Part shown: piece after piece, positions 1 to 57,758 of the stretch
How positions within the stretch are numbered: the first letter of the stretch is position 1
How the letters are laid out: every line of letters starts with the position of its first letter
From: Candidatus Berkelbacteria bacterium
GTDB taxonomy: Bacteria > Patescibacteriota > UBA1384 > XYA2-FULL-43-10 > CAINNR01
Assembly: GCA_037142675.1 (NCBI GenBank)
Contig: JBAXAF010000005.1
Span: 1 to 57,758, forward strand
DNA length: 57,758 nucleotides
Reading direction: 5' to 3'
Position numbers and translations under genes: made by a program
Notes under the pieces: model-generated
Databases searched by the model: none
Told to the model about the DNA's origin: nothing
What the model saw: the letters and a program-made list of their open reading frames with translations, nothing else

Positions 1-58
1 TCATAATACCTTCCAATACTTAAAAGTGTTGCAAAGGTATTGAAACATAACATTTATA

Positions 59-87
59 TTGACAAAAACAAGCATTTACATTATGCT
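59..87 (+). promoter_or_regulatory. sigma70-type promoter of GC-rich cassette 1
   Basis: TTGACA 59-64, 17-nt spacer, TATGCT 82-87, in an AT-rich leader directly upstream of a GC-rich ORF. Confidence 0.45.
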
Positions 88-122
88 TCAGCAAGCATCC
101 CACGAAAGGGGCTACATCAACC

Positions 123-737
123 ATGGATTGGCTACTGTGGAGCGGTTCACCCGTTCCGGCAAAGCAGATATATCTGCTGCGGAAGTTCGAGACTAACGAG
201 ATGGAGGAAGGAAGCCGAGCTTTTGCTCGCGTCTATGAGTACACTGCCGGTCCTGGTCTCGATCTGGCGAAAACGAACGGTGTCATCAGCTTCGTCCACA
301 CCGAGAGCGGAGGCTTCTTCGCTGAGGAGGCCACCAGCGATGACTACGACTTTGTCAACGCGCACGAAAACGAGGGCTGGAAGTTCCTGGCCTTCGACCT
401 GACAGACCCGGCATGGATCGAGAAGATCACCAGCACCTTCGAGGCCATGAAAAGCCGCGGCGGCAAGTGGCAGTATGAACTGTACGAACGGATGACACAG
501 GTCGCCGTCGTCCGTTCGCCCAACCCCGACTACGTGCCGCACGTAGAAGTATCAGTCACTTCCCATGCAGTAGACGCCGACGATTGGAACATCTGTCCGC
601 GGACCGGTCAGCCGCACCGCTTCATCAAACCTACACCCCAAATACCGATCATCGGCCTGCCGTACGGAATCAACGCCAGCTGCATCTGCTCCACCTGTCA
701 TGGCATCTTTTACACCAGCAAACTGTCCGGCAAGTAG
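123..737 (+). CDS. hypothetical protein, GC-rich cassette 1 (204 aa)
   Basis: Open frame with GC3-rich codons, opposite to all neighbours. AAAGGGG lies 11 nt before ATG 123, and ATG 201 is an alternative start. C-terminal Cys/His cluster CICSTCH. No family recognised. Confidence 0.55.
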   Translation: MDWLLWSGSPVPAKQIYLLRKFETNEMEEGSRAFARVYEYTAGPGLDLAKTNGVISFVHTESGGFFAEEATSDDYDFVNAHENEGWKFLAFDLTDPAWIEKITSTFEAMKSRGGKWQYELYERMTQVAVVRSPNPDYVPHVEVSVTSHAVDADDWNICPRTGQPHRFIKPTPQIPIIGLPYGINASCICSTCHGIFYTSKLSGK

Positions 738-762
738 CCGACAGCAAGACACATCAACGCTC

Positions 763-794
763 GCGCCCCGATCTGGGGCCGGGCAATTTTTTTT
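763..794 (+). terminator. intrinsic terminator of cassette 1
   Basis: GCCCC-GATCT-GGGGC hairpin (765-779), then CGGGCAA and a T8 run (787-794). It ends 4 nt before the ligA stop codon. Confidence 0.5.
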
Positions 795-798
795 AGAA

Positions 799-3890
<3,092 letters not shown>

Positions 3891-3929
3891 AGAGTCATTA
3901 TATCAATCTATGACAAAAAGAAAACGAGA

Positions 3930-5741
3930 TTATTTCTTAGATCTATTTCTCTGGGTTGCGTCTAAAATCTTTTTTCGCAAACGGAGTGCCGTCGGCGTTA
4001 CTTCCAAGAGTTCGTCATCTTCCAAAAAGTCGATGCATTGCTCGAGTGATAATATTGTCGGCGGCGTTAAAACAGTAATCATATCTGAACTTGCTGCCCG
4101 GACATTTGTCAGCTGCTTTTCTTTGGTGACATTAATTTCCATGTCGCGCTCTGTTGGGGTCATCCCAACAATCATACCGGTATAAACTTCGGTTTGTGGC
4201 GGAATAAATGTAATGCCTCGTTGCTGAGCAATATTTAGTCCGTAAGCCACAGTTTTTCCCGGACCAAAAGCGATTAAAACCCCGGTTCGGCTTTTCGGCA
4301 AAGCTGAGCCAACTTTTTCGTAGCGCAAAAACAGTGAGTTAATAACCGCCGTACCCTTGGTTGCAGTCATTAAAACATTTCGCAAACCCAAGGTCCCGCG
4401 GGTTGGAATTTCAAAAACCAATCTGGTGGTACCATCAGGATTTTCATTTTGGTGGGTAAGCATTCCCCGGCGTCGAGAAATCTCGCCGATTGTTGCTTGA
4501 GCAAAATCGCTCTTAACATCAATAGTTAATTCTTCAACCGGTTCTGAAAGAATGCCATTAACTTCTTTGGTAATAACTTCCGGTTTTCCAACCTGAAGTT
4601 CGTAGTCTTCACGTCGCAAGTTTTCAATAAATACTGACAAGTGGAGTTCGCCGCGACCGGATAAAATGTAATTTCCGTCTTGTGAATCGTCAAGTCGCAT
4701 CGAAACATTGGTCTCTAGCTCTTTCTTGATACGGTCGAGTAGTTGCCTGGCGGTAACAAATTTCCCTTCGCGGCCAGCGAACGGTGAGGTGTTGGCATAA
4801 ATGGAAATCCTCATTGTTGGCTCTTCAATTGCTGGGGCCGAGAGCGCTTCCGGGCAGAGTGGATCGGCAACGGTGTAGCCTATTGTGGCATTTTTAATGC
4901 CGGCGATTGAAACAATATCGCCTGATTCAGCCTGCGTTACTTCAACTTTTTTCATTCCAGAATTTAAGTAAATTTTTTCGATTTTTCCGTTCCCAACAAC
5001 TCCGTTAGCATCTAGCAAAATTACCGGTATTCCAGCTTTTGCAATACCATTTTTAATTTTACCAACGGCGTATTTACCCATAAAACTATCGTAATCGAGA
5101 GCGGAAACCAACATTTGGAATGGTTGATCGTCATTTTTCTCCGGAGCCGGAATATATTCAATAATCGCATCCAAGATCGGAGCTAGATCAGCTTCTTCGT
5201 TAAAGTCTGATGGCATGTCTTTCCAGGCTTTTCCATCACGTCCCAACGCGTAGTAAATTGGGAACTCCAATTGCTCGTCGGTTTGTGCCATATCTAGGAA
5301 TAGATCGTATGTGTTATTGATAGTTTTTTGTAAATCAGCGTTTTGTTTATCAATTTTATTGATCACGACGATAATTTTCAGTCCGAGCTCAAAAGCTTTT
5401 TTTAGAACAAATTTAGTTTGCGGCATTGGCCCTTCTTGAGCGTCAATAACTAAAATAGCGCCCTCAGCCATATTTAGAGTTCGCTCAACTTCACCACCAA
5501 AATCCGCATGCCCCGGAGTATCAATAATATTAATTTTGACGCCCTTGTAATTGATCGCGGTGTTTTTTGCCAAAATGGTAATTCCGCGCTCACGTTCCTG
5601 ATCATTTGAATCCAAAATTAGATCTTGATCCATGTAAGCTTCATTATCGCGAAAAGTTTTAGATTGCTTTAAAAAGCCATCAACAAGGGTGGTTTTACCG
5701 TGATCGACGTGAGCGATAATTGCAACGTTACGCAGTTCCAT
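3930..5741 (-). CDS. typA: translational GTPase TypA/BipA
   Basis: G1 AHVDHGKTT, G3 DTPGHADF, G4 NKID. EF-G-like domains, 603 aa. Confidence 0.95.
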   Translation of the reverse strand: MELRNVAIIAHVDHGKTTLVDGFLKQSKTFRDNEAYMDQDLILDSNDQERERGITILAKNTAINYKGVKINIIDTPGHADFGGEVERTLNMAEGAILVIDAQEGPMPQTKFVLKKAFELGLKIIVVINKIDKQNADLQKTINNTYDLFLDMAQTDEQLEFPIYYALGRDGKAWKDMPSDFNEEADLAPILDAIIEYIPAPEKNDDQPFQMLVSALDYDSFMGKYAVGKIKNGIAKAGIPVILLDANGVVGNGKIEKIYLNSGMKKVEVTQAESGDIVSIAGIKNATIGYTVADPLCPEALSAPAIEEPTMRISIYANTSPFAGREGKFVTARQLLDRIKKELETNVSMRLDDSQDGNYILSGRGELHLSVFIENLRREDYELQVGKPEVITKEVNGILSEPVEELTIDVKSDFAQATIGEISRRRGMLTHQNENPDGTTRLVFEIPTRGTLGLRNVLMTATKGTAVINSLFLRYEKVGSALPKSRTGVLIAFGPGKTVAYGLNIAQQRGITFIPPQTEVYTGMIVGMTPTERDMEINVTKEKQLTNVRAASSDMITVLTPPTILSLEQCIDFLEDDELLEVTPTALRLRKKILDATQRNRSKK

Positions 5742-5846
5742 AATGTTTTCCCAACAAAAAAATTGAATAATTTTGTGAATTATTGATTAATAGATCGCCG
5801 ACACAGAGGCTTAAAGACTTCTACCAAACAATATTTGTATACTATA

Positions 5847-5875
5847 ATAGTACGCTATTTTTCTCAGTTTGTCAA
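5847..5875 (-). promoter_or_regulatory. candidate promoter upstream of typA
   Basis: Minus strand TTGACA (5875-5870), 17-nt spacer, TACTAT (5852-5847), about 100 nt upstream of the typA ATG. Confidence 0.4.
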
Positions 5876-5889
5876 CCACAAGCGATATT

Positions 5890-6111
5890 TTAGGCTTTTT
5901 TCTTATTACCCCAAATGTAGATATAGAGAATTTCCAAAATTCCTAACGTATTCACAATCATGAGGATTATAAACCAGGCAAGATCTTTGTTCCTGGCCGC
6001 TTTCCAAAGGGCAACGCCTTTCCAGGGAATCTCCCATAGCGCCAAGATTCCAATCACAACTGGTAACCATGTACTAATGGTTGTTATTTGATGCCCATCT
6101 GATGAAAACAT
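5890..6111 (-). CDS. small two-TM membrane protein (73 aa)
   Basis: Two hydrophobic helices flank WKGVALWKAARNKD. It lies 47 nt downstream of the heliorhodopsin gene. Confidence 0.55.
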   Translation of the reverse strand: MFSSDGHQITTISTWLPVVIGILALWEIPWKGVALWKAARNKDLAWFIILMIVNTLGILEILYIYIWGNKKKA

Positions 6112-6158
6112 TTATTCTCCTTGGCTATTCGCTATTAGTTATGCGTTATTAGTTAATA

Positions 6159-6929
6159 TCACATCGGCCGTAATGTGCCGGCAAAAACCTGCCAAGCCAA
6201 AAGCGATTTAGCAACTAGTGACAAAATAATGTAAGCACGTTCTCCGTAAAGATAATCCTTCCATGGACCGACTTTTTTGTATTGCAAAACTTGGTTAATG
6301 GCAAAACAGTTGAAGAAAAGAAATATTGAAAAATATATCCAGTATACAAAAGTTGGCGCATGATTATTAGCATCACCTGAGCCAAACAAGTATAGACCGA
6401 TAACAACCCAAGGAGCAATACCAGCAATACAACCGAAGATGAATGAAGTCCAGTCGGTTTTGGTCGTGCTTTGATTGTGGAGTTCCATCATCCAGCCAAA
6501 AAGAATCATCATTGCGTTCAAGACGAAGATTGGAATTAAAGAAGCAATGTCATAGACTCCAACCAGCATGGCAATTGCAATCATCATGATCGAAGAAGAA
6601 AAGGAGTATTCAATCCAACGGCCATAGTTGGCTCCCTTGGCCAAATTTCGATTGTACCAATCATTAGCAACCGTACCGATAACAAGATGAGCCAAAGCTG
6701 AAAGAAAAAGAAATATGGCAATCATTGGGCCAATCTTAAGTGAAAACAAAGTTGACTGAACGGGCTGTAGCGTTCTTGTAACAACATCAAACTTCAAATA
6801 GTGGCTCATCACCGGCAAACTGAAACCACTAGATAGCCAAAGCATGGCAACGCCCTGACCAAAATGAAGTAGTGCCATCCACAAATTAAAATTCTTGAGA
6901 CCCTTTAACTTTTCTTCCTGACTTTTCAT
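6159..6929 (-). CDS. heliorhodopsin (7-TM retinal protein, 256 aa)
   Basis: Motifs typical of heliorhodopsins as I recall them: LKNFN, RWIEYSFSSS (Glu107), ILFGW, FGCIAGIAPW, FLFFN, LQYK and GERAYIILSLVAKS (Lys241, codon 6207-6209), plus His22 and His81. Strong GGGAGG SD. Confidence 0.85.
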   Translation of the reverse strand: MKSQEEKLKGLKNFNLWMALLHFGQGVAMLWLSSGFSLPVMSHYLKFDVVTRTLQPVQSTLFSLKIGPMIAIFLFLSALAHLVIGTVANDWYNRNLAKGANYGRWIEYSFSSSIMMIAIAMLVGVYDIASLIPIFVLNAMMILFGWMMELHNQSTTKTDWTSFIFGCIAGIAPWVVIGLYLFGSGDANNHAPTFVYWIYFSIFLFFNCFAINQVLQYKKVGPWKDYLYGERAYIILSLVAKSLLAWQVFAGTLRPM

Positions 6930-6955
6930 TTTTCCTCCCTAAATAATATTTCTAT

Positions 6956-7312
6956 TTAATTTTTCCACAAACCGTGAATATTGCAATAAGCACGGGCGAC
7001 CTTAATATCGCTATTGCAGAATTCTGCTTCTGGTTTCCCGCCAACTTGCAAATTCTTGCGACAAACATCAGCACCTTCCAAAACTTCAATCCACTCTATG
7101 TGATGCTCTGCTTCCATTGGGTGTGGAACTGAGCCAACTAACACTCGCTGATCTTCAACCACTGGTTTGTGTTTTTCCATTCCCTCTTCGCCAGATTTTT
7201 CAACTAATTTTTCCATTGGCTTTCCACAACAAACTAATTCACCATCACTGGCATGAACCAGCTCAACAATGTTGCCACAAACATTACACTTGTAAATTCC
7301 ATTTAATTTCAT
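6956..7312 (-). CDS. dfx: desulfoferrodoxin-type superoxide reductase
   Basis: N-terminal desulforedoxin site CNVCGN..CCGKPM. Centre II ligands EKHKP, HPME..H and CNIHGLW. AAAGGAG SD before ATG 7312 (the ORF track starts 6 codons earlier). Confidence 0.85.
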   Translation of the reverse strand: MKLNGIYKCNVCGNIVELVHASDGELVCCGKPMEKLVEKSGEEGMEKHKPVVEDQRVLVGSVPHPMEAEHHIEWIEVLEGADVCRKNLQVGGKPEAEFCNSDIKVARAYCNIHGLWKN

Positions 7313-7336
7313 GCTTCTCCTTTTGAACATATTATA

Positions 7337-7894
7337 TCAAAATAATTTTCGATAAACATGACAGTATGGGTTACCGCCAGTTTTTTGATAATATTTTTGA
7401 TGATAATCATCGGCCGGCCAAAAATCAGTTGCTTTTTCTACCAGCGTTGCAATTTTCATGCCTTTTTCTTCTAAAATTTTAATCAGTGAAAGTGCGATCT
7501 TTTTTTGTTCATTATTCAAATAAAAAATTCCCGACCGATATTGCGAACCAATATCCGGCCCTTGTCCGCCAACCTGTGTTGGATCATGGGTTTCAAAAAA
7601 AACTTTCGCTAATTGTTCGTATGATACTTTTTCCGGGTCGAAAATCACTTCAATTGATTCGGCATGCCCGGTTTTTCCGCTTGATACCTGCTCGTAGCTC
7701 GGATTTTCAACTTTTCCTCCACAATATCCGACTGTGGTTTTTTCCACGCCACTAACCTGGTCGAAGTAATGTTGCGTACCCCAAAAACAACCGGAAGCAA
7801 AAATCGCTCGCTGGGTTTCATTGTTTTTTTTGTCTTCAACCATAATCTGATTATACTTGACTTGACTATTTTTTGCATCGTCAAATTTAAACAT
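7337..7894 (-). CDS. msrA: peptide methionine-S-sulfoxide reductase MsrA
   Basis: GCFWG active site and GGxGPDxGxQYRS. The start is uncertain: ATG 7894 abuts a terminator and has no SD, and an in-frame ATG at 7843 is an alternative. Confidence 0.85.
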   Translation of the reverse strand: MFKFDDAKNSQVKYNQIMVEDKKNNETQRAIFASGCFWGTQHYFDQVSGVEKTTVGYCGGKVENPSYEQVSSGKTGHAESIEVIFDPEKVSYEQLAKVFFETHDPTQVGGQGPDIGSQYRSGIFYLNNEQKKIALSLIKILEEKGMKIATLVEKATDFWPADDYHQKYYQKTGGNPYCHVYRKLF

Positions 7895-7921
7895 AAAAAA
7901 TGGGAGGCAAACGCACTCCCA
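7895..7921 (-). terminator. intrinsic terminator of GC-rich cassette 2
   Basis: Minus strand TGGGAG-N9-CTCCCA followed by T6. It ends immediately before the msrA ATG. Confidence 0.6.
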
Positions 7922-7927
7922 AACTGT

Positions 7928-8398
7928 TCAATGCTTGTAAAGTCCCTGGCATTGCGGATCATATGGCCCACCGTAGCCCTCAAACTCGAGGGAGGCGCCA
8001 CTCACCAGCGGCAACAGATCCTTCGACTGCCCGATGTAGAAGTCTATCGGGCCACGAGTCTCACCTGGCTTTAGCGCCGGGCGGTCCATGCTTATGCCGA
8101 AGATTGTGGTGGAATAGATGATTTTCTCCCCCTTGAAGAGGCGAAGATGCAAGTTGGCGTAGATGCAGGGTACCTTGCCAATGTTCTTCATGGAGACACG
8201 AAGACCCACATTGGGCCCGTAGTGCCGACGATCAGTAGTGAACAACTTGGCACCTAGGATCGCGATGTGCGGACGTTTGGGGCTGACGGCGGCCGTTTTG
8301 GTCTGGGTTTGAATCTGTACATACCCCAGTCGATCAGGGCCGGCCATGGCGGCCGAAACCAGCATCAGCAACGCCGCAATAATGGTTGATTGCTTCAC
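7928..8398 (-). CDS. hypothetical secreted protein, GC-rich cassette 2 (156 aa)
   Basis: GTG start 9 nt after GAGGAG. Signal-peptide-like N-terminus MKQSTIIAALLMLVSAAMA. GC3-rich codons. No family recognised. Confidence 0.6.
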   Translation of the reverse strand: MKQSTIIAALLMLVSAAMAGPDRLGYVQIQTQTKTAAVSPKRPHIAILGAKLFTTDRRHYGPNVGLRVSMKNIGKVPCIYANLHLRLFKGEKIIYSTTIFGISMDRPALKPGETRGPIDFYIGQSKDLLPLVSGASLEFEGYGGPYDPQCQGLYKH

Positions 8399-8410
8399 AG
8401 CTAATCACTC

Positions 8411-8464
8411 CTCGCAGAAACTGTACTCGAGCTTTACGAATAAGCTCGGGTAGATTCCTGCGAG
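8411..8464 (-). promoter_or_regulatory. bipartite 5'-leader hairpin overlapping the SD of cassette 2
   Basis: Outer stem CTCGCAG/CTGCGAG (8411-8417 with 8458-8464) and inner 9-bp stem (8426-8434 with 8442-8450). The outer arm shares 3 nt with the SD (8408-8413). Confidence 0.4.
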
Positions 8465-8512
8465 AATTTTGTTTATTTAACCATTTTTGCCTGACAAATA
8501 CAAGCTGAGAAC

Positions 8513-8884
8513 TTACTTTTTGGACTGATCGTCCGGCACAAATTTAATCGATAACGAATTTACGCAATGACGAAGATTTTTTTTCGTCAAACGCTCTCCT
8601 TCAAAAACATGGCCCAAGTGTGCCTGGCAGTTGGCGCAAACAATTTCTTTCCGTGATCCATCGGCATCCGGAATTCGCAAAACTGATCCCGGAATTTCGT
8701 CATCAAAACTCGGCCAACCACAACCGGATTTAAGCTTTACCTCCGAAGTATAGAGTGGATTTCCACAGCGCCTGCAAACATAAGTTCCTTGTTGAAAAAA
8801 CTCATTATACTTACCAGAAAACGGCGCCTCTGTGCCTTTGTTTTCGATAATATTTTTTTCTTCGGCTGTTAAATCATCTTTCAT
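8513..8884 (-). CDS. msrB: peptide methionine-R-sulfoxide reductase MsrB
   Basis: Two CxxC zinc pairs (CRRCGNPL, CANCQAHLGH), GCGWPSF and catalytic RHCVNS. Confidence 0.9.
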   Translation of the reverse strand: MKDDLTAEEKNIIENKGTEAPFSGKYNEFFQQGTYVCRRCGNPLYTSEVKLKSGCGWPSFDDEIPGSVLRIPDADGSRKEIVCANCQAHLGHVFEGERLTKKNLRHCVNSLSIKFVPDDQSKK

Positions 8885-8939
8885 ACTTTAATTGTAGCTA
8901 AATACTACACAATTGCAATGGACGAACAACAAATAAGTG

Positions 8940-8968
8940 TTGACTCAATATGTTTTATGTGGTATAGA
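8940..8968 (+). promoter_or_regulatory. sigma70-type promoter of GC-rich cassette 3
   Basis: TTGACT 8940-8945, 17-nt spacer, TGg-TATAGA extended -10 (8960-8968). Confidence 0.5.
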
Positions 8969-8997
8969 TTAGATGTCCCTGAAAGGAGGGATTGGTT

Positions 8998-9804
8998 ATG
9001 TCTGATAAGACAGACGCTGGAAGCAGCCAGCCCTCTTTGGCCATTTTGGTTAGGGTTGGCGGAGAACTTACCGGAACAGAAACTCCTCCGCAAGACGCGG
9101 GCTATGAGCTGATCATCATCGCAGGGGTCGAAGAGAACTGGCTTGTCCATCGTTCAGAAGCAGGCGCTCTCGAGTTCCTGACTAAGGCCCTGGGTGCCGA
9201 TCGCTTCAAGCTAAACCGCGGAGTCTACGAAATTACCGTGCCGTTCGGCATGAAGGGCGCCTGGGTAGGATCCGGCAGTAGAGTCGCCAACTTTCTGGCT
9301 AGTTGTCTAGGAGCCATGCTAGTGATCGGCGAGGATCGCGATTGGATTGTCAAGCGGTGTAGTCGAATCAAGGCTGAACGGCACGAGCAGTTGAGCCTAC
9401 GTAACAGACGGCAACTTGTCTATCACAGTATCATTTCACCCGAGAGCCTACCACACGAGCCTAACTCCCAAGAGATTCACGACACGCTAATCGAATTGAT
9501 GAACCGTGAAACTCCTGATAGAGTTAGGCAGTTTATGGAAGCCTGCGGCTGGTTCTTCTCTGCTGGCACTGTTAGTGGGCTCGGCGTGTTGATTGTCGTC
9601 GAACAGGGCTTGTTCAAGCAATACCAAACCTGCTGCTTTAACCCGGCTCTGCCACCAAGCAAACACGAAGACAGGACGCCGGCAGCGATCACCAAGGCCG
9701 CAAATATCATTGCCCAGACAATGGGCACAGATGAACTGGAGACTCGATGGACCGAGCGACTCGAACAGTTGAAGTGGAGAAAACCCAAAGCGCCGCCCAG
9801 ATAG
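8998..9804 (+). CDS. hypothetical protein, GC-rich cassette 3 (268 aa)
   Basis: AGGAGG 8984-8989 lies 8 nt before ATG 8998 (the ORF track starts at TTG 8992). GC3-rich codons. No family recognised. Confidence 0.6.
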   Translation: MSDKTDAGSSQPSLAILVRVGGELTGTETPPQDAGYELIIIAGVEENWLVHRSEAGALEFLTKALGADRFKLNRGVYEITVPFGMKGAWVGSGSRVANFLASCLGAMLVIGEDRDWIVKRCSRIKAERHEQLSLRNRRQLVYHSIISPESLPHEPNSQEIHDTLIELMNRETPDRVRQFMEACGWFFSAGTVSGLGVLIVVEQGLFKQYQTCCFNPALPPSKHEDRTPAAITKAANIIAQTMGTDELETRWTERLEQLKWRKPKAPPR

Positions 9805-9826
9805 TTGGGGCGGCGCTATTTTATTT
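9790..9826 (+). terminator. intrinsic terminator of cassette 3
   Basis: GCGCCGCCC (9790-9798) pairs with GGGCGGCGC (9808-9816), with the TAG stop in the loop, followed by a T-rich tail. Confidence 0.6.
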
Positions 9827-9839
9827 GGCTCTAAAAAAC

Positions 9840-10247
9840 TTATTTAGTTATAAAATCTTTCAGTGCGATTGTATCTCCGCCAGTGCCATAATCAATATCA
9901 TCAGTTTTTCCGGCACCGATTGCTCCTATTTCCGAATCATCCTTACCCTTAACTTTAATTAACGCCCAACCGACAACCAAATCAACCTGCTTTTTTATTT
10001 CTACATCAGACAGCGGTTTGCCGGACTCTTTTGCCTTTTCAATTTGGTTAATGGCCGAATTTATTGCAAAATTTAGCATTGTATCGTCAGTATTACCGGA
10101 GCCAATTTTTTCCTTAATGCTCGAGTAGATTATATGGGCATCCAACTTGTCTTTGCTCAGTTCTGCTTGGATAAAAGAAGCCAAATCCCTTTTAAGCGAT
10201 TCAAGATCCGGGGCACTGCCAACATCTTGTCTTCCAAAATCCGTCAT
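9840..10247 (-). CDS. hypothetical protein (135 aa)
   Basis: AT-rich host-like codon usage, no visible SD, no motif recognised. Confidence 0.5.
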   Translation of the reverse strand: MTDFGRQDVGSAPDLESLKRDLASFIQAELSKDKLDAHIIYSSIKEKIGSGNTDDTMLNFAINSAINQIEKAKESGKPLSDVEIKKQVDLVVGWALIKVKGKDDSEIGAIGAGKTDDIDYGTGGDTIALKDFITK

Positions 10248-10277
10248 ATTTCAACTAGCTATAAAGTTTTTTGTTAT

Positions 10278-10844
10278 TTACTCTGACTTTGTTGTAACTG
10301 TAACAGAGAGGCCACTCGACGTTGGGTCGTAGGTTAACATTAAACTATTGGAGTCTTTCTCGTAAGTCAAAATGTCGGCACCGAAGGAAGTTGTGGCTGT
10401 GTTTGTCCAGCCAGCCGAGACGACTGATGCTTTATAGGTATCAAATTGGACCTGGCTAATGTCACTGGCTATAACAGACCAGCCACTACTGGATTTGTCA
10501 GATGTCGACATGGTCAAAGTGCCAACAGTTAATTTTGGCACAGATGTGGGCATATCTGCCGGCCACTTAACGTTACCACCCACTGAAGTTGTACCTGAGC
10601 CATTAGAGACTGAGGTCGTTCCGCTATCGGAATTAACTGAAACGTTGCTGCCGGTTACCGAGCTAAGTATGCCACTGGTGATTTTGTCAGCTGCCTTCCT
10701 TGCCACCCACCTGCTAATTAATGTACCACCGACTCCCAAAACCACTAGCGCCACCACAACAATAATAATCGTCGTTGCGTTGCTTTTTTTCGCTGGCGCA
10801 GCAGGCGCTGGTGCTGACGTTGCTACCTTTTCATCTTCTATCAT
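10278..10844 (-). CDS. membrane-anchored Ser/Thr-rich hypothetical protein (188 aa)
   Basis: GGAGGG SD, an N-terminal TM helix IIIVVVALVVLGVGG, then a low-complexity region and a small globular tail. Confidence 0.65.
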   Translation of the reverse strand: MIEDEKVATSAPAPAAPAKKSNATTIIIVVVALVVLGVGGTLISRWVARKAADKITSGILSSVTGSNVSVNSDSGTTSVSNGSGTTSVGGNVKWPADMPTSVPKLTVGTLTMSTSDKSSSGWSVIASDISQVQFDTYKASVVSAGWTNTATTSFGADILTYEKDSNSLMLTYDPTSSGLSVTVTTKSE

Positions 10845-10875
10845 AGCTCCCTCCTAAATTATTTTCTTTTTCTAA

Positions 10876-10990
10876 TTATAACAAGATTTAATAGCTATTT
10901 CCACACGGCGTTAAAACCAAGCGAAGCGAGGTTATAACAAGATCCAATATTTTTCTCTATATGATGTTAGGACCAAGCGAAGCGATGGTT
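10876..10990. repeat. intergenic repeat family 2 (TTATAACAAGAT... / ACCAAGCGAAGCGA units)
   Basis: TTATAACAAGAT occurs twice and ACCAAGCGAAGCGA twice here. A related TTATAACAAGATTT..AATAG unit recurs at 50067, and inverted near 50585. Confidence 0.55.
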
Positions 10991-11606
10991 AAATCACGGC
11001 CGATTTATCATTTCGGCTGATCTGACAGCCAAGTATAATTATCCAGATCAAGAAAGCTAATATCCACCCTCGCTCAGAGATATTAATAACCTCTGATTTG
11101 TTAATATTTGCCCACAAACTAACAAGGCCGAAGATTAACGAAGCGGAAAATAAAATACTTGCTGTAAGTAGCACTCTTTGAATTTTCCCTTTCAGCAAGT
11201 ATAAAATTGCAAATATTTGAGAAACTAAAAATGTAATTACCAAACCAGTAATAAAATTATTGTGAACCACATCTCTTGTAGTTCGAACACCTTGCCATGG
11301 ATCCATTGGTGTAAACCAATTCATATAAATTAACCCCGAAAAACAAAGAAAAATAAAAACACCTGACAATTTAGCAAAAACATCTTTCTTCAAAATAAAG
11401 GCAAATGAGAATAACATAACTAAAATCGCCGATATTGAATAGCAAGCGTTTATTGCTATGGCGTGAGCCTCACCTCTAGCGTTAAGCTCACTAACTGTAT
11501 TCCAAAAATGACTGTAACCAGGCTTCAGCTCGGCGAACACAATAATCGTTAATAAATATGTCGTGGAGCCCAGGATCCCTGCCATACCTAACATCTTATT
11601 TTTCAT
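10989..11606 (-). CDS. polytopic membrane protein (DUF998-like, 205 aa)
   Basis: Six or so hydrophobic helices. 4-nt ATGA overlap with the htpX stop. Confidence 0.6.
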   Translation of the reverse strand: MKNKMLGMAGILGSTTYLLTIIVFAELKPGYSHFWNTVSELNARGEAHAIAINACYSISAILVMLFSFAFILKKDVFAKLSGVFIFLCFSGLIYMNWFTPMDPWQGVRTTRDVVHNNFITGLVITFLVSQIFAILYLLKGKIQRVLLTASILFSASLIFGLVSLWANINKSEVINISERGWILAFLIWIIILGCQISRNDKSAVI

Positions 11607-12490
11607 CCGGCCATTGCCTTCAAAGCTTTAATTCGCTCCTCAACCGGCGGATGAGTATCAAATAAACCGGAAAGCCAGGAGCGCTTTTTTCTTGGATTCA
11701 TAATAAATAACAACGATGTGGCATCATTAACATAACGAACTGGCTTCTTAAATTCTGATATTTTTCTAAGAGCGCCAGCTAAGCCCTCCGGATATCGTGT
11801 CAGAAGCGCTCCATTAGCATCGGCCATGTATTCTCTTTTTCGTGATATTGCCAGCTGAATAAGAGTAGCCATGATTGGTGCTAAAATTGCAATGATAATG
11901 CTTATTAACAAAGCAATACCATTGTTGCCACCATTATCATCATCGCCGAAGCCACCCCAAAAACTAATACGAAAAAATAAGTCAGATGCAATTGCGATCA
12001 CTCCAACAAGAACAACGACGACAACCATAAGCAGTGAATCGCGGTTGCCAATATGCGAGAGCTCATGAGCGACCACACCCTCAAGTTCATTTTTTTCCAT
12101 AATCGAGAGCAGTCCTGTCGTGACTGCAATAGATGAGTGTTTAGGGTCTCGACCCGTAGCAAAAGCATTTGGCGAGTCATCATTGATGATGTAGATTTTT
12201 GGAGCCGGAATACCAGCCGTGATGGCCAAATTTTCAACGATGCGGTACAATTCAGGATTATCAGATTTTTTAACAAATTGGGCATGAGTCATTGCCAGTG
12301 CAATGGAATCGCCCCAAAAGTAACTGGTGAGCGCCTGACCAACGGCAATAATGACAGCAATGATAAGAATCGCCGGCGAATTATAAATGTAAGAAAAAAG
12401 CCAACCGAGAGCGATGATAAAAATCAAGAATATCCCGATATAAAAAACCGTTTTAAATTTGTTAGAACCAATCTGATCGTAAATATTCAT
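11603..12490 (-). CDS. htpX: M48 zinc metalloprotease HtpX
   Basis: HELSHIGNRD HExxH motif, four TM segments, C-terminal THPPVEERI. Confidence 0.9.
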   Translation of the reverse strand: MNIYDQIGSNKFKTVFYIGIFLIFIIALGWLFSYIYNSPAILIIAVIIAVGQALTSYFWGDSIALAMTHAQFVKKSDNPELYRIVENLAITAGIPAPKIYIINDDSPNAFATGRDPKHSSIAVTTGLLSIMEKNELEGVVAHELSHIGNRDSLLMVVVVVLVGVIAIASDLFFRISFWGGFGDDDNGGNNGIALLISIIIAILAPIMATLIQLAISRKREYMADANGALLTRYPEGLAGALRKISEFKKPVRYVNDATSLLFIMNPRKKRSWLSGLFDTHPPVEERIKALKAMAG

Positions 12491-12509
12491 AGAGATAATT
12501 AGTTAAACT

Positions 12510-12538
12510 AAAAAAGCTAAGTTAATTTTAGCTTTTTT
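12510..12538 (-). terminator. bidirectional intrinsic terminator
   Basis: AAAAAAGCTAA (12510-12520) pairs with TTAGCTTTTTT (12528-12538). Confidence 0.6.
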
Positions 12539-12554
12539 AGCGTCCAATGTAAAA

Positions 12555-12845
12555 CTAAAGTGAAATTCGTTCAGCAATTCTGCCTACAACTGGCACTGGT
12601 TCGGACTTGCCGGTGAAAACATTTATAATGCCAGTAACCCAAATTACTAAATAGGCCAATAGAAATACCCAGCCGGCAACTGGAATCCAAAAAGTAAAAG
12701 CAACAGCAATTGCCAAAATAAACATGACAACACCCTGCTTTGCGTGATAATGCGCAAACTCATCTTTTTTGAAGAAATTTAATGGAAAGAAAAGCAACAC
12801 GCCAAGATAAGACATGAAAGCAATAAGTTTTTGCTTAATGGTCAA
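12555..12845 (-). CDS. small membrane protein (DUF4870-like, 96 aa)
   Basis: GGAGG SD 5 nt before a TTG start. YHAKQG motif between TM helices. Confidence 0.6.
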   Translation of the reverse strand: MTIKQKLIAFMSYLGVLLFFPLNFFKKDEFAHYHAKQGVVMFILAIAVAFTFWIPVAGWVFLLAYLVIWVTGIINVFTGKSEPVPVVGRIAERISL

Positions 12846-12886
12846 AGTGACCTCCGATTAGCCTCGTCCCCACGCTCGAGACAAAA

Positions 12887-13222
12887 TTAATTAACTAGTT
12901 TGATTGAAAAAGGATATTTGTAGGCTTCGCCTTTGCTAGCTGCCATTGCACCCTGAATACAGAACACCAAGTTTAGAATCCAAACTAAAGGATAAAGGAT
13001 AAAACCAATGCCAATAAATGAAAGGACCGCACATGCAACCCAGGCAATAAGAACGGTAATTTGAAAATTCAAAGCTTCCTTCGATTCTGAATAAGCGAAC
13101 GGTTTGTCTTTTGCGGTTAGATAAATAATTAATGGACCAACGACGCTTAGTACAATGCCTAAAATGTGAGCCAACATCGCCATGTTGTTAACATCGCTCG
13201 AACTTTTCTTTTCCTCTGGCAT
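12887..13222 (-). CDS. small membrane protein (DUF4870-like, 111 aa)
   Basis: MLAHILGI..., SKEALNFQITV, three TM helices. Paralogue-like to the neighbouring gene. Confidence 0.6.
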   Translation of the reverse strand: MPEEKKSSSDVNNMAMLAHILGIVLSVVGPLIIYLTAKDKPFAYSESKEALNFQITVLIAWVACAVLSFIGIGFILYPLVWILNLVFCIQGAMAASKGEAYKYPFSIKLVN

Positions 13223-13252
13223 AATTCTCCCTTTCTTTTAATTTGCTATTTA

Positions 13253-13807
13253 CTAAAATTTAACTTCAACGTTTTGTCGCTCGGCAACATCATCAAGCTC
13301 AAACAGCTCCTTTTTCTGATAATGAAACATGCCAGCGATGATGTTTGATGGAAAACTTTCAATTGCAATATTAAGATCCCGAACATTCCCATTGTAAAAT
13401 CTACGCGCAGCCTGGACTTTATCTTCTGTGTCAGTGATCTCTCTTTGTAGTTCGAGAAAATTTTCATTAGCTTTCAAGTCTGGGTAATTCTCTGCAACAG
13501 CAAATACTGATTTTAAACCTTCAGTGAGTTGATTCTCAGCCTTGGCCTTATCACCCAAGCCTTTTGACGAAATTGCTGCCGTTCTTGCTTCGGTAACTTT
13601 TTCAAATAACTCTTTTTCATGTTTAGCATATCCCTTAACGGTCTCGACTAAATTTGGGATCAAATCATGGCGACGCTTGAGCTGAACATCAATGTCACTC
13701 CAGGCTTCTTCACTGCGATTCTTCAAACTAACCAACCGGTTAAATACCGAGGCGACAACAACTAGCAGTACTACCAATATAATAATGACTATCCACGCAC
13801 CTGCCAT
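13253..13807 (-). CDS. lemA: LemA family protein
   Basis: N-terminal TM helix plus a helical domain with NRLV.LKN..EEAWS.IDVQLKRRHDLIPNLV. Confidence 0.85.
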   Translation of the reverse strand: MAGAWIVIIILVVLLVVVASVFNRLVSLKNRSEEAWSDIDVQLKRRHDLIPNLVETVKGYAKHEKELFEKVTEARTAAISSKGLGDKAKAENQLTEGLKSVFAVAENYPDLKANENFLELQREITDTEDKVQAARRFYNGNVRDLNIAIESFPSNIIAGMFHYQKKELFELDDVAERQNVEVKF

Positions 13808-13824
13808 ACTACTCCTTAATATTA

Positions 13825-15930
13825 TTACAAACTAGAAAGTGAATACAGAAATACGCTGCCAACCATTTTCCCAGATGTATCAGTGGTATCCTCCAGTACA
13901 CAAGTCAGAGTATAAGACGAACCATCTGATTTATACCCATAATAGTTGGTTGGGCTCTTCGGGTCAATAGGCAAAATTGTTAAATATGTTGGGACCAGTG
14001 ACGCATATAATGTTCCGGCTGACGCCGCAATCTTTTCCGATACTTGTGCCACAGGATACTTCCCGGTGGCGCCGCGGGAGCTTTCCAGAGCTTTGGCAAT
14101 ACTGGCTAGGTCAGCTTTTCTTTTGGAGTCACGACCTTTTACTGTCGTTAAATCAGCTGTAGCGGCTGTTGTTATTCCTGTGTACGGCAGCGAAGTTGCA
14201 GGAACCAAGAAATCGGCTGAGCTGTTGCCATAATCAGAAAAATTAAGAGTTATATCAATTCTTGCCACCGCTGATTGGCTTCCCGGAATGATTTTCATGG
14301 TCAGTTTATGAATTAAGTGATCGTTTACTCCCAACCAATAATCAGCGTCCAAACTTGAAACACTGTTATTGCCTAGACCAAAACTTTCCAGGGCACTTCC
14401 GATGGTCGCTTTTCCGCTGTAATGAAAGCACCTTACACCGTTTACTGTTTCACTATTGCCACGACTGCCAACAAGTGAAAAATCTGATCCGCTAAACTTG
14501 CTACCCCAAAAAGCTGAACCGGGAGCATCTGAACCAAATTTATTCAGATCAAATGATACCCATCCGCCCTTTGCCTTAGTGTCATAATTTATGTCACTAG
14601 AAGTGTTTAAATACATTTTGTTCTTTGAGTAAACTAGCTTGATCGAGGAATCAGAACTCTTGCTTGATTTTAATCCGATGTTTACACCACTGACCGAATC
14701 AGTTATCTGAGCGCTTATACTGGTTGCCAACTCTTCGACGGTTGAGGCGCCGGTGTTTGTGCCAGAATCAGTAGACGAGTCAGAAGATCCGGCGGATGAA
14801 ATTGATGGCGTTGATGTGCCAGCAGACGAACTCGAGTTTGAGGACGAGTCAGAAGAAGATGTGCTTGATGAGTCCTGGCTGCCGCTAATGTCAGTCGAGT
14901 CAGCCGCAGACGAGGTATCTTGAAATAAATCACTAGAAGGATCAGTCGATAACTCATCACTGGTCACGGCTAGCACCGCCTTAATTTTTGGCCCAATTTG
15001 CTCATCTTTAAAGGCTACTAAAGGTAAGGCAGCCGCTGAAACAATTGGAGAAATTAAGTTAGATTTTACACCCTTGTTAACAGTTATTGTTGCATCACCA
15101 GAGATCTTGAAATTTGGCTCTGACTTCATTTTAACTGCTGAGATAGCAAATGCATTCTCAGCATTCGCTGGAAGACCACCCCAAAGCGCTTCCAAGCGGA
15201 CGGCGCCATAAGTTTTCTCGAGGCCAACTGAAATCAAACCTTTTTCAGTTAAAAATACCCCACCAGCAAAAAGTATGATTAGCCCAATTACCCCGGCGGC
15301 AACATATGTTACTACCTTATTTCCTGGCTTCTTGATGGCTGGTGGCGCAACCGCAGCAGCAGGCTGAATCGGAACTTGACCGACTGGAGCTATATTTGGA
15401 ACTGGCTGTACAATATTAGGTGCCGCGGCAGGAGTGGGGGGCGGCATTACAGGCTGAGCTATATTTGGAGCCACTGGTTTCTGTGCTAACGGCTGAGCTT
15501 GACCTTGAACCGAAGATGGCGCTGCTGTGGACGCCACACCGTCTGGATTACCGGCCTGTCCATATACTGATTGCCAAAAGTTGCTTGGGGCGGCGGTAGA
15601 TGGTGCGGGAGATGACTGTGATGTTACGGAATTGACCCCAGTTTTAATTGGTGCCGGAGCGGCGGCCGGACTTGGAGCTGGAGCAACGTTACTGGGAGTT
15701 GGTTGGGTGACTGTCGAAACATCAACTTTAGCCCCAACTTTCTCGTCGGTATCAATAGGAATATTAAGCCCGGCTGGTTGTGCAGCATCAGTTGAGGCAG
15801 CGCCTGCCGTTGGCTGTTTATTTACATCAAGATCACCAACAACTGTTGGTGCTGATTTAGCAGTTTGTGTATTCTCTGGTAGCGGTTCGTCCCAAGGTGA
15901 ACCACCAGTTGTTTTTCCAATATCAGCCAT
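13825..15930 (-). CDS. large Pro/Ala- and Ser-rich membrane-anchored surface protein with pilin-like C-terminal motif
   Basis: GGAGGGG SD before ATG 15930 (the ORF track starts 7 codons earlier). One TM helix (VVTYVAAGVIGLIILFAGGVFL), a poly-Ser tract, and C-terminal GRDSKRKADLASIAKALE as in pseudopilin cores. Confidence 0.7.
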   Translation of the reverse strand: MADIGKTTGGSPWDEPLPENTQTAKSAPTVVGDLDVNKQPTAGAASTDAAQPAGLNIPIDTDEKVGAKVDVSTVTQPTPSNVAPAPSPAAAPAPIKTGVNSVTSQSSPAPSTAAPSNFWQSVYGQAGNPDGVASTAAPSSVQGQAQPLAQKPVAPNIAQPVMPPPTPAAAPNIVQPVPNIAPVGQVPIQPAAAVAPPAIKKPGNKVVTYVAAGVIGLIILFAGGVFLTEKGLISVGLEKTYGAVRLEALWGGLPANAENAFAISAVKMKSEPNFKISGDATITVNKGVKSNLISPIVSAAALPLVAFKDEQIGPKIKAVLAVTSDELSTDPSSDLFQDTSSAADSTDISGSQDSSSTSSSDSSSNSSSSAGTSTPSISSAGSSDSSTDSGTNTGASTVEELATSISAQITDSVSGVNIGLKSSKSSDSSIKLVYSKNKMYLNTSSDINYDTKAKGGWVSFDLNKFGSDAPGSAFWGSKFSGSDFSLVGSRGNSETVNGVRCFHYSGKATIGSALESFGLGNNSVSSLDADYWLGVNDHLIHKLTMKIIPGSQSAVARIDITLNFSDYGNSSADFLVPATSLPYTGITTAATADLTTVKGRDSKRKADLASIAKALESSRGATGKYPVAQVSEKIAASAGTLYASLVPTYLTILPIDPKSPTNYYGYKSDGSSYTLTCVLEDTTDTSGKMVGSVFLYSLSSL

Positions 15931-16084
15931 TAAATCCCCTCCGCCACACATTTAACATCCAATAGTTCGTGGCGCCCTACCGTAGCGAACATTCGACTGC
16001 GAGGGCTGTAATCCTCGAAGCGAATTTGAGCGAAGGAGGGCACGACACTATACTACATATAATACTTTATTTCTGATTTTTTTT

Positions 16085-16540
16085 CTACTTTTTATTTCCG
16101 GCCAGCGCCGAAACCTTGACAATAATATCAAGCGTTTGCTGTCCAGGAAGCGCTAAATTAATTTTATGATCGCCAATCTCTTTAATTGCTAAGTTTGGGC
16201 TGATTGATTCAATTTTGACTTTCAATTTTTCCTCAGCTAGAGTTTTAATTTCTTTAATTGTTACGCTGCCAAATAATTTTCCTTCAGTCGAAGCTTTTCG
16301 CTCAAAATCAATTACTAAATTTTGGTTTTTACTGGCAATTTCAGCAACTTTTTTAATCTCTTCCTGCTCTTTGTCTGTTTGCGTCTCCTTTTTCATCAAA
16401 ATTTCTTGGCCAACGATGCTATCGGCAGTTACAGCCAAAGCATTTGGAAATAAAAAGTTTCGCGCATAGCCAGGCTTGGCTTCCTTTTCGTCACCCTTCT
16501 GCCCCACATTTTTAATGTCAGCAGTTAAAATTACTTTCAT
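16085..16540 (-). CDS. rplI: 50S ribosomal protein L9
   Basis: MKVILTADIKNVGQKGD..V..GYARNFLFP N-domain, 151 aa. Confidence 0.9.
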   Translation of the reverse strand: MKVILTADIKNVGQKGDEKEAKPGYARNFLFPNALAVTADSIVGQEILMKKETQTDKEQEEIKKVAEIASKNQNLVIDFERKASTEGKLFGSVTIKEIKTLAEEKLKVKIESISPNLAIKEIGDHKINLALPGQQTLDIIVKVSALAGNKK

Positions 16541-16598
16541 ATTTTTTCTCTTTCAAGTCTAATGCCAAGGGATATTACCCCGAGGTCAAAGACCTTTA

Positions 16599-17822
16599 TT
16601 ACTTAATTTTTGTAACAATTTCAGTTTTCGCTTTGTCCATTTGCGGATCAGCCGTTGACGATGAATCGGTTGGGGCTGCGACAACAATATCCGGAGTAAT
16701 ACCGATTTTATTTATCTGCGAACCATTTGGCGTTAGCCAATTAGCAATGGTCACTTTTAGCGCCGCACCACCAGAGAGTGGCTCAATTTGCTGAACACAG
16801 CCCTTGCCAAAAGTTTTCTCGCCGATAATTTCTCCGCGATTATTATCTTTTACCGCTCCAGTCAAAATTTCTGCTGCAGATGCACTGCCACCATTAACCA
16901 AAACTACCAATGGGTAATCCAGAAGAAGTGAATTACCGTCGGCCTTATAATCCGTCTTTGAATTGTTTTTGTCAACTTCTGAGACTACTACTTTATCCTT
17001 TGGCAGCAATAAACTTGCAACTGAAATGCTAGAATCTAGGTAACCGCCAGGGTTATTGCGCAAATCCAATATAATACCCGAAACGCCATCGCCTTTTAAT
17101 TGATTGGCGTATTTATCTGCCAAACTCACCGTATCATCACCAAATTGGCTGATTTTAATTACTGCAATCTTCTTACCTGAAACGGAAATCATGTTATATG
17201 TCACACTGCTAATTTTAATGTTCTGCCTGGTAACAATTATCTCAAGCGGCTGGTCAGAACCAGAGTGAACAATTTTAAGTTTTACTTCAGTGCCGGCTTT
17301 GCCCCTGATTTTACTAATTACTTCGTCCAAACTCATATTTTCTACCGACGAACCGTTAACCTCTAAAATTACATCCCTAGCTTTTATCCCAGCTTTTTCC
17401 GCTGGCGAAGATGCCAGCGGTGCGATAACCGTAACTTGGTTATTATTCATAATCAACTCAGCCCCAATCCCTTCAAATTGGCCGGAAAGGTCCGAAGTTA
17501 GTGCGTCGTTATCAGAGGGTTTTAGAAACACGGTATATGGATCACCCAAAGACGCGGCCATGCCAGAAATTGCACCATAAACCATTGCCTGTGGATCAGA
17601 CGAACCGTTGTAAAGATCCCTTAGCCTAGACCAGGTTTGCCAAAACAAGGAAAAATCAACGCTGGAAGGCTGACCAACTGAAGAGTTTTTTATGTATGAT
17701 GGTGGCAAGTAGTTTGAATTATGGCGAGCGCCAAAACCGTAGCCAGCGTAAAAAAACAAAATCAATGCCACTATCGGTAGCACAATTTTGGCAATTTTTT
17801 TGTTATTTTTCTTTCTTTCCAA
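16599..17822 (-). CDS. S41 carboxy-terminal processing protease
   Basis: N-terminal anchor, PDZ region (GIKARDVILEVNG), catalytic GGSASAAEIL and downstream TFGKG. Confidence 0.9.
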   Translation of the reverse strand: MERKKNNKKIAKIVLPIVALILFFYAGYGFGARHNSNYLPPSYIKNSSVGQPSSVDFSLFWQTWSRLRDLYNGSSDPQAMVYGAISGMAASLGDPYTVFLKPSDNDALTSDLSGQFEGIGAELIMNNNQVTVIAPLASSPAEKAGIKARDVILEVNGSSVENMSLDEVISKIRGKAGTEVKLKIVHSGSDQPLEIIVTRQNIKISSVTYNMISVSGKKIAVIKISQFGDDTVSLADKYANQLKGDGVSGIILDLRNNPGGYLDSSISVASLLLPKDKVVVSEVDKNNSKTDYKADGNSLLLDYPLVVLVNGGSASAAEILTGAVKDNNRGEIIGEKTFGKGCVQQIEPLSGGAALKVTIANWLTPNGSQINKIGITPDIVVAAPTDSSSTADPQMDKAKTEIVTKIK

Positions 17823-17835
17823 AATAGTTTTCTAA

Positions 17836-18978
17836 TTAATAAATATAGCTGTACGAGCCGTAATTTCCGGGGCTAACATTTTTTCGGTAATCGTAAGCAT
17901 ATTTTGTCCAGTTATACTCCGATAAATCGATTGCGCCATCACCATTTACAGCTTCAACTATGGCGACGTGGCCCCATTGATCACCGGAATAAAGCGGGCC
18001 ATACCATGTAACTATTGCACCGACTCTAGGAGTCTGACTAACTGAATAGCCTTGAGTTCTGGCTAACTCTGGCCAATACCTTGCACTCCCGCGACCAGGT
18101 TGGGTATTTGTCCAATCCTTGCCTAATTTCACATTCCAATACCAAGCGGCGTAGGATGTACATTCACGAGTTAGGAAATCCCACGGGTCCGGCTCATCAA
18201 TTCCAGAAAATGGATAACTGGTTGAGCCATAAATTATTGACTCATTCCAGTGACTTTTTGACCTTTCAGCATAAATTGCGGCTGAAACCGTCGCAATTTC
18301 TCCTTGCAGTTTACTCACGAGAGCTAAATACTGTTGCTGCTGAGCTTGTGTCATATTGAGCATCTGAGTTTGCAGATTCTTCTGGTTAACTACGGAAGTT
18401 TTATAGGATGTTTGTTGCTGCTGCAAACTCTGAAGATCAGTCATTTTTTTCTGTTGATCACTTTTTTGAACCGCAAGTTGAGCTTTTAAATCATTAACTT
18501 TTGCAATTGTACTAGTTACTTGAAGTTTTATCGAGTCATAATATTGCTGCTTGGAAACCATTGAAGACAAACTATTGGAGCTAAATAGGGTTTCAAAAAA
18601 GCCAACACTTCCCTCCATGTACCAGCTCGAGATTACTTGATTCAACTTGTTTTTTTGATCTGCTAGTTTTGCTTCCTGAGTAGTAATTTGGCTGGTAAGG
18701 TCGTCAATTGTTGCCTGAGTGCTGGAAATGCCTCCGTTAGTTTGATCGAGTGCGGCTTGAGTTTGGTTAATTTGATTCGTCACCACACTAATCTGAGTTT
18801 TCATTTGGGCGGCTTCTGCAGCTTTCTGATTTGCCTGAGCCAAGGCCTGGGCCTGCTGCTGCTGCAGTGCTGCTCTCTGTTGTTCTTTGGCAGTCAAAGC
18901 AAAAATAACGTTAGTTGGTACGCCATTGACCACGAGAGCTAGCAGAAACGCAATGATTATTTTAAAATGATTTTTCAT
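17836..18978 (-). CDS. PcsB-like coiled-coil protein with C-terminal CHAP amidase/peptidase domain
   Basis: ATG 18978 overlaps the ftsX TGA (ATGA). Signal anchor, long Gln-rich coiled coil, CHAP Cys (RECTSYAAW) and His (WGHVAIVE). Confidence 0.8.
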   Translation of the reverse strand: MKNHFKIIIAFLLALVVNGVPTNVIFALTAKEQQRAALQQQQAQALAQANQKAAEAAQMKTQISVVTNQINQTQAALDQTNGGISSTQATIDDLTSQITTQEAKLADQKNKLNQVISSWYMEGSVGFFETLFSSNSLSSMVSKQQYYDSIKLQVTSTIAKVNDLKAQLAVQKSDQQKKMTDLQSLQQQQTSYKTSVVNQKNLQTQMLNMTQAQQQQYLALVSKLQGEIATVSAAIYAERSKSHWNESIIYGSTSYPFSGIDEPDPWDFLTRECTSYAAWYWNVKLGKDWTNTQPGRGSARYWPELARTQGYSVSQTPRVGAIVTWYGPLYSGDQWGHVAIVEAVNGDGAIDLSEYNWTKYAYDYRKNVSPGNYGSYSYIY

Positions 18979-19916
18979 TTTTTGTTTTTTCCAAATAAAT
19001 ACTGCCGCATAGCGACTAACGAACAAATTGCTCCCATAACCAAGCCAATGACAAACTGTGAAGCAATAATCAGCCAAAAACTTTCATGGAGTGATGACTC
19101 CAACCCAACCATACCCAAATAACTTTCTGTCGGCGGTAAGGCAACTCGATAAACAACATAGAAAATTGCTGATGAAATGATGGCGCCCAGAAAGCCATAT
19201 GCCATACCTTCTATCATGAATGGTGCCCGAACATAGGAGTCCGACGCTCCCACCAATTTCATTATCTCTATTTCATCAGAGCGGCTATAAATTGTCAAAC
19301 GCAGAGTATTATAAACAATTAAAACTGATACCAGCATGAAAATTAACGACAACGCTAGCCCCAATGTTCGGATGAAACCTGTGATTCGAACTAGTCTATC
19401 AACAATATCTTTGGTTTTTTTGTAACTTATTTCCTGAATTAATGAAGCGTAATCCTGATTGTCCAAAAAGTTTGCGACAGTTTCAATTTGTTGCGGAGTT
19501 ACGGTTTGAATTTCAAAACTTCGAGGCAGCGGGTTGTCGGTCTCAGAAATCACGTTAGCTATGTCGGAATTATCAGCATTACTTTGTTGCCAGGCGGCTA
19601 GCGCCTGATCTTTCGAGGTGAAATCCACACTTTTTACTTCCGGCCGCGATTTAATAATGTCAGAAAGCGCCGAAACCTGATCGTCGGTATCTGCGTCCTT
19701 AAGATAGACGGTTAAATCAACTTTTCCTTTAAGTGTTGTCGCCGCCTTATTGGCTACTATAATGGTTAAAGAAAATACCGAAATGATAAATAATGCGAGT
19801 ACTATAATCACTGTCGTTGCTAACGATAAAAGCCGGTTGCGCCAAAATGACAAAATGCTCATCTTAAAGACGCGACCTACTGTCATCATCATGCTGGAAA
19901 TTCCATTTGACTGCAT
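18975..19916 (-). CDS. ftsX: cell-division ABC permease-like protein FtsX
   Basis: Four TM helices with a large first extracellular loop. It directly follows ftsE. Confidence 0.85.
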   Translation of the reverse strand: MQSNGISSMMMTVGRVFKMSILSFWRNRLLSLATTVIIVLALFIISVFSLTIIVANKAATTLKGKVDLTVYLKDADTDDQVSALSDIIKSRPEVKSVDFTSKDQALAAWQQSNADNSDIANVISETDNPLPRSFEIQTVTPQQIETVANFLDNQDYASLIQEISYKKTKDIVDRLVRITGFIRTLGLALSLIFMLVSVLIVYNTLRLTIYSRSDEIEIMKLVGASDSYVRAPFMIEGMAYGFLGAIISSAIFYVVYRVALPPTESYLGMVGLESSLHESFWLIIASQFVIGLVMGAICSLVAMRQYLFGKNKK

Positions 19917-19932
19917 TTTCTATTACCTAATA

Positions 19933-20613
19933 TTAAAGTATATATTTCCCGTCTTCTTTGTCGCCGATAATTTTCCCATCTTTCATAGTAATGACTCGTT
20001 TGTGGATTGCATCAACGATTTCTTTATCATGGGTTGCCAACAGTACTATTGTCCCCTGCTTATTTATCTTAAATAATAACTCAATGATTTCCCAAGAATT
20101 AACCGGGTCCAGGTTGCCCGTTGGTTCATCAGCAATAAGTAATTTCGGCTCGTGGACTAATGCTCTGGCAATTGATACCCGTTGCTTTTCTCCGCCTGAT
20201 AACTCTTCAGCCAACGCGGCCGCCCGGTTTTCCAAACCAACAAGTGCCAACATTTCACCAACCCGCTTTTTAATTACCCCGGGCAGTACTCCGGCCACTT
20301 CTAAAGCAAAAGCAACATTTTCATAGACAGTTTTTCGCGACAGCAGTTTAAAATCTTGGAAGACAACCCCAACCTTGCGCCGATAATAAGGCAGCTCCCT
20401 TTCCTTAAGTTGAAAAATATCACGGTCGGCAACCAGAATCCTGCCGGAGGATGGTTCCTCTTCACGTGTTAACATTTTAATTAATGTCGATTTTCCAGCC
20501 CCAGATGGCCCAACCAGTGCAACAAATTCCCGGGCTCCGATCTTAAAAGTTATATCGTCAACTGCCACGATATCTTTACCATATTTTTTTGTTACATGTT
20601 GGAATTCAATCAT
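19933..20613 (-). CDS. ftsE: cell-division ABC ATPase FtsE
   Basis: Walker A GPSGAGKST, signature LSGGEKQR, Walker B LLIADEPT. Confidence 0.95.
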   Translation of the reverse strand: MIEFQHVTKKYGKDIVAVDDITFKIGAREFVALVGPSGAGKSTLIKMLTREEEPSSGRILVADRDIFQLKERELPYYRRKVGVVFQDFKLLSRKTVYENVAFALEVAGVLPGVIKKRVGEMLALVGLENRAAALAEELSGGEKQRVSIARALVHEPKLLIADEPTGNLDPVNSWEIIELLFKINKQGTIVLLATHDKEIVDAIHKRVITMKDGKIIGDKEDGKYIL

Positions 20614-20748
20614 AATTTTTAAATCAAATTTTAAATACTAATATCTAAACTCTAAACAATTTTCAAAATTCAAATGTTTGAATGTTTTAAAATTTTGGTT
20701 TTTGGTCATTTGGATTTGTCTAGAATTTAGAGTTTAGAATTTAGGATT
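20614..20748. repeat. about 130-bp palindromic intergenic repeat, family 1, copy a
   Basis: Left arm ...ATATCTAAACTCTAAACAATTTTCAAAATTCAAATG and right arm CATTTGGATTTGTCTAGAATTTAGAGTTTAGAAT. It fills the whole gpmI-ftsE gap. Confidence 0.85.
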
Positions 20749-22320
20749 TTATATTAACTTACTTATATCAATTCCACTCATTTCTCCAGGCTTCGGCAAT
20801 CCCATCAACTGTAGTACTGTCGGTGATACATCCGCCAGAATCCCAGTAGCGGGAGAGCTGGAGTACTCCAGTAATGTTTCATGATTAAAGTCTGTCCCCG
20901 ACTGCGGCGTAAACGGCTTGGTTGCTAAATCACAAACAACAAATGGAACCGGGCTTCCGGTATGTTCTTTATTTACTTCACCGTTGGCCGGATTGATCAT
21001 AATTTCACAATTTCCGTGGTCGGCAGTAATAATTACTGTGTAACCCTTGGCTGAAGCAGCCGACATCACCGGCCCCAAATTCTGGTCGATAGATTCCGCA
21101 GCCTTAATCGATGCTTCTAAGTTCCCGGTGTGACCAACCATGTCGCCATTGGCGAAATTTACCAAAACAAAATCTTGCTGTTTATTTATTGCCTCAACTA
21201 CCTTATCTTTTATTAGTCCTGCTGACATTTCCGGCACTGTGTCATAACTCTCAACCCTTTGCGACGGGACAAGAACTTGTTCCTCATGATCATGTGTTTT
21301 TTCTTCGCCACCATTAAAAAAGTATGTAACGTGGGCATATTTTTCAGTTTCGGCAATGTGGCTCTGTTTCATGGCCGATGCTTCAATAATGTCAGCGGCG
21401 ACATTCGTCATATCAAGCGGTAAAAATACTGCCGGGGCTTTTTGCCCATCAAAATATTTTGTCATCGTGACCATGGCCAAGTTATTAACTTTTTGACGCT
21501 GAAATTCAGAAAAACTTTCAGTTTCAAATGTCCCTAGAACCTGGCGCATTCGATCGGCGCGAAAGTTAAATAATACAACTCCGTCACCCGGGCGGATTAA
21601 TCCTTCTTTATTTATTAAGCAGGCACCAATTTTTTCATCATCCGCACCAGCCCGATAATTGGCCTCAATTGCGTCGGCAGCGCTGTTGTAGAAGTCTCCC
21701 TGCCCCAAAACCCAGAGATTGTAAGCTTTTTCCACTCGCTCAAAATGTTTGTCGCGATCCATAGCGTAAAATCGCCCGATAATTGTCGCAATTTTACCAA
21801 CCCCAATTTTTTCAGCCTGTTCTTCAATAAGTTTAATGTCTTCCTTGGCAACTTGTGGAGCTGTGTCGCGACCATCAGTAATCATGTGAATAAAAACCTT
21901 GTCAACATTTTTGTCACTAGCGAACTGTAGTAAAGCATAAAGATGTTTCAAGCTTGAGTGAACGCTACCAGCCGAACACAGACCGATTAAATGCAGCGCA
22001 CTACCGCCGCTATTAACATGATCAGCAATTTTATTTAAATTTTCATTCTTAAACAGGCTGCCGTTTTCAATCGCCAAATCAATCCGCGGCAAGTTTTCCC
22101 AAACTACCCGGCCAGATCCTAAATTCAAGTGGCCGACTTCAGAATTACCAGATTCACCCGGAGTAATACCAACATCAATGCCAGACGCCGATAATGAAGT
22201 CTTTGGGTAAGCACCATAAATCCAGTCCAAATTCGGAGTTTTGGCCAAATAGGTAGCATTACCTTCTTTTAAAGGTGAAAGCCCCCAGCCGTCTAAAATT
22301 ACAAGTAGAACTTTTTTCAA
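20749..22320 (-). CDS. gpmI: 2,3-bisphosphoglycerate-independent phosphoglycerate mutase
   Basis: LVILDGWG, NSEVGHLNLG, ITADHGN. TTG start after GGGAGGGG. Confidence 0.95.
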   Translation of the reverse strand: MKKVLLVILDGWGLSPLKEGNATYLAKTPNLDWIYGAYPKTSLSASGIDVGITPGESGNSEVGHLNLGSGRVVWENLPRIDLAIENGSLFKNENLNKIADHVNSGGSALHLIGLCSAGSVHSSLKHLYALLQFASDKNVDKVFIHMITDGRDTAPQVAKEDIKLIEEQAEKIGVGKIATIIGRFYAMDRDKHFERVEKAYNLWVLGQGDFYNSAADAIEANYRAGADDEKIGACLINKEGLIRPGDGVVLFNFRADRMRQVLGTFETESFSEFQRQKVNNLAMVTMTKYFDGQKAPAVFLPLDMTNVAADIIEASAMKQSHIAETEKYAHVTYFFNGGEEKTHDHEEQVLVPSQRVESYDTVPEMSAGLIKDKVVEAINKQQDFVLVNFANGDMVGHTGNLEASIKAAESIDQNLGPVMSAASAKGYTVIITADHGNCEIMINPANGEVNKEHTGSPVPFVVCDLATKPFTPQSGTDFNHETLLEYSSSPATGILADVSPTVLQLMGLPKPGEMSGIDISKLI

Positions 22321-22478
22321 GCCCCTCCCATTGTGATTAATTGACTAAATTATATCATAGAAAGTCAAACCCTGTCCAAATAATTCGCTACTTAATAATA
22401 TTTTCACCAGCAAAAAATATCCATCGTAGTTCGAGGCTTTTTGAGAACAATTTTAATAATTTTCAGCTCAAATAACAA

Positions 22479-22880
22479 CTATTTTTTCTGCCACTTGAAG
22501 ACATGCTCACCTTCGCAAAACTCAAATCCAATTTTTTTATAAAAATCAGTTAGCCCTTGATCACGCGGGTCAGTAGTCAACATAATATTTCTTGAATTGC
22601 AGCTTTTAGCCAATTCAACAACCAGTGCCCTGCCAAATCCTTTTCGCCTGTTATCTTTCAAAATATTTACATCGACAATAAAACTTGACTGCGTCTCATC
22701 ACTGATAACTCGTCCAATACCGACTGGGTTTTCACCGTCATAAACAATCCCAACTCGGCTGGAATTTAAAATCGCTTTGCGACTTCGTTCTGCATCAGAA
22801 AAACCCATCCGAGTTAGTAAATCAACGCCAATTTCGACGATGTCTTCAATTTCACCTTTTCGAAAAATCTTAACTTCCAT
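22479..22880 (-). CDS. GNAT family N-acetyltransferase
   Basis: Acetyl-CoA loop RRKGFGRALV. ATG 22880 lies just after the def stop (the ORF track starts 14 codons earlier, inside def). Confidence 0.8.
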   Translation of the reverse strand: MEVKIFRKGEIEDIVEIGVDLLTRMGFSDAERSRKAILNSSRVGIVYDGENPVGIGRVISDETQSSFIVDVNILKDNRRKGFGRALVVELAKSCNSRNIMLTTDPRDQGLTDFYKKIGFEFCEGEHVFKWQKK

Positions 22881-22881
22881 G

Positions 22882-23523
22882 TTATTTTCCACAACAATCA
22901 ATGTATTTTTTATCTGATCCACAAGGACATTTACTATTCAGGTCAAAATCATTCATTTCAAATTGCTTAATGTCATAAACAAATCGAAGCCCGTTCCTAA
23001 TTGCCTTATCGATATTAAGAATTCCGTCCAAATGGTCCAGTTCATGCTGAATAACTCGCGATTCCTTATCATTACCATCAATAATTAGCTCCTTGCCAGT
23101 TTCATCTTGATAACTTATCGAAACGAACTTCGGCCTGACCACCGTCGCTGCTAAATTGCCCATGCTGACACAAAGCTCTTCAGCAATAGTTAATTCGTTA
23201 GAGCGCTTGGTGATCCTTGGGTTAACTAAAATCATCACTTTATCTCTAACAAAAACCGCAACAAACCTTTTGAGCACCCCAATCTGCGGGGCCGCCAAAC
23301 CTCTGCCGAAACCTGTTTTCTCTCGATATCCCAAAAATATTTCTTTTAATTTTTTGATGTCTTTTTGTGTTTTTGAATCAGTAATAACGACATTTTTGCA
23401 TTTTTTTCTAAGATCATCCGAACCAAGATAACTAATATCTGGAAAGTTTTTAATTGTCTTTTTCCAAACATTAAGAAACTTATTTAGATCAGCCGGCACA
23501 AGTTTTGATTTATTATTTCCCAC
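22882..23523 (-). CDS. def: peptide deformylase with C-terminal SEC-C zinc-binding motif
   Basis: Deformylase motifs GRGLAAPQIG, EELCVS (EGCLS-like) and QHELDHLDG. The tail CPCGSDKKYIDCCGK resembles the SecA C-terminus. The start is uncertain: GTG 23523 overlaps the secA end, and GTG 23499 is an alternative. Confidence 0.75.
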   Translation of the reverse strand: MGNNKSKLVPADLNKFLNVWKKTIKNFPDISYLGSDDLRKKCKNVVITDSKTQKDIKKLKEIFLGYREKTGFGRGLAAPQIGVLKRFVAVFVRDKVMILVNPRITKRSNELTIAEELCVSMGNLAATVVRPKFVSISYQDETGKELIIDGNDKESRVIQHELDHLDGILNIDKAIRNGLRFVYDIKQFEMNDFDLNSKCPCGSDKKYIDCCGK

Positions 23524-26251
23524 AGCACTTTTTGTACTTTTTGCCAGAACCGCATGGGCATGGGTCGTTGCGGCCGACTTTTTCAGCGGATTTGATAGTC
23601 TGCCCAACACCTGTGGAATTATCCATTCGGTCAAAAACGGTTTTGCCCTTTTGGCGAATTGAAGTTGTAACACCAAAATCGTTGTCCGTTGTCCGTTGTC
23701 CGTTGTCAGAATTTGTTTCGGATAACTGATCACCGGAAACGGGAAACTCGCCTATTGTATCGGCGTCTGGTGCCTGATATTCCAATGGACGAGATTCTAC
23801 AACTGTTGCTGGTTGCTGAACTTGAACTTCGACATGAAAGATAGTTTTAATAACACTAGATTCAATTGCTCCGAGCAAATCCTGGAACAAGCGATACGCT
23901 TCTTTTTTATAAGCAACCAGCGGATCAGTTTGAGCGTAGCCCTGTAGGCCGATTCCAGTTCGCAACTCTTCCATTGTCGTTAAATGTTCAACCCAAAGCA
24001 TATCAATAGTCCGTAAATAAACTGCTTGTTCAACCTGACGCATCATTTCCGGTCCAAATTTTTTCTCTTTTTCCGAATATAATTTTTCAATTTCTTTTTT
24101 TACTGCTTCCGCATTTAATTCGCGCGGAGAAATGGTAAAAATCGCTTCAATTTCCGTTTTAATTTTCTCCGGCTCAGCTACCAAAGCAGCAAATATTGCT
24201 TCAGCTTCCTTGTTAGCAATTTCTAGAATTTCATTTTTGAGTGCGTCATTTTTGTCATTTGAACTTTGATCTTCATTTGAATTTTTAGCTTTGATATTTG
24301 AGCTTTCTAATATCTTCCTTCTTTTACCATAAACAAACTTGCGATGCGAATTCATTACATCATCATATTCAACCAAGTGTTTACGAGTATCAAAGTTGTG
24401 GCCCTCAACCTTTTTCTGCGCGCCCTCTATTGATTTGGAAATCATACTGTTTTCAATTGGTACATCCTCCGGCAAACCAAGCCGTTCCATAATAGATTTC
24501 AAACGATCACCGCCAAATATTCGCATTAGGTCATCATCCATCGAAACATAGAATTGAGAAGATCCCGGATCACCCTGGCGACCTGCACGGCCTCGAAGCT
24601 GGTTATCTATTCGTCGTGATTCATGTCGCTCTGTGCCTATCACATGTAAACCACCAACTTCAGCCACGCCCTCGCCTAATTTAATGTCAGTTCCACGACC
24701 AGCCATGTTGGTGGCAACTGTGACTGCCCCTAACTGGCCCGCCTTAATGATAATCTTTGCTTCACGCTCATGATTTTTAGCATTCAACATTTCAAACTTT
24801 ATCCCAGCTTTTTTCAAAAACTTTGATAAATATTCATTTTTCTCAACCGAAACTGTGCCAACCAAAACTGGCTGTCCGGCCTCTTGGCGTTCTTTAATAT
24901 CAGCAACAACAGCGTCAATTTTCCCAGCAAAAGTTTTGTAAATTTTGTCACCAGCGTCATGACGGACCATGGGCCGATTTGTTGGAATTTCTGTTACATC
25001 GAGCTTATAAATTTTATAAAATTCTTCCGCTTCAGTTGCCGCAGTTCCCGTCATACCAGCAAGTTTGTGATACAAGCGGAATAAATTCTGGAAAGAAATT
25101 GTTGCCATTGTTTGCGATTCACGATTAACAAAAACATTTTCTTTGGCTTCAATTGCTTGATGCAAACCTTCGGAATAACGACGGCCTTGCATTAAGCGGC
25201 CAGTAAATTCATCAACAATAATAATTTCACCGTCTTTTACGACATAATCTTTATTTTTCTTGAATATAGCGTGAGCTTTCAGAGCTTCTTCTAAGTGGTG
25301 AACTAGCTCAATAGTTTCAGCGGCATAAACATTTGCAATCCCCAGCATACCTTCCATTTTTTTAATACCCGAGTCGGTAATCATTACAGCCCGGTCTTTT
25401 TCGTCTACAGTGTAATCTTCTTCAATTTTCAAACGCGGAACCAAGGCCGCAAATTTTTGATAAAGCGATGCCGATTCCTCTGCTGGCGCTGATATGATGA
25501 GTGGAGTTCTGGCTTCATCAATTAAAATTGAGTCAACTTCATCGACAATAGCAAAGTGAAGTTCGCGCTGCGAGCAATGTTGAACACTTGGCGCCATGTT
25601 GTCGCGCAAATAATCAAACCCAAATTCATTGTTGGTACCGTATGTAATGTCACAATCGTAGGCTTCTTTTCGTGAACAGGGAACCAAGTTGGATCCATCG
25701 GCTTCTGAATAGTGTTTATAATCGACTTTCTTTTCGAATTTATATGAAATTTGCTGATTTTGAATAATACCAACAGAAAGGCCAAGAAAATCGTGAATTT
25801 CACCCATTCCCTCACCATGACTTTTGGAAAGATAATCGTTAACAGTAACCAAGTGAACTCCGCGGCCAGTTAGCGCATTTAAATACAATGGCAGTGTTGC
25901 CACCAAAGTTTTTCCTTCACCAGTTTTCATTTCCGCAATTTGCCCAGAGTGGAGAACTGCACCACCAATTAGCTGAACATCGAAGTGCCGCTCACCCCAA
26001 ACCCGGCGCGATGCTTCACGAACCACAGCAAACGCTTCTGCTTTGATTTCTTCCATGATTCTGGCTTCTTCGGATAACTGACCACCGGCAACTGACAACT
26101 GTTTTTTGAATTTCTCGGTATATTCCTTGAGCTCTTTGTCGGATTTCTTCTTTAGTTCATCTTCGATACCATTTGCATCAACTAAAAACTTCTTGTAGCG
26201 GTTAACTACCTTCTGTGACGAGTCGGTAAAAAATTTGGAAAACAAAGACAT
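23513..26251 (-). CDS. secA: preprotein translocase ATPase SecA
   Basis: MKTGEGKTLV, DEVDSILIDEARTPLIIS, TNMAGRGTDIKLG, C-terminal CPCGSGKKYKKCCGK. Confidence 0.95.
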   Translation of the reverse strand: MSLFSKFFTDSSQKVVNRYKKFLVDANGIEDELKKKSDKELKEYTEKFKKQLSVAGGQLSEEARIMEEIKAEAFAVVREASRRVWGERHFDVQLIGGAVLHSGQIAEMKTGEGKTLVATLPLYLNALTGRGVHLVTVNDYLSKSHGEGMGEIHDFLGLSVGIIQNQQISYKFEKKVDYKHYSEADGSNLVPCSRKEAYDCDITYGTNNEFGFDYLRDNMAPSVQHCSQRELHFAIVDEVDSILIDEARTPLIISAPAEESASLYQKFAALVPRLKIEEDYTVDEKDRAVMITDSGIKKMEGMLGIANVYAAETIELVHHLEEALKAHAIFKKNKDYVVKDGEIIIVDEFTGRLMQGRRYSEGLHQAIEAKENVFVNRESQTMATISFQNLFRLYHKLAGMTGTAATEAEEFYKIYKLDVTEIPTNRPMVRHDAGDKIYKTFAGKIDAVVADIKERQEAGQPVLVGTVSVEKNEYLSKFLKKAGIKFEMLNAKNHEREAKIIIKAGQLGAVTVATNMAGRGTDIKLGEGVAEVGGLHVIGTERHESRRIDNQLRGRAGRQGDPGSSQFYVSMDDDLMRIFGGDRLKSIMERLGLPEDVPIENSMISKSIEGAQKKVEGHNFDTRKHLVEYDDVMNSHRKFVYGKRRKILESSNIKAKNSNEDQSSNDKNDALKNEILEIANKEAEAIFAALVAEPEKIKTEIEAIFTISPRELNAEAVKKEIEKLYSEKEKKFGPEMMRQVEQAVYLRTIDMLWVEHLTTMEELRTGIGLQGYAQTDPLVAYKKEAYRLFQDLLGAIESSVIKTIFHVEVQVQQPATVVESRPLEYQAPDADTIGEFPVSGDQLSETNSDNGQRTTDNDFGVTTSIRQKGKTVFDRMDNSTGVGQTIKSAEKVGRNDPCPCGSGKKYKKCCGK
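23680..23707. repeat. perfect 4x heptanucleotide tandem repeat inside the secA tail
   Basis: CGTTGTC x4 on the plus strand (GACAACG x4 on the coding strand), encoding DNGQRTTDN. Confidence 0.95.
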
Positions 26252-26401
26252 AATATTGAAATTAAAACACGGATCATTTACACGAATAAGCTCGGATAAA
26301 TCACATCCGTGAAAATCCGTGTGGTAAATCCGTGTACGAATATCCTTTTAATGCTTTTACTTTAGCACTTCGCGCCCTTTTTCTCAATGCTCTCACAGAC
26401 A

Positions 26402-26430
26402 TTGACATATTTTCAATTTTATGATAGAAT
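26402..26430 (+). promoter_or_regulatory. promoter of GC-rich cassette 4, unit 1
   Basis: TTGACA 26402-26407, 17-nt spacer, TGa-TAGAAT extended -10 ending at 26430. Confidence 0.6.
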
Positions 26431-26468
26431 TTAGCCATTCTGTCCACACTTTGATTGGGAGGGCTACC

Positions 26469-27023
26469 ATGCCACCGAAAATTGGCGTGCCTGAGCTGAC
26501 CTTGGAGCAAATCGTCCGCGAGTACAACAGATTCAGCCTCCATGATGGCTGGATCGCCAACCCCCAGCCAAACACCACACCAGAGGGACACCACGGCATT
26601 AGGGTCATTGGTGGCTCCTGGTCGTATACCGATGCGTGGGTTGATGGGCGTGATAGCCCGATCATCTTTGATGAGGACGTATTCATGGGGCAGACGATTC
26701 TCTCATGCGGCAAATGGATGGCTATGTACATGACATACCATGGCCGCATGGACGCGATCGGGACCGAGATGGTCAAACTCGCGCTGAGATACCAGTACGA
26801 ACTCGGCATTTTCAACGGAGGTCGCGGTCCGGCTACGTTCGAAGACGGCGACCTCCGCTACATGTACGAGCTGACCACCGATCACCCCAACAAGGACATG
26901 GGAGTCGTCGGTTTCTCTGGCAGGGAGGCGGTTTACGACAAAGATGACCACTGTCATGCACAGTGTTTCATCCAAGGAGGGGTCCTGATCCCCGGCTTCG
27001 CTGACTTTCAGCCGACGCGCTAG
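26469..27023 (+). CDS. hypothetical protein, cassette 4 gene A (184 aa; possibly DUF5680-like)
   Basis: GGGAGGG SD 5 nt before ATG 26469. GC3-rich codons. WMAMYMTYHGRM, RGPATFEDGDLRYMYE and C-terminal IQGGVL recall DUF5680 proteins; this is from memory and unverified. Confidence 0.6.
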   Translation: MPPKIGVPELTLEQIVREYNRFSLHDGWIANPQPNTTPEGHHGIRVIGGSWSYTDAWVDGRDSPIIFDEDVFMGQTILSCGKWMAMYMTYHGRMDAIGTEMVKLALRYQYELGIFNGGRGPATFEDGDLRYMYELTTDHPNKDMGVVGFSGREAVYDKDDHCHAQCFIQGGVLIPGFADFQPTR

Positions 27024-27036
27024 CGCGATCGCCACA

Positions 27037-27076
27037 GAACCACAACGGGCAGCCCCGCAGGGCCACCCGTTTTTTT
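27037..27076 (+). terminator. terminator / 40-nt direct repeat, copy 1
   Basis: GAACCACAACGGGCAGCCCCGCAGGGCCACCCGTTTTTTT: a GC hairpin plus T7. Near-identical to 28002-28040. Confidence 0.65.
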
Positions 27077-27100
27077 ATTCAAAAATGTAACTGCAAAGAG

Positions 27101-27129
27101 TTGATCAAAGAGCTCAAAAGTGCTAGAAT
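27101..27129 (+). promoter_or_regulatory. promoter of GC-rich cassette 4, unit 2
   Basis: TTGATC 27101-27106, 17-nt spacer, TGc-TAGAAT extended -10 ending at 27129. Confidence 0.6.
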
Positions 27130-27165
27130 AATCTCGCGACAATCTCCTGAGAGGAAAACAAAACA

Positions 27166-27786
27166 GTGAGCATTCAAAGATTCTTCTGCCCGTTTCCGGC
27201 TCAACAGATCGCTTTCGTCCACGAACAGGTCGAGATCGCGCTCAATGACGTTTTGGTGCTGATCGACGACCCGTCTCGCTCCGGCGTCTACTGGTCACTT
27301 TCCAGTGGCACCGGCCGCATCTACTCAGTAATGATGGCGGGAGAGCCGCCAGACGAGAAGGTCCTGCGGTACAACGGCTTCGCCGTTGAGAAACCGACCC
27401 GTCTCGGACAGCACCCAGAGCACCTGACCAGCGACGAGAGCGCTGATCCAGATCCTGAGGCTGGTAAGTTCGGAGGAGCTTTCCGTCTCCATTGGCCGCC
27501 GATCACCGAAGAGGACCACGAGAAGAACATGCGCGATCGCGCGCAAGCCATCATCGGCGAGGCTCAGAGCTCCGTCTTCACGGACCGGCCCGTGATCATG
27601 GCCGTTTCCGGCTTGTCCCTCGCTCACCACGACAGTGCCGTCGGAATGCTAGCGCTGAAGCGGCTAGGGGTCATTACCGAAGACGACATCGGCACGCTTA
27701 TCAGGCGCACCGGCAACGACTTCTGGCCAATTGTGTACGACGAGTACACCACCATCATGGACCACCCAGAACTTTTCAGGCGCTAA
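27166..27786 (+). CDS. hypothetical protein, cassette 4 gene B (206 aa)
   Basis: GAGAGGA SD 10 nt before GTG 27166. GC3-rich codons. No family recognised. Confidence 0.6.
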   Translation: MSIQRFFCPFPAQQIAFVHEQVEIALNDVLVLIDDPSRSGVYWSLSSGTGRIYSVMMAGEPPDEKVLRYNGFAVEKPTRLGQHPEHLTSDESADPDPEAGKFGGAFRLHWPPITEEDHEKNMRDRAQAIIGEAQSSVFTDRPVIMAVSGLSLAHHDSAVGMLALKRLGVITEDDIGTLIRRTGNDFWPIVYDEYTTIMDHPELFRR

Positions 27787-27812
27787 CCCCAGTAAGACAG
27801 GAACTATCAATC

Positions 27813-27998
27813 ATGTGGAACCCAATTGCGGCGATTGCCGCGTGGAACCGAAGAACCGCGGCGATGGAACACATCGAACGAGAGAACCAAGCTGATGGTC
27901 AGCTGGCATGGCTAGCCGTAATCGCTGTGGTAAGCTTTTTCATCTGGCTGATGTTCTTCGGCGGCATGGAGCAGCTGGGGCACGTGCCGATACCATGA
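27813..27998 (+). CDS. small membrane protein, cassette 4 gene C (61 aa)
   Basis: ATG 27813 lies 26 nt after the gene B stop, with a weak AGGA SD. One TM helix LAWLAVIAVVSFFIWLMFFGG. This is the last third of the long ORF-track frame 27492..27998. Confidence 0.45.
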   Translation: MWNPIAAIAAWNRRTAAMEHIERENQADGQLAWLAVIAVVSFFIWLMFFGGMEQLGHVPIP

Positions 27999-28001
27999 AC
28001 C

Positions 28002-28040
28002 GAACCACAACGGGCGGCCCCGCAGGGCCACCCGTTTTTT
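28002..28040 (+). terminator. terminator / 40-nt direct repeat, copy 2
   Basis: GAACCACAACGGGCGGCCCCGCAGGGCCACCCGTTTTTT, with one mismatch to copy 1. Confidence 0.65.
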
Positions 28041-28048
28041 AATTGATG

Positions 28049-28108
28049 AGATCCTGAAACAAGTTCAGGATGACAAAACTATTTGTGGATCCCCGACTAC
28101 TCGGGGAT
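28049..28108. repeat. two CPR-type short palindromic repeats
   Basis: ATCCTGAA-ACAAG-TTCAGGAT (28051-28071) and ATCCCCGA-CTAC-TCGGGGAT (28089-28108), just downstream of the hpf stop. Confidence 0.8.
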
Positions 28109-28115
28109 GACTTCG

Positions 28116-28493
28116 TCATTTTTTCTTTCGGAATCTGCCCAAAATCTCGTAAACCTTATCAAGCCTTCCGCCGCCTGTGTGAGCTTTTTGGATCTCTTTT
28201 TTGTGTTGATCGCGAACTTGCCGATCAACTGAACTCAGAGCCAAGGCGAAAGCCTTCATAATATTATTTCTTTTTTCTTCAACATGAATGTTGTAATGCT
28301 CGGAAGTAACATCAATTTTTACCGACTGCGTTACACCATTTTTATTTGGACCGGAATCATCGATTAAGTGAACTTCGACTGCTACCGGACTTTCATGTTT
28401 CAAATATTTTTTTAATCTGCCAATTTTTTTCTCAATGTCAGACTTTTGTCGGGCGGTGATGATGACATCCTTCGTCACGACGTTAATTTGCAC
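28116..28493 (-). CDS. hpf: ribosome hibernation/RaiA-HPF family protein
   Basis: Short HPF-like size and pattern (ITARQKSDIEKKIGRLKKY..., NIMKAFALAL). AAGGAGG SD before the GTG start. Confidence 0.75.
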   Translation of the reverse strand: MQINVVTKDVIITARQKSDIEKKIGRLKKYLKHESPVAVEVHLIDDSGPNKNGVTQSVKIDVTSEHYNIHVEEKRNNIMKAFALALSSVDRQVRDQHKKEIQKAHTGGGRLDKVYEILGRFRKKK

Positions 28494-28505
28494 TTTAGCC
28501 TCCTT

Positions 28506-28640
28506 GTTTTAAAAAATAAATTCTAATATCTAATTTCTAAACTCTAAACAATTTTCAAAATTCCAATGCTCCAATGTTTTAGACTTTATAAAATTTTATC
28601 ATTTGGATTTATCTAGAATTTAGAGTTTAGGATTTTCGTT
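28506..28640. repeat. palindromic intergenic repeat, family 1, copy b
   Basis: Same arms as copy a. The right arm supplies the last codons and the TAA stop of serS. Confidence 0.85.
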
Positions 28641-29892
28641 TAATTTCCTTAAACGACAGCCACTTGTGCAGCGCCTCTGGAATTTTTATGCTGCCATTTT
28701 TTTGCTGCCCGTTTTCCATGATAGCAATAAGCATCCGTCCAATGGCAATAGCTGTTCCGTTTAATGTGTGAAGTGGGGCGACCTTTCCGTCTTTGTCACG
28801 AAAACGAATATTTAGGCGGCGAGCTTGAAAATCTGTGCAGTTTGAGCAAGAATGAGTTTCGCGGTATTGATCTTGCCCTGGCATCCAAGTTTCTACGTCA
28901 TATTTCTTGACGGCAGGTGAGCCAAGATCGCCGGCACAAATATCGATAATTTGGTAAGGAAGTCCAAGACCAGAAACAATTTTTTCTTCCAGTGACACTA
29001 AGTATTCATGTTCTTTTTCTGATTTGTCTGGAGTTGTGAACGAAAACATTTCAACTTTATCAAATTGATGCGCTCGCAAAATTCCTCGAACATCTTTGCC
29101 GTGGCTGCCAGCTTCGCGGCGGAAACAACTTGAAAACCCAGCATATCGCAGTGGTAGCAATTTTTCATCAATAATTTCTCCGGTATGATACCCGGCCAAT
29201 GGTTGCTCTGAAGTACCTGCCAAGAAAAGATCGTCCTGAGTTTTATAAATTTCGTCTTCACCTGCTGGCAAATATCCAGCGCCAGTCATTGCTTCGCGAT
29301 TGAGTAGCACTGGTACGATCATTGGCACAAACTTTTCTGCTGTTAGAATTTCCAGCGCATATTGAACTAAGGCAAATTCCAACTGCACTAATTCGTTTTT
29401 CAGGAAATAGAAACGCGATCCAGAGATTTTTCCAGCTCGTTCAATATCTATCAGGTCTAGTTTTTCACCAAGTTCAACGTGGTCCAGTGGCTTAAAAGCG
29501 AATTTTGGTATCTCTCCGACTGTGCGATTAACTTTATTTTCCTTATCTGACGCGCCATCAATAACATCTGCAAGCGGCGGATTTGGAATTCGCAGCATAA
29601 TTTCGGCAAATTCGGCTTGTGCTTTATCAGCTTCTGGTTTTAATGCTTTAACTTTGGCCGAAGAATTTGAAGCTTGATTTATAGCATCAATTTTTTGCTG
29701 ACCATGCAAATTGGCAATGTCTTTTGATGATTTGTTTAGTTCACTTTGCGCCCGTTCTAATTCAACTAAAACTCGGCGGCGATTTCGGTCAATTAAAACT
29801 ACTTCATCGATCAATGCCGGATCAGCACCCTTTCTGGCAATAGCTTTTTTTACAACCTCTGGTTCTTTTCGGATAATTTCTATATCTAACAT
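28627..29892 (-). CDS. serS: seryl-tRNA synthetase
   Basis: N-terminal coiled coil, class II motifs FRREAGS and NGTAIAIGRML, and TSEQPL. Confidence 0.95.
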   Translation of the reverse strand: MLDIEIIRKEPEVVKKAIARKGADPALIDEVVLIDRNRRRVLVELERAQSELNKSSKDIANLHGQQKIDAINQASNSSAKVKALKPEADKAQAEFAEIMLRIPNPPLADVIDGASDKENKVNRTVGEIPKFAFKPLDHVELGEKLDLIDIERAGKISGSRFYFLKNELVQLEFALVQYALEILTAEKFVPMIVPVLLNREAMTGAGYLPAGEDEIYKTQDDLFLAGTSEQPLAGYHTGEIIDEKLLPLRYAGFSSCFRREAGSHGKDVRGILRAHQFDKVEMFSFTTPDKSEKEHEYLVSLEEKIVSGLGLPYQIIDICAGDLGSPAVKKYDVETWMPGQDQYRETHSCSNCTDFQARRLNIRFRDKDGKVAPLHTLNGTAIAIGRMLIAIMENGQQKNGSIKIPEALHKWLSFKEIKRKS

Positions 29893-29899
29893 GTGACTC

Positions 29900-30035
29900 C
29901 TTATTTCAAAGCTCTAAATTCTAATATCTAAACTCTAAACAATATCAAAATTCAAATGTTCCAATGTTTAAAAATTTTGGGAATTTGATCATTTGGATTT
30001 GTCTAGGATTTAGAATTTAATGTTTAGGATTTTCT
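29900..30035. repeat. palindromic intergenic repeat, family 1, copy c
   Basis: Same arms as copy a. The right arm overlaps the last codons and the stop of lysS. Confidence 0.85.
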
Positions 30036-31393
30036 TTTTCTGGACGCATGTACGGAAAAAGCAGTATTTCTCGCAACGTTTTTGACCCGGTGAGTAGCAT
30101 TACCATCCTGTCGATTCCCATACCCCAGCCAGCAGTTGGCGGCATACCGTACTCGAGTGATTTGATGAAATCTTCATCGTAAGGATGTTTCTCGCCATCT
30201 TCTTTTCTCTCAACCTGTTCTTCGAATCGTTTTTTCTGGTCAACCGGATCGTTTAGCTCTGAGAATGCGTTGGCTACTTCCAAGCCACCTAAAATCAGCT
30301 GGAAGCGTTCAACGGTACCCACGTCCTTTCTTTTCGCTAGTGGTGAAATCTCAATTGGGTGATCAATGGCAAATGTAGGGGCAATTGTTTTACGAACAGC
30401 CGCCTTGAAAGCTTCGTCAGTGTTCGCTCCACCGGTCATTTCGTCGAAAGTAATTCGTGGAAACTTCTTACTAAAATCTACTTTTTCACCTGCAATTTCA
30501 ATATCAAGTCTGCCAAAAACTTCTTTGACTAAATTACGCATCAGCTCTTCGGTAAATTCCATCAACTTTTCATAGTCGGTATAAGCCCAATAGAATTCCA
30601 GGTTGGTGAACTCTGGATTGTGAGTTGCATCTACCCCTTCATTTCGGAAACAGCGGGCAAATTCAAAAACCTTTTCAAATCCCCCGACAATAAGTCGTTT
30701 GAGATAAAGCTCGGGGGCGATTCGCATAAAAACATCTCGGTCATAAGCGTTGTAATGAGTAATAAATGGTTTAGCCACTGCGCCACCTGCAATTGGCTGC
30801 AGCGTCGGTGTGTCTACTTCTATAAAACCATTCAAAACTAAGAACTGCCTGATAGATGCAATAATTTTTGACCGTTTGTAAAATAAATCTTTAACTTTTG
30901 GGTTAACAATTAGGTCAACATAGCGCTGGCGATAACGGGTTTCAAGATCAGTAAGCCCGTGCCACTTTTCAGGTAACGGTCGCAGCGCCTTGGTTAGTAA
31001 TTTGAATGACGAAATCTCCAGCGTGTATTCGCCAGCTTTGGTAATGAATAATTTTCCGGCGGCTTGAATGAAATCTCCAATATCCAAAAGTTCCAGCAGT
31101 TTGAAATCTTCTGGCAGATTATCAGATTTAAACAAAAGCTGAAGTTTGCCGCTCTCATCAACTAAATCGCCAAACATAATTGCGCCATGTCCGCGAAGTG
31201 CCGTAATTCGGCCGGCCAATTTTAATACTTCAGCGCCGGCAACAAATTCGTCTTTAGCCGCTAAAACTTTCTCAACTATATAATTACGATCAGATTTGGC
31301 TGGGTAGCAATCAACACCAAACTCTTCGAGCTTCGCCCGCTTGTCTTTGCGTGATTTAATTAGATCTTCTTCAGTTTTTCCAAGTTCTGCCAT
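30017..31393 (-). CDS. lysS: lysyl-tRNA synthetase (class II)
   Basis: FRNEGVDATHNPEFTNLEFYWAY, GWGMGIDRMVMLLT, N-terminal OB anticodon-binding domain. Confidence 0.95.
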   Translation of the reverse strand: MAELGKTEEDLIKSRKDKRAKLEEFGVDCYPAKSDRNYIVEKVLAAKDEFVAGAEVLKLAGRITALRGHGAIMFGDLVDESGKLQLLFKSDNLPEDFKLLELLDIGDFIQAAGKLFITKAGEYTLEISSFKLLTKALRPLPEKWHGLTDLETRYRQRYVDLIVNPKVKDLFYKRSKIIASIRQFLVLNGFIEVDTPTLQPIAGGAVAKPFITHYNAYDRDVFMRIAPELYLKRLIVGGFEKVFEFARCFRNEGVDATHNPEFTNLEFYWAYTDYEKLMEFTEELMRNLVKEVFGRLDIEIAGEKVDFSKKFPRITFDEMTGGANTDEAFKAAVRKTIAPTFAIDHPIEISPLAKRKDVGTVERFQLILGGLEVANAFSELNDPVDQKKRFEEQVERKEDGEKHPYDEDFIKSLEYGMPPTAGWGMGIDRMVMLLTGSKTLREILLFPYMRPEKENPKH

Positions 31394-31559
31394 AATTTGC
31401 TCCGCAAATTCATAATAATGATGGTATCACACTGATCATTTGCACAGATTCGACACAGATCTTTTTCATCTGTGATTCATGTGTGTTAGATATATGTGTG
31501 CTTTCTTCAATTGATCTCCTTATTTGATACTAGCAAAAAACTCACGAGAATTAAAGTTA

Positions 31560-31568
31560 TGATATAAT
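31560..31568 (+). promoter_or_regulatory. extended -10 element of cassette 5, unit 1
   Basis: TGa-TATAAT. There is no good -35 (ACTCAC at the 17-nt position). Confidence 0.45.
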
Positions 31569-31588
31569 TTCATCAACGAGGTGATCAT

Positions 31589-31780
31589 ATGACTAACGAT
31601 CTGGATAACATTCAGTCACGCGTCCGAGAAAATGGTCCGGACTTCATAACTCGCCACCTACGAGCAATTAGGCCACCTGACCTACGATCGCCTGCGCAGA
31701 TTGCACTGGAGACCGAATACCTCTACGGCCTTGCGTGGATGCAAGGCAAACCAGATTGCATGTTCGCCGTTTCTGACTGA
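31589..31780 (+). CDS. hypothetical small protein, cassette 5 gene A (63 aa)
   Basis: GAGGTGA SD 4 nt before the ATG. GC-rich codons. No family recognised. Confidence 0.45.
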   Translation: MTNDLDNIQSRVRENGPDFITRHLRAIRPPDLRSPAQIALETEYLYGLAWMQGKPDCMFAVSD

Positions 31781-31809
31781 CCGCCCAGCCCATCGCTGGC
31801 GGTTTTTTT
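31781..31809 (+). terminator. terminator of cassette 5, unit 1
   Basis: CCGCCCAGC-CCATC-GCTGGCGG followed by T7, starting right after the TGA stop. Confidence 0.65.
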
Positions 31810-31810
31810 A

Positions 31811-31839
31811 TTGAAAATACCGCAATAATTTGATAGAAT
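31811..31839 (+). promoter_or_regulatory. promoter of cassette 5, unit 2
   Basis: TTGAAA 31811-31816, 17-nt spacer, TGa-TAGAAT extended -10 ending at 31839. Confidence 0.6.
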
Positions 31840-31860
31840 TTCTGGCAGAGGTGATTAGCT

Positions 31861-32124
31861 TTGCGAAACTTACTATCTCGACTAATTGATCTATTTCGTC
31901 GCAAACCAAAACGGAAGCTTTCCGGACTCGAAGAGTTAGCGGAAATTCAGAAGCGAACACTTGAAGAATTCAAACGCATCTCTGACGGCAGAACAGTGTG
32001 GGACGAGCCAATGGACCGTCGTCGTTGTTCCGAACTGGGATATGACTACATCCCGTCTGCTGGTGCCAGCGAAACAGGGGTCCTTTCCGGCCACCGCCGT
32101 CATCGTCGTCCGCCGCCCAGCTAG
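31861..32124 (+). CDS. hypothetical small basic protein, cassette 5 gene B (87 aa)
   Basis: GAGGTGA SD 6 nt before TTG 31861. The leader GTGATTAGCT is shared with cassette 2. No family recognised. Confidence 0.45.
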   Translation: MRNLLSRLIDLFRRKPKRKLSGLEELAEIQKRTLEEFKRISDGRTVWDEPMDRRRCSELGYDYIPSAGASETGVLSGHRRHRRPPPS

Positions 32125-32142
32125 CCGCTGGCGGTTTTTTTT
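32113..32142 (+). terminator. terminator of cassette 5, unit 2
   Basis: CCGCCCAGC-TAGCC-GCTGGCGG followed by T8. The arms are identical to 31781-31802, and the T-run overlaps the dinB stop codon (32141-32143). Confidence 0.65.
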
Positions 32143-33370
32143 AATGCCGAATGTCGTACCTTGGTCTTCCGAAGGGGATTCTGTCTGGTGCGGAATCACG
32201 TGCGGCGAACACTGATGCCGGGTGAATGAAGCCAACACCAAAATCATCATCAATTTTATCCATGGCCTCAGAAATTTTTCGTGATTTTTCAATTTCCGGC
32301 AGAATTGATATTTGCGTGATACGAGATGATGTTAAATTAAAAGCCGAAACGGAAACATAACTTGGGCTGCAGTACCAACTACAATCTTTCAACATTTCAA
32401 AAACGTTTGACGTAAAACTATGGGTGTCAGAAAAAGGGGAGACACGCCTCCCTTTTTTGAAGCCTGGGCCGTTGTAAAAAGAAATTGCCACAAAAATTCC
32501 ACCGGCTAAAAAGCCGTCAGCCCGCAACCGAGAAGCGGCTTTATATATTAATTTTCTAAGAACTGATTTCGCACCAGCAGGTGATCGGTGATCCGGAGCC
32601 AAAACGTGTGAATGACCGATGGTTTTGGTCGATGTCGTATAATCATCAACTTCATAACCTCGCAAACGGTAGTGCCAAAGCCGGCCACCGTGGTTCAAGA
32701 CTGTCCGCAACTTCGGCAAATCCGACTGAAAAAATTCGAGGGGAGAGCTGATTCCCGATTTTACCAAACGGAACTCAAGTGCATGATTTATTCCGGTAAT
32801 ATCGAGCAATTTTATGCTACTGTAAAACTCTTCCAAATTTTTAAGTTGAACTATTATTAAGCCATCGGGCTTTTTGCGCTCCCCCGCCATTTTAGCCAAA
32901 AATCGGTTCGGCCCAATACCAACCGAACAAGTCAGAAAATCGCCAACTTCCGAGAGAATTTTCTCCTTTATCGCCTGTCCCAACCTGGTTGCCGCCGCTA
33001 AATTTTGTTCGTAGCTTGCTAAATTGATAACAAATTCATCAATTGAAAGAACTTGGTAATGCGGAGTAAAACTTTCGATAACTTTGCGTATTTCTTTATG
33101 ATAAATCATATAAAGTGCCGGCCGTGATTCGATAATTTTAATGTCACGGTAAAGTCTCCTCGCCTCTTTGACTAGACAGCCGGTTTTAATGCCCAAGTTC
33201 TTCGCTTCTCTAGACGCAGCAATAATGCAACCAGTGCCGCCGACATATGGCGCGATACCAACAGGGAGACCACGCAAAGTCGGCTGAACTTGCTGCTCAA
33301 CCGACGCAAAAAAAGAGTTCATGTCTAAAAATAATGTCTGAAAATCTTTTGGTTTGTCGACAATGCTCAT
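32141..33370 (-). CDS. dinB: Y-family DNA polymerase IV
   Basis: LFLDMNSFFASVEQ (catalytic Asp), SIDEFVI, little-finger region, 409 aa. Confidence 0.9.
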   Translation of the reverse strand: MSIVDKPKDFQTLFLDMNSFFASVEQQVQPTLRGLPVGIAPYVGGTGCIIAASREAKNLGIKTGCLVKEARRLYRDIKIIESRPALYMIYHKEIRKVIESFTPHYQVLSIDEFVINLASYEQNLAAATRLGQAIKEKILSEVGDFLTCSVGIGPNRFLAKMAGERKKPDGLIIVQLKNLEEFYSSIKLLDITGINHALEFRLVKSGISSPLEFFQSDLPKLRTVLNHGGRLWHYRLRGYEVDDYTTSTKTIGHSHVLAPDHRSPAGAKSVLRKLIYKAASRLRADGFLAGGIFVAISFYNGPGFKKGRRVSPFSDTHSFTSNVFEMLKDCSWYCSPSYVSVSAFNLTSSRITQISILPEIEKSRKISEAMDKIDDDFGVGFIHPASVFAARDSAPDRIPFGRPRYDIRH

Positions 33371-33543
33371 GATAAAAAAATTAAGAAATCAGAATTAAGA
33401 ATGACGAATAAATTATTAAATGATCAAATTCCTAAATCTTTTTTTCATTATGATTTTGTCATTTGTTCGTCATTAGTCATTCGGACTTCGCCATTGATTG
33501 CATTAATATTATAGAACAAAAACCGAACAAATTACAATTCAAC

Positions 33544-33577
33544 AAAAAATCTGCCCTATTTCTCAGGCAGATTTTTT
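33544..33577 (-). terminator. bidirectional intrinsic terminator downstream of greA
   Basis: AAAAAATCTGCC (33544-33555) pairs with GGCAGATTTTTT (33566-33577). Confidence 0.7.
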
Positions 33578-33622
33578 ATTCCTAGTACTTTATGAACTTT
33601 ACAAACTTTTTAACTTTATAAA

Positions 33623-34081
33623 CTAACTTATTTTCTTGATTTCGAATTTCATTTCCCCTGCTGGGGTTTCAACCTCAACCTTATCCCCAACCTTGTGACC
33701 CATGATTGCTTTAGCAATTGGTGAGGAAACAGAAACTTTGCCGGCGGCTGGGTCGGCTTCGGTGGCGCCAACAATTTCATAATTTTCGTTGCCGTCAGAT
33801 GACCTCAAAACAACTTTACAGCCAATTTCAACAACGCCACAGCCAGTGGATTTGTCTGCCATTCGGCCATGAGAAAGTTTATATTCAATTTCGGCAATTC
33901 TGCCGGCAATAAAAGCTTGTCGGTCCCTTGCTTGATGATAATCAGCGTTTTCTGAAAGGTCCCCTAATTCCCGAGCAGATTTAATCGCCTCGGCGACATC
34001 TTTCAGGTCCTCATTTTTTAATTTTTCCAGTTCTGCTTCAAGTTTCTCCCGGCCCTGCGTTGTCAAAATAATTTCTTCCAT
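33623..34081 (-). CDS. greA: transcription elongation factor GreA
   Basis: GDLSENADYHQARDRQAFI coiled-coil tip and a C-terminal FKBP-like domain. Confidence 0.95.
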   Translation of the reverse strand: MEEIILTTQGREKLEAELEKLKNEDLKDVAEAIKSARELGDLSENADYHQARDRQAFIAGRIAEIEYKLSHGRMADKSTGCGVVEIGCKVVLRSSDGNENYEIVGATEADPAAGKVSVSSPIAKAIMGHKVGDKVEVETPAGEMKFEIKKIS

Positions 34082-34198
34082 AATTTTCCTCTTTTGTGAG
34101 CATATTTGCTATCTACTCTAAACAAAAATCCCCCATCGGGAACCTTATTAATAATACTTCATTATACTATGTGATCGGCCAATTTTTGTCAATAGATA

Positions 34199-36160
34199 TT
34201 AGTGCGGTTGAGAAAAATAATACTGCAAAACACCGTAAGCGACTGGTCCCGAAGCAGTAAAACCATCACCGCCGCCTTCAACCATAACCATGATTGCTAT
34301 CTGAGGATTATCGTACGGCGCATACGCCTCAAACCAAGCGTGCTCTTTTTGGTTATTCATAAACTGAGCAGTACCAGTTTTTGCCGCAGAAGTTACCGGC
34401 AAGCCCTGCAAAAGACGACCTGATCCTGCTGATGACGTTACAGCTTGGCGCATGCCAGCCTGAACGGCCGAAAGGCTGGCGGACGAAACCATATCTTGTC
34501 TCTGAATCACAGGAGAAAAAGTTTGGACTACGTTGCCATTGGAGTCTGCAATATTCTTAACCAACTGCGGCGTTAAAAGTTTTCCACCATTAGCAATTGC
34601 TGACATTGCATTCAACATCTGAAGCGGCGTGACCAATAAATCTCCTTGGCCAATTCCCAAATGATAGGTATCACCAATATACCAATTTTGGCCAATCGCT
34701 TTTTGTCGCCAAGCTGGCGATGGAACCAATCCAGAGGCTTCCGACGACAAGTCAATCCCAGTTTTAGACCCAAAACCAAAAGACGACAAATATTTTCCAA
34801 TTCGATCGACTCCCAAGCCTTTAATTCTGTCATAGCCACCAGCCAAAGCGTAAAAGAAAATGTCGTTCGACTCAGCGATCGCCCGCGCAACATCAGTCAC
34901 ACCGGTATGATATTTCCAGTCCGGAAATTTATACTCGCCGATAGTGATTTCCGGCGGAGTCTCGATTGACGTATTGGCGGTAATTAACCCCTCGTTTAAT
35001 CCAGCCGCTGCCATGACGATCTTAATGACGGAACCAGGGGGATAAACACCCATAGTCGAGCGATTCAAAAGCGGAAGTGTTGGATCATTGAGTAATTTTT
35101 GATACTCCGTATTGTCCAATTTTCCCTCAAAAATATTGTTGTCGTACGATGGCAATGAAACCATTCCCAAAATTGCACCTGTTTGAGGATTCATGGCGAT
35201 TACAGTGCCAGAAGTAGAACCCGTGCCCGAGTTAGCAATTCCCTTAGCAAGTTCTGATGTCATAACCTGCTGCAAATTGTAGTCAATATTCAAAGTCAGA
35301 TTATTCCCCATAACCGGTTGTTGGGCGCCTGAGTCGGCTACGGTCCGCAGAACCTTGCCATGCGAATCAACCTCAACCCGCTCAACACCAGGGACTCCTC
35401 GAAGATAGCTTTGGTAAATTTTTTCCAGCCCAGTTTTGCCGGTATACTCATTCCTTAAATAGTCAGTGCTGGCTAAAAGTTCATCACCAGAAATCAATCC
35501 AGTGTAACCCAGAATATGGGCCAAGCCAGAATCACTTTTGTATTCACGAACAGATTGGGCAGAAACCGTTACCCCAGACATACCAGCAGTACTCTCCTGC
35601 AAAATTAAAGACTGATCACGCGGCAAATCAGCTTGAATAATTGTTAATTGAATAGATGATAGGCCGGCCGCATCAACTTTTCTCCGAATTTCATCAACTG
35701 ATATTCCAGATATTGTTGACAACTTTTGATACTCCGCCTCTCTATCTGAAGTCTTTTTTGGCAGATCCGACGGGTAAACCCCAAGAACAAAACTCGGCTC
35801 GTTCCTGGCCAACCAAGTTCCCTTAGAGTCAGTTATAATCCCCCGACTGGGAAGAATACTTCTTGGGCGAACACTATTACCCTCAGCCAAACTTTGATTT
35901 TTTGATGCATTTATTACCTGAAGAAAAAATAGCCTTGACGCTAAAAGCAAAAAAACGATGATCAGAATTATTTTAGGGAAAGACGCCGAACCTTTTTCCC
36001 TTTTTTCTTCAATTTTTGATTGACCCTCGAGCACAGGGTCAGAATATTGAAAATCAGAGTCACTAACGACTTGAGCTCTGCGCTTTTTTTTGTCCCCAGA
36101 TAAATTAGAGAAATTGCCGAAAACGTCCATAATTCTGACTAATAAAAAGGTTGATAACAA
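34199..36160 (-). CDS. mrdA: penicillin-binding protein 2 (elongasome transpeptidase)
   Basis: SxxK (GSVIKIV), SxD (ESNDIF), KTGTAQ. It follows mreD. The start is either TTG 36160 or ATG 36130. Confidence 0.9.
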   Translation of the reverse strand: MLSTFLLVRIMDVFGNFSNLSGDKKKRRAQVVSDSDFQYSDPVLEGQSKIEEKREKGSASFPKIILIIVFLLLASRLFFLQVINASKNQSLAEGNSVRPRSILPSRGIITDSKGTWLARNEPSFVLGVYPSDLPKKTSDREAEYQKLSTISGISVDEIRRKVDAAGLSSIQLTIIQADLPRDQSLILQESTAGMSGVTVSAQSVREYKSDSGLAHILGYTGLISGDELLASTDYLRNEYTGKTGLEKIYQSYLRGVPGVERVEVDSHGKVLRTVADSGAQQPVMGNNLTLNIDYNLQQVMTSELAKGIANSGTGSTSGTVIAMNPQTGAILGMVSLPSYDNNIFEGKLDNTEYQKLLNDPTLPLLNRSTMGVYPPGSVIKIVMAAAGLNEGLITANTSIETPPEITIGEYKFPDWKYHTGVTDVARAIAESNDIFFYALAGGYDRIKGLGVDRIGKYLSSFGFGSKTGIDLSSEASGLVPSPAWRQKAIGQNWYIGDTYHLGIGQGDLLVTPLQMLNAMSAIANGGKLLTPQLVKNIADSNGNVVQTFSPVIQRQDMVSSASLSAVQAGMRQAVTSSAGSGRLLQGLPVTSAAKTGTAQFMNNQKEHAWFEAYAPYDNPQIAIMVMVEGGGDGFTASGPVAYGVLQYYFSQPH

Positions 36161-36176
36161 ATGATCCTACCCCAAA

Positions 36177-36683
36177 TTATAAATATGAAATCCTAACTTT
36201 CTCCCTGGAAATTTGGGGATTGAAAAAATAATATATTTTGTTACAAAAATAATACAATATGCCGCCGGCTAAGGCGCCGATGAGAGATGAAAATAGTATC
36301 GGCACTAGCGTAGAAAAAGAAAAAATATTAACTTCCAACATTTTTACTAGACCAGCGAAAACACAAGCCAGGAAAAATAAAAAAATGGAAAAAATAACTG
36401 AAGGCCTAGAAATTATTCTCCGACTTGATAGTAACACATAGACTAGCATGACAACGAAATTCGGTAAGATAATATAGATTAAATGGATACCGGAAAGAAC
36501 CGATATAACTATCGATGCAACAAGCAAAAAAATTCCAGCATTACTCACGGAACTATAGAAGAGATAAATTAAAACGACAATTAAAATTAAATCTACCAAA
36601 CCGCCAAAAACTGTCAGTGACGGAATAATAGTTGATTGCAAAACAGCAGCAATAACCGCCAAAATTATTGTCAGTACCCACAT
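36177..36683 (-). CDS. mreD: rod-shape protein MreD (polytopic membrane protein)
   Basis: Five hydrophobic helices. Called by its position between mreC and mrdA. Confidence 0.7.
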   Translation of the reverse strand: MWVLTIILAVIAAVLQSTIIPSLTVFGGLVDLILIVVLIYLFYSSVSNAGIFLLVASIVISVLSGIHLIYIILPNFVVMLVYVLLSSRRIISRPSVIFSIFLFFLACVFAGLVKMLEVNIFSFSTLVPILFSSLIGALAGGILYYFCNKIYYFFNPQISREKVRISYL

Positions 36684-37475
36684 TTAAACTCCAGACACAA
36701 CAAAAAGGTATTCTATCTTGGAAAAATCGACCGGCGAAGCAACCTCTACTGTCTTAAAAATATCAGACTTAACTGAGACTTCGCTTCCAGTGGTGCCGAC
36801 ATAAATACCTTTTGGCAATTTACCACCAAGTCCCGAGGTAATAACATTCTCAGATGGAGCAATGATTGTGTCCAGAGGGATACTTCCGAGTTTCATGCCG
36901 GAAATTCCACCCGACAAGACTCCGGTTGTTCGCGAATTTTGCAGCATGACTTGCACGATAGAATCTTTGCTGGTAATTAACATCACTCGAGAAGAGTCAT
37001 CTGAAACAAAATCAATTTTACCAACCAGAGCACCAAGAGAAACCACTGCTTGCCCCGGCAAGACACCGTCCCGAGAGCCTTTATCAATCATTAGCGTACC
37101 AAAATAATTGCTTGGATCAAGCCCTATTACGTCGGCCAAAACCATGGTCATTTCTGGATGCGCATTTTTATAGTCAAGTTGAGATTTTAAGCTCTTATTT
37201 TCGGCTGAAATTTCAGTTAGCTTCGCGCCATCAACCTTTAATTGAACCAAATCATTTGCCAATTGTTGATTGTCTCTTCGTAGACTTCCAATTTCAAAGA
37301 TCATCGAGAAAAAATCGCGGGTGCTATAACCAAAATTAACCAGCGGCTTGGAGATTGGGCGCGATACTTTTCGAATAAAGCCAGCCGAATAGCGACTCAC
37401 TGGCGACGGAACAACAAAAAAAGCAACCAAGATAATAATTACGATAAACCAAGTTAAAAGACCACGTTTTTTCAT
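36684..37475 (-). CDS. mreC: rod-shape protein MreC
   Basis: N-terminal anchor, a coiled coil (LRRDNQQLANDLVQLK) and C-terminal beta-barrel domains. Confidence 0.85.
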   Translation of the reverse strand: MKKRGLLTWFIVIIILVAFFVVPSPVSRYSAGFIRKVSRPISKPLVNFGYSTRDFFSMIFEIGSLRRDNQQLANDLVQLKVDGAKLTEISAENKSLKSQLDYKNAHPEMTMVLADVIGLDPSNYFGTLMIDKGSRDGVLPGQAVVSLGALVGKIDFVSDDSSRVMLITSKDSIVQVMLQNSRTTGVLSGGISGMKLGSIPLDTIIAPSENVITSGLGGKLPKGIYVGTTGSEVSVKSDIFKTVEVASPVDFSKIEYLFVVSGV

Positions 37476-37628
37476 AAAACTCTAAATTCTAATATCTAAA
37501 CTCTAAACAATTTTCAAAATTTCCACGCAGGACCTAACCGGCAAATGTTCGAATGTTTTAAAATTTTGGATTTTAGTCATTTGGATTTATTTAGGATTTA
37601 AAATTTAGTGCTTAGAATTTTTTTTAGT
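37476..37628. repeat. palindromic intergenic repeat, family 1, copy d (with central GC-rich insert)
   Basis: Same arms as copy a. The centre carries an extra CCACGCAGGACCTAACCGGC. Confidence 0.85.
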
Positions 37629-38681
37629 TTACCGTTTGAACCTATTCGGAACCAAAACTTCCGATAACAAATCAATATCTTCCAGCACAATTCCTGTTCC
37701 ACGAACAACACAGGTCAGTGGATCATCGGCAATATGAACAATCGTTTTAGTCTCAATTGAAATTAATTTGTCCAGCCCTCGTAAAAGCGCTCCGCCGCCA
37801 GCCAGAATAACCCCTCTGTCCATAATATCGGCCAGTAGTTCCGGCGGTGACTCCTCCATAGTAACTTTTATAGCCTCGATAATTGCGTTAACTGATTTTG
37901 AAATCGCCTGACAAATTTGCTCATTGGAGATTATGATCTCTTTCGGCAATCCGCTTACCAAATCGCGTCCGCGCATGGGGGCCTCAATTTTTTCTTTTAG
38001 CGGCATAGCTGACCCGACGGCAATTTTAATATCCTCGGCCGTTCGCTCACCCAAAAGCAGATTAAATTCTTCCCTGGCATATTCAATAATGTCAGCATTC
38101 ATTTCATCGCCAGCAATTCTAAGTGACCTAGACGAAACAATGCCTCCAAGTGAAATAATCGCTACCTCCGTCGTGCCACCACCAATATCAACGATCATAT
38201 TGCCCGACGGATCCTGAACCGGCAGTCTGGCACCGATAGCGGCGGCAATTGGCTCCTCAATTAAGTAGATCTCTCTAGCGCCAGCGTTTATTGCCCCTTC
38301 CTCCACCGCCCGCTTTTCAACTTCAGTAACACCGTATGGAATGCCGATTACAACTCGAGGGTGAGGAAAAAGGGAAAACTTCTCTCGGTGGACCTTCTCA
38401 AAAAAATATTTCAACATTTGTTCGGTGACTTCGAAATCAGAGATTACGCCGTCAACAAGCGGGCGAACAGCAACAATATGAGCCGGGGTTCGACCAACCA
38501 TCCTTTTTGCCTCTTCCCCGATAGCCAGAATTTCTTTGGTTTTTTTGTTGATTGCAACAACAGATGGCTCAGAGATAACAATTCCCTTACCTTTTACATA
38601 AACCAAAGTATTGGCAGTGCCAAGATCAATGCCAATGTCATGTGACAGGCGATCAAATATAAATGAAAGTGGGTTTCTCAT
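37629..38681 (-). CDS. mreB: actin-like rod-shape protein MreB
   Basis: DLGTANTLVY, DIGGGTTEVA, ILAGGGALL. Confidence 0.95.
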   Translation of the reverse strand: MRNPLSFIFDRLSHDIGIDLGTANTLVYVKGKGIVISEPSVVAINKKTKEILAIGEEAKRMVGRTPAHIVAVRPLVDGVISDFEVTEQMLKYFFEKVHREKFSLFPHPRVVIGIPYGVTEVEKRAVEEGAINAGAREIYLIEEPIAAAIGARLPVQDPSGNMIVDIGGGTTEVAIISLGGIVSSRSLRIAGDEMNADIIEYAREEFNLLLGERTAEDIKIAVGSAMPLKEKIEAPMRGRDLVSGLPKEIIISNEQICQAISKSVNAIIEAIKVTMEESPPELLADIMDRGVILAGGGALLRGLDKLISIETKTIVHIADDPLTCVVRGTGIVLEDIDLLSEVLVPNRFKR

Positions 38682-38777
38682 AAAATGTAATTAAATGACT
38701 GACAAAAAATCGGAGACCTCCCTCCCCGTTTAACTATCAGCATAATCGATCAAGCAAAAAAAATCAAATTACTCAAC

Positions 38778-41651
38778 CTAAGCCGCCAGCGGCAGATCTT
38801 CGGGAAGTGTCGGCTCAGAATCACTGCTTGCCTTTTCTGATTCGAGATATTTTTCAAGCTCTCCAGTCGCTGCGAAGTCCGGCCCAGCCACTCGTCCTAA
38901 AAGCTGCCGCAAATTCATTTTTAGCGGTTCTCCACCCTGTGTTTTTATCCACATATTTTCCCGAGTGGCGACTCCTTGGTCTAATAAAAAATTTGGGGGG
39001 AAAGCATCGCGAGAACTGACAAAAAAACTTTTACTGCCAGGATTCCAGAGTAAATAAGTTTTGAAGCCCATAGCATAAGCGCTCTCAGCACTAATTTTAT
39101 TTTCAACATCTGTTCCTTTGCGTGTGTCAACTAGAATTTTCCCAGAATCTTTCGTTTCTAAAATCCAACCTTCTTTTTCCAACCGCTCAATGTTTTTTAA
39201 CGACGCTTCAATAAATTCTCTTCGTTCGACAGAAGGGTCCTTCTTCCTGCGAGTATGCAACAAACCATATTCTTCCAACTCTTCATTTGACAGCTGCTGG
39301 CTAGGATCTTTCCCGGCTTGAAAAAATTTCTCAACGTTTTCAAAAAACATATATCGCGATAAACCGTAAAGCGTGCGATCAGATTTTTTGTAATCTTCTA
39401 AGGTATTAGGGTAGGTTAAATTATCGCAGTCAGTAGCAAAATCAACTATTTTTTGAATATACGGCTTGTCCTCGAGCAAATCCAAGCCAACCATAATTTC
39501 GTGAATAAGTTTAGTTGCCGACTTGTCCTGGGTGACACTTTGCCCATGATAATCAGCAAAACCGGTGGTGTCATCGGAGTACTCCCATTTTTCAGCCGAG
39601 TCTATCCCGCCAGCAAAAACTCCTGTATATAAATTGATTTTTTCGGGAATAAATTCTCCAGCGGCAACCGGTCTGGGTGCCTTTTGATTATCAATTCCAG
39701 CCAAGGCCAACAAACCAAGTGCACATCTACCGTCGAGGTCCGGATAAAGTTTTCCGCCTTTTTCGCTAAACCCTTTATTTGCGAAGTGAACAACAAATTC
39801 GTTCTTCAAAACTAATCTGGCCAGCGTCTTAAAGCGCTCGTCTCGCTCGGCCGGATTATCGACATTTAAATTATTCCTTTGTTCAATAGTTGCTCGCGAC
39901 AAAACCCAGAATGCCGCATTTCGAAACATTTCAATTTTTTCTTCTGGCAAATTTTCAGCCTGCTCTAACTGTGAAACCAATTCCGCCTGCTCGGTCGAAG
40001 ATGCTGCATTAGTTGTTGGTTTTTCCTCGGTCGTCTCCACCGGCTCTTCAGCTGACTGACTTATAACTTCAGATTTTTTATTGGCGGCCGTAATTAGCTT
40101 GGTATTTTCAGCAATAAAAGTTTCCAGGGCCATTGTTTCAACTTTTGCTTTGCTTTCTTTGCCATCAGCTCTTTCTTCAACTTCAGCGGAAAACGAAACC
40201 AGCGGTGTTTCTTCATCGGTATAATCAACAGAAATTATTTTTATCTGTCGCTCACTATTTTCCCTGTTAGCCCCCTTGCCTTTTGAAACCGTTGTGTGAC
40301 TCCAAATGTCTCCTGGTTCCGGTAAGGTTTTCTTTAGTTCCTCCGCCTTGGCTTTTATCCTATCCAGCTTGGTCTCTGGCGCCAACTGACCCAGTATCTC
40401 GCCTCGTTGGCCAGAAAACTGCTTCCGTCGCTTTTCTAACTCTTCGTCTTGGCGCTCGCCGGCCCTTCTAGCCAAAGCGTTATCACCAGCCAAACCGAGT
40501 AATGCCGACATACTTTGAATAAAAAGCTCGCCGTTAGCAATCCGACTAAGACCGGGAGTGACACTATCATTCAAGACATGTGATCCAAACGGGCCCTGAG
40601 CCAAAACATTGGCATGCTGGGCATGCGCAGCAGCTAGCTCGGTGCCGTTATAATTAGAGACATAATTACTTGAAATATGCTGGGCGCTCTTTATGCCAGA
40701 ATCAATTTTCTCCACATAGTGCCAAACTCCATCATGGTCAAGGTCCATGGCCATTTTTTCACCGTGGTCCAGTCGCGTTTGCAAGTGCTGCATAACTTGA
40801 CCTTTAGCATGAAGCAGGGAATATACCCCACCTGCCAGGCCACCGCCAAAGGCCAACCACTCCTCCCGAATTTTCATTTTCTTCAAATAAGTGTCTAGCT
40901 CCTTTTCTGTTGATGCCACCTCAGCCAAGTTGCCGGCTCCAGCGACTTTCTTTTCACTTGAATAAACAAATTTTACCAAAGTTTTAATTTTTTCGGCCCT
41001 GGCCTCTTGGTATTCCTCTAATTTTTCTCCGGTTAACCCTTCCGGATTCTCCGGTCCGATTCCCCTGGCCAACTCTTCGGCCTCTTTATAGTGTTTAGAT
41101 TGAGCCAGAATTAGTTTTTCTCGAAACGAGCCTTCATCACCAAAACCTTTCCAAGCTTCACAAAACCCGCGGCCTAAAGCTGAGCCAAGAATAGCACCCG
41201 CCGGGACAGCACCAGTGCCGCCAGTCAAAAGACCAATACCAGCGATAATTGCCGCTGTTTTTGCTGTCTTCCAAGCGACATTAGCCACTCTTCGACCAAC
41301 TTCACTTAGAACATTATGTTTTACGCTACCTGTCTCGGCATCGTAGGAATAATCGTGCTCCCCACCCAACCAAGCGCGCAACTTGCCCAAGTAACCAGTG
41401 CCATAACGCTCATCTAGCCGCTTCGACTCTTCAGCTTTACGCCACTCTCCGGTTTGCATATCAGAAACAAGGCCGGCAATTTTATCATGTCGTTCTTTTT
41501 CAGACTCCTGCGGTTCAGCCTCCGGGTCGGCTGGCTTTTCTGTCTTCGCGACCACAGGTTTGGGCGGAGTCTCTATTTCTTCGTCATCTTCATCAAAGTC
41601 ATCAAGATCTTCCAATTCCGTGTTTGGAACGCCTCTAAATCCCTCAACCAT
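38778..41651 (-). CDS. large hypothetical protein (957 aa)
   Basis: Acidic N-terminus, Gly/Ala-rich hydrophobic segments (AAIIAGIGLLTGGTGAVPAGAILGSALG), coiled coils and a globular C-terminal half. No family recognised. Confidence 0.7.
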   Translation of the reverse strand: MVEGFRGVPNTELEDLDDFDEDDEEIETPPKPVVAKTEKPADPEAEPQESEKERHDKIAGLVSDMQTGEWRKAEESKRLDERYGTGYLGKLRAWLGGEHDYSYDAETGSVKHNVLSEVGRRVANVAWKTAKTAAIIAGIGLLTGGTGAVPAGAILGSALGRGFCEAWKGFGDEGSFREKLILAQSKHYKEAEELARGIGPENPEGLTGEKLEEYQEARAEKIKTLVKFVYSSEKKVAGAGNLAEVASTEKELDTYLKKMKIREEWLAFGGGLAGGVYSLLHAKGQVMQHLQTRLDHGEKMAMDLDHDGVWHYVEKIDSGIKSAQHISSNYVSNYNGTELAAAHAQHANVLAQGPFGSHVLNDSVTPGLSRIANGELFIQSMSALLGLAGDNALARRAGERQDEELEKRRKQFSGQRGEILGQLAPETKLDRIKAKAEELKKTLPEPGDIWSHTTVSKGKGANRENSERQIKIISVDYTDEETPLVSFSAEVEERADGKESKAKVETMALETFIAENTKLITAANKKSEVISQSAEEPVETTEEKPTTNAASSTEQAELVSQLEQAENLPEEKIEMFRNAAFWVLSRATIEQRNNLNVDNPAERDERFKTLARLVLKNEFVVHFANKGFSEKGGKLYPDLDGRCALGLLALAGIDNQKAPRPVAAGEFIPEKINLYTGVFAGGIDSAEKWEYSDDTTGFADYHGQSVTQDKSATKLIHEIMVGLDLLEDKPYIQKIVDFATDCDNLTYPNTLEDYKKSDRTLYGLSRYMFFENVEKFFQAGKDPSQQLSNEELEEYGLLHTRRKKDPSVERREFIEASLKNIERLEKEGWILETKDSGKILVDTRKGTDVENKISAESAYAMGFKTYLLWNPGSKSFFVSSRDAFPPNFLLDQGVATRENMWIKTQGGEPLKMNLRQLLGRVAGPDFAATGELEKYLESEKASSDSEPTLPEDLPLAA

Positions 41652-41980
41652 TAGACCCCCTGTCCATTTGAGAGCTCAACCAACTCTAATTTATACAGCA
41701 AAGACTCCTGTGAATAAAGCAATTTAATATCAATGTTTTTCTCCGCCATAAACTGCTCAAATCCTGCCTTATCATCATCCTCAAGAAAGCCTTTAACATC
41801 CTGGGCATCTTCTTCTGACAGTAAATCATCAACCCGTGCCATAACCCTGGTTTGAATTGTTGCCATCATTGTTTTGTAGAGTTCGTCTTTTTGTTCCGGC
41901 GGCATGTTCTCGCCACCAATAAGCTCCAAAATGTCTTTGTCAATAATGTCACGAGAGGTCCACTGTTTTGTGTTGCTCAT
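41651..41980 (-). CDS. small acidic hypothetical protein (109 aa)
   Basis: GGAAGGGA SD before ATG 41980. Its stop overlaps the start of the 957-aa gene (TAATG). Confidence 0.6.
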   Translation of the reverse strand: MSNTKQWTSRDIIDKDILELIGGENMPPEQKDELYKTMMATIQTRVMARVDDLLSEEDAQDVKGFLEDDDKAGFEQFMAEKNIDIKLLYSQESLLYKLELVELSNGQGV

Positions 41981-42077
41981 AATCCCTTCCAAATTAAATA
42001 TACTATTATGTTTTAAGATTAGGGCATTGAAACACAAAAATCAAATATCTAATCACTTGAATTGTTTTTACGCCAAC

Positions 42078-42734
42078 CTATTTAGTAAATTGGAAGGTCG
42101 ACAAAATAGTTTCCAACCGATTATCAGAGCTCAAAAAAGTTGATGTAGCTTCAAAATAATAATTGTCTTTATCCCAAAAATACACAGATTGCTCTACCAT
42201 GCCGGAAAAGACAGCCCGGAACCCATTCTGACCAGCAACTGTTGTTGGTACAGCTGAGTCTTTTGTATATAAATCGCTATTTGTGACAGTTGTGCTCAAG
42301 TTAAAATTCGCCGTTTTTGTAAATTCATCGAAATAAATATCTGAAGCTGCATCAATAGTTTCCTTTTTAATCGCCTCCTGCATTTCTGGTGAAGTTAGAA
42401 TCAACCCCAGCACTTGATCCGCAACAGTATTTTTTATAATTTCAACAACCCAATCGGCCGGGTATTTGAAGTTAAAGCCATAAGTCGAATTTGTGTATGT
42501 TTTCCAGTTGGTAGTATCAGCGATAACAACAGGCGCAGCGGCTGGCAACGAAACTTCCTCTGATACTGGAGTCTTTGGTTCGAATTGTGCAATCTGCTTA
42601 TTTAAATCGTCCATTTTTGTTTGATGGCTACTTCTAATAGTGTCAATTTGATTTTGCATCAATAAAAACACCCCGCCACCAACAATGACAAATGTTACCA
42701 CAATTGAAATAAAAAATTTCCAAAAATTAGACAT
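42078..42734 (-). CDS. membrane-anchored hypothetical protein (218 aa), paralogue of 47803-48441
   Basis: MSNFWKFFISIVVT..GGG..LMQNQIDTIRS..MDDLNKQIA ... FQFTK is shared with the paralogue. Confidence 0.65.
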   Translation of the reverse strand: MSNFWKFFISIVVTFVIVGGGVFLLMQNQIDTIRSSHQTKMDDLNKQIAQFEPKTPVSEEVSLPAAAPVVIADTTNWKTYTNSTYGFNFKYPADWVVEIIKNTVADQVLGLILTSPEMQEAIKKETIDAASDIYFDEFTKTANFNLSTTVTNSDLYTKDSAVPTTVAGQNGFRAVFSGMVEQSVYFWDKDNYYFEATSTFLSSDNRLETILSTFQFTK

Positions 42735-42790
42735 ATACCCTCAAAAAAAATTACATAGTGTTTTCAGAAATCCCATGCACCCTGTTGAAT

Positions 42791-44422
42791 TTATGGCTGA
42801 AAATCCTGAATCAGGCGAATATTATTAATAAAATCGCCTGCAAATATCTGGGCATAATTGCCAAACATATCCATAAGAAATAAGCCTTCGGTAGTATTGA
42901 ACAACAGCCCGTTGCTTTTACTAAGCCAAAAAGTAAAAAAAGATGGGTAAGGCAGTTGAAGTTTCTGACCAGTATCCATACTTAGCACATATTTTTGCTC
43001 AAATTCTGCCCTCGAATCCGAAACAATAGAATATTTACCATCAAAAGACTGCAAGTCCCTAACTGCCGTTTCATCTTGTAATTGTGGTGTCTTAGTATCA
43101 TAATAATCCCGCGCATAACTAGACAAACTTGCCGTTAAATCGTTACCAATAAGGTCAAACGCCATAATTGTCCCCTGACCGTTGCAATCATCAGATCTAA
43201 CAATCACATTTTTTAAATCCTGATCATAAAAAACAGTAGGAAAATAATTTCCCTTAATTTTATTTTTTGTGATGATTGTATCTTTGCCATTATCTAGGTT
43301 TATATAGCCAATATCATAAAGATTGGCCCCTTGGCACCAATCTGCTTCATTTGCATCAACTTCTTTCTCTGAGGACTCCTTGGAATAGAAATAATATTTA
43401 TAATCGTAAGAAAACTCGCCTGACCTTGGCAATTTGATAGGCTTTTTATTAGTTGTGTCGGTTAATATAATATTTTCTGCATTATCAAAATAAAACCTTT
43501 CAAACGAAATCCCCTTCAACTGTCCGATATCTACCTTCTTAGATTCAGTACTATTGGATTTGTAAGAATTTTTCTCCCAAATCATCATCGGAGAGACTAG
43601 TAGTATCAGCGCTAGGCTGACAATAAACATTAATCTAGTCGTTTTTTTACTATCATCATTTTGTTCAATAAAAAATAATACAATGCTAGACGCTGAAAAT
43701 AATCCAGCTAGAACAAGAAGATATAGCGATGATTTAGATAAAACATTTTGATCGTTTAATATAAACAGCGGAGAGTTATTTACATAAGCTGCTAAGAGAG
43801 ATGCAAAAACTCCTAGCATCAAGCAAGTCCAGCTTTTAATTTTTGGCTTTGATTTTGGAAAAAGGACGATGGCCACTGAGAATAGTATCAAATAAAGCAA
43901 TGCCAAAGTTACAGGATACACCTCGGCACCTACCCTTGGCAAAATAAAGAACTGTATTGCAGGGAGTTCAAGCGCCCCTAACAGTGAGCCCAAAAACGTT
44001 AAGAAAAATTTATCATGCAAATTTCTGCTCAAAATAAAACTAATTAAGGGGATAATGATTAGACAATTAGCTCCAAACCACCACCAAAATTTAACTGGTT
44101 TTTTGAACAATTTAATACCAACTATTGTTGCAGGAATTGAAAAAATAATTCCAATCAACGGAAAAAACAATGACATTATCCCATCAGTTGCAGGATACAC
44201 ACCCAGAAGCATTAAGATTATAACTATCAACATCCAGCCGGACGGCAAAAGTAAAACAAGATTTAAAAACTTAAGAAATATTGGCACAAGTGGAACAATT
44301 TGACCAGAAATCGGTGGAGACGTAAACGAGATAGGTTCCAAATGAGGGGTGGCTGGATTAGGATTATTGGCAGACACCTGAAAATTCTCTGCCGCAGATT
44401 CTCTCTCATTGTCGTTAATCAT
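42791..44422 (-). CDS. polytopic membrane protein with C-terminal extracytoplasmic domain (543 aa)
   Basis: About 8 TM helices followed by a domain of about 250 aa. No family recognised. Confidence 0.65.
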   Translation of the reverse strand: MINDNERESAAENFQVSANNPNPATPHLEPISFTSPPISGQIVPLVPIFLKFLNLVLLLPSGWMLIVIILMLLGVYPATDGIMSLFFPLIGIIFSIPATIVGIKLFKKPVKFWWWFGANCLIIIPLISFILSRNLHDKFFLTFLGSLLGALELPAIQFFILPRVGAEVYPVTLALLYLILFSVAIVLFPKSKPKIKSWTCLMLGVFASLLAAYVNNSPLFILNDQNVLSKSSLYLLVLAGLFSASSIVLFFIEQNDDSKKTTRLMFIVSLALILLVSPMMIWEKNSYKSNSTESKKVDIGQLKGISFERFYFDNAENIILTDTTNKKPIKLPRSGEFSYDYKYYFYSKESSEKEVDANEADWCQGANLYDIGYINLDNGKDTIITKNKIKGNYFPTVFYDQDLKNVIVRSDDCNGQGTIMAFDLIGNDLTASLSSYARDYYDTKTPQLQDETAVRDLQSFDGKYSIVSDSRAEFEQKYVLSMDTGQKLQLPYPSFFTFWLSKSNGLLFNTTEGLFLMDMFGNYAQIFAGDFINNIRLIQDFQP

Positions 44423-44441
44423 ATGCTTCTCTAGAATAATT

Positions 44442-45401
44442 CTAATATAGATACTTATTTATATTGGCTGTTTGCTCGGCCTGAGTTTTGGCAAAATAAA
44501 TTTTTCCGTCCTTGCCATACAGGAAGAATAGATAACTATTCGTTCCTGGGTGCAAAACTGAATTAATTGCTGCCAGGCTCGGAGTGCAAATAGGTGTTGG
44601 TGGCAAACCAGCTTGAGAATATGTATTATACGGTCCTGGGTATTTTGTTGTGTCGCCAGATGCCGGTTGCCAGAATTTATAATTGAGAAGACCAACGGAC
44701 TGCCAATTGTCAGTATCTTTTTGATAAATTGATGTGACGTCGGACTGCAACTTCATCGCTATTTTAATGCGATTGTTAAAGACCGCAGCAATCTCTGGCA
44801 TATCAGCAACTGGCCCGGCTTCCTTTTGAATAATTGAAGCCAACGCCAAATCACCTTCAGTCACTGATAAACCATCAGTCTTCGCCTGATAGTTTTCTGT
44901 CATTTTAGAAATTGCTTCATCGACAGTCGGTTCGTCAGAAAGTTTATACGTATCAGGAAATAATTTTCCTTCTAAGTTTGTGCTTTTGGCCAAAAATTCT
45001 TCGCTAGAAATATTTAGATTCTTGGACAAATACGCCGCTACTTGTTCTCGTCGCCAGCCATCTTTAATTGTTATCCATTTGACCTGGTGGCTACCATCGC
45101 TGAGAATTTCTGCAATTTGAATCTGATTAAGAGTTGTTGGCAATAAATAATCGCCCGACTTAATCGTCAGTTTTTTAAATTTAAGATATAACTGAAAAGA
45201 CCAACTTGAGTCAATGAAACCATGGCTCACTAAGTTATGAGAAACTTGGGAGGCAGACTGCCCGTCAGCAATAACAAACTCGCCACGAGTGCCAGAGACA
45301 GCTTCTACTGCAACATCGGAATTATTAGGGCTTTCAATCCGCTGGCGGAAATAAAAAAGAAATCCAACTACTGCCAAAATAAAAATTAGCAGAAAAACCA
45401 A
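44442..45401 (-). CDS. mltG: endolytic murein transglycosylase MltG (YceG-like)
   Basis: N-terminal anchor, YceG-like core (LASIIQKEA, PPTPICTPS, LFFLYGKDGK). Confidence 0.85.
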   Translation of the reverse strand: MVFLLIFILAVVGFLFYFRQRIESPNNSDVAVEAVSGTRGEFVIADGQSASQVSHNLVSHGFIDSSWSFQLYLKFKKLTIKSGDYLLPTTLNQIQIAEILSDGSHQVKWITIKDGWRREQVAAYLSKNLNISSEEFLAKSTNLEGKLFPDTYKLSDEPTVDEAISKMTENYQAKTDGLSVTEGDLALASIIQKEAGPVADMPEIAAVFNNRIKIAMKLQSDVTSIYQKDTDNWQSVGLLNYKFWQPASGDTTKYPGPYNTYSQAGLPPTPICTPSLAAINSVLHPGTNSYLFFLYGKDGKIYFAKTQAEQTANINKYLY

Positions 45402-45412
45402 AAGGGTTTTTC

Positions 45413-45826
45413 TTACAGTGCCTCTTGCGATGTGTCCTCCTCGTTGGCGATATATTGTTCCAAAATCAGCCGAGCGGCTGTTTGATCAACCTTGTCCTCA
45501 ATTTCATCCGACGAAACGCCTTCCTCTTTTAATAATTCCAAAGCTGTTTGTGTGGTCAAATTTTCCGGCTCAAAATAAATTGGCAGCTTAGTCTCAAATT
45601 TTAATTTCTGAGCAAATTTCTCTATTTCCGGCCCTAAACTCCCCTGATCACCGCTCTCAAAAACTGGCATGCCAATGACAATTCTCTCAATCCCTTCCTG
45701 TTTGCAAAGTTTAGTAATTCGCTCAAAAATATCTGGTCGATTCGGCAGAGTGGCTAAATCGTACGGAATTTCTTTGCCAACAGCCAAACCAATTTTTTTT
45801 GTTCCAAAATCAATTCCTAAATACAT
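45413..45826 (-). CDS. ruvX: YqgF/RuvX putative pre-16S rRNA nuclease
   Basis: LGIDFGTKKIGLAVG, 137 aa. Confidence 0.9.
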   Translation of the reverse strand: MYLGIDFGTKKIGLAVGKEIPYDLATLPNRPDIFERITKLCKQEGIERIVIGMPVFESGDQGSLGPEIEKFAQKLKFETKLPIYFEPENLTTQTALELLKEEGVSSDEIEDKVDQTAARLILEQYIANEEDTSQEAL

Positions 45827-47718
45827 TATTTAACTCCACTTGTGGTGGCAGCTGAGCCATAATTAAAATTTATAGTGATTCGTCTGGCCAACGCTGGCAG
45901 TGACCGCAAAAAGCTTGGATTAGATGTAATACTAGCTGAAAGAACACCAGGGTAGCTAGTTAATTTGGTTGTTGCAGCTGTCACCGACTTGAACTTAATT
46001 GCGATTTTCATTGCGTCCGTATCATATTTTCCGGCAATGTAACCGTCAAATGTCCCCTTTAGTATAATCATACCGGCAGCGATATCAGTACTAGACACCT
46101 CATATTTAACACTCTCTGAATTGTTTGTTACCAATTGTTTATCCGAAGCCAGTTTAGTTTTGGCACTTTCCAGAAGCATGGTTTTAAAGTCATCCTCAGA
46201 AAACGTAAGTGCAGTAACTTTAATTTTGGCCGTGTAATTGAAGGTGTCAACCTGATCACCAACTTTGGCTGATGCACTTTCCGAGGTGACAGAAGGTAGA
46301 ACTGCAGAATCCAGGAGCTTATCGCTAGCGGTAAGCCCAGATTTTATTTTCGCAACGATGGTATTTTGAAGCTCGTTTTCAGTTGAAGTCTTGGCGTCAC
46401 TGATATCTTTATCTGCAACAATTTTAACTATTTGATTTGTGCCGCCAGCCATAGCCGCTGAACTCTTGCCATAAATTTTTGATTGCTGAACACTTGGCAC
46501 TGAACTAATTGTAAAATTTGAAGCTCCAATATTTCCAGCCTCACCAACATCGACAGCTTCGACATTAACGTCAATTGTTCCAGGAGGATTTATTTCATAC
46601 GTTGATGGCGGAATTATATTTGGGTGACCAGCAGGAACGGTAACAGCAGCGGTTGAAACAAATGATATTCCAGCAGTAGTAGTAAGTTTGCTACCAGCTG
46701 CAATGTCATGTGGCTTATCATCCCAGTAATTATAAACTGTAATTTTGCCCTTGGACTTGGTGCCTATATTTTTTGTTCCACTAGCCGCGAATGGCTTAGT
46801 TAAATCCTGCTCATCTGAAGCTAATTTTCCAGGTATGGCCGAAGTCGAGGGATCAATTGAGGTCGCGTCTTTGCTAACTTTAATATCAGCAGTCGAAGAA
46901 AATGGTTCCGATGCAACCGCAAGTGTCACCGTTGCCTTCGGCAAAGCAATATAGGCGCCACCGATTAAAGCCAGCACGACAACAGCAGAAATAATTCCGA
47001 TTATCATCTTCTTTCGGCTTTTGGCAGTTCGTATTTTGCCGAAAACTTGACCACCGCTTAAATCCTGGCGAGAAATTTCACGCTGTTTCATTTCTGGCTC
47101 CATTGGTTTCTTAATTAATCTATAGTCGGCTGGCTCCTCGACTGGAGCAGGAATTGGCTCTGGATGTTCATCCGCCTTCTCTATTAATTCTTCTTCAATA
47201 ATCGCACCACCTGCTGTTGCTGCTTCGTCAGCGTCACGGACAGCTTCAATTACTTCGCTGTCGACATCAACTATCATTTTTTCTGACTCAAATGATTCAA
47301 TTTCCGGCTCAGCAGCAGGTATCACTGGTTCCATGTCTTCGCTGCCATCCCTGTCGTATTGATGAACCTTAACGCCATCTATTTCTTCAACCGGAGAAGC
47401 ATTTTTTTCTGCCACAGTTGGCTTGGGAATCTCGACTTCCGGCTCCACAACCCCCGCTTTAGCATCGTCAATACTTTCGTAAACCGAGAGTCCGATTTGT
47501 GATGCTAAATTGTGAGCGATGTTGTCGTTCGTCACCAACGCCACTTCTTTTTTCAGAGCTTTACTTCGCTTGACCAAAAGCTTTAGATTAACAATACTGT
47601 TAGCAAGCGTTGAACCCCGAGGTATTACAAGAGAAACCGACTTGTCCTCGACCTTGGAAATCTTGTCGATGACATCGGTTATCTCTTCATCTGTTTCTAG
47701 GTAAATAAGTTTACTCAT
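45826..47718 (-). CDS. hypothetical membrane-anchored protein (about 630 aa)
   Basis: Conserved-looking N-domain (LIYLETDEEITDVIDKI), an acidic linker, one TM helix and a large extracytoplasmic region. The start is uncertain (ATG 47718, 47736 or TTG 47751). Confidence 0.65.
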   Translation of the reverse strand: MSKLIYLETDEEITDVIDKISKVEDKSVSLVIPRGSTLANSIVNLKLLVKRSKALKKEVALVTNDNIAHNLASQIGLSVYESIDDAKAGVVEPEVEIPKPTVAEKNASPVEEIDGVKVHQYDRDGSEDMEPVIPAAEPEIESFESEKMIVDVDSEVIEAVRDADEAATAGGAIIEEELIEKADEHPEPIPAPVEEPADYRLIKKPMEPEMKQREISRQDLSGGQVFGKIRTAKSRKKMIIGIISAVVVLALIGGAYIALPKATVTLAVASEPFSSTADIKVSKDATSIDPSTSAIPGKLASDEQDLTKPFAASGTKNIGTKSKGKITVYNYWDDKPHDIAAGSKLTTTAGISFVSTAAVTVPAGHPNIIPPSTYEINPPGTIDVNVEAVDVGEAGNIGASNFTISSVPSVQQSKIYGKSSAAMAGGTNQIVKIVADKDISDAKTSTENELQNTIVAKIKSGLTASDKLLDSAVLPSVTSESASAKVGDQVDTFNYTAKIKVTALTFSEDDFKTMLLESAKTKLASDKQLVTNNSESVKYEVSSTDIAAGMIILKGTFDGYIAGKYDTDAMKIAIKFKSVTAATTKLTSYPGVLSASITSNPSFLRSLPALARRITINFNYGSAATTSGVK

Positions 47719-47802
47719 ATTTTCTTTTTTTGTCATTGCAAGGAGGAACAACGAAATAATCTCAGACTACCACTCCTTCGGCTCACGATGACTATTTATA
47801 TT

Positions 47803-48441
47803 TTATTTGGTGAATTGGAAAGAGGCAAGAATTTGATTCTGAATTGTCGTTAATGCGGCTTTGTTTTTTGCTAAACCATCCAAATTGCCTGTATCAGCAA
47901 CAACATGAAAAATATTTGAACCACTTTTTACTAAAATCCCGTAGGAAGTTATTATTCCATTATCAGCACCTTCATAAGCTGGTAAGCCAGCAAAAGTAAT
48001 TTTTGTCGCGCTAGAAAAAGTCTTATCTGCCACTGCACCGGCAATGTAAGAATCAAGGCTCAAAGATGACTGTTCAGCTTCGACACTGACAAGTGACCCT
48101 TGATCGCCACTGAGGACATTGATAAAAACACCATCATTGTCCGAATAACTGCTGGCCTTACCAGCAGAATAATTGCTTGGATATTTAATGCTGAAACCAA
48201 CAGAATCATTCGTCCATGTTTTCCAACTTGCTGCTTCATCAGTGGTCACCACAGGTGAGGTTGTAGCTGTTGCTGAGGCTGTGGATTTCAAGGCGGCGAT
48301 TTGTTTATTTAAGGCGTCCATTTGAGCCTGATTGTCGGAGCGAATGGAGTCAATTTGTTTTTGCATTAGATAATAAATGCCACCGCCAGCAACAGCGATT
48401 GTAACAATTATGCTGATAAAGATTTTCCAGAAATTAGACAT
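47803..48441 (-). CDS. membrane-anchored hypothetical protein (212 aa), paralogue of 42078-42734
   Basis: GAGGAGG before ATG 48441. N-terminus MSNFWKIFISIIVT... and C-terminus SFQFTK match the paralogue. Confidence 0.65.
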   Translation of the reverse strand: MSNFWKIFISIIVTIAVAGGGIYYLMQKQIDSIRSDNQAQMDALNKQIAALKSTASATATTSPVVTTDEAASWKTWTNDSVGFSIKYPSNYSAGKASSYSDNDGVFINVLSGDQGSLVSVEAEQSSLSLDSYIAGAVADKTFSSATKITFAGLPAYEGADNGIITSYGILVKSGSNIFHVVADTGNLDGLAKNKAALTTIQNQILASFQFTK

Positions 48442-48449
48442 TTTCCTCC

Positions 48450-48764
48450 TCAAGCTAACTTTACAACTTTTTTGATTTTGATAATTTCGTCTTCATGACG
48501 ATCAAGAGTAGCACGAATCATAACGTGTTCTTCGTCAACATTCGTCATTTTCTTCATTGCAGTATCGATGGCAGACAGGATCCGATCTTCGGTTTGTTTT
48601 ATCTGATCCTCAATCTGTTCAAATTTATCATCATGATCTAAGAGTTTATTAACAACTCGGTCAAACTTTTCATCATGACTAGTAAATTTCTTATCATGTT
48701 CTGATAATTTTTTCTGAATTTCTGTTAGTGTTTTAGTCGTTTTCTTTTCAAAATTTTCTATCAT
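48450..48764 (-). CDS. small coiled-coil protein (104 aa)
   Basis: Repetitive HDKKF/HDEKF/HDDKF heptad-like pattern. It sits between the ftsA-like gene and the paralogue. Confidence 0.5.
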   Translation of the reverse strand: MIENFEKKTTKTLTEIQKKLSEHDKKFTSHDEKFDRVVNKLLDHDDKFEQIEDQIKQTEDRILSAIDTAMKKMTNVDEEHVMIRATLDRHEDEIIKIKKVVKLA

Positions 48765-48774
48765 AATAAGTTTC

Positions 48775-50019
48775 TTATTCCTTTAGCGAATCCACCACTC
48801 TATCAATTGTGCCGGAAATAACCGATGGGGTACCAGCCAAGTCAATGGCCATGTTGGCCAGTGCCATGGGCGTAATATCCTGTGGATCATCCAGGCTTTC
48901 TGTTTCGTCTAAAACCGAGGCCACATCGCGCGGTCGGATAAAATTAACTTTCGGTTTTTTAGCGAAAGGTAGGTCGTCTACCCATTCAGAAGTTTCGAGG
49001 ATTTTTTTAATATCCGGCAACATTGACCCACCACCGCAAAGCAAAATTTTTGATGGCAACAGATCAACGCCAGCAAACTCCTCTAATGCTAATTGTACGC
49101 CGGAAACCCAGGTCTGACAATCACCATCCAGGGCTTTTTTGACTTTTTCTGTCTTAGTTTTTTCTAGCTCCCCAGCCGAATAAGCCATTTTTAGTTTTTC
49201 GGCCTCCTGGAAACTCAGATTAAATTCATTGGCCAGCCTCTTGGTAAAAACACGGCCACCAATAGCAAACATTTTCGTTCCTTCAACTCCACCATTGCGA
49301 ACTACAGCGATGTCAGTCGTTCCGCCACCGATATCAATGAAAATAGCTGAAAATTCAACCGACTCTTCCATGCCCATACTCCTAGCCACTGCATATGGCT
49401 CGGCCACAACGCCCAAAAGATCCAATCCAAGTCCTTCAGTGATGGTTTGCAAGGCTCCCAGGTGAACTATTGGGGCGAAAGCGTTAAAGATTCCAACGGA
49501 AATATCACGGCCCTGAAAACCAACAGGGTTGGTGACTTTGTAGCCGTCTATTTTAACATCAACTACTGCAGAATTAACCAAGCGAACATCGATTTCCGAA
49601 TAACCAGTTTCCCAGGCTAAATTGGCCCTAGTTTTCTCAAAAGCTTTCTTTTGAACTTCTGTGATAATGGTTTTTAGCTCTCCTACAGTAACTTTTGATT
49701 TTGGCGCCGGCCGCTGATAGTGAACGGTGGTAGTTGTGCCTTTAACAAGCTCCCCGGCAATACCAACAACACACTGAGTTGGCGCGACACCCGATTCTTC
49801 GGCTGCTTGATCAAGGGCTTTTTCACAATTAGCAATAACACCGGAAATGTCAGTCACCCGCCCGCCCTGCATGTCGGATAATTTCTGCCGTTGGCGGCCA
49901 CAACCGATAACCGAAGCTTGGTCATCGTCAATACGAAAAATTAGGGCCTTAACAAATTCAGTCCCGATGTCGAGAGCTAGCGCATAATTCTTCTTTTTAC
50001 CCATGCCAAGAAATCCCAT
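48775..50019 (-). CDS. actin-fold ATPase, FtsA-like
   Basis: Phosphate and adenosine motifs LALDIGTEFVK, IDIGGGTTDIAV, LCGGGSMLP. 414 aa. Confidence 0.75.
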   Translation of the reverse strand: MGFLGMGKKKNYALALDIGTEFVKALIFRIDDDQASVIGCGRQRQKLSDMQGGRVTDISGVIANCEKALDQAAEESGVAPTQCVVGIAGELVKGTTTTVHYQRPAPKSKVTVGELKTIITEVQKKAFEKTRANLAWETGYSEIDVRLVNSAVVDVKIDGYKVTNPVGFQGRDISVGIFNAFAPIVHLGALQTITEGLGLDLLGVVAEPYAVARSMGMEESVEFSAIFIDIGGGTTDIAVVRNGGVEGTKMFAIGGRVFTKRLANEFNLSFQEAEKLKMAYSAGELEKTKTEKVKKALDGDCQTWVSGVQLALEEFAGVDLLPSKILLCGGGSMLPDIKKILETSEWVDDLPFAKKPKVNFIRPRDVASVLDETESLDDPQDITPMALANMAIDLAGTPSVISGTIDRVVDSLKE

Positions 50020-50066
50020 CCCGCTCCTATCTACAATAACTCCCCATGAGGGAGATCTTTTCTATA

Positions 50067-50190
50067 TTATAACAAGATTTCAATAGTTTTACAAAGTGCC
50101 ACCATAGCGTTAAAAGCTCTGCTTATAACAAGGTATAAATAGTTTCGCCAGAGGTGAAGGTCATAACGTTAAAAGCTCTGCTTAGCGCAA
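50067..50190. repeat. intergenic repeat family 2
   Basis: TTATAACAAGATTTCAATAG (compare 10876) and a direct repeat CGTTAAAAGCTCTGCTTA at about 50108 and about 50166. Confidence 0.55.
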
Positions 50191-50196
50191 GCCAAT

Positions 50197-50475
50197 AAAA
50201 AAGAAAAACGCCGACACATGGTCGGCGACGGACAGATAGTTATTGGCGCTGGAGCCCAGCGCCGGTTTCCTGATGCTCTACGCGAGCGTGTTCGGGGAGC
50301 TGATGGTTGCTCCAATCCTGCTACCACTTGCCGCCAGCTTTACAGCTCTGCTTCGATGTTTACTGCGAGGAAGCGGCGCAATCCGCACAATTGTGGGTCG
50401 CAACTCCACGAGATAGCACGGAAAGGCTGGAACATCAGCATTTTTTGGTGGTGAGTCGCAAAATGCCTCCAGCAT
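50197..50475 (-). ncRNA. candidate structured GC-rich non-coding RNA (class unknown)
   Basis: A GC-rich block of about 270 nt in an AT-rich spacer with no convincing ORF or SD. Perfect hairpins at 50245-50263 (8 bp) and 50296-50313 (5 bp). On the minus strand it ends in the terminator CGCCGAC-N5-GTCGGCG plus a U-run (50227-50197). A TG-containing AT-rich -10-like element lies near 50482-50491. Confidence 0.45.
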
Positions 50476-50504
50476 TTGAAAATATATCACATATATTCCC
50501 AAAA

Positions 50505-50540
50505 ATAAAATACCACTGGTATGTACCAGTGGTATTTTTT
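50505..50540 (-). terminator. bidirectional terminator downstream of 50624-50965
   Basis: TACCACTGGTA / TACCAGTGGTA perfect palindrome flanked by A-runs and T-runs. Confidence 0.65.
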
Positions 50541-50623
50541 AACGCTTTGTTCTCGCTTCCAGCGATATCTTTAGATCTTGTTATAAATGCATTAAAGTTT
50601 TTTGTTATTCAAAAATTATGGCA

Positions 50624-50965
50624 CTATGCAGCCTCTTTTTGCTGCTCGTTATTCGCTTTTCTAATTCTAATCCAATCTCTCAACATTTTTTTCTCAGCAT
50701 CTCGTAAATGCACAAGCTCATTACCCAAAGCAGATGGTAATGAATCTCCTCCGTCTATCACAGATTCTAGTTCTGAAATCCTCTGATACATTTCTCTCGG
50801 CAGTATGCCTTCTACCATACCACCCAACTTCTCAACATTGATTGTTAGATCATTAATATATTGTTCGCTATTACTGTGAACATTGACCTGATCTACGCCT
50901 TCGCTTTCGACGCGCGCTAATTCACCCTCTCCTATTAACTCGCTGTGACTTTCACGTTCTAGCAT
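50624..50965 (-). CDS. hypothetical acidic protein (113 aa)
   Basis: GGAGG SD 5 nt before the ATG. It follows alaS. No family recognised. Confidence 0.55.
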   Translation of the reverse strand: MLERESHSELIGEGELARVESEGVDQVNVHSNSEQYINDLTINVEKLGGMVEGILPREMYQRISELESVIDGGDSLPSALGNELVHLRDAEKKMLRDWIRIRKANNEQQKEAA

Positions 50966-50981
50966 TGTGCCTCCAAATTTA

Positions 50982-52727
50982 TTATTCCAAAGCTGCTTTA
51001 ATCCTTCTAACCCCGGCGCTAGATGATTCCTCTTTAGAAATCTTGAAAGTGCCTAGTTCTCCAGTAGCTGCAACATGTGGACCACCGCAGATTTCTTTTG
51101 AGAACGATCCAATGGTGTAAACTTTAACTTTTTCGCCGTAGCGGTCATCAAAAACACCACTAGCACCGGATTTTTTGGCATCATCTAAACTTAATTCTTC
51201 CATTTCAACTGGAATATCTTCTTTAATTTTATCATTGACGATTTTTTCCACTTCGCTAATTTGTTCCAGTGTTAATTTTTCCGGCCAATTAAAATCAAAC
51301 CGCAAACGTTCTTCAGTGATGTTAGATCCTTTTTGTGAAACTTCCGGCGATAGTAACTGTCGCAGCGCAGCCAACAATAAATGTGCAGCGGTGTGCAAAC
51401 GTGTAGTTTCAACCTTATTATCAGCCAAGCCACCCTTAAACATCCCCGCCGAGGCTGTGCGTGATTTTGCTTGATGTTCTTGAATCGCTCGTTCGTAGCC
51501 ATCCTGATCAACCTTAATCCCAAGCTCTTTCGCAATTTCAAAACTCATGTCTGGCGGCACACCATAAGTTTGATAATTCTCATAAATATATGTCCCAGAT
51601 GCAGTCATTTGCGAATTCGGCGATAAGATCGGCTCATCTTTAATTTTTTTAATTACTCCGCCATTGATTGCCTGATCCAGGTCAATTTTGTATTGAGCTA
51701 CCCAGTCAAGCGGCTTTTGAAACTTCTCTCGCTCCTCAGCTATAATTTTTTTTATATTATCCAACGATTTAATACTGGAAAGGCTGGCAATCAGTTCAAT
51801 TAATGATTCAAGATCAAAATTTTCAGACAACACTTTATATTTCCGAATTGCCCGACGAATTAGACGCCGCAAAACGTATCCGCGATTCACATTTGATGGG
51901 GCAACACCGTCAGAAATTAATGCGACAGCAGAGCGCAAATGATCAGCGATAATACGAAAAGCCTTTTCATTTCCCGAATATTTTTTACCAGATATCTCTT
52001 CAATTTTTTTAATAATCGGCTGGAACAAATCTGTTTCGTAAACATCTGACTTTCCTTGCATCACAACAGTCAAGCGCTCCAGACCCATGCCGGTATCAAC
52101 ACCTTTGAGTTCTGATTCAACGTACTTACCGCCCCGCATAACGTACTGATTGAAAACACAATTCCAAACTTCCAGGCCATCAACATAAAATTCAACTGTT
52201 GGACCGCCAGGCGAACCTTCTGTGCCGAGTGACCAAAAAGTTTCGCTAAACCCAGTGGCGTTGATTTCTTTCAGATCCGGAATGGTTTTCAGAATTTCTA
52301 ACGATTCTTTATCTTCCGGGATGTTATCATCACCGCCAAAATAGTTAGCATGAATCCTGTTTTTATCAATCGACAAAACTTCGGTCAAAAATCCCCAAGC
52401 CAGTTTGATAGTTTCCTCCTTGAAATAGGCGCCGTCTTTTTCCGGATAGCCAAAAGAGAAATTTCCCAACATTTCAAAGAAAGTTAGATGAGATTCATCG
52501 CCAACTTCATCAATGTCACCAGTACGAACACATTTCTGGCAAGTCGTGATTCGGACAGAAGGGGCTTCCTCCGGAAACAGATAATATCGTTTGAATTGCT
52601 GCATCCCTGCGGTCGTAAAAAGTACCGAAGGATCATTTTCCGGCACAAGAGAAGACGAAGGGATCACCTTGTGACCCCGCTCGCTAAAAAACTCTAGAAA
52701 TTTACTACGCAATTCGGATGAAGTCAT
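50982..52727 (-). CDS. alaS: alanyl-tRNA synthetase, compact form (581 aa)
   Basis: FTTAGMQQFK, VDTGMGLERL, editing-site HTAAHLL and CGGPHV. There is no C-Ala domain. Confidence 0.9.
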   Translation of the reverse strand: MTSSELRSKFLEFFSERGHKVIPSSSLVPENDPSVLFTTAGMQQFKRYYLFPEEAPSVRITTCQKCVRTGDIDEVGDESHLTFFEMLGNFSFGYPEKDGAYFKEETIKLAWGFLTEVLSIDKNRIHANYFGGDDNIPEDKESLEILKTIPDLKEINATGFSETFWSLGTEGSPGGPTVEFYVDGLEVWNCVFNQYVMRGGKYVESELKGVDTGMGLERLTVVMQGKSDVYETDLFQPIIKKIEEISGKKYSGNEKAFRIIADHLRSAVALISDGVAPSNVNRGYVLRRLIRRAIRKYKVLSENFDLESLIELIASLSSIKSLDNIKKIIAEEREKFQKPLDWVAQYKIDLDQAINGGVIKKIKDEPILSPNSQMTASGTYIYENYQTYGVPPDMSFEIAKELGIKVDQDGYERAIQEHQAKSRTASAGMFKGGLADNKVETTRLHTAAHLLLAALRQLLSPEVSQKGSNITEERLRFDFNWPEKLTLEQISEVEKIVNDKIKEDIPVEMEELSLDDAKKSGASGVFDDRYGEKVKVYTIGSFSKEICGGPHVAATGELGTFKISKEESSSAGVRRIKAALE

Positions 52728-52868
52728 AATTATAAAATTCTAAACTCAAATATCAAAATTCTAAACAATTTTAAAATTCAAATGTTCAAATATTTTAAAC
52801 TTTTGAGATTTTGATAATTTGGTCATTTAGATTTATTTAGGATTTAGAGTTTAGAAATTAGAGTTTGA
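52728..52868. repeat. palindromic intergenic repeat, family 1, copy e
   Basis: Same architecture as copy a, with diverged arms (AAATTCTAAACTCAAATATC ... GATTTAGAGTTTAGAAATTAGAG). Confidence 0.8.
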
Positions 52869-53546
52869 TTAGTTGGTTCCGTAAAGTACTGAAACTAAGT
52901 TTTTCAATGCCTGTCCCCAAACAACATTTCTAGATGGGGCGTCATTAACTTTAACTATTGGCTTGCCACTAGCAACAGTGGTAGCCGGGCCATTTAAGTC
53001 TAGCTGATCTTGATAAAGTTTATGATAAACTGCCTTGTAATCCAAGACTTTTTTAGCGTAACTATTTGTGCTTGGGTCTTGCAAAAGCCCCATTCGCAAC
53101 CATTTATCAGCATTGCCGCCACCAGCATTGTATGCAGCAAGAGCCGCAACTTCATTGCCACCATATTTTTCTTTCAAAACATGAATTTGCCAAGTTGCGA
53201 ATTGAATTCCTATTTCTGGGTTAAAAAGATCTGAAGTTTGAAAATTTGTCATCTCAACGCCCTTGGCGATACTTCTGCCAGTTGGTGGCATAATTTGTCC
53301 AATACCAAGTGCGCCAACTGGTGATTGGGCCTGAGGGTTAAATCCGGACTCCAACATAAGAAGTCCTGCCACTAAAAATGGGTCTTCATTGTACTCTTTG
53401 CACCATTTTTTAATGGTATCTTGATACTTAAGAGGAAAAACCTGGTCGCCCAAAATTGACGGTAAATAAAAATACCCTGCGACTATCGCAGCCAAGACAG
53501 CAATCGAGATGATTACTTTTTTAATTCGGGATCTTTTATCCGCCAT
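52869..53546 (-). CDS. lytic transglycosylase (SLT domain), membrane anchored
   Basis: Catalytic ESGFNP, GIGQIMPPTG, AYNAGGGN. ATG 53546 is preferred (the ORF track starts 10 codons earlier). Confidence 0.85.
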   Translation of the reverse strand: MADKRSRIKKVIISIAVLAAIVAGYFYLPSILGDQVFPLKYQDTIKKWCKEYNEDPFLVAGLLMLESGFNPQAQSPVGALGIGQIMPPTGRSIAKGVEMTNFQTSDLFNPEIGIQFATWQIHVLKEKYGGNEVAALAAYNAGGGNADKWLRMGLLQDPSTNSYAKKVLDYKAVYHKLYQDQLDLNGPATTVASGKPIVKVNDAPSRNVVWGQALKNLVSVLYGTN

Positions 53547-53569
53547 CTGAATTAATTGTAGCAGATTTA

Positions 53570-53598
53570 AAAACAAAAAAACAGAAGTTTATTTCTGT
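53570..53598 (-). terminator. bidirectional terminator ending the tRNA-Leu(UAA) unit
   Basis: ACAGAA-GTTTAT-TTCTGT hairpin with flanking A-runs and T-runs. Confidence 0.6.
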
Positions 53599-53604
53599 TT
53601 TTTC

Positions 53605-53763
53605 TGGTGCAACGCTTAGCGTTGCGATTACCAAGCTTAGCTTGGTGCCCGAGATCGGAGTCCTCACCCGTTCGCAGGCTCACTCATAGAAACCCACGGT
53701 TTCTATTCCAAGATATAATAATTCACTCACCAACTTTCGCCGACAATAAATGTCAGCGCAAGT
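53605..53763 (-). other. structured tRNA-Leu(UAA) trailer with a duplicated tRNA 3' end and an ACCA-ended minihelix
   Basis: 53642-53662 exactly repeats the tRNA 3' end at 53763-53783. Hairpin ACCAAGC-TAA-GCTTGGT (53630-53646). Minihelix GCAACGC-TAA-GCGTTGC plus ACCA (53625-53605). Further hairpins lie in between. Confidence 0.7.
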
Positions 53764-53851
53764 TGGTGCCCGAGATCGGAGTCGAACCGATACGGTTTTT
53801 AAGGCCAAAGGATTTTAAGTCCTTCGTGTCTACCAATTCCACCACTCGGGC
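53764..53851 (-). tRNA. tRNA-Leu (anticodon UAA), CCA encoded
   Basis: Cloverleaf by hand: acceptor GCCCGAG/CTCGGGC, anticodon stem AAGGA/TCCTT with loop CTTAAAA, long variable arm, T arm ATCGG-TTCGACT-CCGAT, A73-CCA. Confidence 0.9.
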
Positions 53852-53933
53852 AATTCTTATGAATAATGAATCTCGAATTAAGAATTATGGTTTCAAATCC
53901 ATGATTCACAATTCCTAATTCATAATTCAAGCT

Positions 53934-54899
53934 TTAGCCTATCTTCCAACCGCCATCTGTTTTCTCTAGTTTGCCATCAATTATAAATCCAGCTGCACGT
54001 TTATGACCGCCGCCGCCAAACAAACTGGCGATTTTTGCCACATCAACCTTGGCGGATTCTGTTCGTAAACTGCCTTTAATTTTACCATCCGGGGTCTCAT
54101 AAAGCAAGAGTGTGGCAACGTCGTCCGGAATGGTACTGATAAGGTTAACTACGCCGGCCAAATCCTGGTCGCTAGCGCCAACACTTTCAATGTCCTGGCG
54201 GGTAATAACTGAGTAAACTAATTTGATATCAGTGAGCTCAATAATTCGATCAAGTGCTATCCCCCACAATTTCAACATGGCTAAACTTTTGTGATTCGAA
54301 ATATTTGTGGAGATATTTTTAAGTTTTGCTCCATGGCTCATTAATTGCGAGGCCGCGGAAAAAGTTTTGGCCGAAACATTAGCGTGCTGGAAACCTCCGG
54401 TATCAGTGTAAATTCCGGTCAGAAGCATTGTCGCAACATCAGTTTCTAGCTCCGCCCCCACTTTATTGAAAAGACCAAAAATAATTTCGCAAGTCGACGA
54501 AGCATTTTCGTCAACCACATTGATATTGGCATATTTCCAAATGTCATTTTTAGGATGATGGTCAATATTAACAATCGGTATTCCGCGCTCTTTAGCCTTG
54601 ATAATTCGATCGGCGTAACCGGTTCTCTTAAGGTCACCATTATCAATTAGAATAATGGCGTCAAAGTCTCCGACCAAAAAATCACTTTTTGCATCACGCC
54701 AATCAGGCAAATACTTGAAAACCTCCGGGACTCCTTGCGAAGAGGCAACCGTAATTTCTTTTCCCAGTGATTTTAACAATCTAGCAGTTGCCAAAGTTGC
54801 TGAAACTGTATCCCCGTCTGGGCGCTCATGAGCAACTAAAAGAAATTTCTGGTTTTCGTCCCGCTCCAGAAAAGTAATGAGTTTTGTATAAGAAGCCAT
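53934..54899 (-). CDS. nrnA: DHH/DHHA1 phosphoesterase (NrnA-like nanoRNase/pAp phosphatase)
   Basis: HERPDGD, IDNGD, NIDHHPKN, C-terminal GGGGH. Confidence 0.8.
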   Translation of the reverse strand: MASYTKLITFLERDENQKFLLVAHERPDGDTVSATLATARLLKSLGKEITVASSQGVPEVFKYLPDWRDAKSDFLVGDFDAIILIDNGDLKRTGYADRIIKAKERGIPIVNIDHHPKNDIWKYANINVVDENASSTCEIIFGLFNKVGAELETDVATMLLTGIYTDTGGFQHANVSAKTFSAASQLMSHGAKLKNISTNISNHKSLAMLKLWGIALDRIIELTDIKLVYSVITRQDIESVGASDQDLAGVVNLISTIPDDVATLLLYETPDGKIKGSLRTESAKVDVAKIASLFGGGGHKRAAGFIIDGKLEKTDGGWKIG

Positions 54900-54986
54900 A
54901 ATTTAAATTGACCTAATTAGTCTAATTTTTCTAATTGATCTAAACTAGAGATTGTTTAGAAATTAGGTTAATTAGAAATTAGAAAT
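54900..54986. repeat. palindromic intergenic repeat, variant family
   Basis: Inverted arms CTAATTAGTCTAATTTTTCTAATT ... AATTAGGTTAATTAGAAATTAGAAATT. Confidence 0.6.
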
Positions 54987-55466
54987 TTACGATTTTTCGA
55001 GAAAAATCGTCTGGTGTCCTTCTTCTGGCAAAGCTGATTTGATCACCTTAACCGACTTAGCAACTTCGCCCTCAAGACCTTCCTTGTTCAACATTTCAAT
55101 GTTTGAATACAACATCGGAATAATCATGCTCGGCTCCAGGGTAGCTGATAATTCAAGAGCTTCTTTAAGCGTCATTGAGTCCTCTTCTCCTGCCGGCAAG
55201 AACAATAAGTCAACACCGTCGAGTAACTCTATTTGCTTATCAGAAAACTTTTTTGATTTACCCGGATAAAGCATCATAACTTCTTCGGCCAAAATCTTAA
55301 ACACACTCTGCTCAAAAGGTGCCTCAACAAAAACATTTTTCCGCTCATATTCTCCAGGGCTATCGATGATGAAACCATCAATATTAACCGAGTCTGACGC
55401 TAATGTGATATTGGCATCGCGAGTTTTGATTTGAAACTTATCCCCGCCCAAATAAGTAATAATCAT
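54987..55466 (-). CDS. hypothetical protein (159 aa, possibly a truncated metallo-beta-lactamase-fold protein)
   Basis: GGAGG SD lies inside the rpsA end. N-terminus MIITYLGGDKFQIK resembles UPF0173-type hydrolases, but no metal motif was seen. Confidence 0.5.
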   Translation of the reverse strand: MIITYLGGDKFQIKTRDANITLASDSVNIDGFIIDSPGEYERKNVFVEAPFEQSVFKILAEEVMMLYPGKSKKFSDKQIELLDGVDLLFLPAGEEDSMTLKEALELSATLEPSMIIPMLYSNIEMLNKEGLEGEVAKSVKVIKSALPEEGHQTIFLEKS

Positions 55467-56768
55467 TTATTCCTCCGTTTTTTTGGCTTTCTTAGCCTTA
55501 GGCTTTTCTTCTTTTTGCTCTTTGATTTCCTTTGTTTCCGATTCTTCCTCTTTTGCTTCGATATTAGAATTCTGTACTTCGGATTTTTCTTCTGTGTCTA
55601 TCTGCGTGTCTTCCTGTGTAGTCGAGGATTTTTCTTTACCTACGGCTTTCAAGCTAAGGCCTAATCTGTGAGTTTCTGGCTCAATTGAGATAATTTTAAA
55701 TTTGTAATCTTTGCCAAGTTCAACAACTTGTCCAGGATCAACAACATGCTGATCTGAAAGTTCGGAAACATGGACCAAGCCATCAATTTGTTCATCTAGG
55801 GAGACAAATGCTCCAAACGGCGTAATTTTTGTTACTGATCCACTGACGATTTCGTTAACTTTGTATTTCTTGGCCGCATCGGTCCAAGGATCCGAGGCAA
55901 GTTTTTTCAGCGATAGTGACAGTTTTCCATCATCAAGAGAAATCACCATAACTTTGATAACATCGCCGACCTTAAACAGTTGGTTCAAGTCAGCCACTCT
56001 GGACCAAGAAACTTCAGAAATATGAACGAGGCCTTCTACTAAAGGATCAATTTTTACGAATAAGCCAAAATCAACGATTCCAGAAATTTTGCCTTCCAGA
56101 ACATCACCGACTTTATATTTTTCAATCTTTGAAGCAAGTTTTTCTGCGTCAACTGCTTTCTCCGAAAAGATGAGTTTGTTGGCTGCTTTGTCACAGTTGA
56201 TAACTTTAACTGCAATCTTTTCACCAATCAACTTGTTAAGTCTTGTTAGAATTTCTTCTCGGTCGCCGCCAGAAACACGCGGATAATGCTCAGGTGAAAG
56301 TTGAGAAACAGGCAGGAACCCTGGGATTCCACCAATCTCTGAGATTAAACCACCCTTATTTGCCTCGTTAACAGTAATCTCCACTGGCTCGCCGGTTTTA
56401 TATCGCTCTTCCATGTCTTTCCAATAACGCTCACGATCAGCACGTTTAAGAGAGAGAACAACGTTGCCATCTTCATCTTCAAGTAAAATAACGTAGGCGA
56501 AAATAGTATCGCCGACTTTTACTTCGGAGTTCAAAGTGATTTCTTTTTCCGGCACATAGCCCAAAGATAGACCGGCAACATCAGCCCAGACCTTATTCCG
56601 AGAGACTGACAAAACCCTAGCTTCGACAATTTCACCTTCTGCATAAGGCAGAAGTTGATCGCCAGCCTCTTCAATTAAACTCTCCATCGAATCATGGGTT
56701 GGTTTTTTGACTTTCTTTTCTTCTTCGACTTTCTCTACCTCTTCTACTTTTTCTGCAATTTTTGGCAT
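55467..56768 (-). CDS. rpsA: 30S ribosomal protein S1 (four S1 domains, Lys/Glu-rich tail)
   Basis: Repeated S1 OB motifs (G.IV.A.V, GL.GF.P, GLVHISE). GGAGA SD before ATG 56768 (the ORF track starts 6 codons earlier). Confidence 0.85.
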   Translation of the reverse strand: MPKIAEKVEEVEKVEEEKKVKKPTHDSMESLIEEAGDQLLPYAEGEIVEARVLSVSRNKVWADVAGLSLGYVPEKEITLNSEVKVGDTIFAYVILLEDEDGNVVLSLKRADRERYWKDMEERYKTGEPVEITVNEANKGGLISEIGGIPGFLPVSQLSPEHYPRVSGGDREEILTRLNKLIGEKIAVKVINCDKAANKLIFSEKAVDAEKLASKIEKYKVGDVLEGKISGIVDFGLFVKIDPLVEGLVHISEVSWSRVADLNQLFKVGDVIKVMVISLDDGKLSLSLKKLASDPWTDAAKKYKVNEIVSGSVTKITPFGAFVSLDEQIDGLVHVSELSDQHVVDPGQVVELGKDYKFKIISIEPETHRLGLSLKAVGKEKSSTTQEDTQIDTEEKSEVQNSNIEAKEEESETKEIKEQKEEKPKAKKAKKTEE

Positions 56769-56798
56769 TTTTTCTCCATTATTCATAGTTTTTTATTG

Positions 56799-57197
56799 TT
56801 AATTCTTTCTTTTTTTCTTTGGTAAATATTGAATGTATCTTTCATGATTTTTTATTGCCCGTACTTCATGTCGCATCTTGGTAACTGAGTAAATTGTGAT
56901 GACAAAATACCAAATTAGCGTAGTTAGAAGCAACAAAAGCATAGCGATTCTGGTGCCAACGTAAGGTGTACTTTCATATCGAAAAAATGAGATTACTACG
57001 CCCAAAATTCCAATTGTTAAGAAGAAGTTAAATAATCTTGCTCGAAGCCCTTTGTGAATGGTTTGGTTGTAGCCTAGCAAAATAGAAATGATGATGAAAA
57101 CGGTGTAAACACCCAGCAAGATTAAAAACCACTCCATATTGGCTGGTGGATTTATCGAAAAAAGGTATTTTGTTGTAAAAAAATCTTGTGGCAACAT
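56799..57197 (-). CDS. small membrane protein (132 aa)
   Basis: Three hydrophobic helices and a basic C-terminus. No family recognised. Confidence 0.5.
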   Translation of the reverse strand: MLPQDFFTTKYLFSINPPANMEWFLILLGVYTVFIIISILLGYNQTIHKGLRARLFNFFLTIGILGVVISFFRYESTPYVGTRIAMLLLLLTTLIWYFVITIYSVTKMRHEVRAIKNHERYIQYLPKKKRKN

Positions 57198-57208
57198 AAT
57201 ATAATTAT

Positions 57209-57285
57209 TGGTGGGCGCTGGGGGATTCGAACCCGCGACCTACTCAGTGTAAATGAGTTGCTCTAACCAGCTGAGCTAAGCGCCC
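57209..57285 (-). tRNA. tRNA-Val (anticodon UAC), CCA encoded
   Basis: Acceptor GGGCGCT/AGCGCCC, anticodon stem ACTCA/TGAGT with loop TTTACAC, T loop TTCGAAT (one C-C mismatch in the T stem). Confidence 0.85.
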
Positions 57286-57300
57286 GATATATGAATTTAA

Positions 57301-57488
57301 TGGTGCGACGCTAAGCGTCGCTTTCACCAAGTTAAGCTTGGTGGGCAGAACAGGAATTGGTCACGGATATCCCGATGCTTCGGGATTCCGCTACCCCGCC
57401 TCGGCGCCAGTCGCGCCTCCGGCTTTCAAGCCCTTTTACTTTTTAATACACCATGCCGCATAGCTAAACAAAGTTTAGCGAAGTGGCA
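57301..57488 (-). other. structured tRNA-Leu(GAG) trailer with a duplicated tRNA 3' end and an ACCA-ended minihelix
   Basis: 57339-57355 exactly repeats the tRNA 3' end at 57489-57505. Hairpin CACCAAG-CTTAA-CTTGGTG (57325-57343). Minihelix GCGACGC-TTA-GCGTCGC plus ACCA (57321-57301). GC-rich hairpins lie at about 57360-57440. Confidence 0.7.
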
Positions 57489-57575
57489 TGGTGGGCAGAA
57501 CAGGACTTGAACCTGCACGGCCTTGCGGCCACAGCCACCTCAAGGCTGCGTGTATACCAATTTCACCACCTGCCC
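57489..57575 (-). tRNA. tRNA-Leu (anticodon GAG), CCA encoded
   Basis: Acceptor GGGCAGG/TCTGCCC, anticodon stem CAGCC/GGCTG with loop TTGAGGT, long variable arm GGCCGCAAGGCC, T arm GCAGG-TTCAAGT-CCTGT. Confidence 0.9.
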
Positions 57576-57582
57576 TTTTTAC

Positions 57583-57608
57583 AAAAAATCTCGGCACCAG
57601 CCCGAGAT
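57583..57608 (-). terminator. intrinsic terminator of an upstream (off-window) minus-strand gene
   Basis: Minus strand TCTCGG-GCTGGTG-CCGAGA followed by T6, just upstream of tRNA-Leu(GAG). Confidence 0.5.
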
Positions 57609-57758
57609 ATAATAAATGATATCTTATTTAAGCTGGTTTAATGATTTTCTAAATTGATTGTAGCAGATGAGATAAAAAAAGTCAAAGCATGAAAAATATG
57701 CCTACTTAAGTTCTAATCCAAATCGCAACACATTAAAAAAATGAGACATCGAGGGCTT

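Follow-up and report, generated by a model that had tools for sequence, protein, structure and literature searches.

Superoxide reductase as a candidate partner of heliorhodopsin in a narrow clade of Berkelbacteria-like CPR bacteria

The purpose of heliorhodopsins (HeRs) is still debated, and the few answers so far have come from testing the enzyme encoded beside the HeR gene. AbHeR binds and regulates glutamine synthetase, the product of its operon neighbour (PMC9529153), TfHeR does so with a photolyase (PMC9769723), and OcHeR with the ABC transporter OmrDE (PMC11109279). In view of these reports, and of PMC9448325, a preliminary description of the DNA analysed here is no longer fully up to date in calling HeR outputs largely unknown. 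A role of HeRs against light-induced oxidative stress was proposed for monoderms (Bulzu et al. 2021, PMC8612252) and later extended to CPR bacteria (Chiriac et al. 2022, PMC9166423). Thioredoxin, peroxidase/peroxiredoxin, catalase, glutaredoxin and glyoxalase are the proteins that these proposals mention; PMC8612252 contains neither the word superoxide nor the word methionine, and the literature searched yielded no paper that mentions heliorhodopsin along with desulfoferrodoxin, superoxide reductase or MsrA. Both the oxidative-stress idea and the model of a HeR that regulates its operon neighbour are already published, and the gene pair described below points to superoxide reductase as a new candidate partner.

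The window, which is the whole stretch of DNA that was analysed (57,758 nt), belongs to an uncultured, small-genome, Berkelbacteria-like CPR bacterium. The HeR gene lies in a run of genes on the minus strand, in the order msrB, ORFan, terminator, msrA, dfx, HeR, DUF5652 gene and typA. All the features of the preliminary description were found on this strand, at the coordinates given here:

8891..8918, minus strand: msrB promoter-like site, TTGCAA-16-TACAAT, whose −10 box ends 6 nt before the ATG
8513..8884, minus strand: msrB, methionine-R-sulfoxide reductase, 123 aa (Pfam SelR, E 1e-41)
7928..8398, minus strand: G+C-rich ORFan of 156 aa between msrB and msrA, with a signal-peptide-like N-terminus and no Pfam hit
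7895..7920, minus strand: intrinsic terminator downstream of the ORFan, made up of hairpin GGGAGTGCGTTTGCCTCCC and a T run, read from the gap sequence and not in the program's terminator list
7850..7855, minus strand: TATAAT box, 6 nt ahead of the Met18 ATG and read as a candidate promoter for a leaderless msrA mRNA
7337..7843, minus strand: msrA, methionine-S-sulfoxide reductase, with a likely start at Met18 (7843) (Pfam PMSR, PF01625, E 7e-63)
7354..7383, minus strand: terminator-like hairpin within the last msrA codons
7331..7339, minus strand: extended −10 promoter-like motif TGATATAAT directly before dfx, the TGA of which is the msrA stop codon
6956..7312, minus strand: dfx, encoding a 2Fe superoxide reductase (desulfoferrodoxin) of 118 aa, preceded by the ribosome-binding site AAAGGAGA (Pfam PF06397 and PF01880)
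6159..6929, minus strand: heliorhodopsin of 256 aa, its start 26 nt past the dfx stop and preceded by the ribosome-binding site GGGAGG
5890..6111, minus strand: small membrane protein of the DUF5652 family, 73 aa, ribosome-binding site AAGGAG (Pfam PF18893, E 1e-23)
5847..5875, minus strand: typA promoter-like site, TTGACA-17-TACTAT, the downstream limit of the cluster
3930..5741, minus strand: typA/bipA, which codes for a translational GTPase and anchors the synteny of the locus (Pfam; synteny in relatives)

Like the AbHeR, TfHeR and OcHeR operons, this locus has a canonical HeR gene on the same strand as, and tens of nucleotides from, a soluble-enzyme gene with which it apparently shares a promoter, and Dfx, like the photolyase beside TfHeR, handles damage that is worsened by light. 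In contrast to those operons, it belongs to a CPR bacterium, encodes a 2Fe superoxide reductase next to HeR, with MsrA alongside, and carries a pairing that is limited to one narrow clade. The locus also agrees with the proposals of PMC8612252 and PMC9166423 in that HeR adjoins genes for defence against reactive oxygen species and repair in an organism expected to be oxidant-sensitive, and it differs from them in being an actual bicistron instead of an enrichment within 10 kb.

The identity of the HeR is clear. The ORF matches the whole of the Pfam profile Heliorhodopsin (PF18761; positions 1-242 of 242, E=2.7e-103), and its closest solved structures are TaHeR (PDB 6is6, E 4e-80) and 48C12 (6su3, E 5e-62). 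The key residues named in the preliminary description are all in place: the Schiff-base lysine Lys241 in SLVAKS (S237-L-V-A-K241, an SxxxK motif) aligns with K241 of 48C12, the counterion Glu107 in RWIEYS with E107, and His22 and His81 with H23 and H80. The encoded protein is, by alignment, one that has every residue required of a retinal photoreceptor. The alignment with TaHeR of the Thermoplasmatales archaeon SG8-52-1 takes in residues 4-256, is interrupted by one 4-residue gap and shows an identical Schiff-base lysine, counterion glutamate and set of histidines; the host here is bacterial (CPR). From the near full-length alignment to TaHeR and 48C12 we infer the inverted topology, with a cytoplasmic N-terminus. 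Zn-ribbon-HeR fusions have been described (PMC8612252), and a relation between them and the N-terminal domain of Dfx was considered; among 80 HeR loci, a CxxC-bearing in-frame extension of at least 25 residues was seen only in L012 (46 residues).

The product of dfx resembles the 2Fe superoxide reductase of sulfate reducers (1DFX, 2JI1) in its two-domain architecture and in the conservation of all metal ligands. The N-terminal FeCys4 centre is covered by PF06397 (Desulfoferrod_N, E 2e-15), with KCNVCGN...VCCG (CxxC...CC) aligned to 1DFX, and the catalytic Fe(His)4Cys centre by PF01880 (Desulfoferrodoxin, E 1e-15), with MEKHKP, VPHPMEAEHH and YCNIHG aligned; over the whole comparison with 1DFX (E 3e-33) the EKH, HP..H and CN.H ligand motifs are kept. 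Both iron centres are present according to these motifs, and superoxide reductase activity is predicted. In sulfate reducers, dfx usually has rubredoxin and related redox genes as neighbours; neither rubredoxin nor a rubredoxin reductase was recognised among the window proteins scanned.

Although the longest dfx ORF starts at 7330, 6 nt past the msrA stop, the Met at 7312 is the better start because it is preceded by the ribosome-binding site and the same Met is used in the gene calls of relatives; with this start, the 24-nt msrA-dfx gap reported earlier is correct. The promoter-like motif before dfx has counterparts at the same position in relatives (TGCTATAAT in L081 and L085, TGTTATAAT in L169), so that a conserved terminator followed by TGnTATAAT stands ahead of dfx in the window and in these three lineages. 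The dfx promoter looks constitutive, as an extended −10 in which no operator-like repeat was noticed. Downstream, the 26-nt spacing between dfx and HeR was confirmed, and across the clade the gaps measure 8, 15, 20, 26 or 50 nt, each with a GGAGG-type site and none with a visible terminator in the gap sequences. In L169 and L170, hairpins lie 3' of HeR, and dfx-HeR is therefore a bicistron there. The co-transcription of dfx and HeR that had been suggested is thus borne out by sequence signals, namely a shared promoter, a ribosome-binding site within a short gap, and a layout that recurs in five other lineages; the two genes are almost certainly on one transcript. Judged by these signals, the solid core of the cluster is the dfx-HeR pair with its own promoter.

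The genes upstream are tied to this core to a lesser degree. MsrA itself is well recognised, as the GCFWG motif with the catalytic cysteine is present and ASGCFWG aligns with the active site of 4gwb; the longest ORF extends to 7894, and the PDB alignment begins at residue 27. The preliminary description had placed msrA in one unit with HeR. It does directly precede dfx, but it occurs at this position only in the window, being absent from the other nine of ten sampled clade lineages, its 3' end contains a hairpin (folding −13.5 kcal/mol, z −3.4) that is possibly a weak terminator or attenuator before the dfx promoter, and dfx has a promoter of its own. The candidate msrA promoter has no good −35 element. 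The gene may have been inserted in this lineage or deleted in the others: when the region is compared with relatives, the flanks are unambiguous, but the AT-rich middle of about 30 nt of the relatives' spacer aligns ambiguously. As for msrB, it does sit one gene further up, as described, but is cut off from the cluster by the ORFan and the conserved terminator (folding −13.5 kcal/mol, z −3.1), whose hairpin sequence is identical in L081 and L085. The msrB mRNA looks leaderless, because the −10 box lies 6 nt from the ATG and there is no ribosome-binding site, and the gene is found at the corresponding place in lineages P0001 and P0006. The ORFan stands out by its composition (GC 0.56, GC3 0.68 vs about 0.40 in neighbours); it is conserved in relatives, and a search of 5.8 billion proteins returned homologues in 3 protein clusters, all within the clade.

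Downstream of HeR, the DUF5652 protein had been put forward as a partner, and it was considered as a dedicated transducer of the kind seen in the SRII-HtrII sensory rhodopsin-transducer pair. Its gene begins 47 nt after the HeR stop, with a ribosome-binding site and a gap free of hairpins or terminators; it follows HeR in the same way in L081, L174, L173 and L003, and adjoins a HeR in L014 in divergent orientation. Against this, a 602-aa radical SAM gene separates the two in L085, and an opposite-strand gene plus a terminator does so in L169 and L170, whereas among relatives the DUF5652 gene is directly upstream of typA in every case. It is found near HeR in 3/80 loci, not above the 2/79 of control loci. 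The protein is essentially two hydrophobic helices in 73 aa, with PF18893 as the sole domain match and no signalling domain, so it differs from HtrII both in lacking a cytoplasmic signalling domain and in not being kept coupled to the rhodopsin gene. A role as transducer or partner of HeR is thus very improbable, and the gene stays with typA. The 148-nt spacer before typA shows no significant structure.

The pairing of dfx and HeR itself has to be read against the architecture of this genome. On one strand lie 50 of the 58 genes in the window, and of the 57 neighbouring pairs 44 run in the same direction, the median gap being 44 nt; co-directional spacing was discarded as evidence of an operon because it is the genomic default here. 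A HeR gene acquired by, or passed down with, a variable stretch upstream of typA in such a compact, one-strand genome may have its neighbours by historical accident, with no functional meaning and with its partners encoded, for example, elsewhere. The stretch from a 135-aa gene to HeR indeed differs in nearly every lineage of the clade. The tight junction, however, is kept: dfx lies directly upstream of HeR, 8-50 nt away and behind a shared promoter, in six of the ten sampled lineages of one Berkelbacteria-like CPR clade, while the flanks turn over to give five different upstream and three different downstream neighbours. Three or four different oxidative-stress genes also collect at this one site, with msrB in three lineages, msrA in the window and a gene for an FNR-like reductase, two genes upstream of dfx, in L174. 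The pairing nevertheless has a single evolutionary origin and is confined to that narrow clade, where it is lost or interrupted, with HeR retained, in the other four lineages (adjacent dfx lost in L001, L173 and L003; a 299-aa gene in between in L002).

Wider surveys give evidence in both directions. A survey of metagenome contigs anchored on Dfx found HeR at 1/80 of the nearest homologue loci (L089, on the same contig as a known relative), and neither HeR nor Msr near the other 79. In 72 species-representative loci, the genes that may share an operon with HeR (86, classified by a Pfam scan) are mixed and without a dominant family, the top ones being ABC transporter, DUF1295, HD_3, DUF2177 and Pyr_excise; superoxide reductase is not among them. 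Close HeR relatives elsewhere adjoin other genes, in L171 those for a response regulator and a histidine kinase, in L172 a MazG-like gene together with one for an FAD oxidoreductase. On the other hand, HeR has an Msr gene next to it in at least four further, unrelated CPR contexts (L017, L042, L178/L179 and L177, the last of which also carries Fe-SOD); the L177 and L178 loci were found by a biased route, and in an unbiased comparison Msr is near HeR in 4/80 vs 0/79 loci, a marginal difference (p=0.06). Taken together, historical accident appears somewhat unlikely as the explanation, with the conserved junction, the gathering of oxidative-stress genes and the recurrent Msr-HeR adjacency standing against it.

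Another reading is co-expression without contact, in which the genes are needed in the same illuminated, oxic water and HeR does not regulate the enzymes. In a self-protection version, free or bound retinal would be the hazard, and superoxide reductase and methionine-sulfoxide reductase would be made along with the opsin. All-trans-retinal acts as a photosensitiser. No retinal or carotenoid genes were detected among the approximately 50 proteins scanned in this 58-kb window, as distinct from the whole genome, in agreement with published work on CPR bacteria, which are thought to scavenge retinal (PMC9296517). The single promoter for dfx and HeR, with its constitutive appearance, would suit simple co-expression, as would the lack of any regulator gene in the cluster according to a Pfam scan and a reading of promoters and spacers; an Rfam scan of the window returned three tRNAs only, and no riboswitch or regulatory RNA. 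This explanation is nonetheless judged unlikely, as HeR persists without an adjacent dfx in three nested lineages and in every characterised case the HeR and the product of its neighbour proved to bind each other (PMC9529153, PMC9769723, PMC11109279).

The reading that we prefer, with a probability of about 0.4, is that HeR acts as a light sensor that binds the co-encoded superoxide reductase, and possibly MsrA, and modulates its activity. HeR would be a slow-cycling sensor, as in other characterised bacterial heliorhodopsins, with retinal taken up from outside the cell. Its cytoplasmic loops would bind the soluble enzyme that the shared mRNA encodes, whose activity would thereby be raised or localised in the light. 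For a fermentative anaerobe, light would be a cue of exposure to oxygen and photo-oxidants, and the cell would step up superoxide removal and methionine repair accordingly. This mechanism is favoured because the pair is retained while its flanks change and other oxidative-stress genes gather there, and because Msr adjoins HeR in other contexts and published HeRs bind the products of their neighbours. It is weakened by the single origin of the pair, its loss or interruption in 4/10 lineages and its rarity among Dfx loci, as well as by the mixed HeR partners, the marginal Msr enrichment, the tight spacing that is the default here and the dim habitats of the relatives, many of which are, by their record titles, groundwater, digester or deep-lake MAGs from places with little light. 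A further weakness is that PMC11109279 lists ten groups of recurring HeR neighbours, and neither superoxide reductase nor Msr is among them.

The light-linked oxidative-stress module of the preliminary description thus stands in part: the HeR is genuine, the dfx-HeR unit is kept and Msr occurs beside HeR elsewhere, but msrB, msrA and the DUF5652 gene are weakly or not tied to it. In its fullest form, in which light-activated HeR would bind the superoxide reductase, and perhaps MsrA, from its own mRNA and switch on or localise superoxide removal at the membrane, with light as an early warning of oxygen, the proposal is improbable; if true, it would be the first photoreceptor-gated antioxidant enzyme, in a fermentative, retinal-scavenging CPR bacterium.

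For the heliorhodopsin family, dfx is a testable yet unproven partner, because the pairing is kept in one narrow lineage only. Should the link turn out to be merely positional, it would be a useful caution that operon-like spacing says little in compact, one-strand genomes. The tight dfx-HeR bicistron nevertheless names a new partner candidate that is easy to assay, superoxide reductase activity being simple to measure, and a functional link would give the published proposal that HeR mitigates photo-oxidative stress one definite enzyme, and this in CPR bacteria, which offer few experimental handles.

The heliorhodopsin (HeR) cluster, from msrB through typA, lies wholly on the minus strand of the window and comprises the following genes.

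8513-8884, minus strand: msrB (SelR, E 1e-41)
7928-8398, minus strand: ORFan of 156 aa, no Pfam match, signal-peptide-like N-terminus
7337-7894, minus strand: msrA, longest ORF (PMSR, E 7e-63)
6956-7330, minus strand: dfx, 2Fe superoxide reductase (SOR), longest ORF (Desulfoferrod_N and Desulfoferrodoxin)
6159-6929, minus strand: HeR (PF18761, full profile, E 2.7e-103)
5890-6111, minus strand: DUF5652 gene, 73 aa (E 1e-23)
3930-5741, minus strand: typA/bipA, 148 nt beyond the DUF5652 gene

In the preliminary description, the HeR had been recognised from K241 (SLVAKS), E107 (RWIEYS), H22 and H81, and the full-profile match bears this identity out; all four residues are present and align with K241, E107, H23 and H80 of the reference HeR 48C12, and the nearest solved structure is TaHeR. 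Both metal centres are retained in Dfx (alignment with 1DFX), as is the GCFWG motif in MsrA. The gaps of 26 nt (dfx-HeR) and 47 nt (HeR-DUF5652) are as claimed, and the 24 nt between msrA and dfx holds if dfx begins at Met 7312, the preferred start, which has the ribosome-binding site AAAGGAGA and is shared by relatives. With residues, gene identities and gaps as stated, the observation itself is therefore confirmed. The top HeR matches, at up to 95% identity, come from MAGs of Candidatus Berkelbacteria and other Patescibacteria/CPR.

A crude gene call puts 50 of the 58 window genes on the minus strand; of 57 neighbour pairs, 44 are co-directional and the gap is 44 nt at the median, so that spacings of 24-47 nt are the default here and alone are no evidence of an operon. 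All three tRNAs (53764-53851, 57209-57285, 57489-57575) are likewise minus-strand, and the remaining genes are housekeeping ones (ligA, L9, secA, def, three aminoacyl-tRNA synthetases, greA, mreBC, PBP2 and others). G+C-rich genes occur in this genome of about 40% GC at 123-737 (+), 7928-8398 (-, the ORFan), 8992-9804 (+), 26421-27023 (+), 27166-27786 (+) and possibly 31936-32292 (-). They have a GC of 0.54-0.59 and a GC3 of up to 0.74, lack Pfam matches and are mutually unrelated, and several sit on the plus strand, which otherwise has hardly any genes. The ORFan matched only three protein clusters in a search of 5.8 billion proteins, all from this clade, with 67-73% identity kept. The G+C-rich genes may stem from foreign acquisition without amelioration or reflect an unusual constraint.

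An NJ tree of HeR proteins served to compare ten sampled lineages whose HeR shares at least 79% identity with that of the window, and in all ten the gene occupies the syntenic typA/ligA locus. It directly follows dfx in the window and in the relatives' lineages P0001 (95%), P0006 (82%), P0005 (81%), P0008 and P0009 (79%); a 299-aa gene separates the two in metagenome locus L002 (84%), and dfx is missing upstream of HeR in L001 (92%), L173/P0002 and L003. These three dfx-less lineages are nested among dfx-bearing ones, which points to a single origin and repeated loss. The dfx-HeR junction measures 8, 15, 20, 26 or 50 nt, with a GGAGG-type site every time, and its surroundings vary. Upstream of dfx lie msrA (window only), the ORFan (P0001, P0006), a 123-aa gene, a DUF6591 gene or, in L174, a 192-aa gene with an FNR-like reductase in front of it; downstream of HeR lie DUF5652, a 602-aa B12/radical SAM gene (L085) or opposite-strand genes (L169, L170), and a hairpin follows HeR in L169, L170 and L002. 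That the adjacency is a historical accident in a variable, one-strand region is a serious alternative. The L174 reductase (3227-3898, P0008 lineage; NAD-binding, two genes upstream of dfx-HeR) could possibly supply electrons to the superoxide reductase. The B12-binding radical SAM gene of L085 (8801-10609, P0006 lineage; also in L086-L088) begins 29 nt past HeR on the same strand, before DUF5652.

Co-transcription had been proposed for msrA, dfx and HeR, with msrB one gene further up. An intrinsic terminator, made up of GGGAGTGCGTTTGCCTCCC and a run of T (-13.5 kcal/mol, z -3.1), fills the 33 nt that separate the ORFan from msrA. Its hairpin sequence is identical in relatives, so that msrB, which has a separate promoter-like site, is off the cluster's transcript. 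In L081 and L085, which lack msrA, about 35 nt separate the terminator from an extended -10 motif, TGCTATAAT, behind which comes the dfx leader; at the equivalent position L169 carries TGTTATAAT. The window's version is TGATATAAT (7339-7331, minus strand), whose TGA is the msrA stop codon, and a hairpin within the final msrA codons (7354-7383; -13.5 kcal/mol, z -3.4) is flagged as terminator-like. Motif and hairpin together indicate that dfx-HeR has its own promoter. In the window, the gaps that separate HeR from dfx and from DUF5652 contain no hairpin, nor does the stretch 3' of DUF5652; typA is preceded by a TTGACA-17-TACTAT site. On these sequence signals, co-transcription is almost certain for dfx-HeR, with its short junction, and fails for msrB; transcripts of msrA may run on into dfx, but this is uncertain. 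The best-supported reading of these sequences is that dfx-HeR is a conserved bicistron in one CPR clade, in front of which msrA was either added in the window's lineage or kept while others lost it.

The msrB and msrA (Met18) mRNAs look leaderless, because in the minus-strand segments 8885-8896 and 7844-7855 a -10-like box, TACAAT and TATAAT respectively, ends exactly 6 nt upstream of the ATG, and neither gene has a ribosome-binding site; strong sites of the GGAGG type precede dfx, HeR and DUF5652. Two TATAAT copies (7331-7336, 7850-7855) bracket the msrA segment, compared with a single copy in relatives, which is compatible with insertion or deletion via a short repeat.

The suggestion that the small membrane protein is a HeR partner is not supported. 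DUF5652 is directly upstream of typA in every lineage with typA visible, and therefore tracks typA, not HeR; it lies near HeR in 3 of 80 loci versus 2 of 79 Dfx-anchored controls.

Recurrence of the dfx/msr linkage was surveyed in 80 species-representative loci with HeR identities of 57-92%, taking in genes up to 6 kb from HeR. Dfx was near HeR in L002 only, and of the 80 nearest metagenome Dfx homologues one has HeR, at the locus of a known relative; the Dfx-HeR pairing is one clade-specific event. MsrA or MsrB was near HeR in four loci: L017 (MsrA-MsrB-HeR, where a hairpin and some 230 nt precede HeR), L042 (MsrA convergent with HeR), and L061 and L065 (MsrB 3.5 kb off, opposite strand). Msr was absent from the remaining 79 Dfx loci, and this unbiased count, 4/80 versus 0/79, gives a one-sided Fisher p=0.06. 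Outside it, matching the MsrA and HeR match lists, a biased route, yielded L178/L179 (MsrA-95 nt-HeR, obg/rpoB context) and L177, sister to the window clade (Fe-SOD ... MsrB-MsrA-[small opposite-strand gene]-DUF7670-HeR). Judged qualitatively, these loci together show Msr-HeR recurring in three to five contexts independent of one another; recurrence is not established statistically. In sequence terms, L177 (4270-10751) is a second oxidative-stress gene cluster beside a HeR, built differently from the window's: the small DUF7670 membrane protein lies 35 nt before HeR, with pyruvate kinase and a cytochrome-b5-like gene on the far side. When 86 putative HeR operon partners from 72 of the 80 loci were scanned against Pfam, no family dominated, which fits the published "promiscuity" of HeRs. 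Partner genes differ even among near relatives, with close HeRs (76-77% identical range) followed by a response regulator and histidine kinase in L171 (3634-6126) and by an FAD-dependent oxidoreductase that weakly matches the lycopene-cyclase family in L172 (5001-6792).

Glutamine synthetase (PMC9529153), photolyase (PMC9769723) and an ABC transporter (PMC11109279) encoded beside a HeR are each bound and regulated by it, and a viral HeR transports protons (PMC9448325). By analogy with these pairs, HeR is most likely a light sensor that would modulate the superoxide reductase made alongside, with light standing in for oxic, photo-oxidising conditions. Co-expression without contact, including protection against photosensitisation by scavenged retinal, is a serious alternative. 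No retinal or carotenoid genes were found among about 50 window proteins scanned. Saccharibacteria with rhodopsins have no blh and probably obtain retinal by scavenging (PMC9296517). The titles of their records place many close relatives in groundwater, in digesters and in the deep water of lakes, habitats with little or no light, which are a poor fit for a light-driven role and odd for a photoreceptor. Sources within the set L001, L003, L004, L009, L011, L042 and L046 include Lac Pavin water-column sample WC70L, groundwater and anaerobic-digester MAGs.

The preliminary interpretation, a light-linked oxidative-stress module, is partly supported. A HeR role against light-induced oxidative stress has been proposed from neighbourhood and metatranscriptome data (PMC8612252) and repeated for CPR bacteria (PMC9166423), and the window HeR is likewise near oxidative-stress genes. 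SOR and Msr are not among the ten recurrent HeR neighbour groups of PMC11109279, and no paper in the literature searched treats heliorhodopsin together with desulfoferrodoxin, superoxide reductase or MsrA. Both concepts, operon partner and oxidative stress, are already published, and the dfx linkage is narrow. Like the characterised HeR-partner operons, the candidate dfx-HeR operon pairs HeR with a putative partner enzyme, and it thereby names a candidate HeR partner that is simple to test.

Follow-up and report, generated by a model that had tools for sequence, protein, structure and literature searches.

How did a GC-rich block of three open reading frames (ORFs A, B, and C) come to lie between secA and hpf, on the strand opposite to these housekeeping genes, in a Candidatus Berkelbacteria chromosome? 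The question matters because CPR/Patescibacteria have tiny, streamlined genomes in which the gain and trade of accessory genes are poorly understood. The initial annotation of the 57,758-nt stretch that we analysed (the window) proposed a compact foreign module of three cooperating genes. We argue below that the block is probably the present, species-specific content of a hypervariable accessory-gene slot.

The secA-hpf block contains two predicted transcription units

The GC content of the block is 55.5%, versus 41.9% for the whole window. In the annotated frames, GC3 was 0.71 for ORF A, 0.74 for ORF B, and 0.66 for ORF C, which is 8 to 10 SD higher than in host genes (n = 49, mean 0.367, maximum 0.46). 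The block is therefore as foreign-looking in composition as had been claimed, and the GC3 values of ORFs B and C give both of them the coding signature that was in question. Two-fold codons in the block genes strongly favoured C endings (AAC 0.86, TAC 0.78, TTC 0.74), and the G-ending codons CTG, GCG, GAG, and CAG were likewise enriched. Because G-ending codons are also enriched, this suggests a general GC3 shift rather than classic translational selection. Independent ENA, JGI, and Logan assemblies yielded eight contigs in which the block and its context were 100% identical, and a search for population SNPs on which to base dN/dS found zero variation among them.

Promoter scanning, folding, and the sequence itself located all of the promoters, ORFs, and terminators of the initial annotation (Table 1). 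Two promoters and an internal terminator support its division of the block into two promoter-to-terminator units. Unit 1 would consist of P1, ORF A, and T1, with unit 2 (P2, ORF B, ORF C, and T2) stacked behind it. ORF B has the Shine-Dalgarno sequence GAGAGGA (27149-27155), and ORF C is probably cotranscribed with ORF B. An Rfam scan across the region returned nothing beyond one chance-level match.

Table 1. Features of the secA-hpf region, in window coordinates
Feature	Coordinates	Strand	Description
secA	23513-26251	-	Flank of the block
secA promoter	26359-26387	-	TTGAGA-17-TG-TAAAGT; from promoter scan; back-to-back with P1
P1	26402-26430	+	TTGACA-17-TG-TAGAAT; consensus match 11/12; predicted to drive unit 1
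Unit 1 5' leader	26431-26468	+	Shine-Dalgarno GGGAGGG at 26457-26463, from sequence
ORF A	26469-27023	+	184 aa; divergent DUF5680-superfamily protein with invariant GGRGP motif
T1	27034-27079	+	Predicted intrinsic terminator, hairpin plus seven T; duplicate copy of slot terminator T
P2	27101-27129	+	TTGATC-17-TG-TAGAAT; from promoter scan; predicted unit 2 promoter
ORF B	27166-27786	+	206 aa, GTG start; member of a ~160-aa family
ORF C	27813-27998	+	61 aa; orphan with one predicted transmembrane helix; starts 26 nt after ORF B
T2	27999-28044	+	Slot terminator at the ancestral position adjoining hpf; orthologues in relatives
Two short hairpins	28045-28115		GATCC…GGATGAC type; between T2 and the hpf stop codon
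hpf	28116-28493	-	Flank of the block

Promoter and terminator functions are predicted here from consensus matches, folding, and conservation, and the credibility of the promoters comes chiefly from conservation, since P1 is kept in six related species. The ATTGACA and -10 boxes of P1 were found in L100, L089, L095, L092, and L104. Identity between the window and L100 is complete up to and including the P1 -10 box, and divergence sets in just after it. The -35 region of the secA promoter reads CTTTTTCTCAATGC on the + strand, a motif that was invariant in an alignment of six related species. Farther downstream, the leader motif TAGCCATTCTGTC was common to unit 1 of the window and the A-type allele of L089 in an alignment. 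No counterpart of P2 was found in any relative compared.

Unit 2 is bracketed by copies of a locus-specific terminator

A 39-nt repeat occurs exactly twice in the window, where shuffled sequences would be expected to have none. Allowing three mismatches lengthens it to 46 nt, and its two copies are T1 and T2. The slot terminator, T, adjoins hpf and has the motif GAACCACAACGRGC, a hairpin, followed by a U-run. Both copies are predicted to fold into strong hairpins with a U-run (-16.6 kcal/mol and z -3.2 for T1, -21.3 kcal/mol and z -4.3 for T2). Orthologues of T2 adjoin hpf in L100, L095, L092, L090, L096, L102, and L104, which makes eight lineages with the window. The arms of these variants are remodelled, yet all fold into a hairpin plus U-run of -15 to -24 kcal/mol. 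On the hpf-sense strand, T forms a 12-bp stem, and it is the sole hairpin after hpf in L100, L095, and L092. T is probably bidirectional, also ending hpf transcription.

The initial annotation had described unit 2 as bracketed by a repeat and had raised the concern that this repeat might be a common host terminator. It is not, because neither the window nor a metagenome scan showed T at any locus other than secA-hpf. Four of eight metagenome matches to the terminator core were discarded as chance matches inside GC-rich genomes. T1 combines the ancestral A stem variant with TTTTTTTATT, and T2 combines the G variant with the L100-like TTTTTTAATT. Such a mosaic is the pattern expected from a single crossover inside T, but this reading is a tentative one because T1 and T2 differ at three sites only.

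ORF A is a divergent member of the DUF5680 superfamily

The suggestion that ORF A resembles DUF5680 proteins proved to be essentially right. By itself, ORF A matched the Pfam DUF5680 profile (PF18931) below the 25-bit gathering threshold (15.8 bits, E = 0.019), over profile positions 6 to 103 of 104. Among its phmmer relatives, P0012 (49 bits), P0019 and P0055 (30 bits), and P0042 pass the threshold, and hhalign aligned the ORF A clade to the threshold-passing DUF5680 members over 152 columns (99.6% probability, E = 4.2e-24). Therefore, ORF A belongs to a clade that is clearly homologous by sequence and extends DUF5680 to divergent CPR members. ORF A aligns over the full domain and retains the GGRGP core, and its clade differs from the DUF5680 domain in a roughly 60-residue N-terminal extension that is common to relatives. 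The AlphaFold2 model of ORF A had a pLDDT of 87.8. Comparison with PDB and viral structures gave weak matches of UTRA/chorismate-lyase-like and miscellaneous types (TM of 0.34 or below), and we rejected a fold assignment. In the literature, we found no DUF5680 function, and its sole mention was in a machine-learning feature list. A conserved DUF5680-hpf neighbourhood, hinted at by L112, was not borne out by two further contexts.

Fast-evolving positional homologues of ORF A, with 42% identity in L089/L090 and 34% in L097, occupy this locus in two lineages that are more distantly related. DNA homology between the window and L089 continues without a break from secA through the initial ~85 nt of ORF A, with identity at the background level of 72%. 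ORF A is probably the older occupant of the locus because its homologues share this position and the DNA homology is continuous. Its GC3 is 0.71 to 0.79 in three lineages, and if ORF A is a long resident, such unameliorated GC3 is hard to square with a simple foreign origin.

ORF B defines a protein family and ORF C is an orphan

A word-indexed search of 5.8 billion proteins with ORFs A and B matched each only to itself, and relatives of both surfaced only through exhaustive HMMER searching. For ORF B there were about 50, all distant, and no Pfam family was assigned to any of them. They define a previously undescribed family of ~160 aa. In an alignment, the residues invariant across the family were kept in ORF B, which also has a ~30-aa insertion (residues ~112 to 142).

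The ORF B model (pLDDT 86, pTM 0.82) was compared with the PDB by using Foldseek, and the best 20 matches were all of DUF336 type (2a2l, 5cx7, 9jth, 3fpw, 4nkp, 6bws, and 4clc). The scores were moderate (probability 0.9 to 1.0, E about 2.5e-3, TM 0.49 to 0.58 on the target). The DUF336/GlcG/HbpS/PduO-C/EfgA family (PF03928) thus provided the best, and the only consistent, structural matches. The ORF B motifs GGAxR and SFSGLxExxDEA are also comparable to the DUF336-family pattern, which we take to be GG…/…GVSG…D/E. However, ORF B differs from that family in its extra insertion, a C-terminal helical extension, the moderate TM scores, and its lack of sequence-profile similarity. None of 45 B-family members matched PF03928 in Pfam even at E values up to 10, and a PDB sequence search with the B-family profile found no DUF336 chain. 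PDB sequence searches with ORF A, ORF B, or that profile gave no matches. Therefore, the model predicts a DUF336/GlcG-like fold for ORF B at the fold level only. Such a fold suggests a small-ligand binder or sensor.

ORF C matched only itself among 1.84 billion representative proteins. The initial annotation placed a transmembrane helix in its C-terminal half, and there is one strong hydrophobic segment, with a Kyte-Doolittle 19-residue mean of 2.57 from residue 31. We looked for small membrane (C-like) ORFs 3' of other B-family genes and saw none, and A-family and B-family genes never occurred together across the relatives' contexts examined.

Related species have different cargo between the same flanks

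Neighbouring genes in this region include secA, def, hpf, serS, lysS, dinB, and greA. The syntenic secA and hpf flanks were present in all relatives, with at least five unrelated cargo types between them. Homologues of hpf with 79 to 88% identity bear the name Candidatus Berkelbacteria or Patescibacteria at their sources, in agreement with the identity of the host. Where the window has ORF A and then ORFs B and C, L100 has an unrelated ORF of ~160 aa, L095 has an 88-aa protein with two transmembrane segments plus a 33-aa peptide, and L092 has a homologue of that two-TM protein. In L089/L090, a homologue of ORF A (A') is followed by an IS200-type element and then by a 56-aa zinc-ribbon-like unit. 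L096/L097 have another A-type gene (A''), and L104 has a 91-aa ORF. Ten other cargo proteins, scanned against Pfam in search of a shared theme, all proved to be orphans.

The window groups tightly with L100 and L095 in one clade (98 to 99% identity in hpf, 96 to 97% in SerS, and 93 to 95% in SecA, with about 85% identity in DNA). This clade shares no cargo, and ORFs A, B, and C are all missing from L100 and L095. Across the relatives, A-type and TM-type cargo is not distributed as host relatedness would predict. In DNA comparisons with the closest relatives, P1 and T were 90 to 98% identical, and the flanking genes were about 80 to 88% identical. A scan of GTDB species genomes with generic short SecA peptide patterns recovered only SecA proteins of ~50% identity from many phyla.

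A second locus, between lysS and dinB, behaves like the secA-hpf slot. In L095 it is an empty 53-nt spacer, and in L092 and L097 it has different cargo with one terminator in common. In the window it holds two units, each ending in a duplicated terminator. Literature searches returned nothing on such islands in Berkelbacteria or CPR bacteria.

Origin of the slot and its cargo

We consider it likely that the block is what one species currently holds in an accessory-gene slot. The frame of the slot would be host resident, with P1 divergent from the secA promoter and T convergent against hpf. Cargo between P1 and T would be exchangeable and expressed as an independent, moron-like unit opposite to the housekeeping-gene strand, and related species would fill the slot with unrelated, GC-rich orphan genes. 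New cargo may be created by rare illegitimate insertions. The simplest explanation for turnover between species would be homologous recombination anchored in the secA/P1 and T/hpf flanks. Turnover might also be slow, by independent insertions and deletions instead of allele exchange, because the relatives are different species (about 80 to 88% nucleotide identity). Unit 2 would be an addition specific to this lineage, with a duplicate of T at its flank, and it probably arrived by recombination within T that duplicated T on both sides. No relative carries P2-B-C or combines ORF A alone and one copy of T with a background that is otherwise the same, so we infer this insertion rather than observe it.

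Could A, B, and C instead be one co-functional module, acquired as a block and active in defence, conflict, or host interaction, as the initial annotation proposed? The genes are adjacent, on the same strand, and of the same deviant composition, and abortive-infection and toxin systems commonly pair small membrane proteins with soluble partners. However, the block has two promoters and is divided by an internal terminator, ORF A occurs without B or C at the same locus in L089/L090 and L096/L097, B-family genes stand alone with neither A nor a C-like ORF adjacent, and ORF C has no homologue. Co-occurrence elsewhere had been set beforehand as the test of a compact module, which fails because the trio was found nowhere else. 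The conflict or defence role has fared no better: PADLOC, NCBIfam, and PHROGs gave no significant defence or toxin-antitoxin match for A, B, or C, and searches of sequenced phages, plasmids, and viral contigs with ORFs A and B found nothing. We regard the module as highly improbable and take A, B, and C to be independent accessory genes, not one machine. An artefact is a negligible prospect. The abrupt compositional change might suggest an assembly chimera or contamination, with a GC-rich fragment in an AT-rich contig, but independent assemblers and samples yielded eight contigs in which these junctions are 100% identical, the AT-rich promoters and leaders resemble those of the host (TAGAAT -10 boxes), and P1 and T are conserved in relatives. 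The cargo could also be native, long-resident CPR genes with GC-rich codons under selection (for expression or mRNA properties) and with rapid divergence and loss. ORF A does keep its position where secA is only 72% identical in DNA, with GC3 still at 0.71 to 0.79, A- and B-family genes exceed their neighbours in GC in several other AT-rich CPR-like genomes, and the preference for C-ending two-fold codons is strong. Even so, we find this unlikely, because the cargo of L100, L095/L092, and L104 is unrelated to A and differs in length and topology, and because the A-type and TM-type distribution is at odds with host relatedness.

Another explanation makes unit 2, or slot cargo in general, a mobile cassette on which a site-specific or hairpin-recognising recombinase acts at T and the unpaired GAACCACAAC, in the manner of attC or IS200/IS605 elements. 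The 46-nt direct repeats around unit 2, the conservation of the unpaired 5' flank GAACCACAAC beside the hairpin, and the tandem units with duplicated terminators at the second island are all compatible with this, as is a T1/T2 mosaic formed by one crossover in T. In addition, an intact IS200-type Y1 transposase element in L089/L090 lies exactly at the post-T junction where unit 2 begins in the window. But Pfam annotations include no integrase or transposase in the 10 kb to each side, and nothing in the window matches the transposases of relatives, including the IS200 TnpA of L090. Furthermore, integron cassettes lack a promoter of their own, which unit 2 has; T is confined to one locus and not dispersed as a mobile end would be; the terminators of other islands are unrelated in sequence; and a bidirectional terminator would account for GAACCACAAC just as well, as its tail on the hpf transcript. 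A mobile cassette is therefore quite unlikely. A broader version would have CPR "expression docks," each a conserved promoter and bidirectional terminator, in which GC-rich orphan ORFs from a hidden shared mobile pool are swapped almost ORF-precisely through recognition of the terminator hairpin and its GAACCACAAC flank, integron-like and with no known integrase. Continual re-seeding of docks would explain why long-resident cargo never ameliorates to host composition, and we offer the idea as a speculation with little chance of being correct.

The slot resembles a moron-like hotspot for horizontal transfer

Hendrix and Juhala reportedly described "morons" in lambdoid phages as independent promoter-ORF-terminator units inserted between conserved genes. 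The slot units are similar in having their own predicted sigma-70-type promoter and intrinsic terminator, in lying between two genes that in relatives either adjoin directly or enclose other content, in a strongly deviant composition, and in their small products. However, the slot is in a cellular housekeeping region of a CPR chromosome, with no phage genes nearby and no phage or viral relatives found, and the unit 1 promoter and terminator are host conserved rather than brought with the gene.

In pangenomes, hotspots of horizontal gene transfer and "replacement" flexible islets lie between core genes and are maintained by homologous recombination in the flanks. The slot shares with them syntenic core flanks (secA and hpf), content that differs by species (at least five cargo types), no need for an integrase or transposase in the window, and a second intergenic site that is alike. 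It differs in being very small (one to three genes) and framed exactly by a conserved promoter and terminator, and, within a reduced CPR genome, all of its cargo is GC-rich and lies on the opposite strand. Integron cassettes are likewise tandem small-ORF units that end in similar hairpins in arrays of highly variable content. However, the slot has no IntI, attI, or Pc nearby and no recombinase domain within 10 kb on either side, its units have their own promoters, and its hairpin, in a locus-specific repeat, has the U-run and form of a canonical intrinsic terminator. It differs from IS200/IS605 and PATE/REP-like elements in that the window has no Y1 transposase match and T has no dispersed copies. 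The secA-hpf locus is thus a moron-like horizontal-transfer hotspot, and it reveals no new molecular machine.

At two sites, the housekeeping genes are fixed and the intervening spacers serve as small expression sites that come ready-wired. If this pattern is general, metagenomes could be screened for conserved promoter-terminator frames to catalogue the flexible genes of uncultivated CPR bacteria, and slot cargo would supply candidate genes for episymbiont-host interaction.

The two short hairpins between T2 and hpf belong to a family (D18) that has a second copy in the window at 2395-2421 and copies at other sites in L092 and L096, and they are absent from L100 and L095. These hairpins look like a dispersed REP/MITE-like element outside the cargo.

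The secA-hpf spacer carries two GC-rich units

Nearly all long ORFs of the window (mean GC, 41.9%) are on the - strand. A + strand block of ~1.7 kb with 55.5% GC separates the secA start (26251) from the hpf stop (28116). The elements that an initial annotation had listed here from the sequence alone (promoters, a Shine-Dalgarno sequence, three ORFs, and two terminators) were all found (see the table). Unit 1 runs from promoter P1 through ORF A to terminator T1, and unit 2 runs from P2 through ORFs B and C to T2, so the proposed division into two units, each with its own promoter and hairpin terminator, holds. The foreign-looking composition was also borne out. In-frame GC3 is 0.71, 0.74, and 0.66 for ORFs A, B, and C (GC2, near 0.42), which is 8 to 10 SD above the host genes (n = 49; mean, 0.367; SD, 0.038; maximum, 0.46). 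All three ORFs carry a clean coding signature. Finally, unit 2 is bracketed like a cassette, as had been suggested. T1 and T2 are direct repeats whose 39-nt core occurs exactly twice in the window, versus zero expected from shuffles. With three mismatches allowed, the repeat is 46 nt long, and its two copies form stable hairpins (-16.6 and -21.3 kcal/mol).

Eight contigs from independent ENA, JGI, and Logan assemblies carry the block in the same context, with 100% identity. Therefore, it is not a chimera. Because these contigs do not vary, they also offer no SNPs on which a selection test could draw.

Features of the window and of relatives' contigs
Feature	Contig	Position	Strand	Description
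P1	window	26402-26430	+	TTGACA-17-TG-TAGAAT; 11/12 match in promoter scan
SD of ORF A	window	upstream of ORF A	+	GGGAGGG
ORF A	window	26469-27023	+	184 aa
T1	window	27034-27079	+	hairpin and seven T; closes unit 1
P2	window	27101-27129	+	TTGATC-17-TG-TAGAAT
ORF B	window	27166-27786	+	206 aa; GTG start
ORF C	window	27813-27998	+	61 aa; begins 26 nt after ORF B
T2	window	27999-28044	+	hairpin and T-run; closes unit 2
Island	window	60-790		GC-rich promoter-SD-ORF-terminator; 204-aa product
Island	window	7884-8474	- (ORF)	GC-rich promoter-SD-ORF-terminator; 156 aa with signal peptide
Island	window	8940-9830		GC-rich promoter-SD-ORF-terminator; 268-aa product
Island	window	31547-32140		two tandem units in lysS-dinB spacer; 63-aa and 87-aa products
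Slot ORF	L100	1445-1930		in two frames
IS200/IS605-type element	L089; L090	4100-4650; 690-1240		intact Y1 transposase and flanking hairpins
Transposase element	L096	7130-8250		307-aa transposase
A/B-family genes	L111; L112; L091	4051-4539; 1344-1856; 1339-1830		GC-elevated versus neighbors
Leader motif TAGCCAYTCT	window; L089	26431-26450; 3424-3445		directly 3' of -10 box
Hairpin AGATCCTGAAnCAAGTTCAGGATGACA	window	2395-2421; 28049-28075
Hairpin AGATCCTGAAnCAAGTTCAGGATGACA	L092; L096	4173-4216; 829-862
14-mer ACGAATAAGCTCGG	window	8436-8449; 26282-26295		exact copies
AT-rich repeats	window	20615-20750; 28500-28643; 29898-30033; 37467-37621; 52724-52867		~100-135 nt

A conserved promoter and terminator frame different genes

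We collected the secA-hpf regions of relatives from the contexts of hpf homologues, from the closest ORF A relative, and from a metagenome scan for the terminator core. The hpf homologues (79 to 88% identity) had the source label Candidatus Berkelbacteria or Patescibacteria. Together with contigs L100 and L095, the window forms a tight clade (identities of 98 to 99% for hpf, 96 to 97% for SerS, and 93 to 95% for SecA). Because their DNA is only ~80 to 88% identical, these are separate species and not strains. Contigs L092, L089/L090, L096/L097, L102, and L104 are increasingly distant from the window.

Both the P1 side of the spacer and the terminator adjoining hpf (T, present as T1 and T2 in the window) are common to all of these relatives. 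CTTTTTCTCAATGC corresponds, on the opposite strand, to the secA promoter's -35 region; in the alignment it is followed after about nine bases by ATTGACA and then a -10 box, which together make up P1. T starts with GAACCACAACGRGC. Its stem arms vary by lineage, and every variant is a strong hairpin with a U-run (-15 to -24 kcal/mol; z, -3 to -5). Read in the hpf sense, T folds as a continuous 12-bp stem, and it is the sole hairpin downstream of hpf in L100, L095, and L092. This sequence pattern suggests that T is probably a bidirectional terminator serving both hpf and the spacer genes. If so, the unpaired GAACCACAAC would form the tail of the hpf transcript, which would account for the conservation of this segment. 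P1 and T are 90 to 98% identical to those of the closest relatives, above the flanking coding DNA. The L100 sequence matches that of the window without differences through the end of the -10 box, parts from it at about the transcription start, and aligns with it again exactly at T.

Between P1 and T, the window has ORF A and then ORFs B and C. L100, the closest relative, has an unrelated, apparently frameshifted ORF, in which 72 aa and then ~100 aa in another frame can be joined into a plausible ~160-aa protein; it is either a pseudogene or an assembly error. L095 encodes an 88-aa two-TM protein and a 33-aa hydrophobic peptide, and L092 encodes a homologue of the two-TM protein. In L089/L090, an A homologue is followed by an intact IS200-type transposase element and then by a separate 56-aa zinc-ribbon-like unit. 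Another A homologue is in L096/L097, and L104 has a 91-aa ORF. The type of cargo does not track host relatedness, being A-type in the window, L089, and L096 and TM-type in L095 and L092. The relatives' cargo proteins are orphans with no Pfam family match.

In L096, an insertion sequence sits between P1 and the A homologue. A leader motif, TAGCCAYTCT, is in unit 1 of the window, its L089 counterpart, and the leader of an unrelated cargo unit in the lysS-dinB spacer of L092. This motif may serve these units as a common transcription-start or leader element.

ORFs A and B belong to protein families

ORF A matched the Pfam family DUF5680 across the full domain, with a score of 15.8 bits against a threshold of 25. 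When 1.84 billion representative proteins were searched exhaustively with phmmer, ORF A had one relative with 42% identity (P0004) and about a dozen weaker matches; several of these relatives exceed the DUF5680 threshold. A profile of the locus-specific A clade matched a profile of threshold-passing DUF5680 members with 99.6% probability (E, 4e-24). Therefore, ORF A is a divergent DUF5680-superfamily member, as the initial annotation had suggested. A GGRGP motif is invariant in the alignment. The structure model was confident (pLDDT, 87.8) but had no convincing neighbor among PDB structures or viral models (TM, 0.34 or less), and no function of DUF5680 is described in the literature. A homologues at this locus have only 34 to 42% mutual identity, versus 79 to 87% for SecA, and at the DNA level the window and L089 remain homologous, at background identity, from secA to within the 5' end of ORF A. 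From these comparisons, ORF A looks like an old, fast-evolving occupant of the spacer.

About 50 proteins of ~160 aa, for which Pfam has no family, could be aligned with ORF B along its entire length; this analysis thus brings an undescribed protein family to light. ORF B retains the invariant residues of the family and has an extra insertion of ~30 residues. Apart from this insertion, for which confidence was low, the structure model is confident (pLDDT, 86; pTM, 0.82). Its top 20 Foldseek matches in the PDB were all of the DUF336/GlcG type, including ORFY, PduO-C with haem, NahX, HbpS, EfgA, and Ybr137w. Their probability was ~1, but E was only ~2.5e-3, with TM scores of 0.49 to 0.58 on the target. 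Neither Pfam searches with family members nor a profile search of PDB sequences supported a DUF336 assignment. We treat ORF B as having a predicted small-ligand-binding or sensor-type fold, with a ligand that is not assignable.

ORF C had no homologue in the same phmmer database. We took it as a gene because of its in-frame GC3, its one strongly hydrophobic 19-residue segment (a predicted transmembrane helix), and its start close behind ORF B.

The three genes do not behave as a module

The initial annotation centered on a compact module of three genes that could act in conflict, and on this point the evidence is against it. In relatives, A-family genes occupy the spacer without B or C. B-family genes stand alone amid housekeeping or unrelated genes, with no C-like ORF downstream of those examined, and other DUF5680 genes have no common neighborhood. 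We found no defence, toxin, phage, plasmid, or viral matches. There was no recombinase or transposase within 10 kb, and the relatives' transposases had no match in the window. A- and B-family genes are GC-elevated compared to their neighbors in other AT-rich, CPR-like genomes (GC of 0.54 versus 0.32 in L091; GC3 of 0.39 versus 0.17 to 0.25 in L112). Therefore, the contrast is a property of these families and not only of this genome, a possible sign of an accessory gene pool that is shared and has a composition of its own.

Unit 2 probably arrived by recombination within the terminator

T2 is at the ancestral position. Its 3' end (TTTTTTAATT) is as in L100, and the hairpin sequence after it (gatgagatcc…ggatgaca) is common to L096. 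In T1, the stem has the ancestral A variant that L100 and L095 also show, and it is accompanied by TTTTTTTATT. Such a mosaic would result if the chromosome and incoming P2-B-C-T DNA had crossed over once within T. Unit 2 probably arrived in this way, judging from what are only three differences; no intermediate allele was found among the relatives. L089/L090 carry their IS200 element at this junction too, directly behind T, so the junction is permissive for insertions. It may be favored by hairpin-targeting elements, and the window itself encodes no hairpin-targeting enzyme.

The locus is best described as a small horizontal-transfer hotspot between two core genes. The host would supply both the promoter and the (probably bidirectional) terminator of a fixed expression frame, in which moron-like GC-rich orphan genes would be exchanged and stacked over between-species timescales. 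Such a feature is recognizable in kind (hotspots, replacement islets, and morons) and takes an unusual, very tidy form in this CPR genome. A dedicated cassette-exchange mechanism at the terminator, fed by a hidden GC-rich gene pool that resists amelioration, is an unlikely explanation to which we give little weight.

The 71-nt gap between T2 and the hpf stop consists of two GATCC…GGATGAC hairpins that are missing from L100 and L095 and look like a REP/MITE-like dispersed element. They are of the same type as AGATCCTGAAnCAAGTTCAGGATGACA, a short hairpin that recurs at unrelated sites in the window and in relatives.

Other islands and repeats

The lysS-dinB locus behaves like the secA-hpf spacer. 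It is empty (53 nt) in L095, the closest long relative, which lacks the island present in the window. L092 and L097 have one common terminator (GCCGACCTGACGTYGTCCGTCAGGTTTTTT) and different cargo, and the two window units end in near-identical terminators (CCGCCCAGC…GCTGGCGGTTTTTTT). Pfam had no family for the products of this or the other three islands.

The two ACGAATAAGCTCGG copies are each within a different 7-bp inverted repeat (CTCGCAG…CTGCGAG and CACGGAT…ATCCGTG). Two secretion-related genes, secA and the signal-peptide ORF at 7928-8398, have these copies in their - strand 5' leaders. They could be a shared leader structure, but the statistical support is weak (7 of 100 shuffles reached two matches at up to 2 mismatches). 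The AT-rich repeats are 62 to 89% identical to reference copies, contain TAGAAT-type -10 boxes, and sit directly upstream of the - strand host genes ftsE, hpf, serS, mreC, and one other. Possible interpretations are a promoter/leader module common to several genes and a dispersed intergenic element.

Follow-up and report, generated by a model that had tools for sequence, protein, structure and literature searches.

Two independent small-protein genes with a slot-specific terminator in a variable lysS-dinB slot of a Candidatus Berkelbacteria chromosome

Between lysS and dinB in a Candidatus Berkelbacteria genome, two short units stand back to back, each with a predicted promoter, a Shine-Dalgarno (SD) sequence, a small ORF, and a terminator hairpin, and the hairpins of both units have the same arms. 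Do these units descend from one duplicated cassette, or are they independent genes that share a single element? We analyzed this locus in its window, the whole stretch of 57,758 nt (positions 1 to 57,758 of contig JBAXAF010000005.1, assembly GCA_037142675.1), for which a preliminary description made from the letters was available. Every sequence feature was found where that description had placed it (Table 1), and its view of two small-protein genes, each independently promoted and terminated, was supported as far as predicted promoters and terminators go. Both units are monocistronic, lie on the plus strand, and are read opposite to lysS and dinB; each has a strong SD and a predicted extended -10 promoter of the sigma-70 type. 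The ORFs had been called GC-rich, which is true to a moderate degree only: the units have a GC content of 52–53%, compared to 42% for the genome and 42–43% for the flanks.

Table 1. Features of the lysS-dinB slot and its borders (window coordinates)
Feature	Position	Strand	Evidence or remark
lysS (lysyl-tRNA synthetase), left slot border	30017..31393	-	Pfam tRNA-synt_2, 3.9e-89
lysS upstream region	31394..31559	.	blastn blocks to the gaps of G002, G003, G009, and G001
Unit A extended -10 promoter, TGATATAAT	31560..31568	+	Sequence; predicted activity
SD of A, GAGGTGATC (GAGGTGAT at 31578-31585)	31578..31586	+	9-nt complement of the 16S 3' end
Gene A, ATG start, 63 aa	31589..31780	+	Homologues, pN/pS
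T1 copy 1: CCGC-C-CAGC / loop CCATC / GCTG-GCGG / T7	31781..31809	+	Fold -15.1 kcal/mol, z -4.0
T1 copy 1 parts	CCGCCCAGC 31781-31789; loop CCATC; GCTGGCGG 31795-31802; T7 31803-31809	+	
Unit B promoter: TTGAAA 31811-31816, 17 nt, TG-TAGAAT ending 31839	31811..31839	+	10/12 consensus match with TG; predicted
SD of B, GAGGTGAT	31848..31855	+	5 nt ahead of TTG; 6 nt for the core GAGGTGA
Gene B, TTG start, 87 aa	31861..32124	+	One homologue, pN/pS
T1 copy 2: CCGC-C-CAGC / loop TAGCC / GCTG-GCGG / T8	32113..32142	+	Fold -14.5 kcal/mol
T1 copy 2 parts	CCGCCCAGC 32113-32121; TAGCC 32122-32126; GCTGGCGG 32127-32134; T8 32135-32142	+	
dinB (Y-family DNA polymerase IV), right slot border	32141..33370	-	Pfam IMS, 6.1e-38, and IMS_C
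dinB stop TAA (plus-strand TTA)	32141..32143	-	Formed by the final TT of T8 and an A; inferred deletion junction

The chromosome is that of a Candidatus Berkelbacteria bacterium (CPR/Patescibacteria) from lake water, and the segment is the present filling of an accessory-gene slot that varies in content and is bordered by the core genes lysS and dinB. The entire region was identical in Logan contigs from two separate lake-water runs; one of these runs may be the sample behind the window's assembly. Orthologues of lysS and dinB border the slot in eight of the eight genomes compared, with amino-acid identities of 73–96% for lysS and 75–92% for dinB. In the Berkelbacteria family the gap between them ranges from 60 bp to 2.4 kb and holds unrelated cargo in each species, with at least eight unrelated cargo genes found across the window genome (G000), G001, G002, G003, G010, L017, and L049. 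The slot is empty in G004 (60 bp). It holds a 106-aa gene in G003 and a pseudogene of that gene in G009, a PadR-like 102-aa gene in G002, and a small membrane protein in G010. G001 and L019 carry a 2.4-kb island of three A paralogues and a 221-aa gene, L017 carries the series X-A'-A-B-C, and L049 has a transposase fragment, a 141-aa gene, A', and A. Judging from the alignments, the part of the lysS upstream region at 31510-31558 is kept in relatives and is native sequence, not cargo.

Identities in the flanks are mosaic and out of step with the cargo. G002 has 96% identity in lysS and 91% in dinB, while G003 has 85% and 92%, respectively; G001, which also has A, and L017, which has both A and B, are more distant, and their dinB is 83% identical. 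The genome encodes ComEC, and its single tyrosine recombinase (PF00589) is located on contig C10, not C5. A second slot in the same window, between secA and hpf, was observed to have a similar stacking, with a 46-nt duplicated terminator.

Both ORFs are, on comparative evidence, real genes under purifying selection. The small ORFs of the preliminary description are conserved in related islands with pN far below pS, at 0.17–0.24 vs 0.84–0.91 for gene A and 0.34 vs 0.75 for gene B. Synonymous sites between the island versions are saturated, which indicates that A and B have long been resident in the slot. Searches of Pfam, NCBIfam, PHROG, PADLOC, and PDB sequences found no family for either protein, and there was no Rfam match in the region. 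The missing protein-family matches, together with B being close to an orphan, are what could speak for spurious ORFs in a non-coding region, either a structured RNA or leftover sequence. That reading is already largely refuted and we give it almost no credence, given that both frames stay open, and that starts, SDs, and motifs are conserved, despite saturated synonymous divergence and with pN far below pS in both genes; the lack of an Rfam match also speaks against a structured RNA.

Protein A is acidic (pI 5.2) and one of about 10 members of a family of small helical proteins with the signature LDxIQSRxRE ... (Y/H)W..AWM ... F.VDD. Homologues in G001 and L017 have 63–74% identity, and there are diverged paralogues besides. 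At the predicted promoter of unit A, the block AAAGTTnTGATATAAT is kept ahead of the A'/A operon in L017 as well. The family is usually found in the lysS-dinB slot as translationally coupled tandem paralogues, A'-A, so that the usual partner of A is an overlapping paralogue; G001/L019, L049, and G139 have A but not B. Its distribution is patchy: one member lies in a tRNA-adjacent island of the distant genome G139 and another, in L047, in an operon adjoining a PDDEXK nuclease. No relatives of A were found among 2.9 million viral contigs, nor was there a match in JGI metagenome contigs.

Protein B is very basic (pI 10.3), with two helices, a conserved motif, TVWDEPMDRR, and a disordered tail, and the gene's final three codons (PPS) double as the 5' arm of its own terminator. 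Its one known homologue, at L017:1097-1363 (44% identity, E 3e-23), retains the -35, the extended -10, the core and spacing of the SD, the TTG start, and the terminator with the stop codon in the loop. Beyond this L017 copy, none was found in a collection of 5.8 billion clusters, in order-level genomes, among JGI metagenome contigs, or among the 2.9 million viral contigs. The structure models have low to moderate confidence: the AF2 model of A suggests 3–4 helices at a pLDDT of 70, and that of B has a pLDDT of 61. A Foldseek search of PDB folds, run with the A model alone, returned no match. As a guess, A may be a small subunit that binds proteins or has a regulatory role, and B may bind nucleic acids.

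The preliminary description had proposed a duplicated cassette scaffold carrying different payloads, and had named similarity confined to the terminator as the result that would speak against it. This is what we observed: a nucleotide alignment of one unit with the other found them alike only in the 29-nt terminator and a generic SD. The shared SD was considered as a scaffold feature and ruled out, as GAGGTGAT(C) is complementary to the genome's 16S 3' end, GGATCACCTCCTT, and the genome has 30 copies of it, several of them in SD position. The twin look of the units is due to a single slot-specific terminator, which we call T1.

T1 has an 8-bp (4+4-bp) stem with one bulged pyrimidine, a 5-nt loop, and a T-run, the features by which an intrinsic terminator is predicted. 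The arms CCGCCCAGC/GCTGGCGG are the same in both copies, and the TAG stop of gene B sits inside the loop of copy 2. T1 is the sole direct repeat in the region, with 25 of 29 nt identical. The 27-nt terminator pattern was found twice in the window, compared to 0.00 expected from shuffles, and at these two sites only in the 989-kb genome. Copy 1 and the terminator after the A gene of G001 are orthologous and differ by a compensatory change from C-G to G-C, and copy 2 has an orthologue in L017 with a compensatory C-G to U-A change. Seven aligned copies were 98% paired, with two compensatory pairs, though in this small sample the observed covariation score was reached by 35 of 500 shuffles. Gene conversion between the two copies is not needed to explain their likeness; the window genome carries the consensus arms, and it is the other copies that have diverged from them.

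Hairpins of the T1 type close at least six unrelated slot genes in the genus and its close metagenome relatives. Within the genus the motif is confined to this locus, and one other exact match was found in 44 genomes of the order. Members of the A family outside the slot (G139 and L047) do not have T1, so that T1 goes with the locus rather than with the gene. CCGCC...GGCGG-T(n) hairpins are a general terminator style of the genome, with GGCGGTTTTTT occurring 13 times, and part of the likeness between T1 copies could therefore come from convergence, not descent. The duplication of the terminator is real and meaningful, as a property of the slot and not of a mobile scaffold.

At the right border, the T-run of the second terminator overlaps the dinB stop codon, and the preliminary description took this as an insertion flush with the host gene. 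In relatives, the last unit and the dinB stop are separated by a third gene, by a spacer or palindromic element of ~ 100–130 nt, or by both, and the stop is TAG or TGA in them and TAA in the window; the window island is without paralogue A', gene C, and the spacer. Since the T-run of the B terminator supplies the dinB stop, the arrangement speaks for a deletion and not for a flush insertion, and the border is best read as a deletion junction. The direction of the change is inferred by parsimony over about 5 island variants, and additions in the relatives, instead of a deletion in the window genome, could be the alternative. The spacer before dinB in relatives belongs to a repeat family of the form GTCATTGCGAG...CTCGCAATGAC. 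We also considered whether this spacer corresponds to the ~ 130-bp AT-rich palindromes of the window, and ruled it out, as these are a different repeat family.

The explanation that we consider probable as a whole is that of a variable slot holding the independent units A and B, with T1 copied on stacking and the island reduced. T1 would have been copied each time another unit was stacked in the slot. Turnover of the slot may then proceed by two routes, recombination through the conserved flanks and loss or gain of units between the T1 direct repeats. The window island would be a reduced derivative of an X-A'-A-B-C island, from which A', gene C, and the spacer before dinB were lost, and the deletion would have joined the T-run of the B terminator to the last sense codon of dinB, making a new TAA stop.

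How the two genes relate to each other, and where they came from, allows for other readings. The small proteins had been described as possibly toxin/antitoxin-like, and a mutually neutralizing pair, with acidic A neutralizing basic B, would account for their opposite charges (pI 5.2 vs 10.3), for their place in an accessory island, and for an A gene lying upstream of each known B gene, in the window genome and in L017. A ends in a full terminator, though, after which B has a separate promoter, so that co-transcription is not predicted, and in L017 they are separated by about 260 nt and a different terminator. A is found without B in the three settings named above, its usual partner is A', and neither protein has a match in Pfam, NCBIfam, PHROG, or PADLOC or falls in a toxin-antitoxin, defense, or other family. 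We regard such a pairing as very unlikely and take A and B to be accessory genes independent of each other. An island left over from a mobile element, be it a phage, a plasmid, or another kind, with the units as true morons that outlasted its decay, would fit their distinct composition and autonomy, the patchy A family (the tRNA-adjacent island of G139, the operon by the PDDEXK nuclease in L047), and the transposase fragment in the L049 slot. This origin is improbable in our view, given that A and B have no relatives in the 2.9 million viral contigs and no PHROG match, that no integrase, att repeats, or structural genes were found in any version of the slot, and that saturated synonymous sites indicate long residence.

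A further possibility is that the T1 hairpin is an attC-like recombination site, at which a site-specific recombinase or single-strand recombination captures and stacks circular promoter-ORF-T1 cassettes. attC sites fold into hairpins with a bulged base, which those of T1 recall. T1 direct repeats lie exactly at both ends of unit B, the secA-hpf slot is bracketed alike, G001 goes from A-T1 directly to C and has no B, a pattern that insertion or excision at T1 would give, and homology between the window genome and L017 breaks at the junction of T1 and the T-run. Ordinary recombination between short direct repeats gives the same pattern, however, and a promoter of its own precedes the gene in every cassette. 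The surroundings of the slot contain no integrase, with the sole tyrosine recombinase on another contig, and the A family does without T1 in G139 and L047. T1 is moreover a 22-nt stem-loop with a T-run, that is, a canonical terminator, which argues against a recombination site. Joints of circular, empty-site, or B-looped-out forms were not observed in four DNA runs, searched as assembled contigs, which drop rare variants. We hold a recombination site to be distinctly unlikely, and prefer a terminator copied as units stack in a variable slot.

The practical value of these results is modest: two unannotated stretches become two well-supported small-protein genes, one of them TTG-started, with A founding a tiny new protein family and B a near-orphan. 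The exact junctions document the gain and loss of units in an accessory slot of an ultra-small CPR genome, including a case, on the deletion reading, in which a core-gene stop codon was rebuilt from the T-run of a terminator. If terminator-bracketed stacking is general among the many GC-rich units of these genomes, it would bear on the question of how bacteria that are streamlined and presumably symbiotic maintain flexibility in their gene pool when no machinery of mobile elements is obvious. The A and B proteins may have lineage-specific functions, with host interaction and regulation among the candidates. A bolder idea, to which we would assign a slim chance, is that slot-specific terminator hairpins in Berkelbacteria double as joints for stacking and looping out promoter-ORF units. 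This would amount to a recombinase-poor cassette system, with a terminator repeat of 27–46 nt bracketing each added unit, as in the two multi-unit slots of the window, and A'/A, B, and C would be modules of a shuffled, lineage-specific accessory toolkit.

Four known systems invite comparison. Like the genes of a type II toxin-antitoxin module, A and B are small neighbors of opposite charge within an accessory region; unlike them, they are, as predicted from sequence, not an operon, nor are they an obligate pair, and they have neither overlap or coupling nor homology to known families. Integron cassettes are promoterless and end in attC (about 57–141 nt, with R''/L''-L'/R' boxes), next to intI and attI. 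The slot resembles an integron array in its tandem single-gene units, each ending in an imperfect bulged hairpin, and in cargo that differs between genomes. It differs in having no adjacent integrase or attI, in a 29-nt repeat that includes the T-run and has no GTTRRRY core or attC-sized R/L-box site, in a hairpin that is a canonical terminator, and in a promoter for each unit.

Phage morons, a concept of Hendrix and Juhala, are reportedly autonomous promoter-ORF-terminator units found between genes that are adjacent in related phages. The slot units are similar in each having an SD and a predicted promoter and intrinsic terminator of its own, in lying between genes that are adjacent in a relative (the 60-bp gap of G004), and in their deviant composition (GC 52–53% vs 42–43% in the flanks). 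Unlike morons, they belong to a bacterial chromosome, have neither phage genes around them (no PHROG match) nor relatives among viruses, and run against the flanking genes in their direction of transcription, and they are old residents, given the saturation of synonymous sites.

The minimal mobile elements (MMEs) of Neisseria, in the definition quoted in PMC3082526, citing Snyder et al., have two conserved flanking genes, whole-gene cassettes between these that differ from strain to strain, and homologous recombination through the flanks. Our slot differs in that it was seen between species and genera of uncultured CPR, not strains of a transformable pathogen, in that its units are stacked and each repeats a slot-specific terminator, and in that its cargo consists of tiny ORFan proteins. 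It shares the two conserved flanking genes, lysS and dinB, the unrelated whole-gene cargo between the same flanks, and, in most of its versions, the lack of dedicated mobility genes. The mosaic flank identities and the ComEC DNA-uptake channel encoded in the genome are further points in common, and exchange here may likewise have gone by transformation and homologous recombination.

Each element of the two small-gene units, A and B, in the gap between lysS and dinB (the slot) was found where the preliminary description placed it, as listed in the table. Gene B ends at a TAG stop inside its hairpin loop, with its final three codons (PPS) forming the 5' arm, and the dinB stop codon (32141-32143, minus strand) takes in the final two T of the unit B T8 run. 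The whole region was identical in separately assembled contigs from two lake-water runs, one of which is possibly the window's source sample.

Features of the slot and of its repeats in the window, its genome (G000) and related genomes (G) or loci (L)
Feature	Position or source	Strand	Description
Unit A promoter element	31560-31568	+	TGATATAAT
Unit A SD	31578-31585	+	GAGGTGAT
Gene A	31589-31780	+	ATG ORF, 63 aa, TGA stop
Unit A hairpin	31781-31809	+	straight after TGA: CCGCCCAGC, loop CCATC, GCTGGCGG, T7
Unit B promoter	31811-31839	+	TTGAAA, 17 nt, TG-TAGAAT; consensus match 10/12
Unit B SD	31848-31855	+	GAGGTGAT
Gene B	31861-32124	+	TTG ORF, 87 aa
Unit B hairpin	32113-32142	+	CCGCCCAGC, loop TAGCC, GCTGGCGG, T8
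T1 after X	L017		CCGTCCAGC-TACCC-GCTGGCGG-T6
T1 after B	L017		CCGCCTAGC-TAACC-GCTAGCGG-T6
T1 after A	G001		CCGGTTAGC-ACAC-GCTGCCGG-T7
T1 after C	G001		CCGTTCAGC-TACC-GCTGGCGG-T7
T1 after the G003 gene	G003		CCGCCTAGC-TCCAC-GCTGGCAG; decayed, no T-run
Slot	G004		60 bp, empty
Slot	G005		about 300 bp
Slot	G003		106-aa gene
Slot	G009		pseudogene of the G003 106-aa gene
Slot	G002		102-aa gene, weakly PadR-like
Slot	G010		small membrane protein
Slot	G001 / L019		2.4 kb: small ORF, 93-aa membrane protein, three A paralogues, gene C (221 aa)
Slot	L017		X, A', A (97 aa), B, C (210 aa)
Slot	L049		transposase-like fragment, 141-aa gene, A', A
MITE-like palindrome	G000, C2:34871-34952		
MITE-like palindrome	G000, C2:41967-42041		
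MITE-like palindrome	G000, C23:8453-8517		
MITE-like palindrome	L034, L037, L049		adjoining dinB stop

The reading of the units as independent small-protein genes, as first proposed, holds; both ORFs are conserved in relatives' islands, with pN far below pS. Gene A has an orthologue in the same gap of the congeneric G001 (63% identical) and another on metagenome scaffold L017 (68-74%, depending on whether alignment was global or local). When 1.8 billion representatives were searched exhaustively with a profile, eight small-protein matches came back, including A itself and four members already known, and two repeat-protein artefacts; the ten aligned family sequences, which include the G001 and L017 orthologues, share the signature LDxIQSRxRE ... 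(Y/H)W..AWM ... F.VDD. For gene B we found one homologue, an 88-aa L017 ORF (44% identity, E 3e-23) that, like B, starts with TTG 6 nt behind the SD core GAGGTGA, has a homologous promoter (TTGAAA/TGATAAAT), and ends in PPS with its stop within the loop of a T1-type hairpin, T1 being the slot's terminator. Because synonymous sites between copies are saturated (pS 0.75-0.91) and non-synonymous sites differ little (pN 0.17-0.24 in A and 0.34 in B; flanking dinB, pN/pS 0.13/0.66), both protein frames are under purifying selection. An Rfam search of the A/B region matched nothing.

The preliminary description also proposed a duplicated cassette scaffold, an idea it tied to similarity beyond the terminator. 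Nucleotide alignment of unit A against unit B confined their likeness to the terminator and the SD, and the SD is generic, since GAGGTGATC exactly complements the 16S rRNA 3' end of the window's genome (GGATCACCTCCTT) and GAGGTGAT occurs 30 times across that genome, several times in SD position. The duplicated scaffold therefore fails, and what stands is duplication of the terminator itself. Its pattern, with a chance expectation of 0.00 in the window, was observed at two sites, the sole occurrences in the 989-kb genome. It is the only direct repeat of the region (29 nt, 25/29 identical), and both hairpins are strong (-15.1 kcal/mol for copy 1, after A, and -14.5 for copy 2, after B).

T1-type hairpins lie at the ends of unrelated genes in the slot, with looser variants behind two more genes of G001 and behind L049's A pair. 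Within the genus the exact motif was observed at this locus only; 44 genomes of the order gave one other match. The outer CCGCC/GGCGG clamp is typical of terminators throughout the window's genome, and only the inner CAGC/GCTG is locus-specific. In an alignment of seven copies 98% of positions were paired, the sole unpaired cell belonging to the decayed copy, and two pairs showed compensatory change (C-G to G-C, C-G to U-A); this covariation, from a small sample, was equalled by 35 of 500 shuffles. T1 is a property of the slot, and since both window copies carry the consensus arms, retention under selection explains their identity and gene conversion between them is unneeded. In the window two T1 copies bracket unit B. 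In G001 B is absent, and the C unit comes right after A-T1. Such an arrangement fits a unit inserting at T1 as well as one looping out between T1 repeats. The stacked-unit pattern recurs in the window's secA-hpf slot, where two units of a GC-rich island end in the same 46-nt repeat (27034-27079 and 27999-28044, 93% identical), which contains a terminator made up of hairpin and T-run. On the dinB strand (32107-32146, minus), T1 copy 2 forms a hairpin of -13.9 kcal/mol right after the dinB stop; as the U-run is absent, dinB may lack a canonical terminator and read through into antisense B/A toward lysS.

In every compared genome of the family lysS and dinB are adjacent, the gap content differs, and slot cargo always runs against the core genes, on the other strand. 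By dinB identity the window's nearest genomes are G003 (92%) and G002 (91%), and both carry cargo unrelated to the window's; the relatives that share A and B with it, G001 and L017, have dinB at 83% identity. Flank identities are mosaic (G002, lysS 96% and dinB 91%; G003, lysS 85% and dinB 92%), and flank relatedness does not predict the cargo. The G009 pseudogene (L036; lysS to 5271, dinB from 6067) has a premature stop and a ~130-nt AT-rich insertion, which shows slot cargo undergoing erosion. At the lysS-proximal end of the L049 slot (3216-3779, minus strand), a 187-aa fragment matches a transposase over the latter's C-terminal half (phrog_4646, E 7e-40); a Pfam search with it gave no match.

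A flush insertion against dinB had been suggested, and the relatives argue for deletion instead. In all of them dinB stops at TAG or TGA, followed by a ~100-170 nt spacer toward the slot. The window has neither the original stop nor this spacer, and the C unit is missing as well. Its junction reads GGCGGTTTTTT|TTA|ATGCCGAATG, so that the T-run provides an in-frame TAA and the dinB C-terminus is unaltered. The window also lacks A', the paralogue of A, and the promoter of the L017 A'-A bicistron directly precedes A. Most simply, this is read as an island in reduced form, which deletions would have produced. In G003, G010 and L049 the spacer between slot and dinB stop is a palindromic repeat (GTCATTGCGAG...CTCGCAATGAC), a copy that G000 lacks. 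This MITE-like family is about 70-130 nt long; its terminal 10-mer GTCATTGCGA occurs 24 times in the window's genome over the two strands together, frequently with two copies facing each other, and zero times in the window itself. Upstream of lysS (31440-31500, GACACAGATCTTTTTCATCTGTGATTC) lie CACAGAT/ATCTGTG inverted repeats, similar to CACAGAT repeats at that place in G010, which possibly act as an operator or leader; Rfam matched nothing to them.

A toxin-antitoxin pair, one of the functions first suggested, lacks support: a predicted terminator and promoter separate A from B, and A occurs without B in three lineages. Neither protein matched toxin-antitoxin or defence families, and no viral relatives were found. 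Protein A is acidic (pI 5.2), with 3-4 short predicted helices (pLDDT 70, pTM 0.37) and no matching fold in the PDB. It is translationally coupled to A' in three lineages, with stop/start overlap in G001 and L049, which suggests an A-A' heteromer. In the distant Berkelbacteria-class genome G139 (L044:4650-5290, C1, minus), an A-family gene comes first in a GC-rich mini-operon that also has a 69-aa ORF and encodes two tiny membrane peptides of one helix each; clpP lies on one side and a tRNA-like sequence on the other. The most diverged relative, P0012 (77 aa), lies within a five-gene plus-strand operon on a contig from another metagenome assembly (L047:1124-5182; 93/156/77/324/661 aa), whose 661-aa protein has a weak alpha/beta-hydrolase tail and which adjoins a PDDEXK_13/REase-ARP nuclease gene. 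Protein B is very basic (pI 10.3), with an amphipathic N-terminal helix, an RRKPKRK run, a long helix, an invariant TVWDEPMDRR and, as its tail, a disordered stretch; that it binds nucleic acids is a fair guess, nothing more.

Of the original interpretation, the independent small genes remain; a scaffold beyond the slot terminator, a toxin-antitoxin signature and a flush insertion do not. The slot carries two ORFan proteins, A and B, and its unusual thread is the terminator-bracketed stacking of units. The window's genome encodes a ComEC channel, and its sole tyrosine recombinase is on a different contig. The definition of a minimal mobile element (MME), as quoted in PMC3082526, fits the slot in its conserved flanking genes with varying cargo; the recombination step of such an exchange is one that we infer. 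The units themselves resemble phage morons. As an MME-like slot that moron-like units fill, the locus adds a new case, from a CPR bacterium, to kinds already known.

Follow-up and report, generated by a model that had tools for sequence, protein, structure and literature searches.

The trailers behind two tRNA-Leu genes in the window (the whole 57,758-nt stretch of Candidatus Berkelbacteria DNA that was analyzed) each consist of two independent gene-less insertions stacked behind the tRNA. One is a 38-nt module that sits exactly after a purine-CCA end. The other, which we call an echo element, is a longer structured insert that ends in a copy of the 3' end of the tRNA that it follows. Taken together, the trailers look like undescribed miniature mobile DNA homing to tRNA CCA ends and not like a tRNA-processing device.

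Two tRNA-Leu Genes Are Followed by Composite Trailers

The source genome (G000) comprises 0.99 Mb in 37 contigs with 42% G+C and has 49 tRNAs. It was compared with 61 genomes of relatives and, separately, with an even sample of 301 genomes from the phylum. The original prediction had placed a series of hairpins, a copy of the tRNA 3' end and a terminator on the minus strand behind tRNA-Leu(UAA), and all of these parts are present there.

53764..53851, minus strand: tRNA-Leu(UAA), CCA encoded (ARAGORN; Rfam RF00005, 59.7 bits)
53728..53763, minus strand: echo element 1, first hairpin (sequence and fold)
53663..53727, minus strand: echo element 1, body (86-92% identical pieces at G000:C7 and G010)
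53643..53662, minus strand: exact 20-nt copy of the tRNA-Leu(UAA) 3' end, T-loop to CCA, GACTCCGATCTCGGGCACCA (exact-match search)
53605..53642, minus strand: 38-nt RCCA module of locus 1 (model R1 at 53649-53605, 63.7 bits)
53570..53604, minus strand: original intrinsic terminator of tRNA-Leu(UAA) (directly after the tRNA ACCA in G002, G004, G011 and the run X5 strain)

The last 20 nt of tRNA-Leu(UAA) are the duplicated target. The CACCA of the tRNA pairs with the closing TGGTG (53732-53728) of the first hairpin, which as a whole spans 53768-53728. The body that follows holds a 9-bp hairpin, ATAGAAACC-GTG-GGTTTCTAT (53706-53686), and is related to the 3' half of the tRNA-Gln(UUG) element on contig C7 and to repeats in G010. 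The tRNA end copy had been described as an exact repeat of 21 nt; it is indeed exact, but its length is 20 nt, the 21st base being an A that follows CCA in both places. The module supplies the rest of hairpin 1 (AGC-TAA-GCTTGGT), the spacer AATC, a minihelix and a terminal ACCA. The complete hairpin 1, ACCAAGC-TAA-GCTTGGT, lies at 53646-53630 and the minihelix, GCAACGC-TAA-GCGTTGC, at 53625-53609, followed by ACCA (53608-53605) and then by the terminator. The same order of parts had been reported behind tRNA-Leu(GAG), where we also found it.

57489..57575, minus strand: tRNA-Leu(GAG), CCA encoded (ARAGORN; Rfam)
57449..57488, minus strand: echo element 2, first hairpin (sequence and fold; orthologous hairpin in G009)
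57359..57427, minus strand: echo element 2, 69-nt 'type B' scaffold with three helices (model R2, 98.1 bits)
57339..57358, minus strand: copy of the tRNA-Leu(GAG) 3' end, 20 nt with one mismatch
57301..57338, minus strand: 38-nt RCCA module of locus 2 (model R1 at 57345-57301, 69 bits)
57209..57300, minus strand: original 15-nt spacer and tRNA-Val(UAC) (12-nt spacer between Leu(GAG) and Val in G002; run X7 strain)

At this second locus the closing TGGTG of the first hairpin pairs with the CACCA of tRNA-Leu(GAG), and the exact part of the tRNA end copy is 17 nt, TCCTGTTCTGCCCACCA (57355-57339). The module is made up of AGCTTAACTTGGTG, AAA, the minihelix GCGACGC-TTA-GCGTCGC and ACCA, with the minihelix and ACCA at 57321-57301. 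The exchange of an A-T for a G-C pair between the two minihelices, to which the original prediction had drawn attention, is a real compensatory change.

At both loci the trailer ends in a 45-nt double hairpin with a terminal ACCA. Compared with shuffled sequences, the trailers fold with z = -7.1 (locus 1) and -6.6 (locus 2), and the expected number of chance occurrences of the 21-nt minihelix pattern in the window is 0.00. Searches against Rfam matched the trailers to no family except tRNA, even at E <= 1. A segmental duplication was rejected as the source of the likeness between the two trailers: flanks, scaffolds and tRNA copies are all different at the two loci. The stacking of two unrelated elements in each trailer had been missed in the earlier reading.

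The Inserted Blocks Are Absent at the Same Loci in Relatives

A comparison of tRNA-Leu loci for empty sites, an approach put forward with the original prediction, revealed the precise absence of both blocks in relatives. The block at tRNA-Leu(UAA) is 159 nt long and runs from just after ACCA through the last ACCA. In G002, which belongs to the same genus, and in G004 and G011, which belong to other genera, the ACCA of this tRNA runs straight into the terminator found in the source genome, and the downstream gene is also that of the source genome. A lake metagenome contig (run X5) from a strain that is ~92% identical has position 53603 joined to position 53764. The empty state of this site in three genomes and in the X5 strain indicates that the 159-nt block is derived in the present lineage. 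The 188-nt block at tRNA-Leu(GAG) is absent in G002, where a 12-nt spacer leads to tRNA-Val, and in a lake metagenome contig (run X7) that joins position 57291 to position 57488; the site is also empty in G010. These empty sites are seamless, with RCCA on both sides, and are equally compatible with insertion 3' of a fixed short sequence without a true target duplication and with a duplication of 4-7 nt. Given that the blocks are missing at the same loci in close relatives, they are insertions and not the original trailers of these tRNAs.

An intermediate state was found at tRNA-Leu(GAG) in G009 and G011, both of which carry a type B echo element without the module, and G004, of the same genus as G011, has no echo element at this tRNA. 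Set beside the empty sites, these echo-only states show that the two families come and go separately.

A 38-nt Module Follows Purine-CCA Ends

The layout of the module is RCCA, 9-10 nt, TGGY, a 4-nt spacer, a 7-bp hairpin and RCCA. It is inserted exactly after purine-CCA and ends in the identical purine-CCA, and its internal TGGY pairs with RCCA. Six canonical, gap-free copies of the 45-nt double hairpin are present in this genome, five of them behind tRNAs. At the Leu(CAA), Met and Ser(CGA) tRNAs the copy comes immediately after the tRNA, and both the insert and the duplicated tail are missing; one copy follows a hairpin-like sequence ending in GCCA. Behind tRNA-Ser the discriminator is G, GCCA...TGGC forms hairpin 1 and GCCA is the tail, all three having changed together.

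The original prediction had pointed to a search for the module in this genome and its relatives and to a covariance model of its pairs, and both gave positive results. Among the six copies of this genome 5 of 14 pairs are changed on both sides. The resulting model (R1) detected the module in 24 of 61 relatives, none of them the same-genus genomes G001 and G002, with 15 matches in G026 and with bit scores near the maximum across families. In the even phylum sample the module occurs in 11 of 301 genomes, which are scattered across the phylum. The number of copies per genome ranges from 6 to 17. Close to half of the collected matches (32 of 66) lie directly at a tRNA 3' end, the tRNAs being those for Ala, Val, Leu, Met, Ile, Ser, Tyr, Pro and Arg, and 10 of the 66 lie behind the terminal copy of an echo element; the remaining matches are found behind tRNA-like or tmRNA-like ends, or elsewhere. 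Three bases, namely the discriminator, the hairpin 1 base that pairs with it and the N at the module terminus, are in agreement in 51 of the 55 modules without gaps (39 A-type and 12 G-type), and the identity to the left of NCCA extends beyond that seen in permutations (p < 2e-4). One strict pattern applied to the 61 genomes recovered 25 R-type modules and no YCCA-type module; YCCA ends make up 17% of the tRNAs of this genome. Tandem modules were observed at three loci (L005, L030 and L060).

The minihelix consists of a 7-bp helix with the cognate discriminator and CCA, as in a tRNA acceptor mimic. Mismatches in the sense-strand stems of the modules are A.C in 28 cases and G.T in 11, which gives no support for a constraint on the sense RNA. 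G3:U70, the identity pair of tRNA-Ala, is missing from the modules behind this tRNA (L007 and L010). The rplF-rplR-rpsE spacers of this genome contain relatives of the module in antisense orientation to the mRNA, and others lie within another repeat family in G116, so that CCA...TGG is intrinsic to the family, of which the modules at tRNA ends are a specialized branch. At one tRNA the module is shared by G028 and G041, two genomes of a single genus, so some copies have long been inherited vertically; these orthologous modules decay about as fast as the flanking spacer. We also considered whether the apex GCTNAGC is an avoided restriction-type site. It occurs 185 times against ~162 expected, and this lack of any avoidance signal argues against a restriction-type explanation.

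Echo Elements End in a Copy of the Upstream tRNA

Eight tRNAs of this genome (Tyr, two Gln, Glu, two Leu, Val and Arg) are each followed by a structured insert of 101-231 nt whose last part repeats the 3' end of the tRNA. The terminal copies are exact over 17-21 nt in seven of these echo elements and for only 10 nt in that of Gln(UUG); the exactness of the seven could reflect selection instead of youth. In the common plan, a hairpin that may be missing and a stretch able to pair with the tRNA end precede a folded scaffold, and the 20-nt tRNA copy comes last, giving an element of about 120-150 nt. Two types of scaffold are visible in this genome, the one behind tRNA-Leu(GAG) being type B.

A covariance model of the type B scaffold (R2) detected it in 19 of 61 relatives. 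These are not the relatives that have the module, a difference which marks the two parts of each trailer as unrelated elements that have been stacked. Across 36 scaffold copies 16 of 23 pairs are changed on both sides, with 97.6% of cells paired, and a G.U pair on the tRNA-sense strand is conserved in 35 of the 36, which fits an RNA fold as well as a fold of top-strand DNA. The scaffold was found behind nine tRNA types (Tyr, Arg, Leu, Ser, Pro, Met, Gly, Val and Trp); it thus serves at least nine types representing 14 anticodons, U73 glycine tRNAs included. When an upstream tRNA is present (29 copies), the scaffold is directly followed by an exact 20-nt copy of the end of that tRNA in 19 cases and by a shorter exact copy of 12-17 nt in three more. 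The 20-nt copies begin at one fixed position in the T-loop and run to CCA. Immediately 5' of the scaffold stands a stretch that can pair with the first bases of the copy, as in GGGATTC / scaffold / GAATCCC. Inverted stretch, scaffold and copy thus make up a single hairpin, the stem of which reproduces the tRNA gene terminus.

A cargo-bearing version exists in G003, where ~950 nt separate the target from the scaffold and its copy; the one ORF in this cargo gave no Pfam match. For some scaffold copies we found no cognate tRNA within 6-20 kb upstream. In the source genome, tRNA-Leu(CAG) is flanked by displaced tRNA-Leu halves.

Proposed Mechanism and Alternatives

Both families have the same layout, namely target, X, inverted target, structured loop and target, with a target of 4-7 nt in the module and of 20 nt in the echo element, and with an X of anything from 9 nt to the ~950-nt cargo. 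Such a layout remains when a single-stranded element integrates via a folded hairpin site that mimics the double-stranded target, as do integron attC cassettes and the CTX phage with XerCD. The match in layout with attC and CTX integration leads us to propose a folded single-stranded donor. On balance each trailer is probably made up of two unrelated mobile insertions, specific to this lineage, that lack genes, form hairpins and would move as folded single strands. The elements would travel in this form, would find tRNA gene ends through base pairing or mimicry, and would be joined to them by an enzyme supplied in trans. An excised circle or nicked dumbbell would bear the junction of minihelix-ACCA with AGCTAAGC. 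Both this mechanism, with its single-stranded hairpin, and the type of enzyme are inferred, and the model does not cover how the inverted and direct target copies are re-specified for each new tRNA.

This proposal may be taken one step further, although we regard the extension as speculative and would not expect it to hold. CPR bacteria may host protein-less 'self-addressed' mobile elements, down to 38 nt in size, that rely for joining on a recombinase or repair enzyme with a housekeeping role in the host, with the RtT repeats of Escherichia coli as a fossil of the same process. Such an element would carry no information beyond a hairpin, folded from a single strand, with a stem that copies the end of a tRNA gene, and its address would be RCCA or the whole segment from T-loop to CCA.

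Two alternatives also treat the trailers as mobile DNA and differ in the enzyme. The modules could be REP/REPIN-like palindromes moved by a RAYT (HUH Y1) transposase, or products of IS200/IS605-style 'peel and paste', with the internal TGGY as a guide that pairs both with the target RCCA and with the terminal RCCA of the element. Such a single-guide rule would explain the three-way agreement at N and the seamless empty sites, and one locus lends itself to this reading. Contig C62 of G042 has an intact RAYT-like gene of 224 aa (NCBIfam REP_Tyr_transpos, 71.9 bits, short of the 80-bit cut-off) together with a decayed copy, both flanked by arrays of ~57-nt GTAG-tagged two-hairpin units (GTAG-ACCAAGC-TTCA-GCTTG...CACGC-TAAA-GCGTG-AGCTAC) whose hairpin cores resemble the module, and a full module, not at a tRNA, lies 200 nt downstream of the gene. 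However, module-like hairpins are missing from the surroundings of 20 other RAYT-like genes in relatives, and Y1/RAYT transposases were not found in the source genome, in G116 (17 module copies, 100% complete), in G131 or in G027-G030. G026, with its 15 matches, has no homologue of the RAYT-like protein P0001 and a single weak Y1_Tnp match. The GTAG tag is absent from the module, and hairpin 1 without its guide pairs would retain only 3 bp. A RAYT/Y1 enzyme was rejected as the mover on its distribution as well, with weak co-occurrence (18 of 24 module-positive against 20 of 37 module-negative genomes) that fails in the richest genomes. We consider this explanation unlikely and retain it as an alternative on account of the G042:C62 locus alone. 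A reading as decayed or miniature classical integrative islands appears rather improbable. A tyrosine or serine integrase would cross over in the T-loop, the copy would be a displaced attR, and the short inserts would be deletion remnants mobilized in trans. The repeat does run from a fixed T-loop position to CCA, as at T-loop-type att sites, and the G003 version carries cargo. The scaffold copies without an upstream tRNA could be the right ends of large islands, and the displaced tRNA-Leu halves around tRNA-Leu(CAG) also suit an island. Remnants of integrated elements were one of three options in the original prediction, and the T-loop-to-CCA repeat and the cargo version of 1 kb speak for that option. 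Yet no integrase was found in or next to the elements, the 159- and 188-nt inserts being without an ORF and the cargo ORF without a Pfam match. One scaffold family serving at least nine tRNA types is unlike a classical tRNA-specific integrase. The compensatory pair changes in the scaffold are a signature of single strands and not of protein-binding arms, and the 38-nt module duplicates only 4-7 nt.

The remaining alternatives start from RNA. The trailers might be functional, as processing signals for RNase P, RNase Z or the CCA enzyme, as switches that mask CCA, or as acceptor-end decoys, for instance against toxins that modify tRNA 3' ends. A functional acceptor mimic was another of the options first put forward, and several features are in keeping with it: the minihelix carries the cognate discriminator and CCA, with outer pairs that match the tRNA acceptor end above chance, the CCA of the tRNA is masked by hairpin 1, the trailers fold strongly, and the scaffold keeps its G.U pair on the sense strand. 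Against it, the trailers are missing at the same tRNAs in genomes of the same genus, and only 5 of 49 tRNAs in this genome have the module. Those behind tRNA-Ala are without G3:U70, and the excess of A.C over G.T mismatches is the opposite of what an RNA constraint predicts. Module relatives lie antisense in ribosomal protein gene spacers and inside other repeats, and the orthologous G028 and G041 copies decay at about the rate of their flanking spacer. A search for RNA runs containing this stretch found none. We judge a functional trailer to be improbable, and this part of the original prediction found no support. A SINE-like retro-insertion, in which a reverse transcriptase, with the CCA end as its priming site or as its template, turns a transcript ending in the tRNA tail back into DNA, is very improbable indeed. 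It would account for a copy that always ends at the mature CCA end, and the 20-nt length from CCA to the T-loop recalls the logic of retroviral primer-binding sites. The length of the copy is nevertheless fixed, unlike variable target duplications, there is no poly-A or other retro-mark, and the inverted target copy is left unexplained. The option best supported among the three first proposed is that of small non-autonomous elements inserting after CCA, for which the empty sites and the many tRNA types in 24 of 61 relatives are the main evidence.

Should the 38-nt module prove to be mobile, it would be among the smallest site-specific insertion units, with a target rule that can be read directly from the pairing of TGGY with RCCA. 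The echo elements illustrate how one folded scaffold can sit behind almost any tRNA with the gene rebuilt, which offers a testable origin for the E. coli RtT repeats after more than 40 years without an explanation. The tRNA-like fragments and strong hairpins that the inserts create can mislead the annotation of tRNAs, the prediction of operons and the assembly of CPR genomes. The enzyme, if found, could yield a compact programmable integration system.

Comparison with Known Systems

In full-text literature searches we came across no account of elements of this kind from CPR bacteria. Among systems already described, the nearest is that of the 178-bp repeats of E. coli tyrT/tyrV (RtT RNA, rttR, RF00391), which like the CPR elements lie behind a tRNA on the same strand. 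The E. coli RtT units (NC_000913) contain a stretch, GGGGAAGGAT, that is complementary to the T-stem and the acceptor 3' strand of the tRNA; then come a GC-rich structured body and an exact 19-nt copy of the tRNA-Tyr 3' end with CCA, AATCCTTCCCCCACCACCA, and the units are arranged in tandem. The function and origin of the RtT repeats are still unexplained (bioRxiv 10.1101/2024.07.17.603846). A cmscan search (E <= 1) of the two window loci (L001 and L002) and eight other loci returned only tRNA and chance matches, and none to RF00391. Since the RtT model does not match the elements of the window, these are analogues and not members of that family. The CPR elements further differ from RtT in serving many tRNA types, in their scaffolds and in being present or absent between close relatives, and the separate 38-nt RCCA module is found in CPR bacteria and is absent in E. 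coli.

By analogy, integron attC sites and the CTX attP(+) site would resemble the CPR elements in their layout, in the conservation of structure over sequence and in their tandem arrays, and the asymmetric unpaired spacer between two paired boxes may be a further likeness. Unlike attC sites, the module alignment has no GTTRRRY core and there is no integron integrase; the 'core' of the CPR elements is the end of the tRNA gene that was hit, 4-7 or 20 nt long. The CPR elements also have little or no cargo, and the module (29-38 nt) is far smaller than any attC.

REP/REPIN sequences and the miniatures of IS200/IS605 share with the module the character of short multi-copy palindromes with compensatory changes, and seamless insertion next to a short specific sequence may be a further likeness. 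In contrast to them, the module bears no GTAG or CGTC tag (GTAG being confined to the G042:C62 arrays), is strictly tied to RCCA ends and has no cognate RAYT in the best-populated genomes. The tRNA-targeting islands of the T-loop sublocation, which leave tRNA gene fragments behind (PMC9897764), are like the echo elements in having a direct repeat from T-loop to CCA and in leaving the tRNA gene intact. The CPR inserts differ from these islands in being 100-230 nt long without an integrase, in the use of at least nine tRNA types by one family, and in having an extra inverted copy and a folded scaffold. Insertions at hairpin sites and repeats of tRNA tails are thus known kinds of element, and what the present analysis adds is two stacked CPR families and a self-written RCCA rule.

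Module-like hairpins and unusual tRNA loci in the source genome

Hairpins resembling or preceding the RCCA module, the 38-nt two-hairpin unit that directly follows purine-CCA and itself ends in RCCA, were located on two contigs of G000, the source genome of the window:

G000:C20:11176-11215 and 11546-11588 (L043), a ribosomal-protein operon with a module-like double hairpin in each of two spacers
G000:C2:33709-33850 (L039), an irregular hairpin of ~85 nt, then a G-type (GCCA) module

The double hairpins in the operon (ATGGCGC-TTA-GCGCCAT, AATT, CCACGC-TAA-GCGTGG) take up the rplF-rplR and rplR-rpsE spacers, with the second hairpin overlapping a Shine-Dalgarno sequence, and G003, a genome of the same genus, keeps one of the two copies. 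The irregular hairpin reads GGACTG...CAGTCC-GCCA with TTCGAA motifs; it had no Rfam match, and no tRNA in G000 shares its end.

Two tRNA-Leu loci of this genome are also unusual:

G000:C11:1-450 (L040), tRNA-Leu(CAG) between pieces of another, diverged tRNA-Leu
G000:C35:1039-1123, a second tRNA-Leu(UAA), without encoded CCA

A 5' D-arm fragment of the diverged tRNA-Leu lies upstream of tRNA-Leu(CAG) and its 3' half (anticodon to CCA) ~60 nt downstream, an arrangement that resembles an older tRNA gene with a complete one inserted at its anticodon region. The second tRNA-Leu(UAA) adjoins a second tRNA-Pro(UGG) on a 2-kb contig, and because, unlike it, nearly all other tRNAs of G000 encode CCA, it may be foreign or mis-binned.

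Echo element variants and repeat families

Echo elements, structured inserts behind a tRNA gene that end in a copy of that tRNA's 3' end, take variant forms in relatives:

G003:C26 (L169:410-1590), echo element with cargo behind tRNA-Ile
G009:C4 (L202), echo element behind tRNA-Leu(GAG) with repeated first hairpin

The former is a cargo-bearing version, in which tRNA-Ile is followed by the 3' half of another tRNA, ~950 nt containing a CxxC-rich ORF of unknown family, the type B scaffold (a 69-nt three-helix body) and a copy of the half-tRNA's end. In the latter, the first hairpin recurs downstream of the terminal tRNA-end copy, which suggests elements in tandem or partly deleted, an arrangement comparable to the E. 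coli RtT array.

Two further loci bear on REP-type systems:

window ~28110-28020, minus strand, repeat of ~65 nt, a distinct family
G042:C62:1570-3540 (L088), RAYT-like gene and a decayed copy of it

The ~65-nt family numbers 20 copies in G000 (one in the window, 19 on other contigs), laid out as GTCA-TCCCCGA-loop-TCGGGGA-TCCA, a 10-nt spacer and ATTCCCGCC-TTCG-CGGGAATGAC, and in G116, another relative, an RCCA module sits inside the loop of this family. The repeat's two inverted hairpins, with compensatory changes from copy to copy, resemble a REPIN doublet. No Y1/RAYT transposase gene was found in G000. In G042, a CPR genome, arrays of 57-nt GTAG...CTAC two-hairpin units lie on both sides of the RAYT-like gene and its decayed copy, a layout of the REP/RAYT kind.
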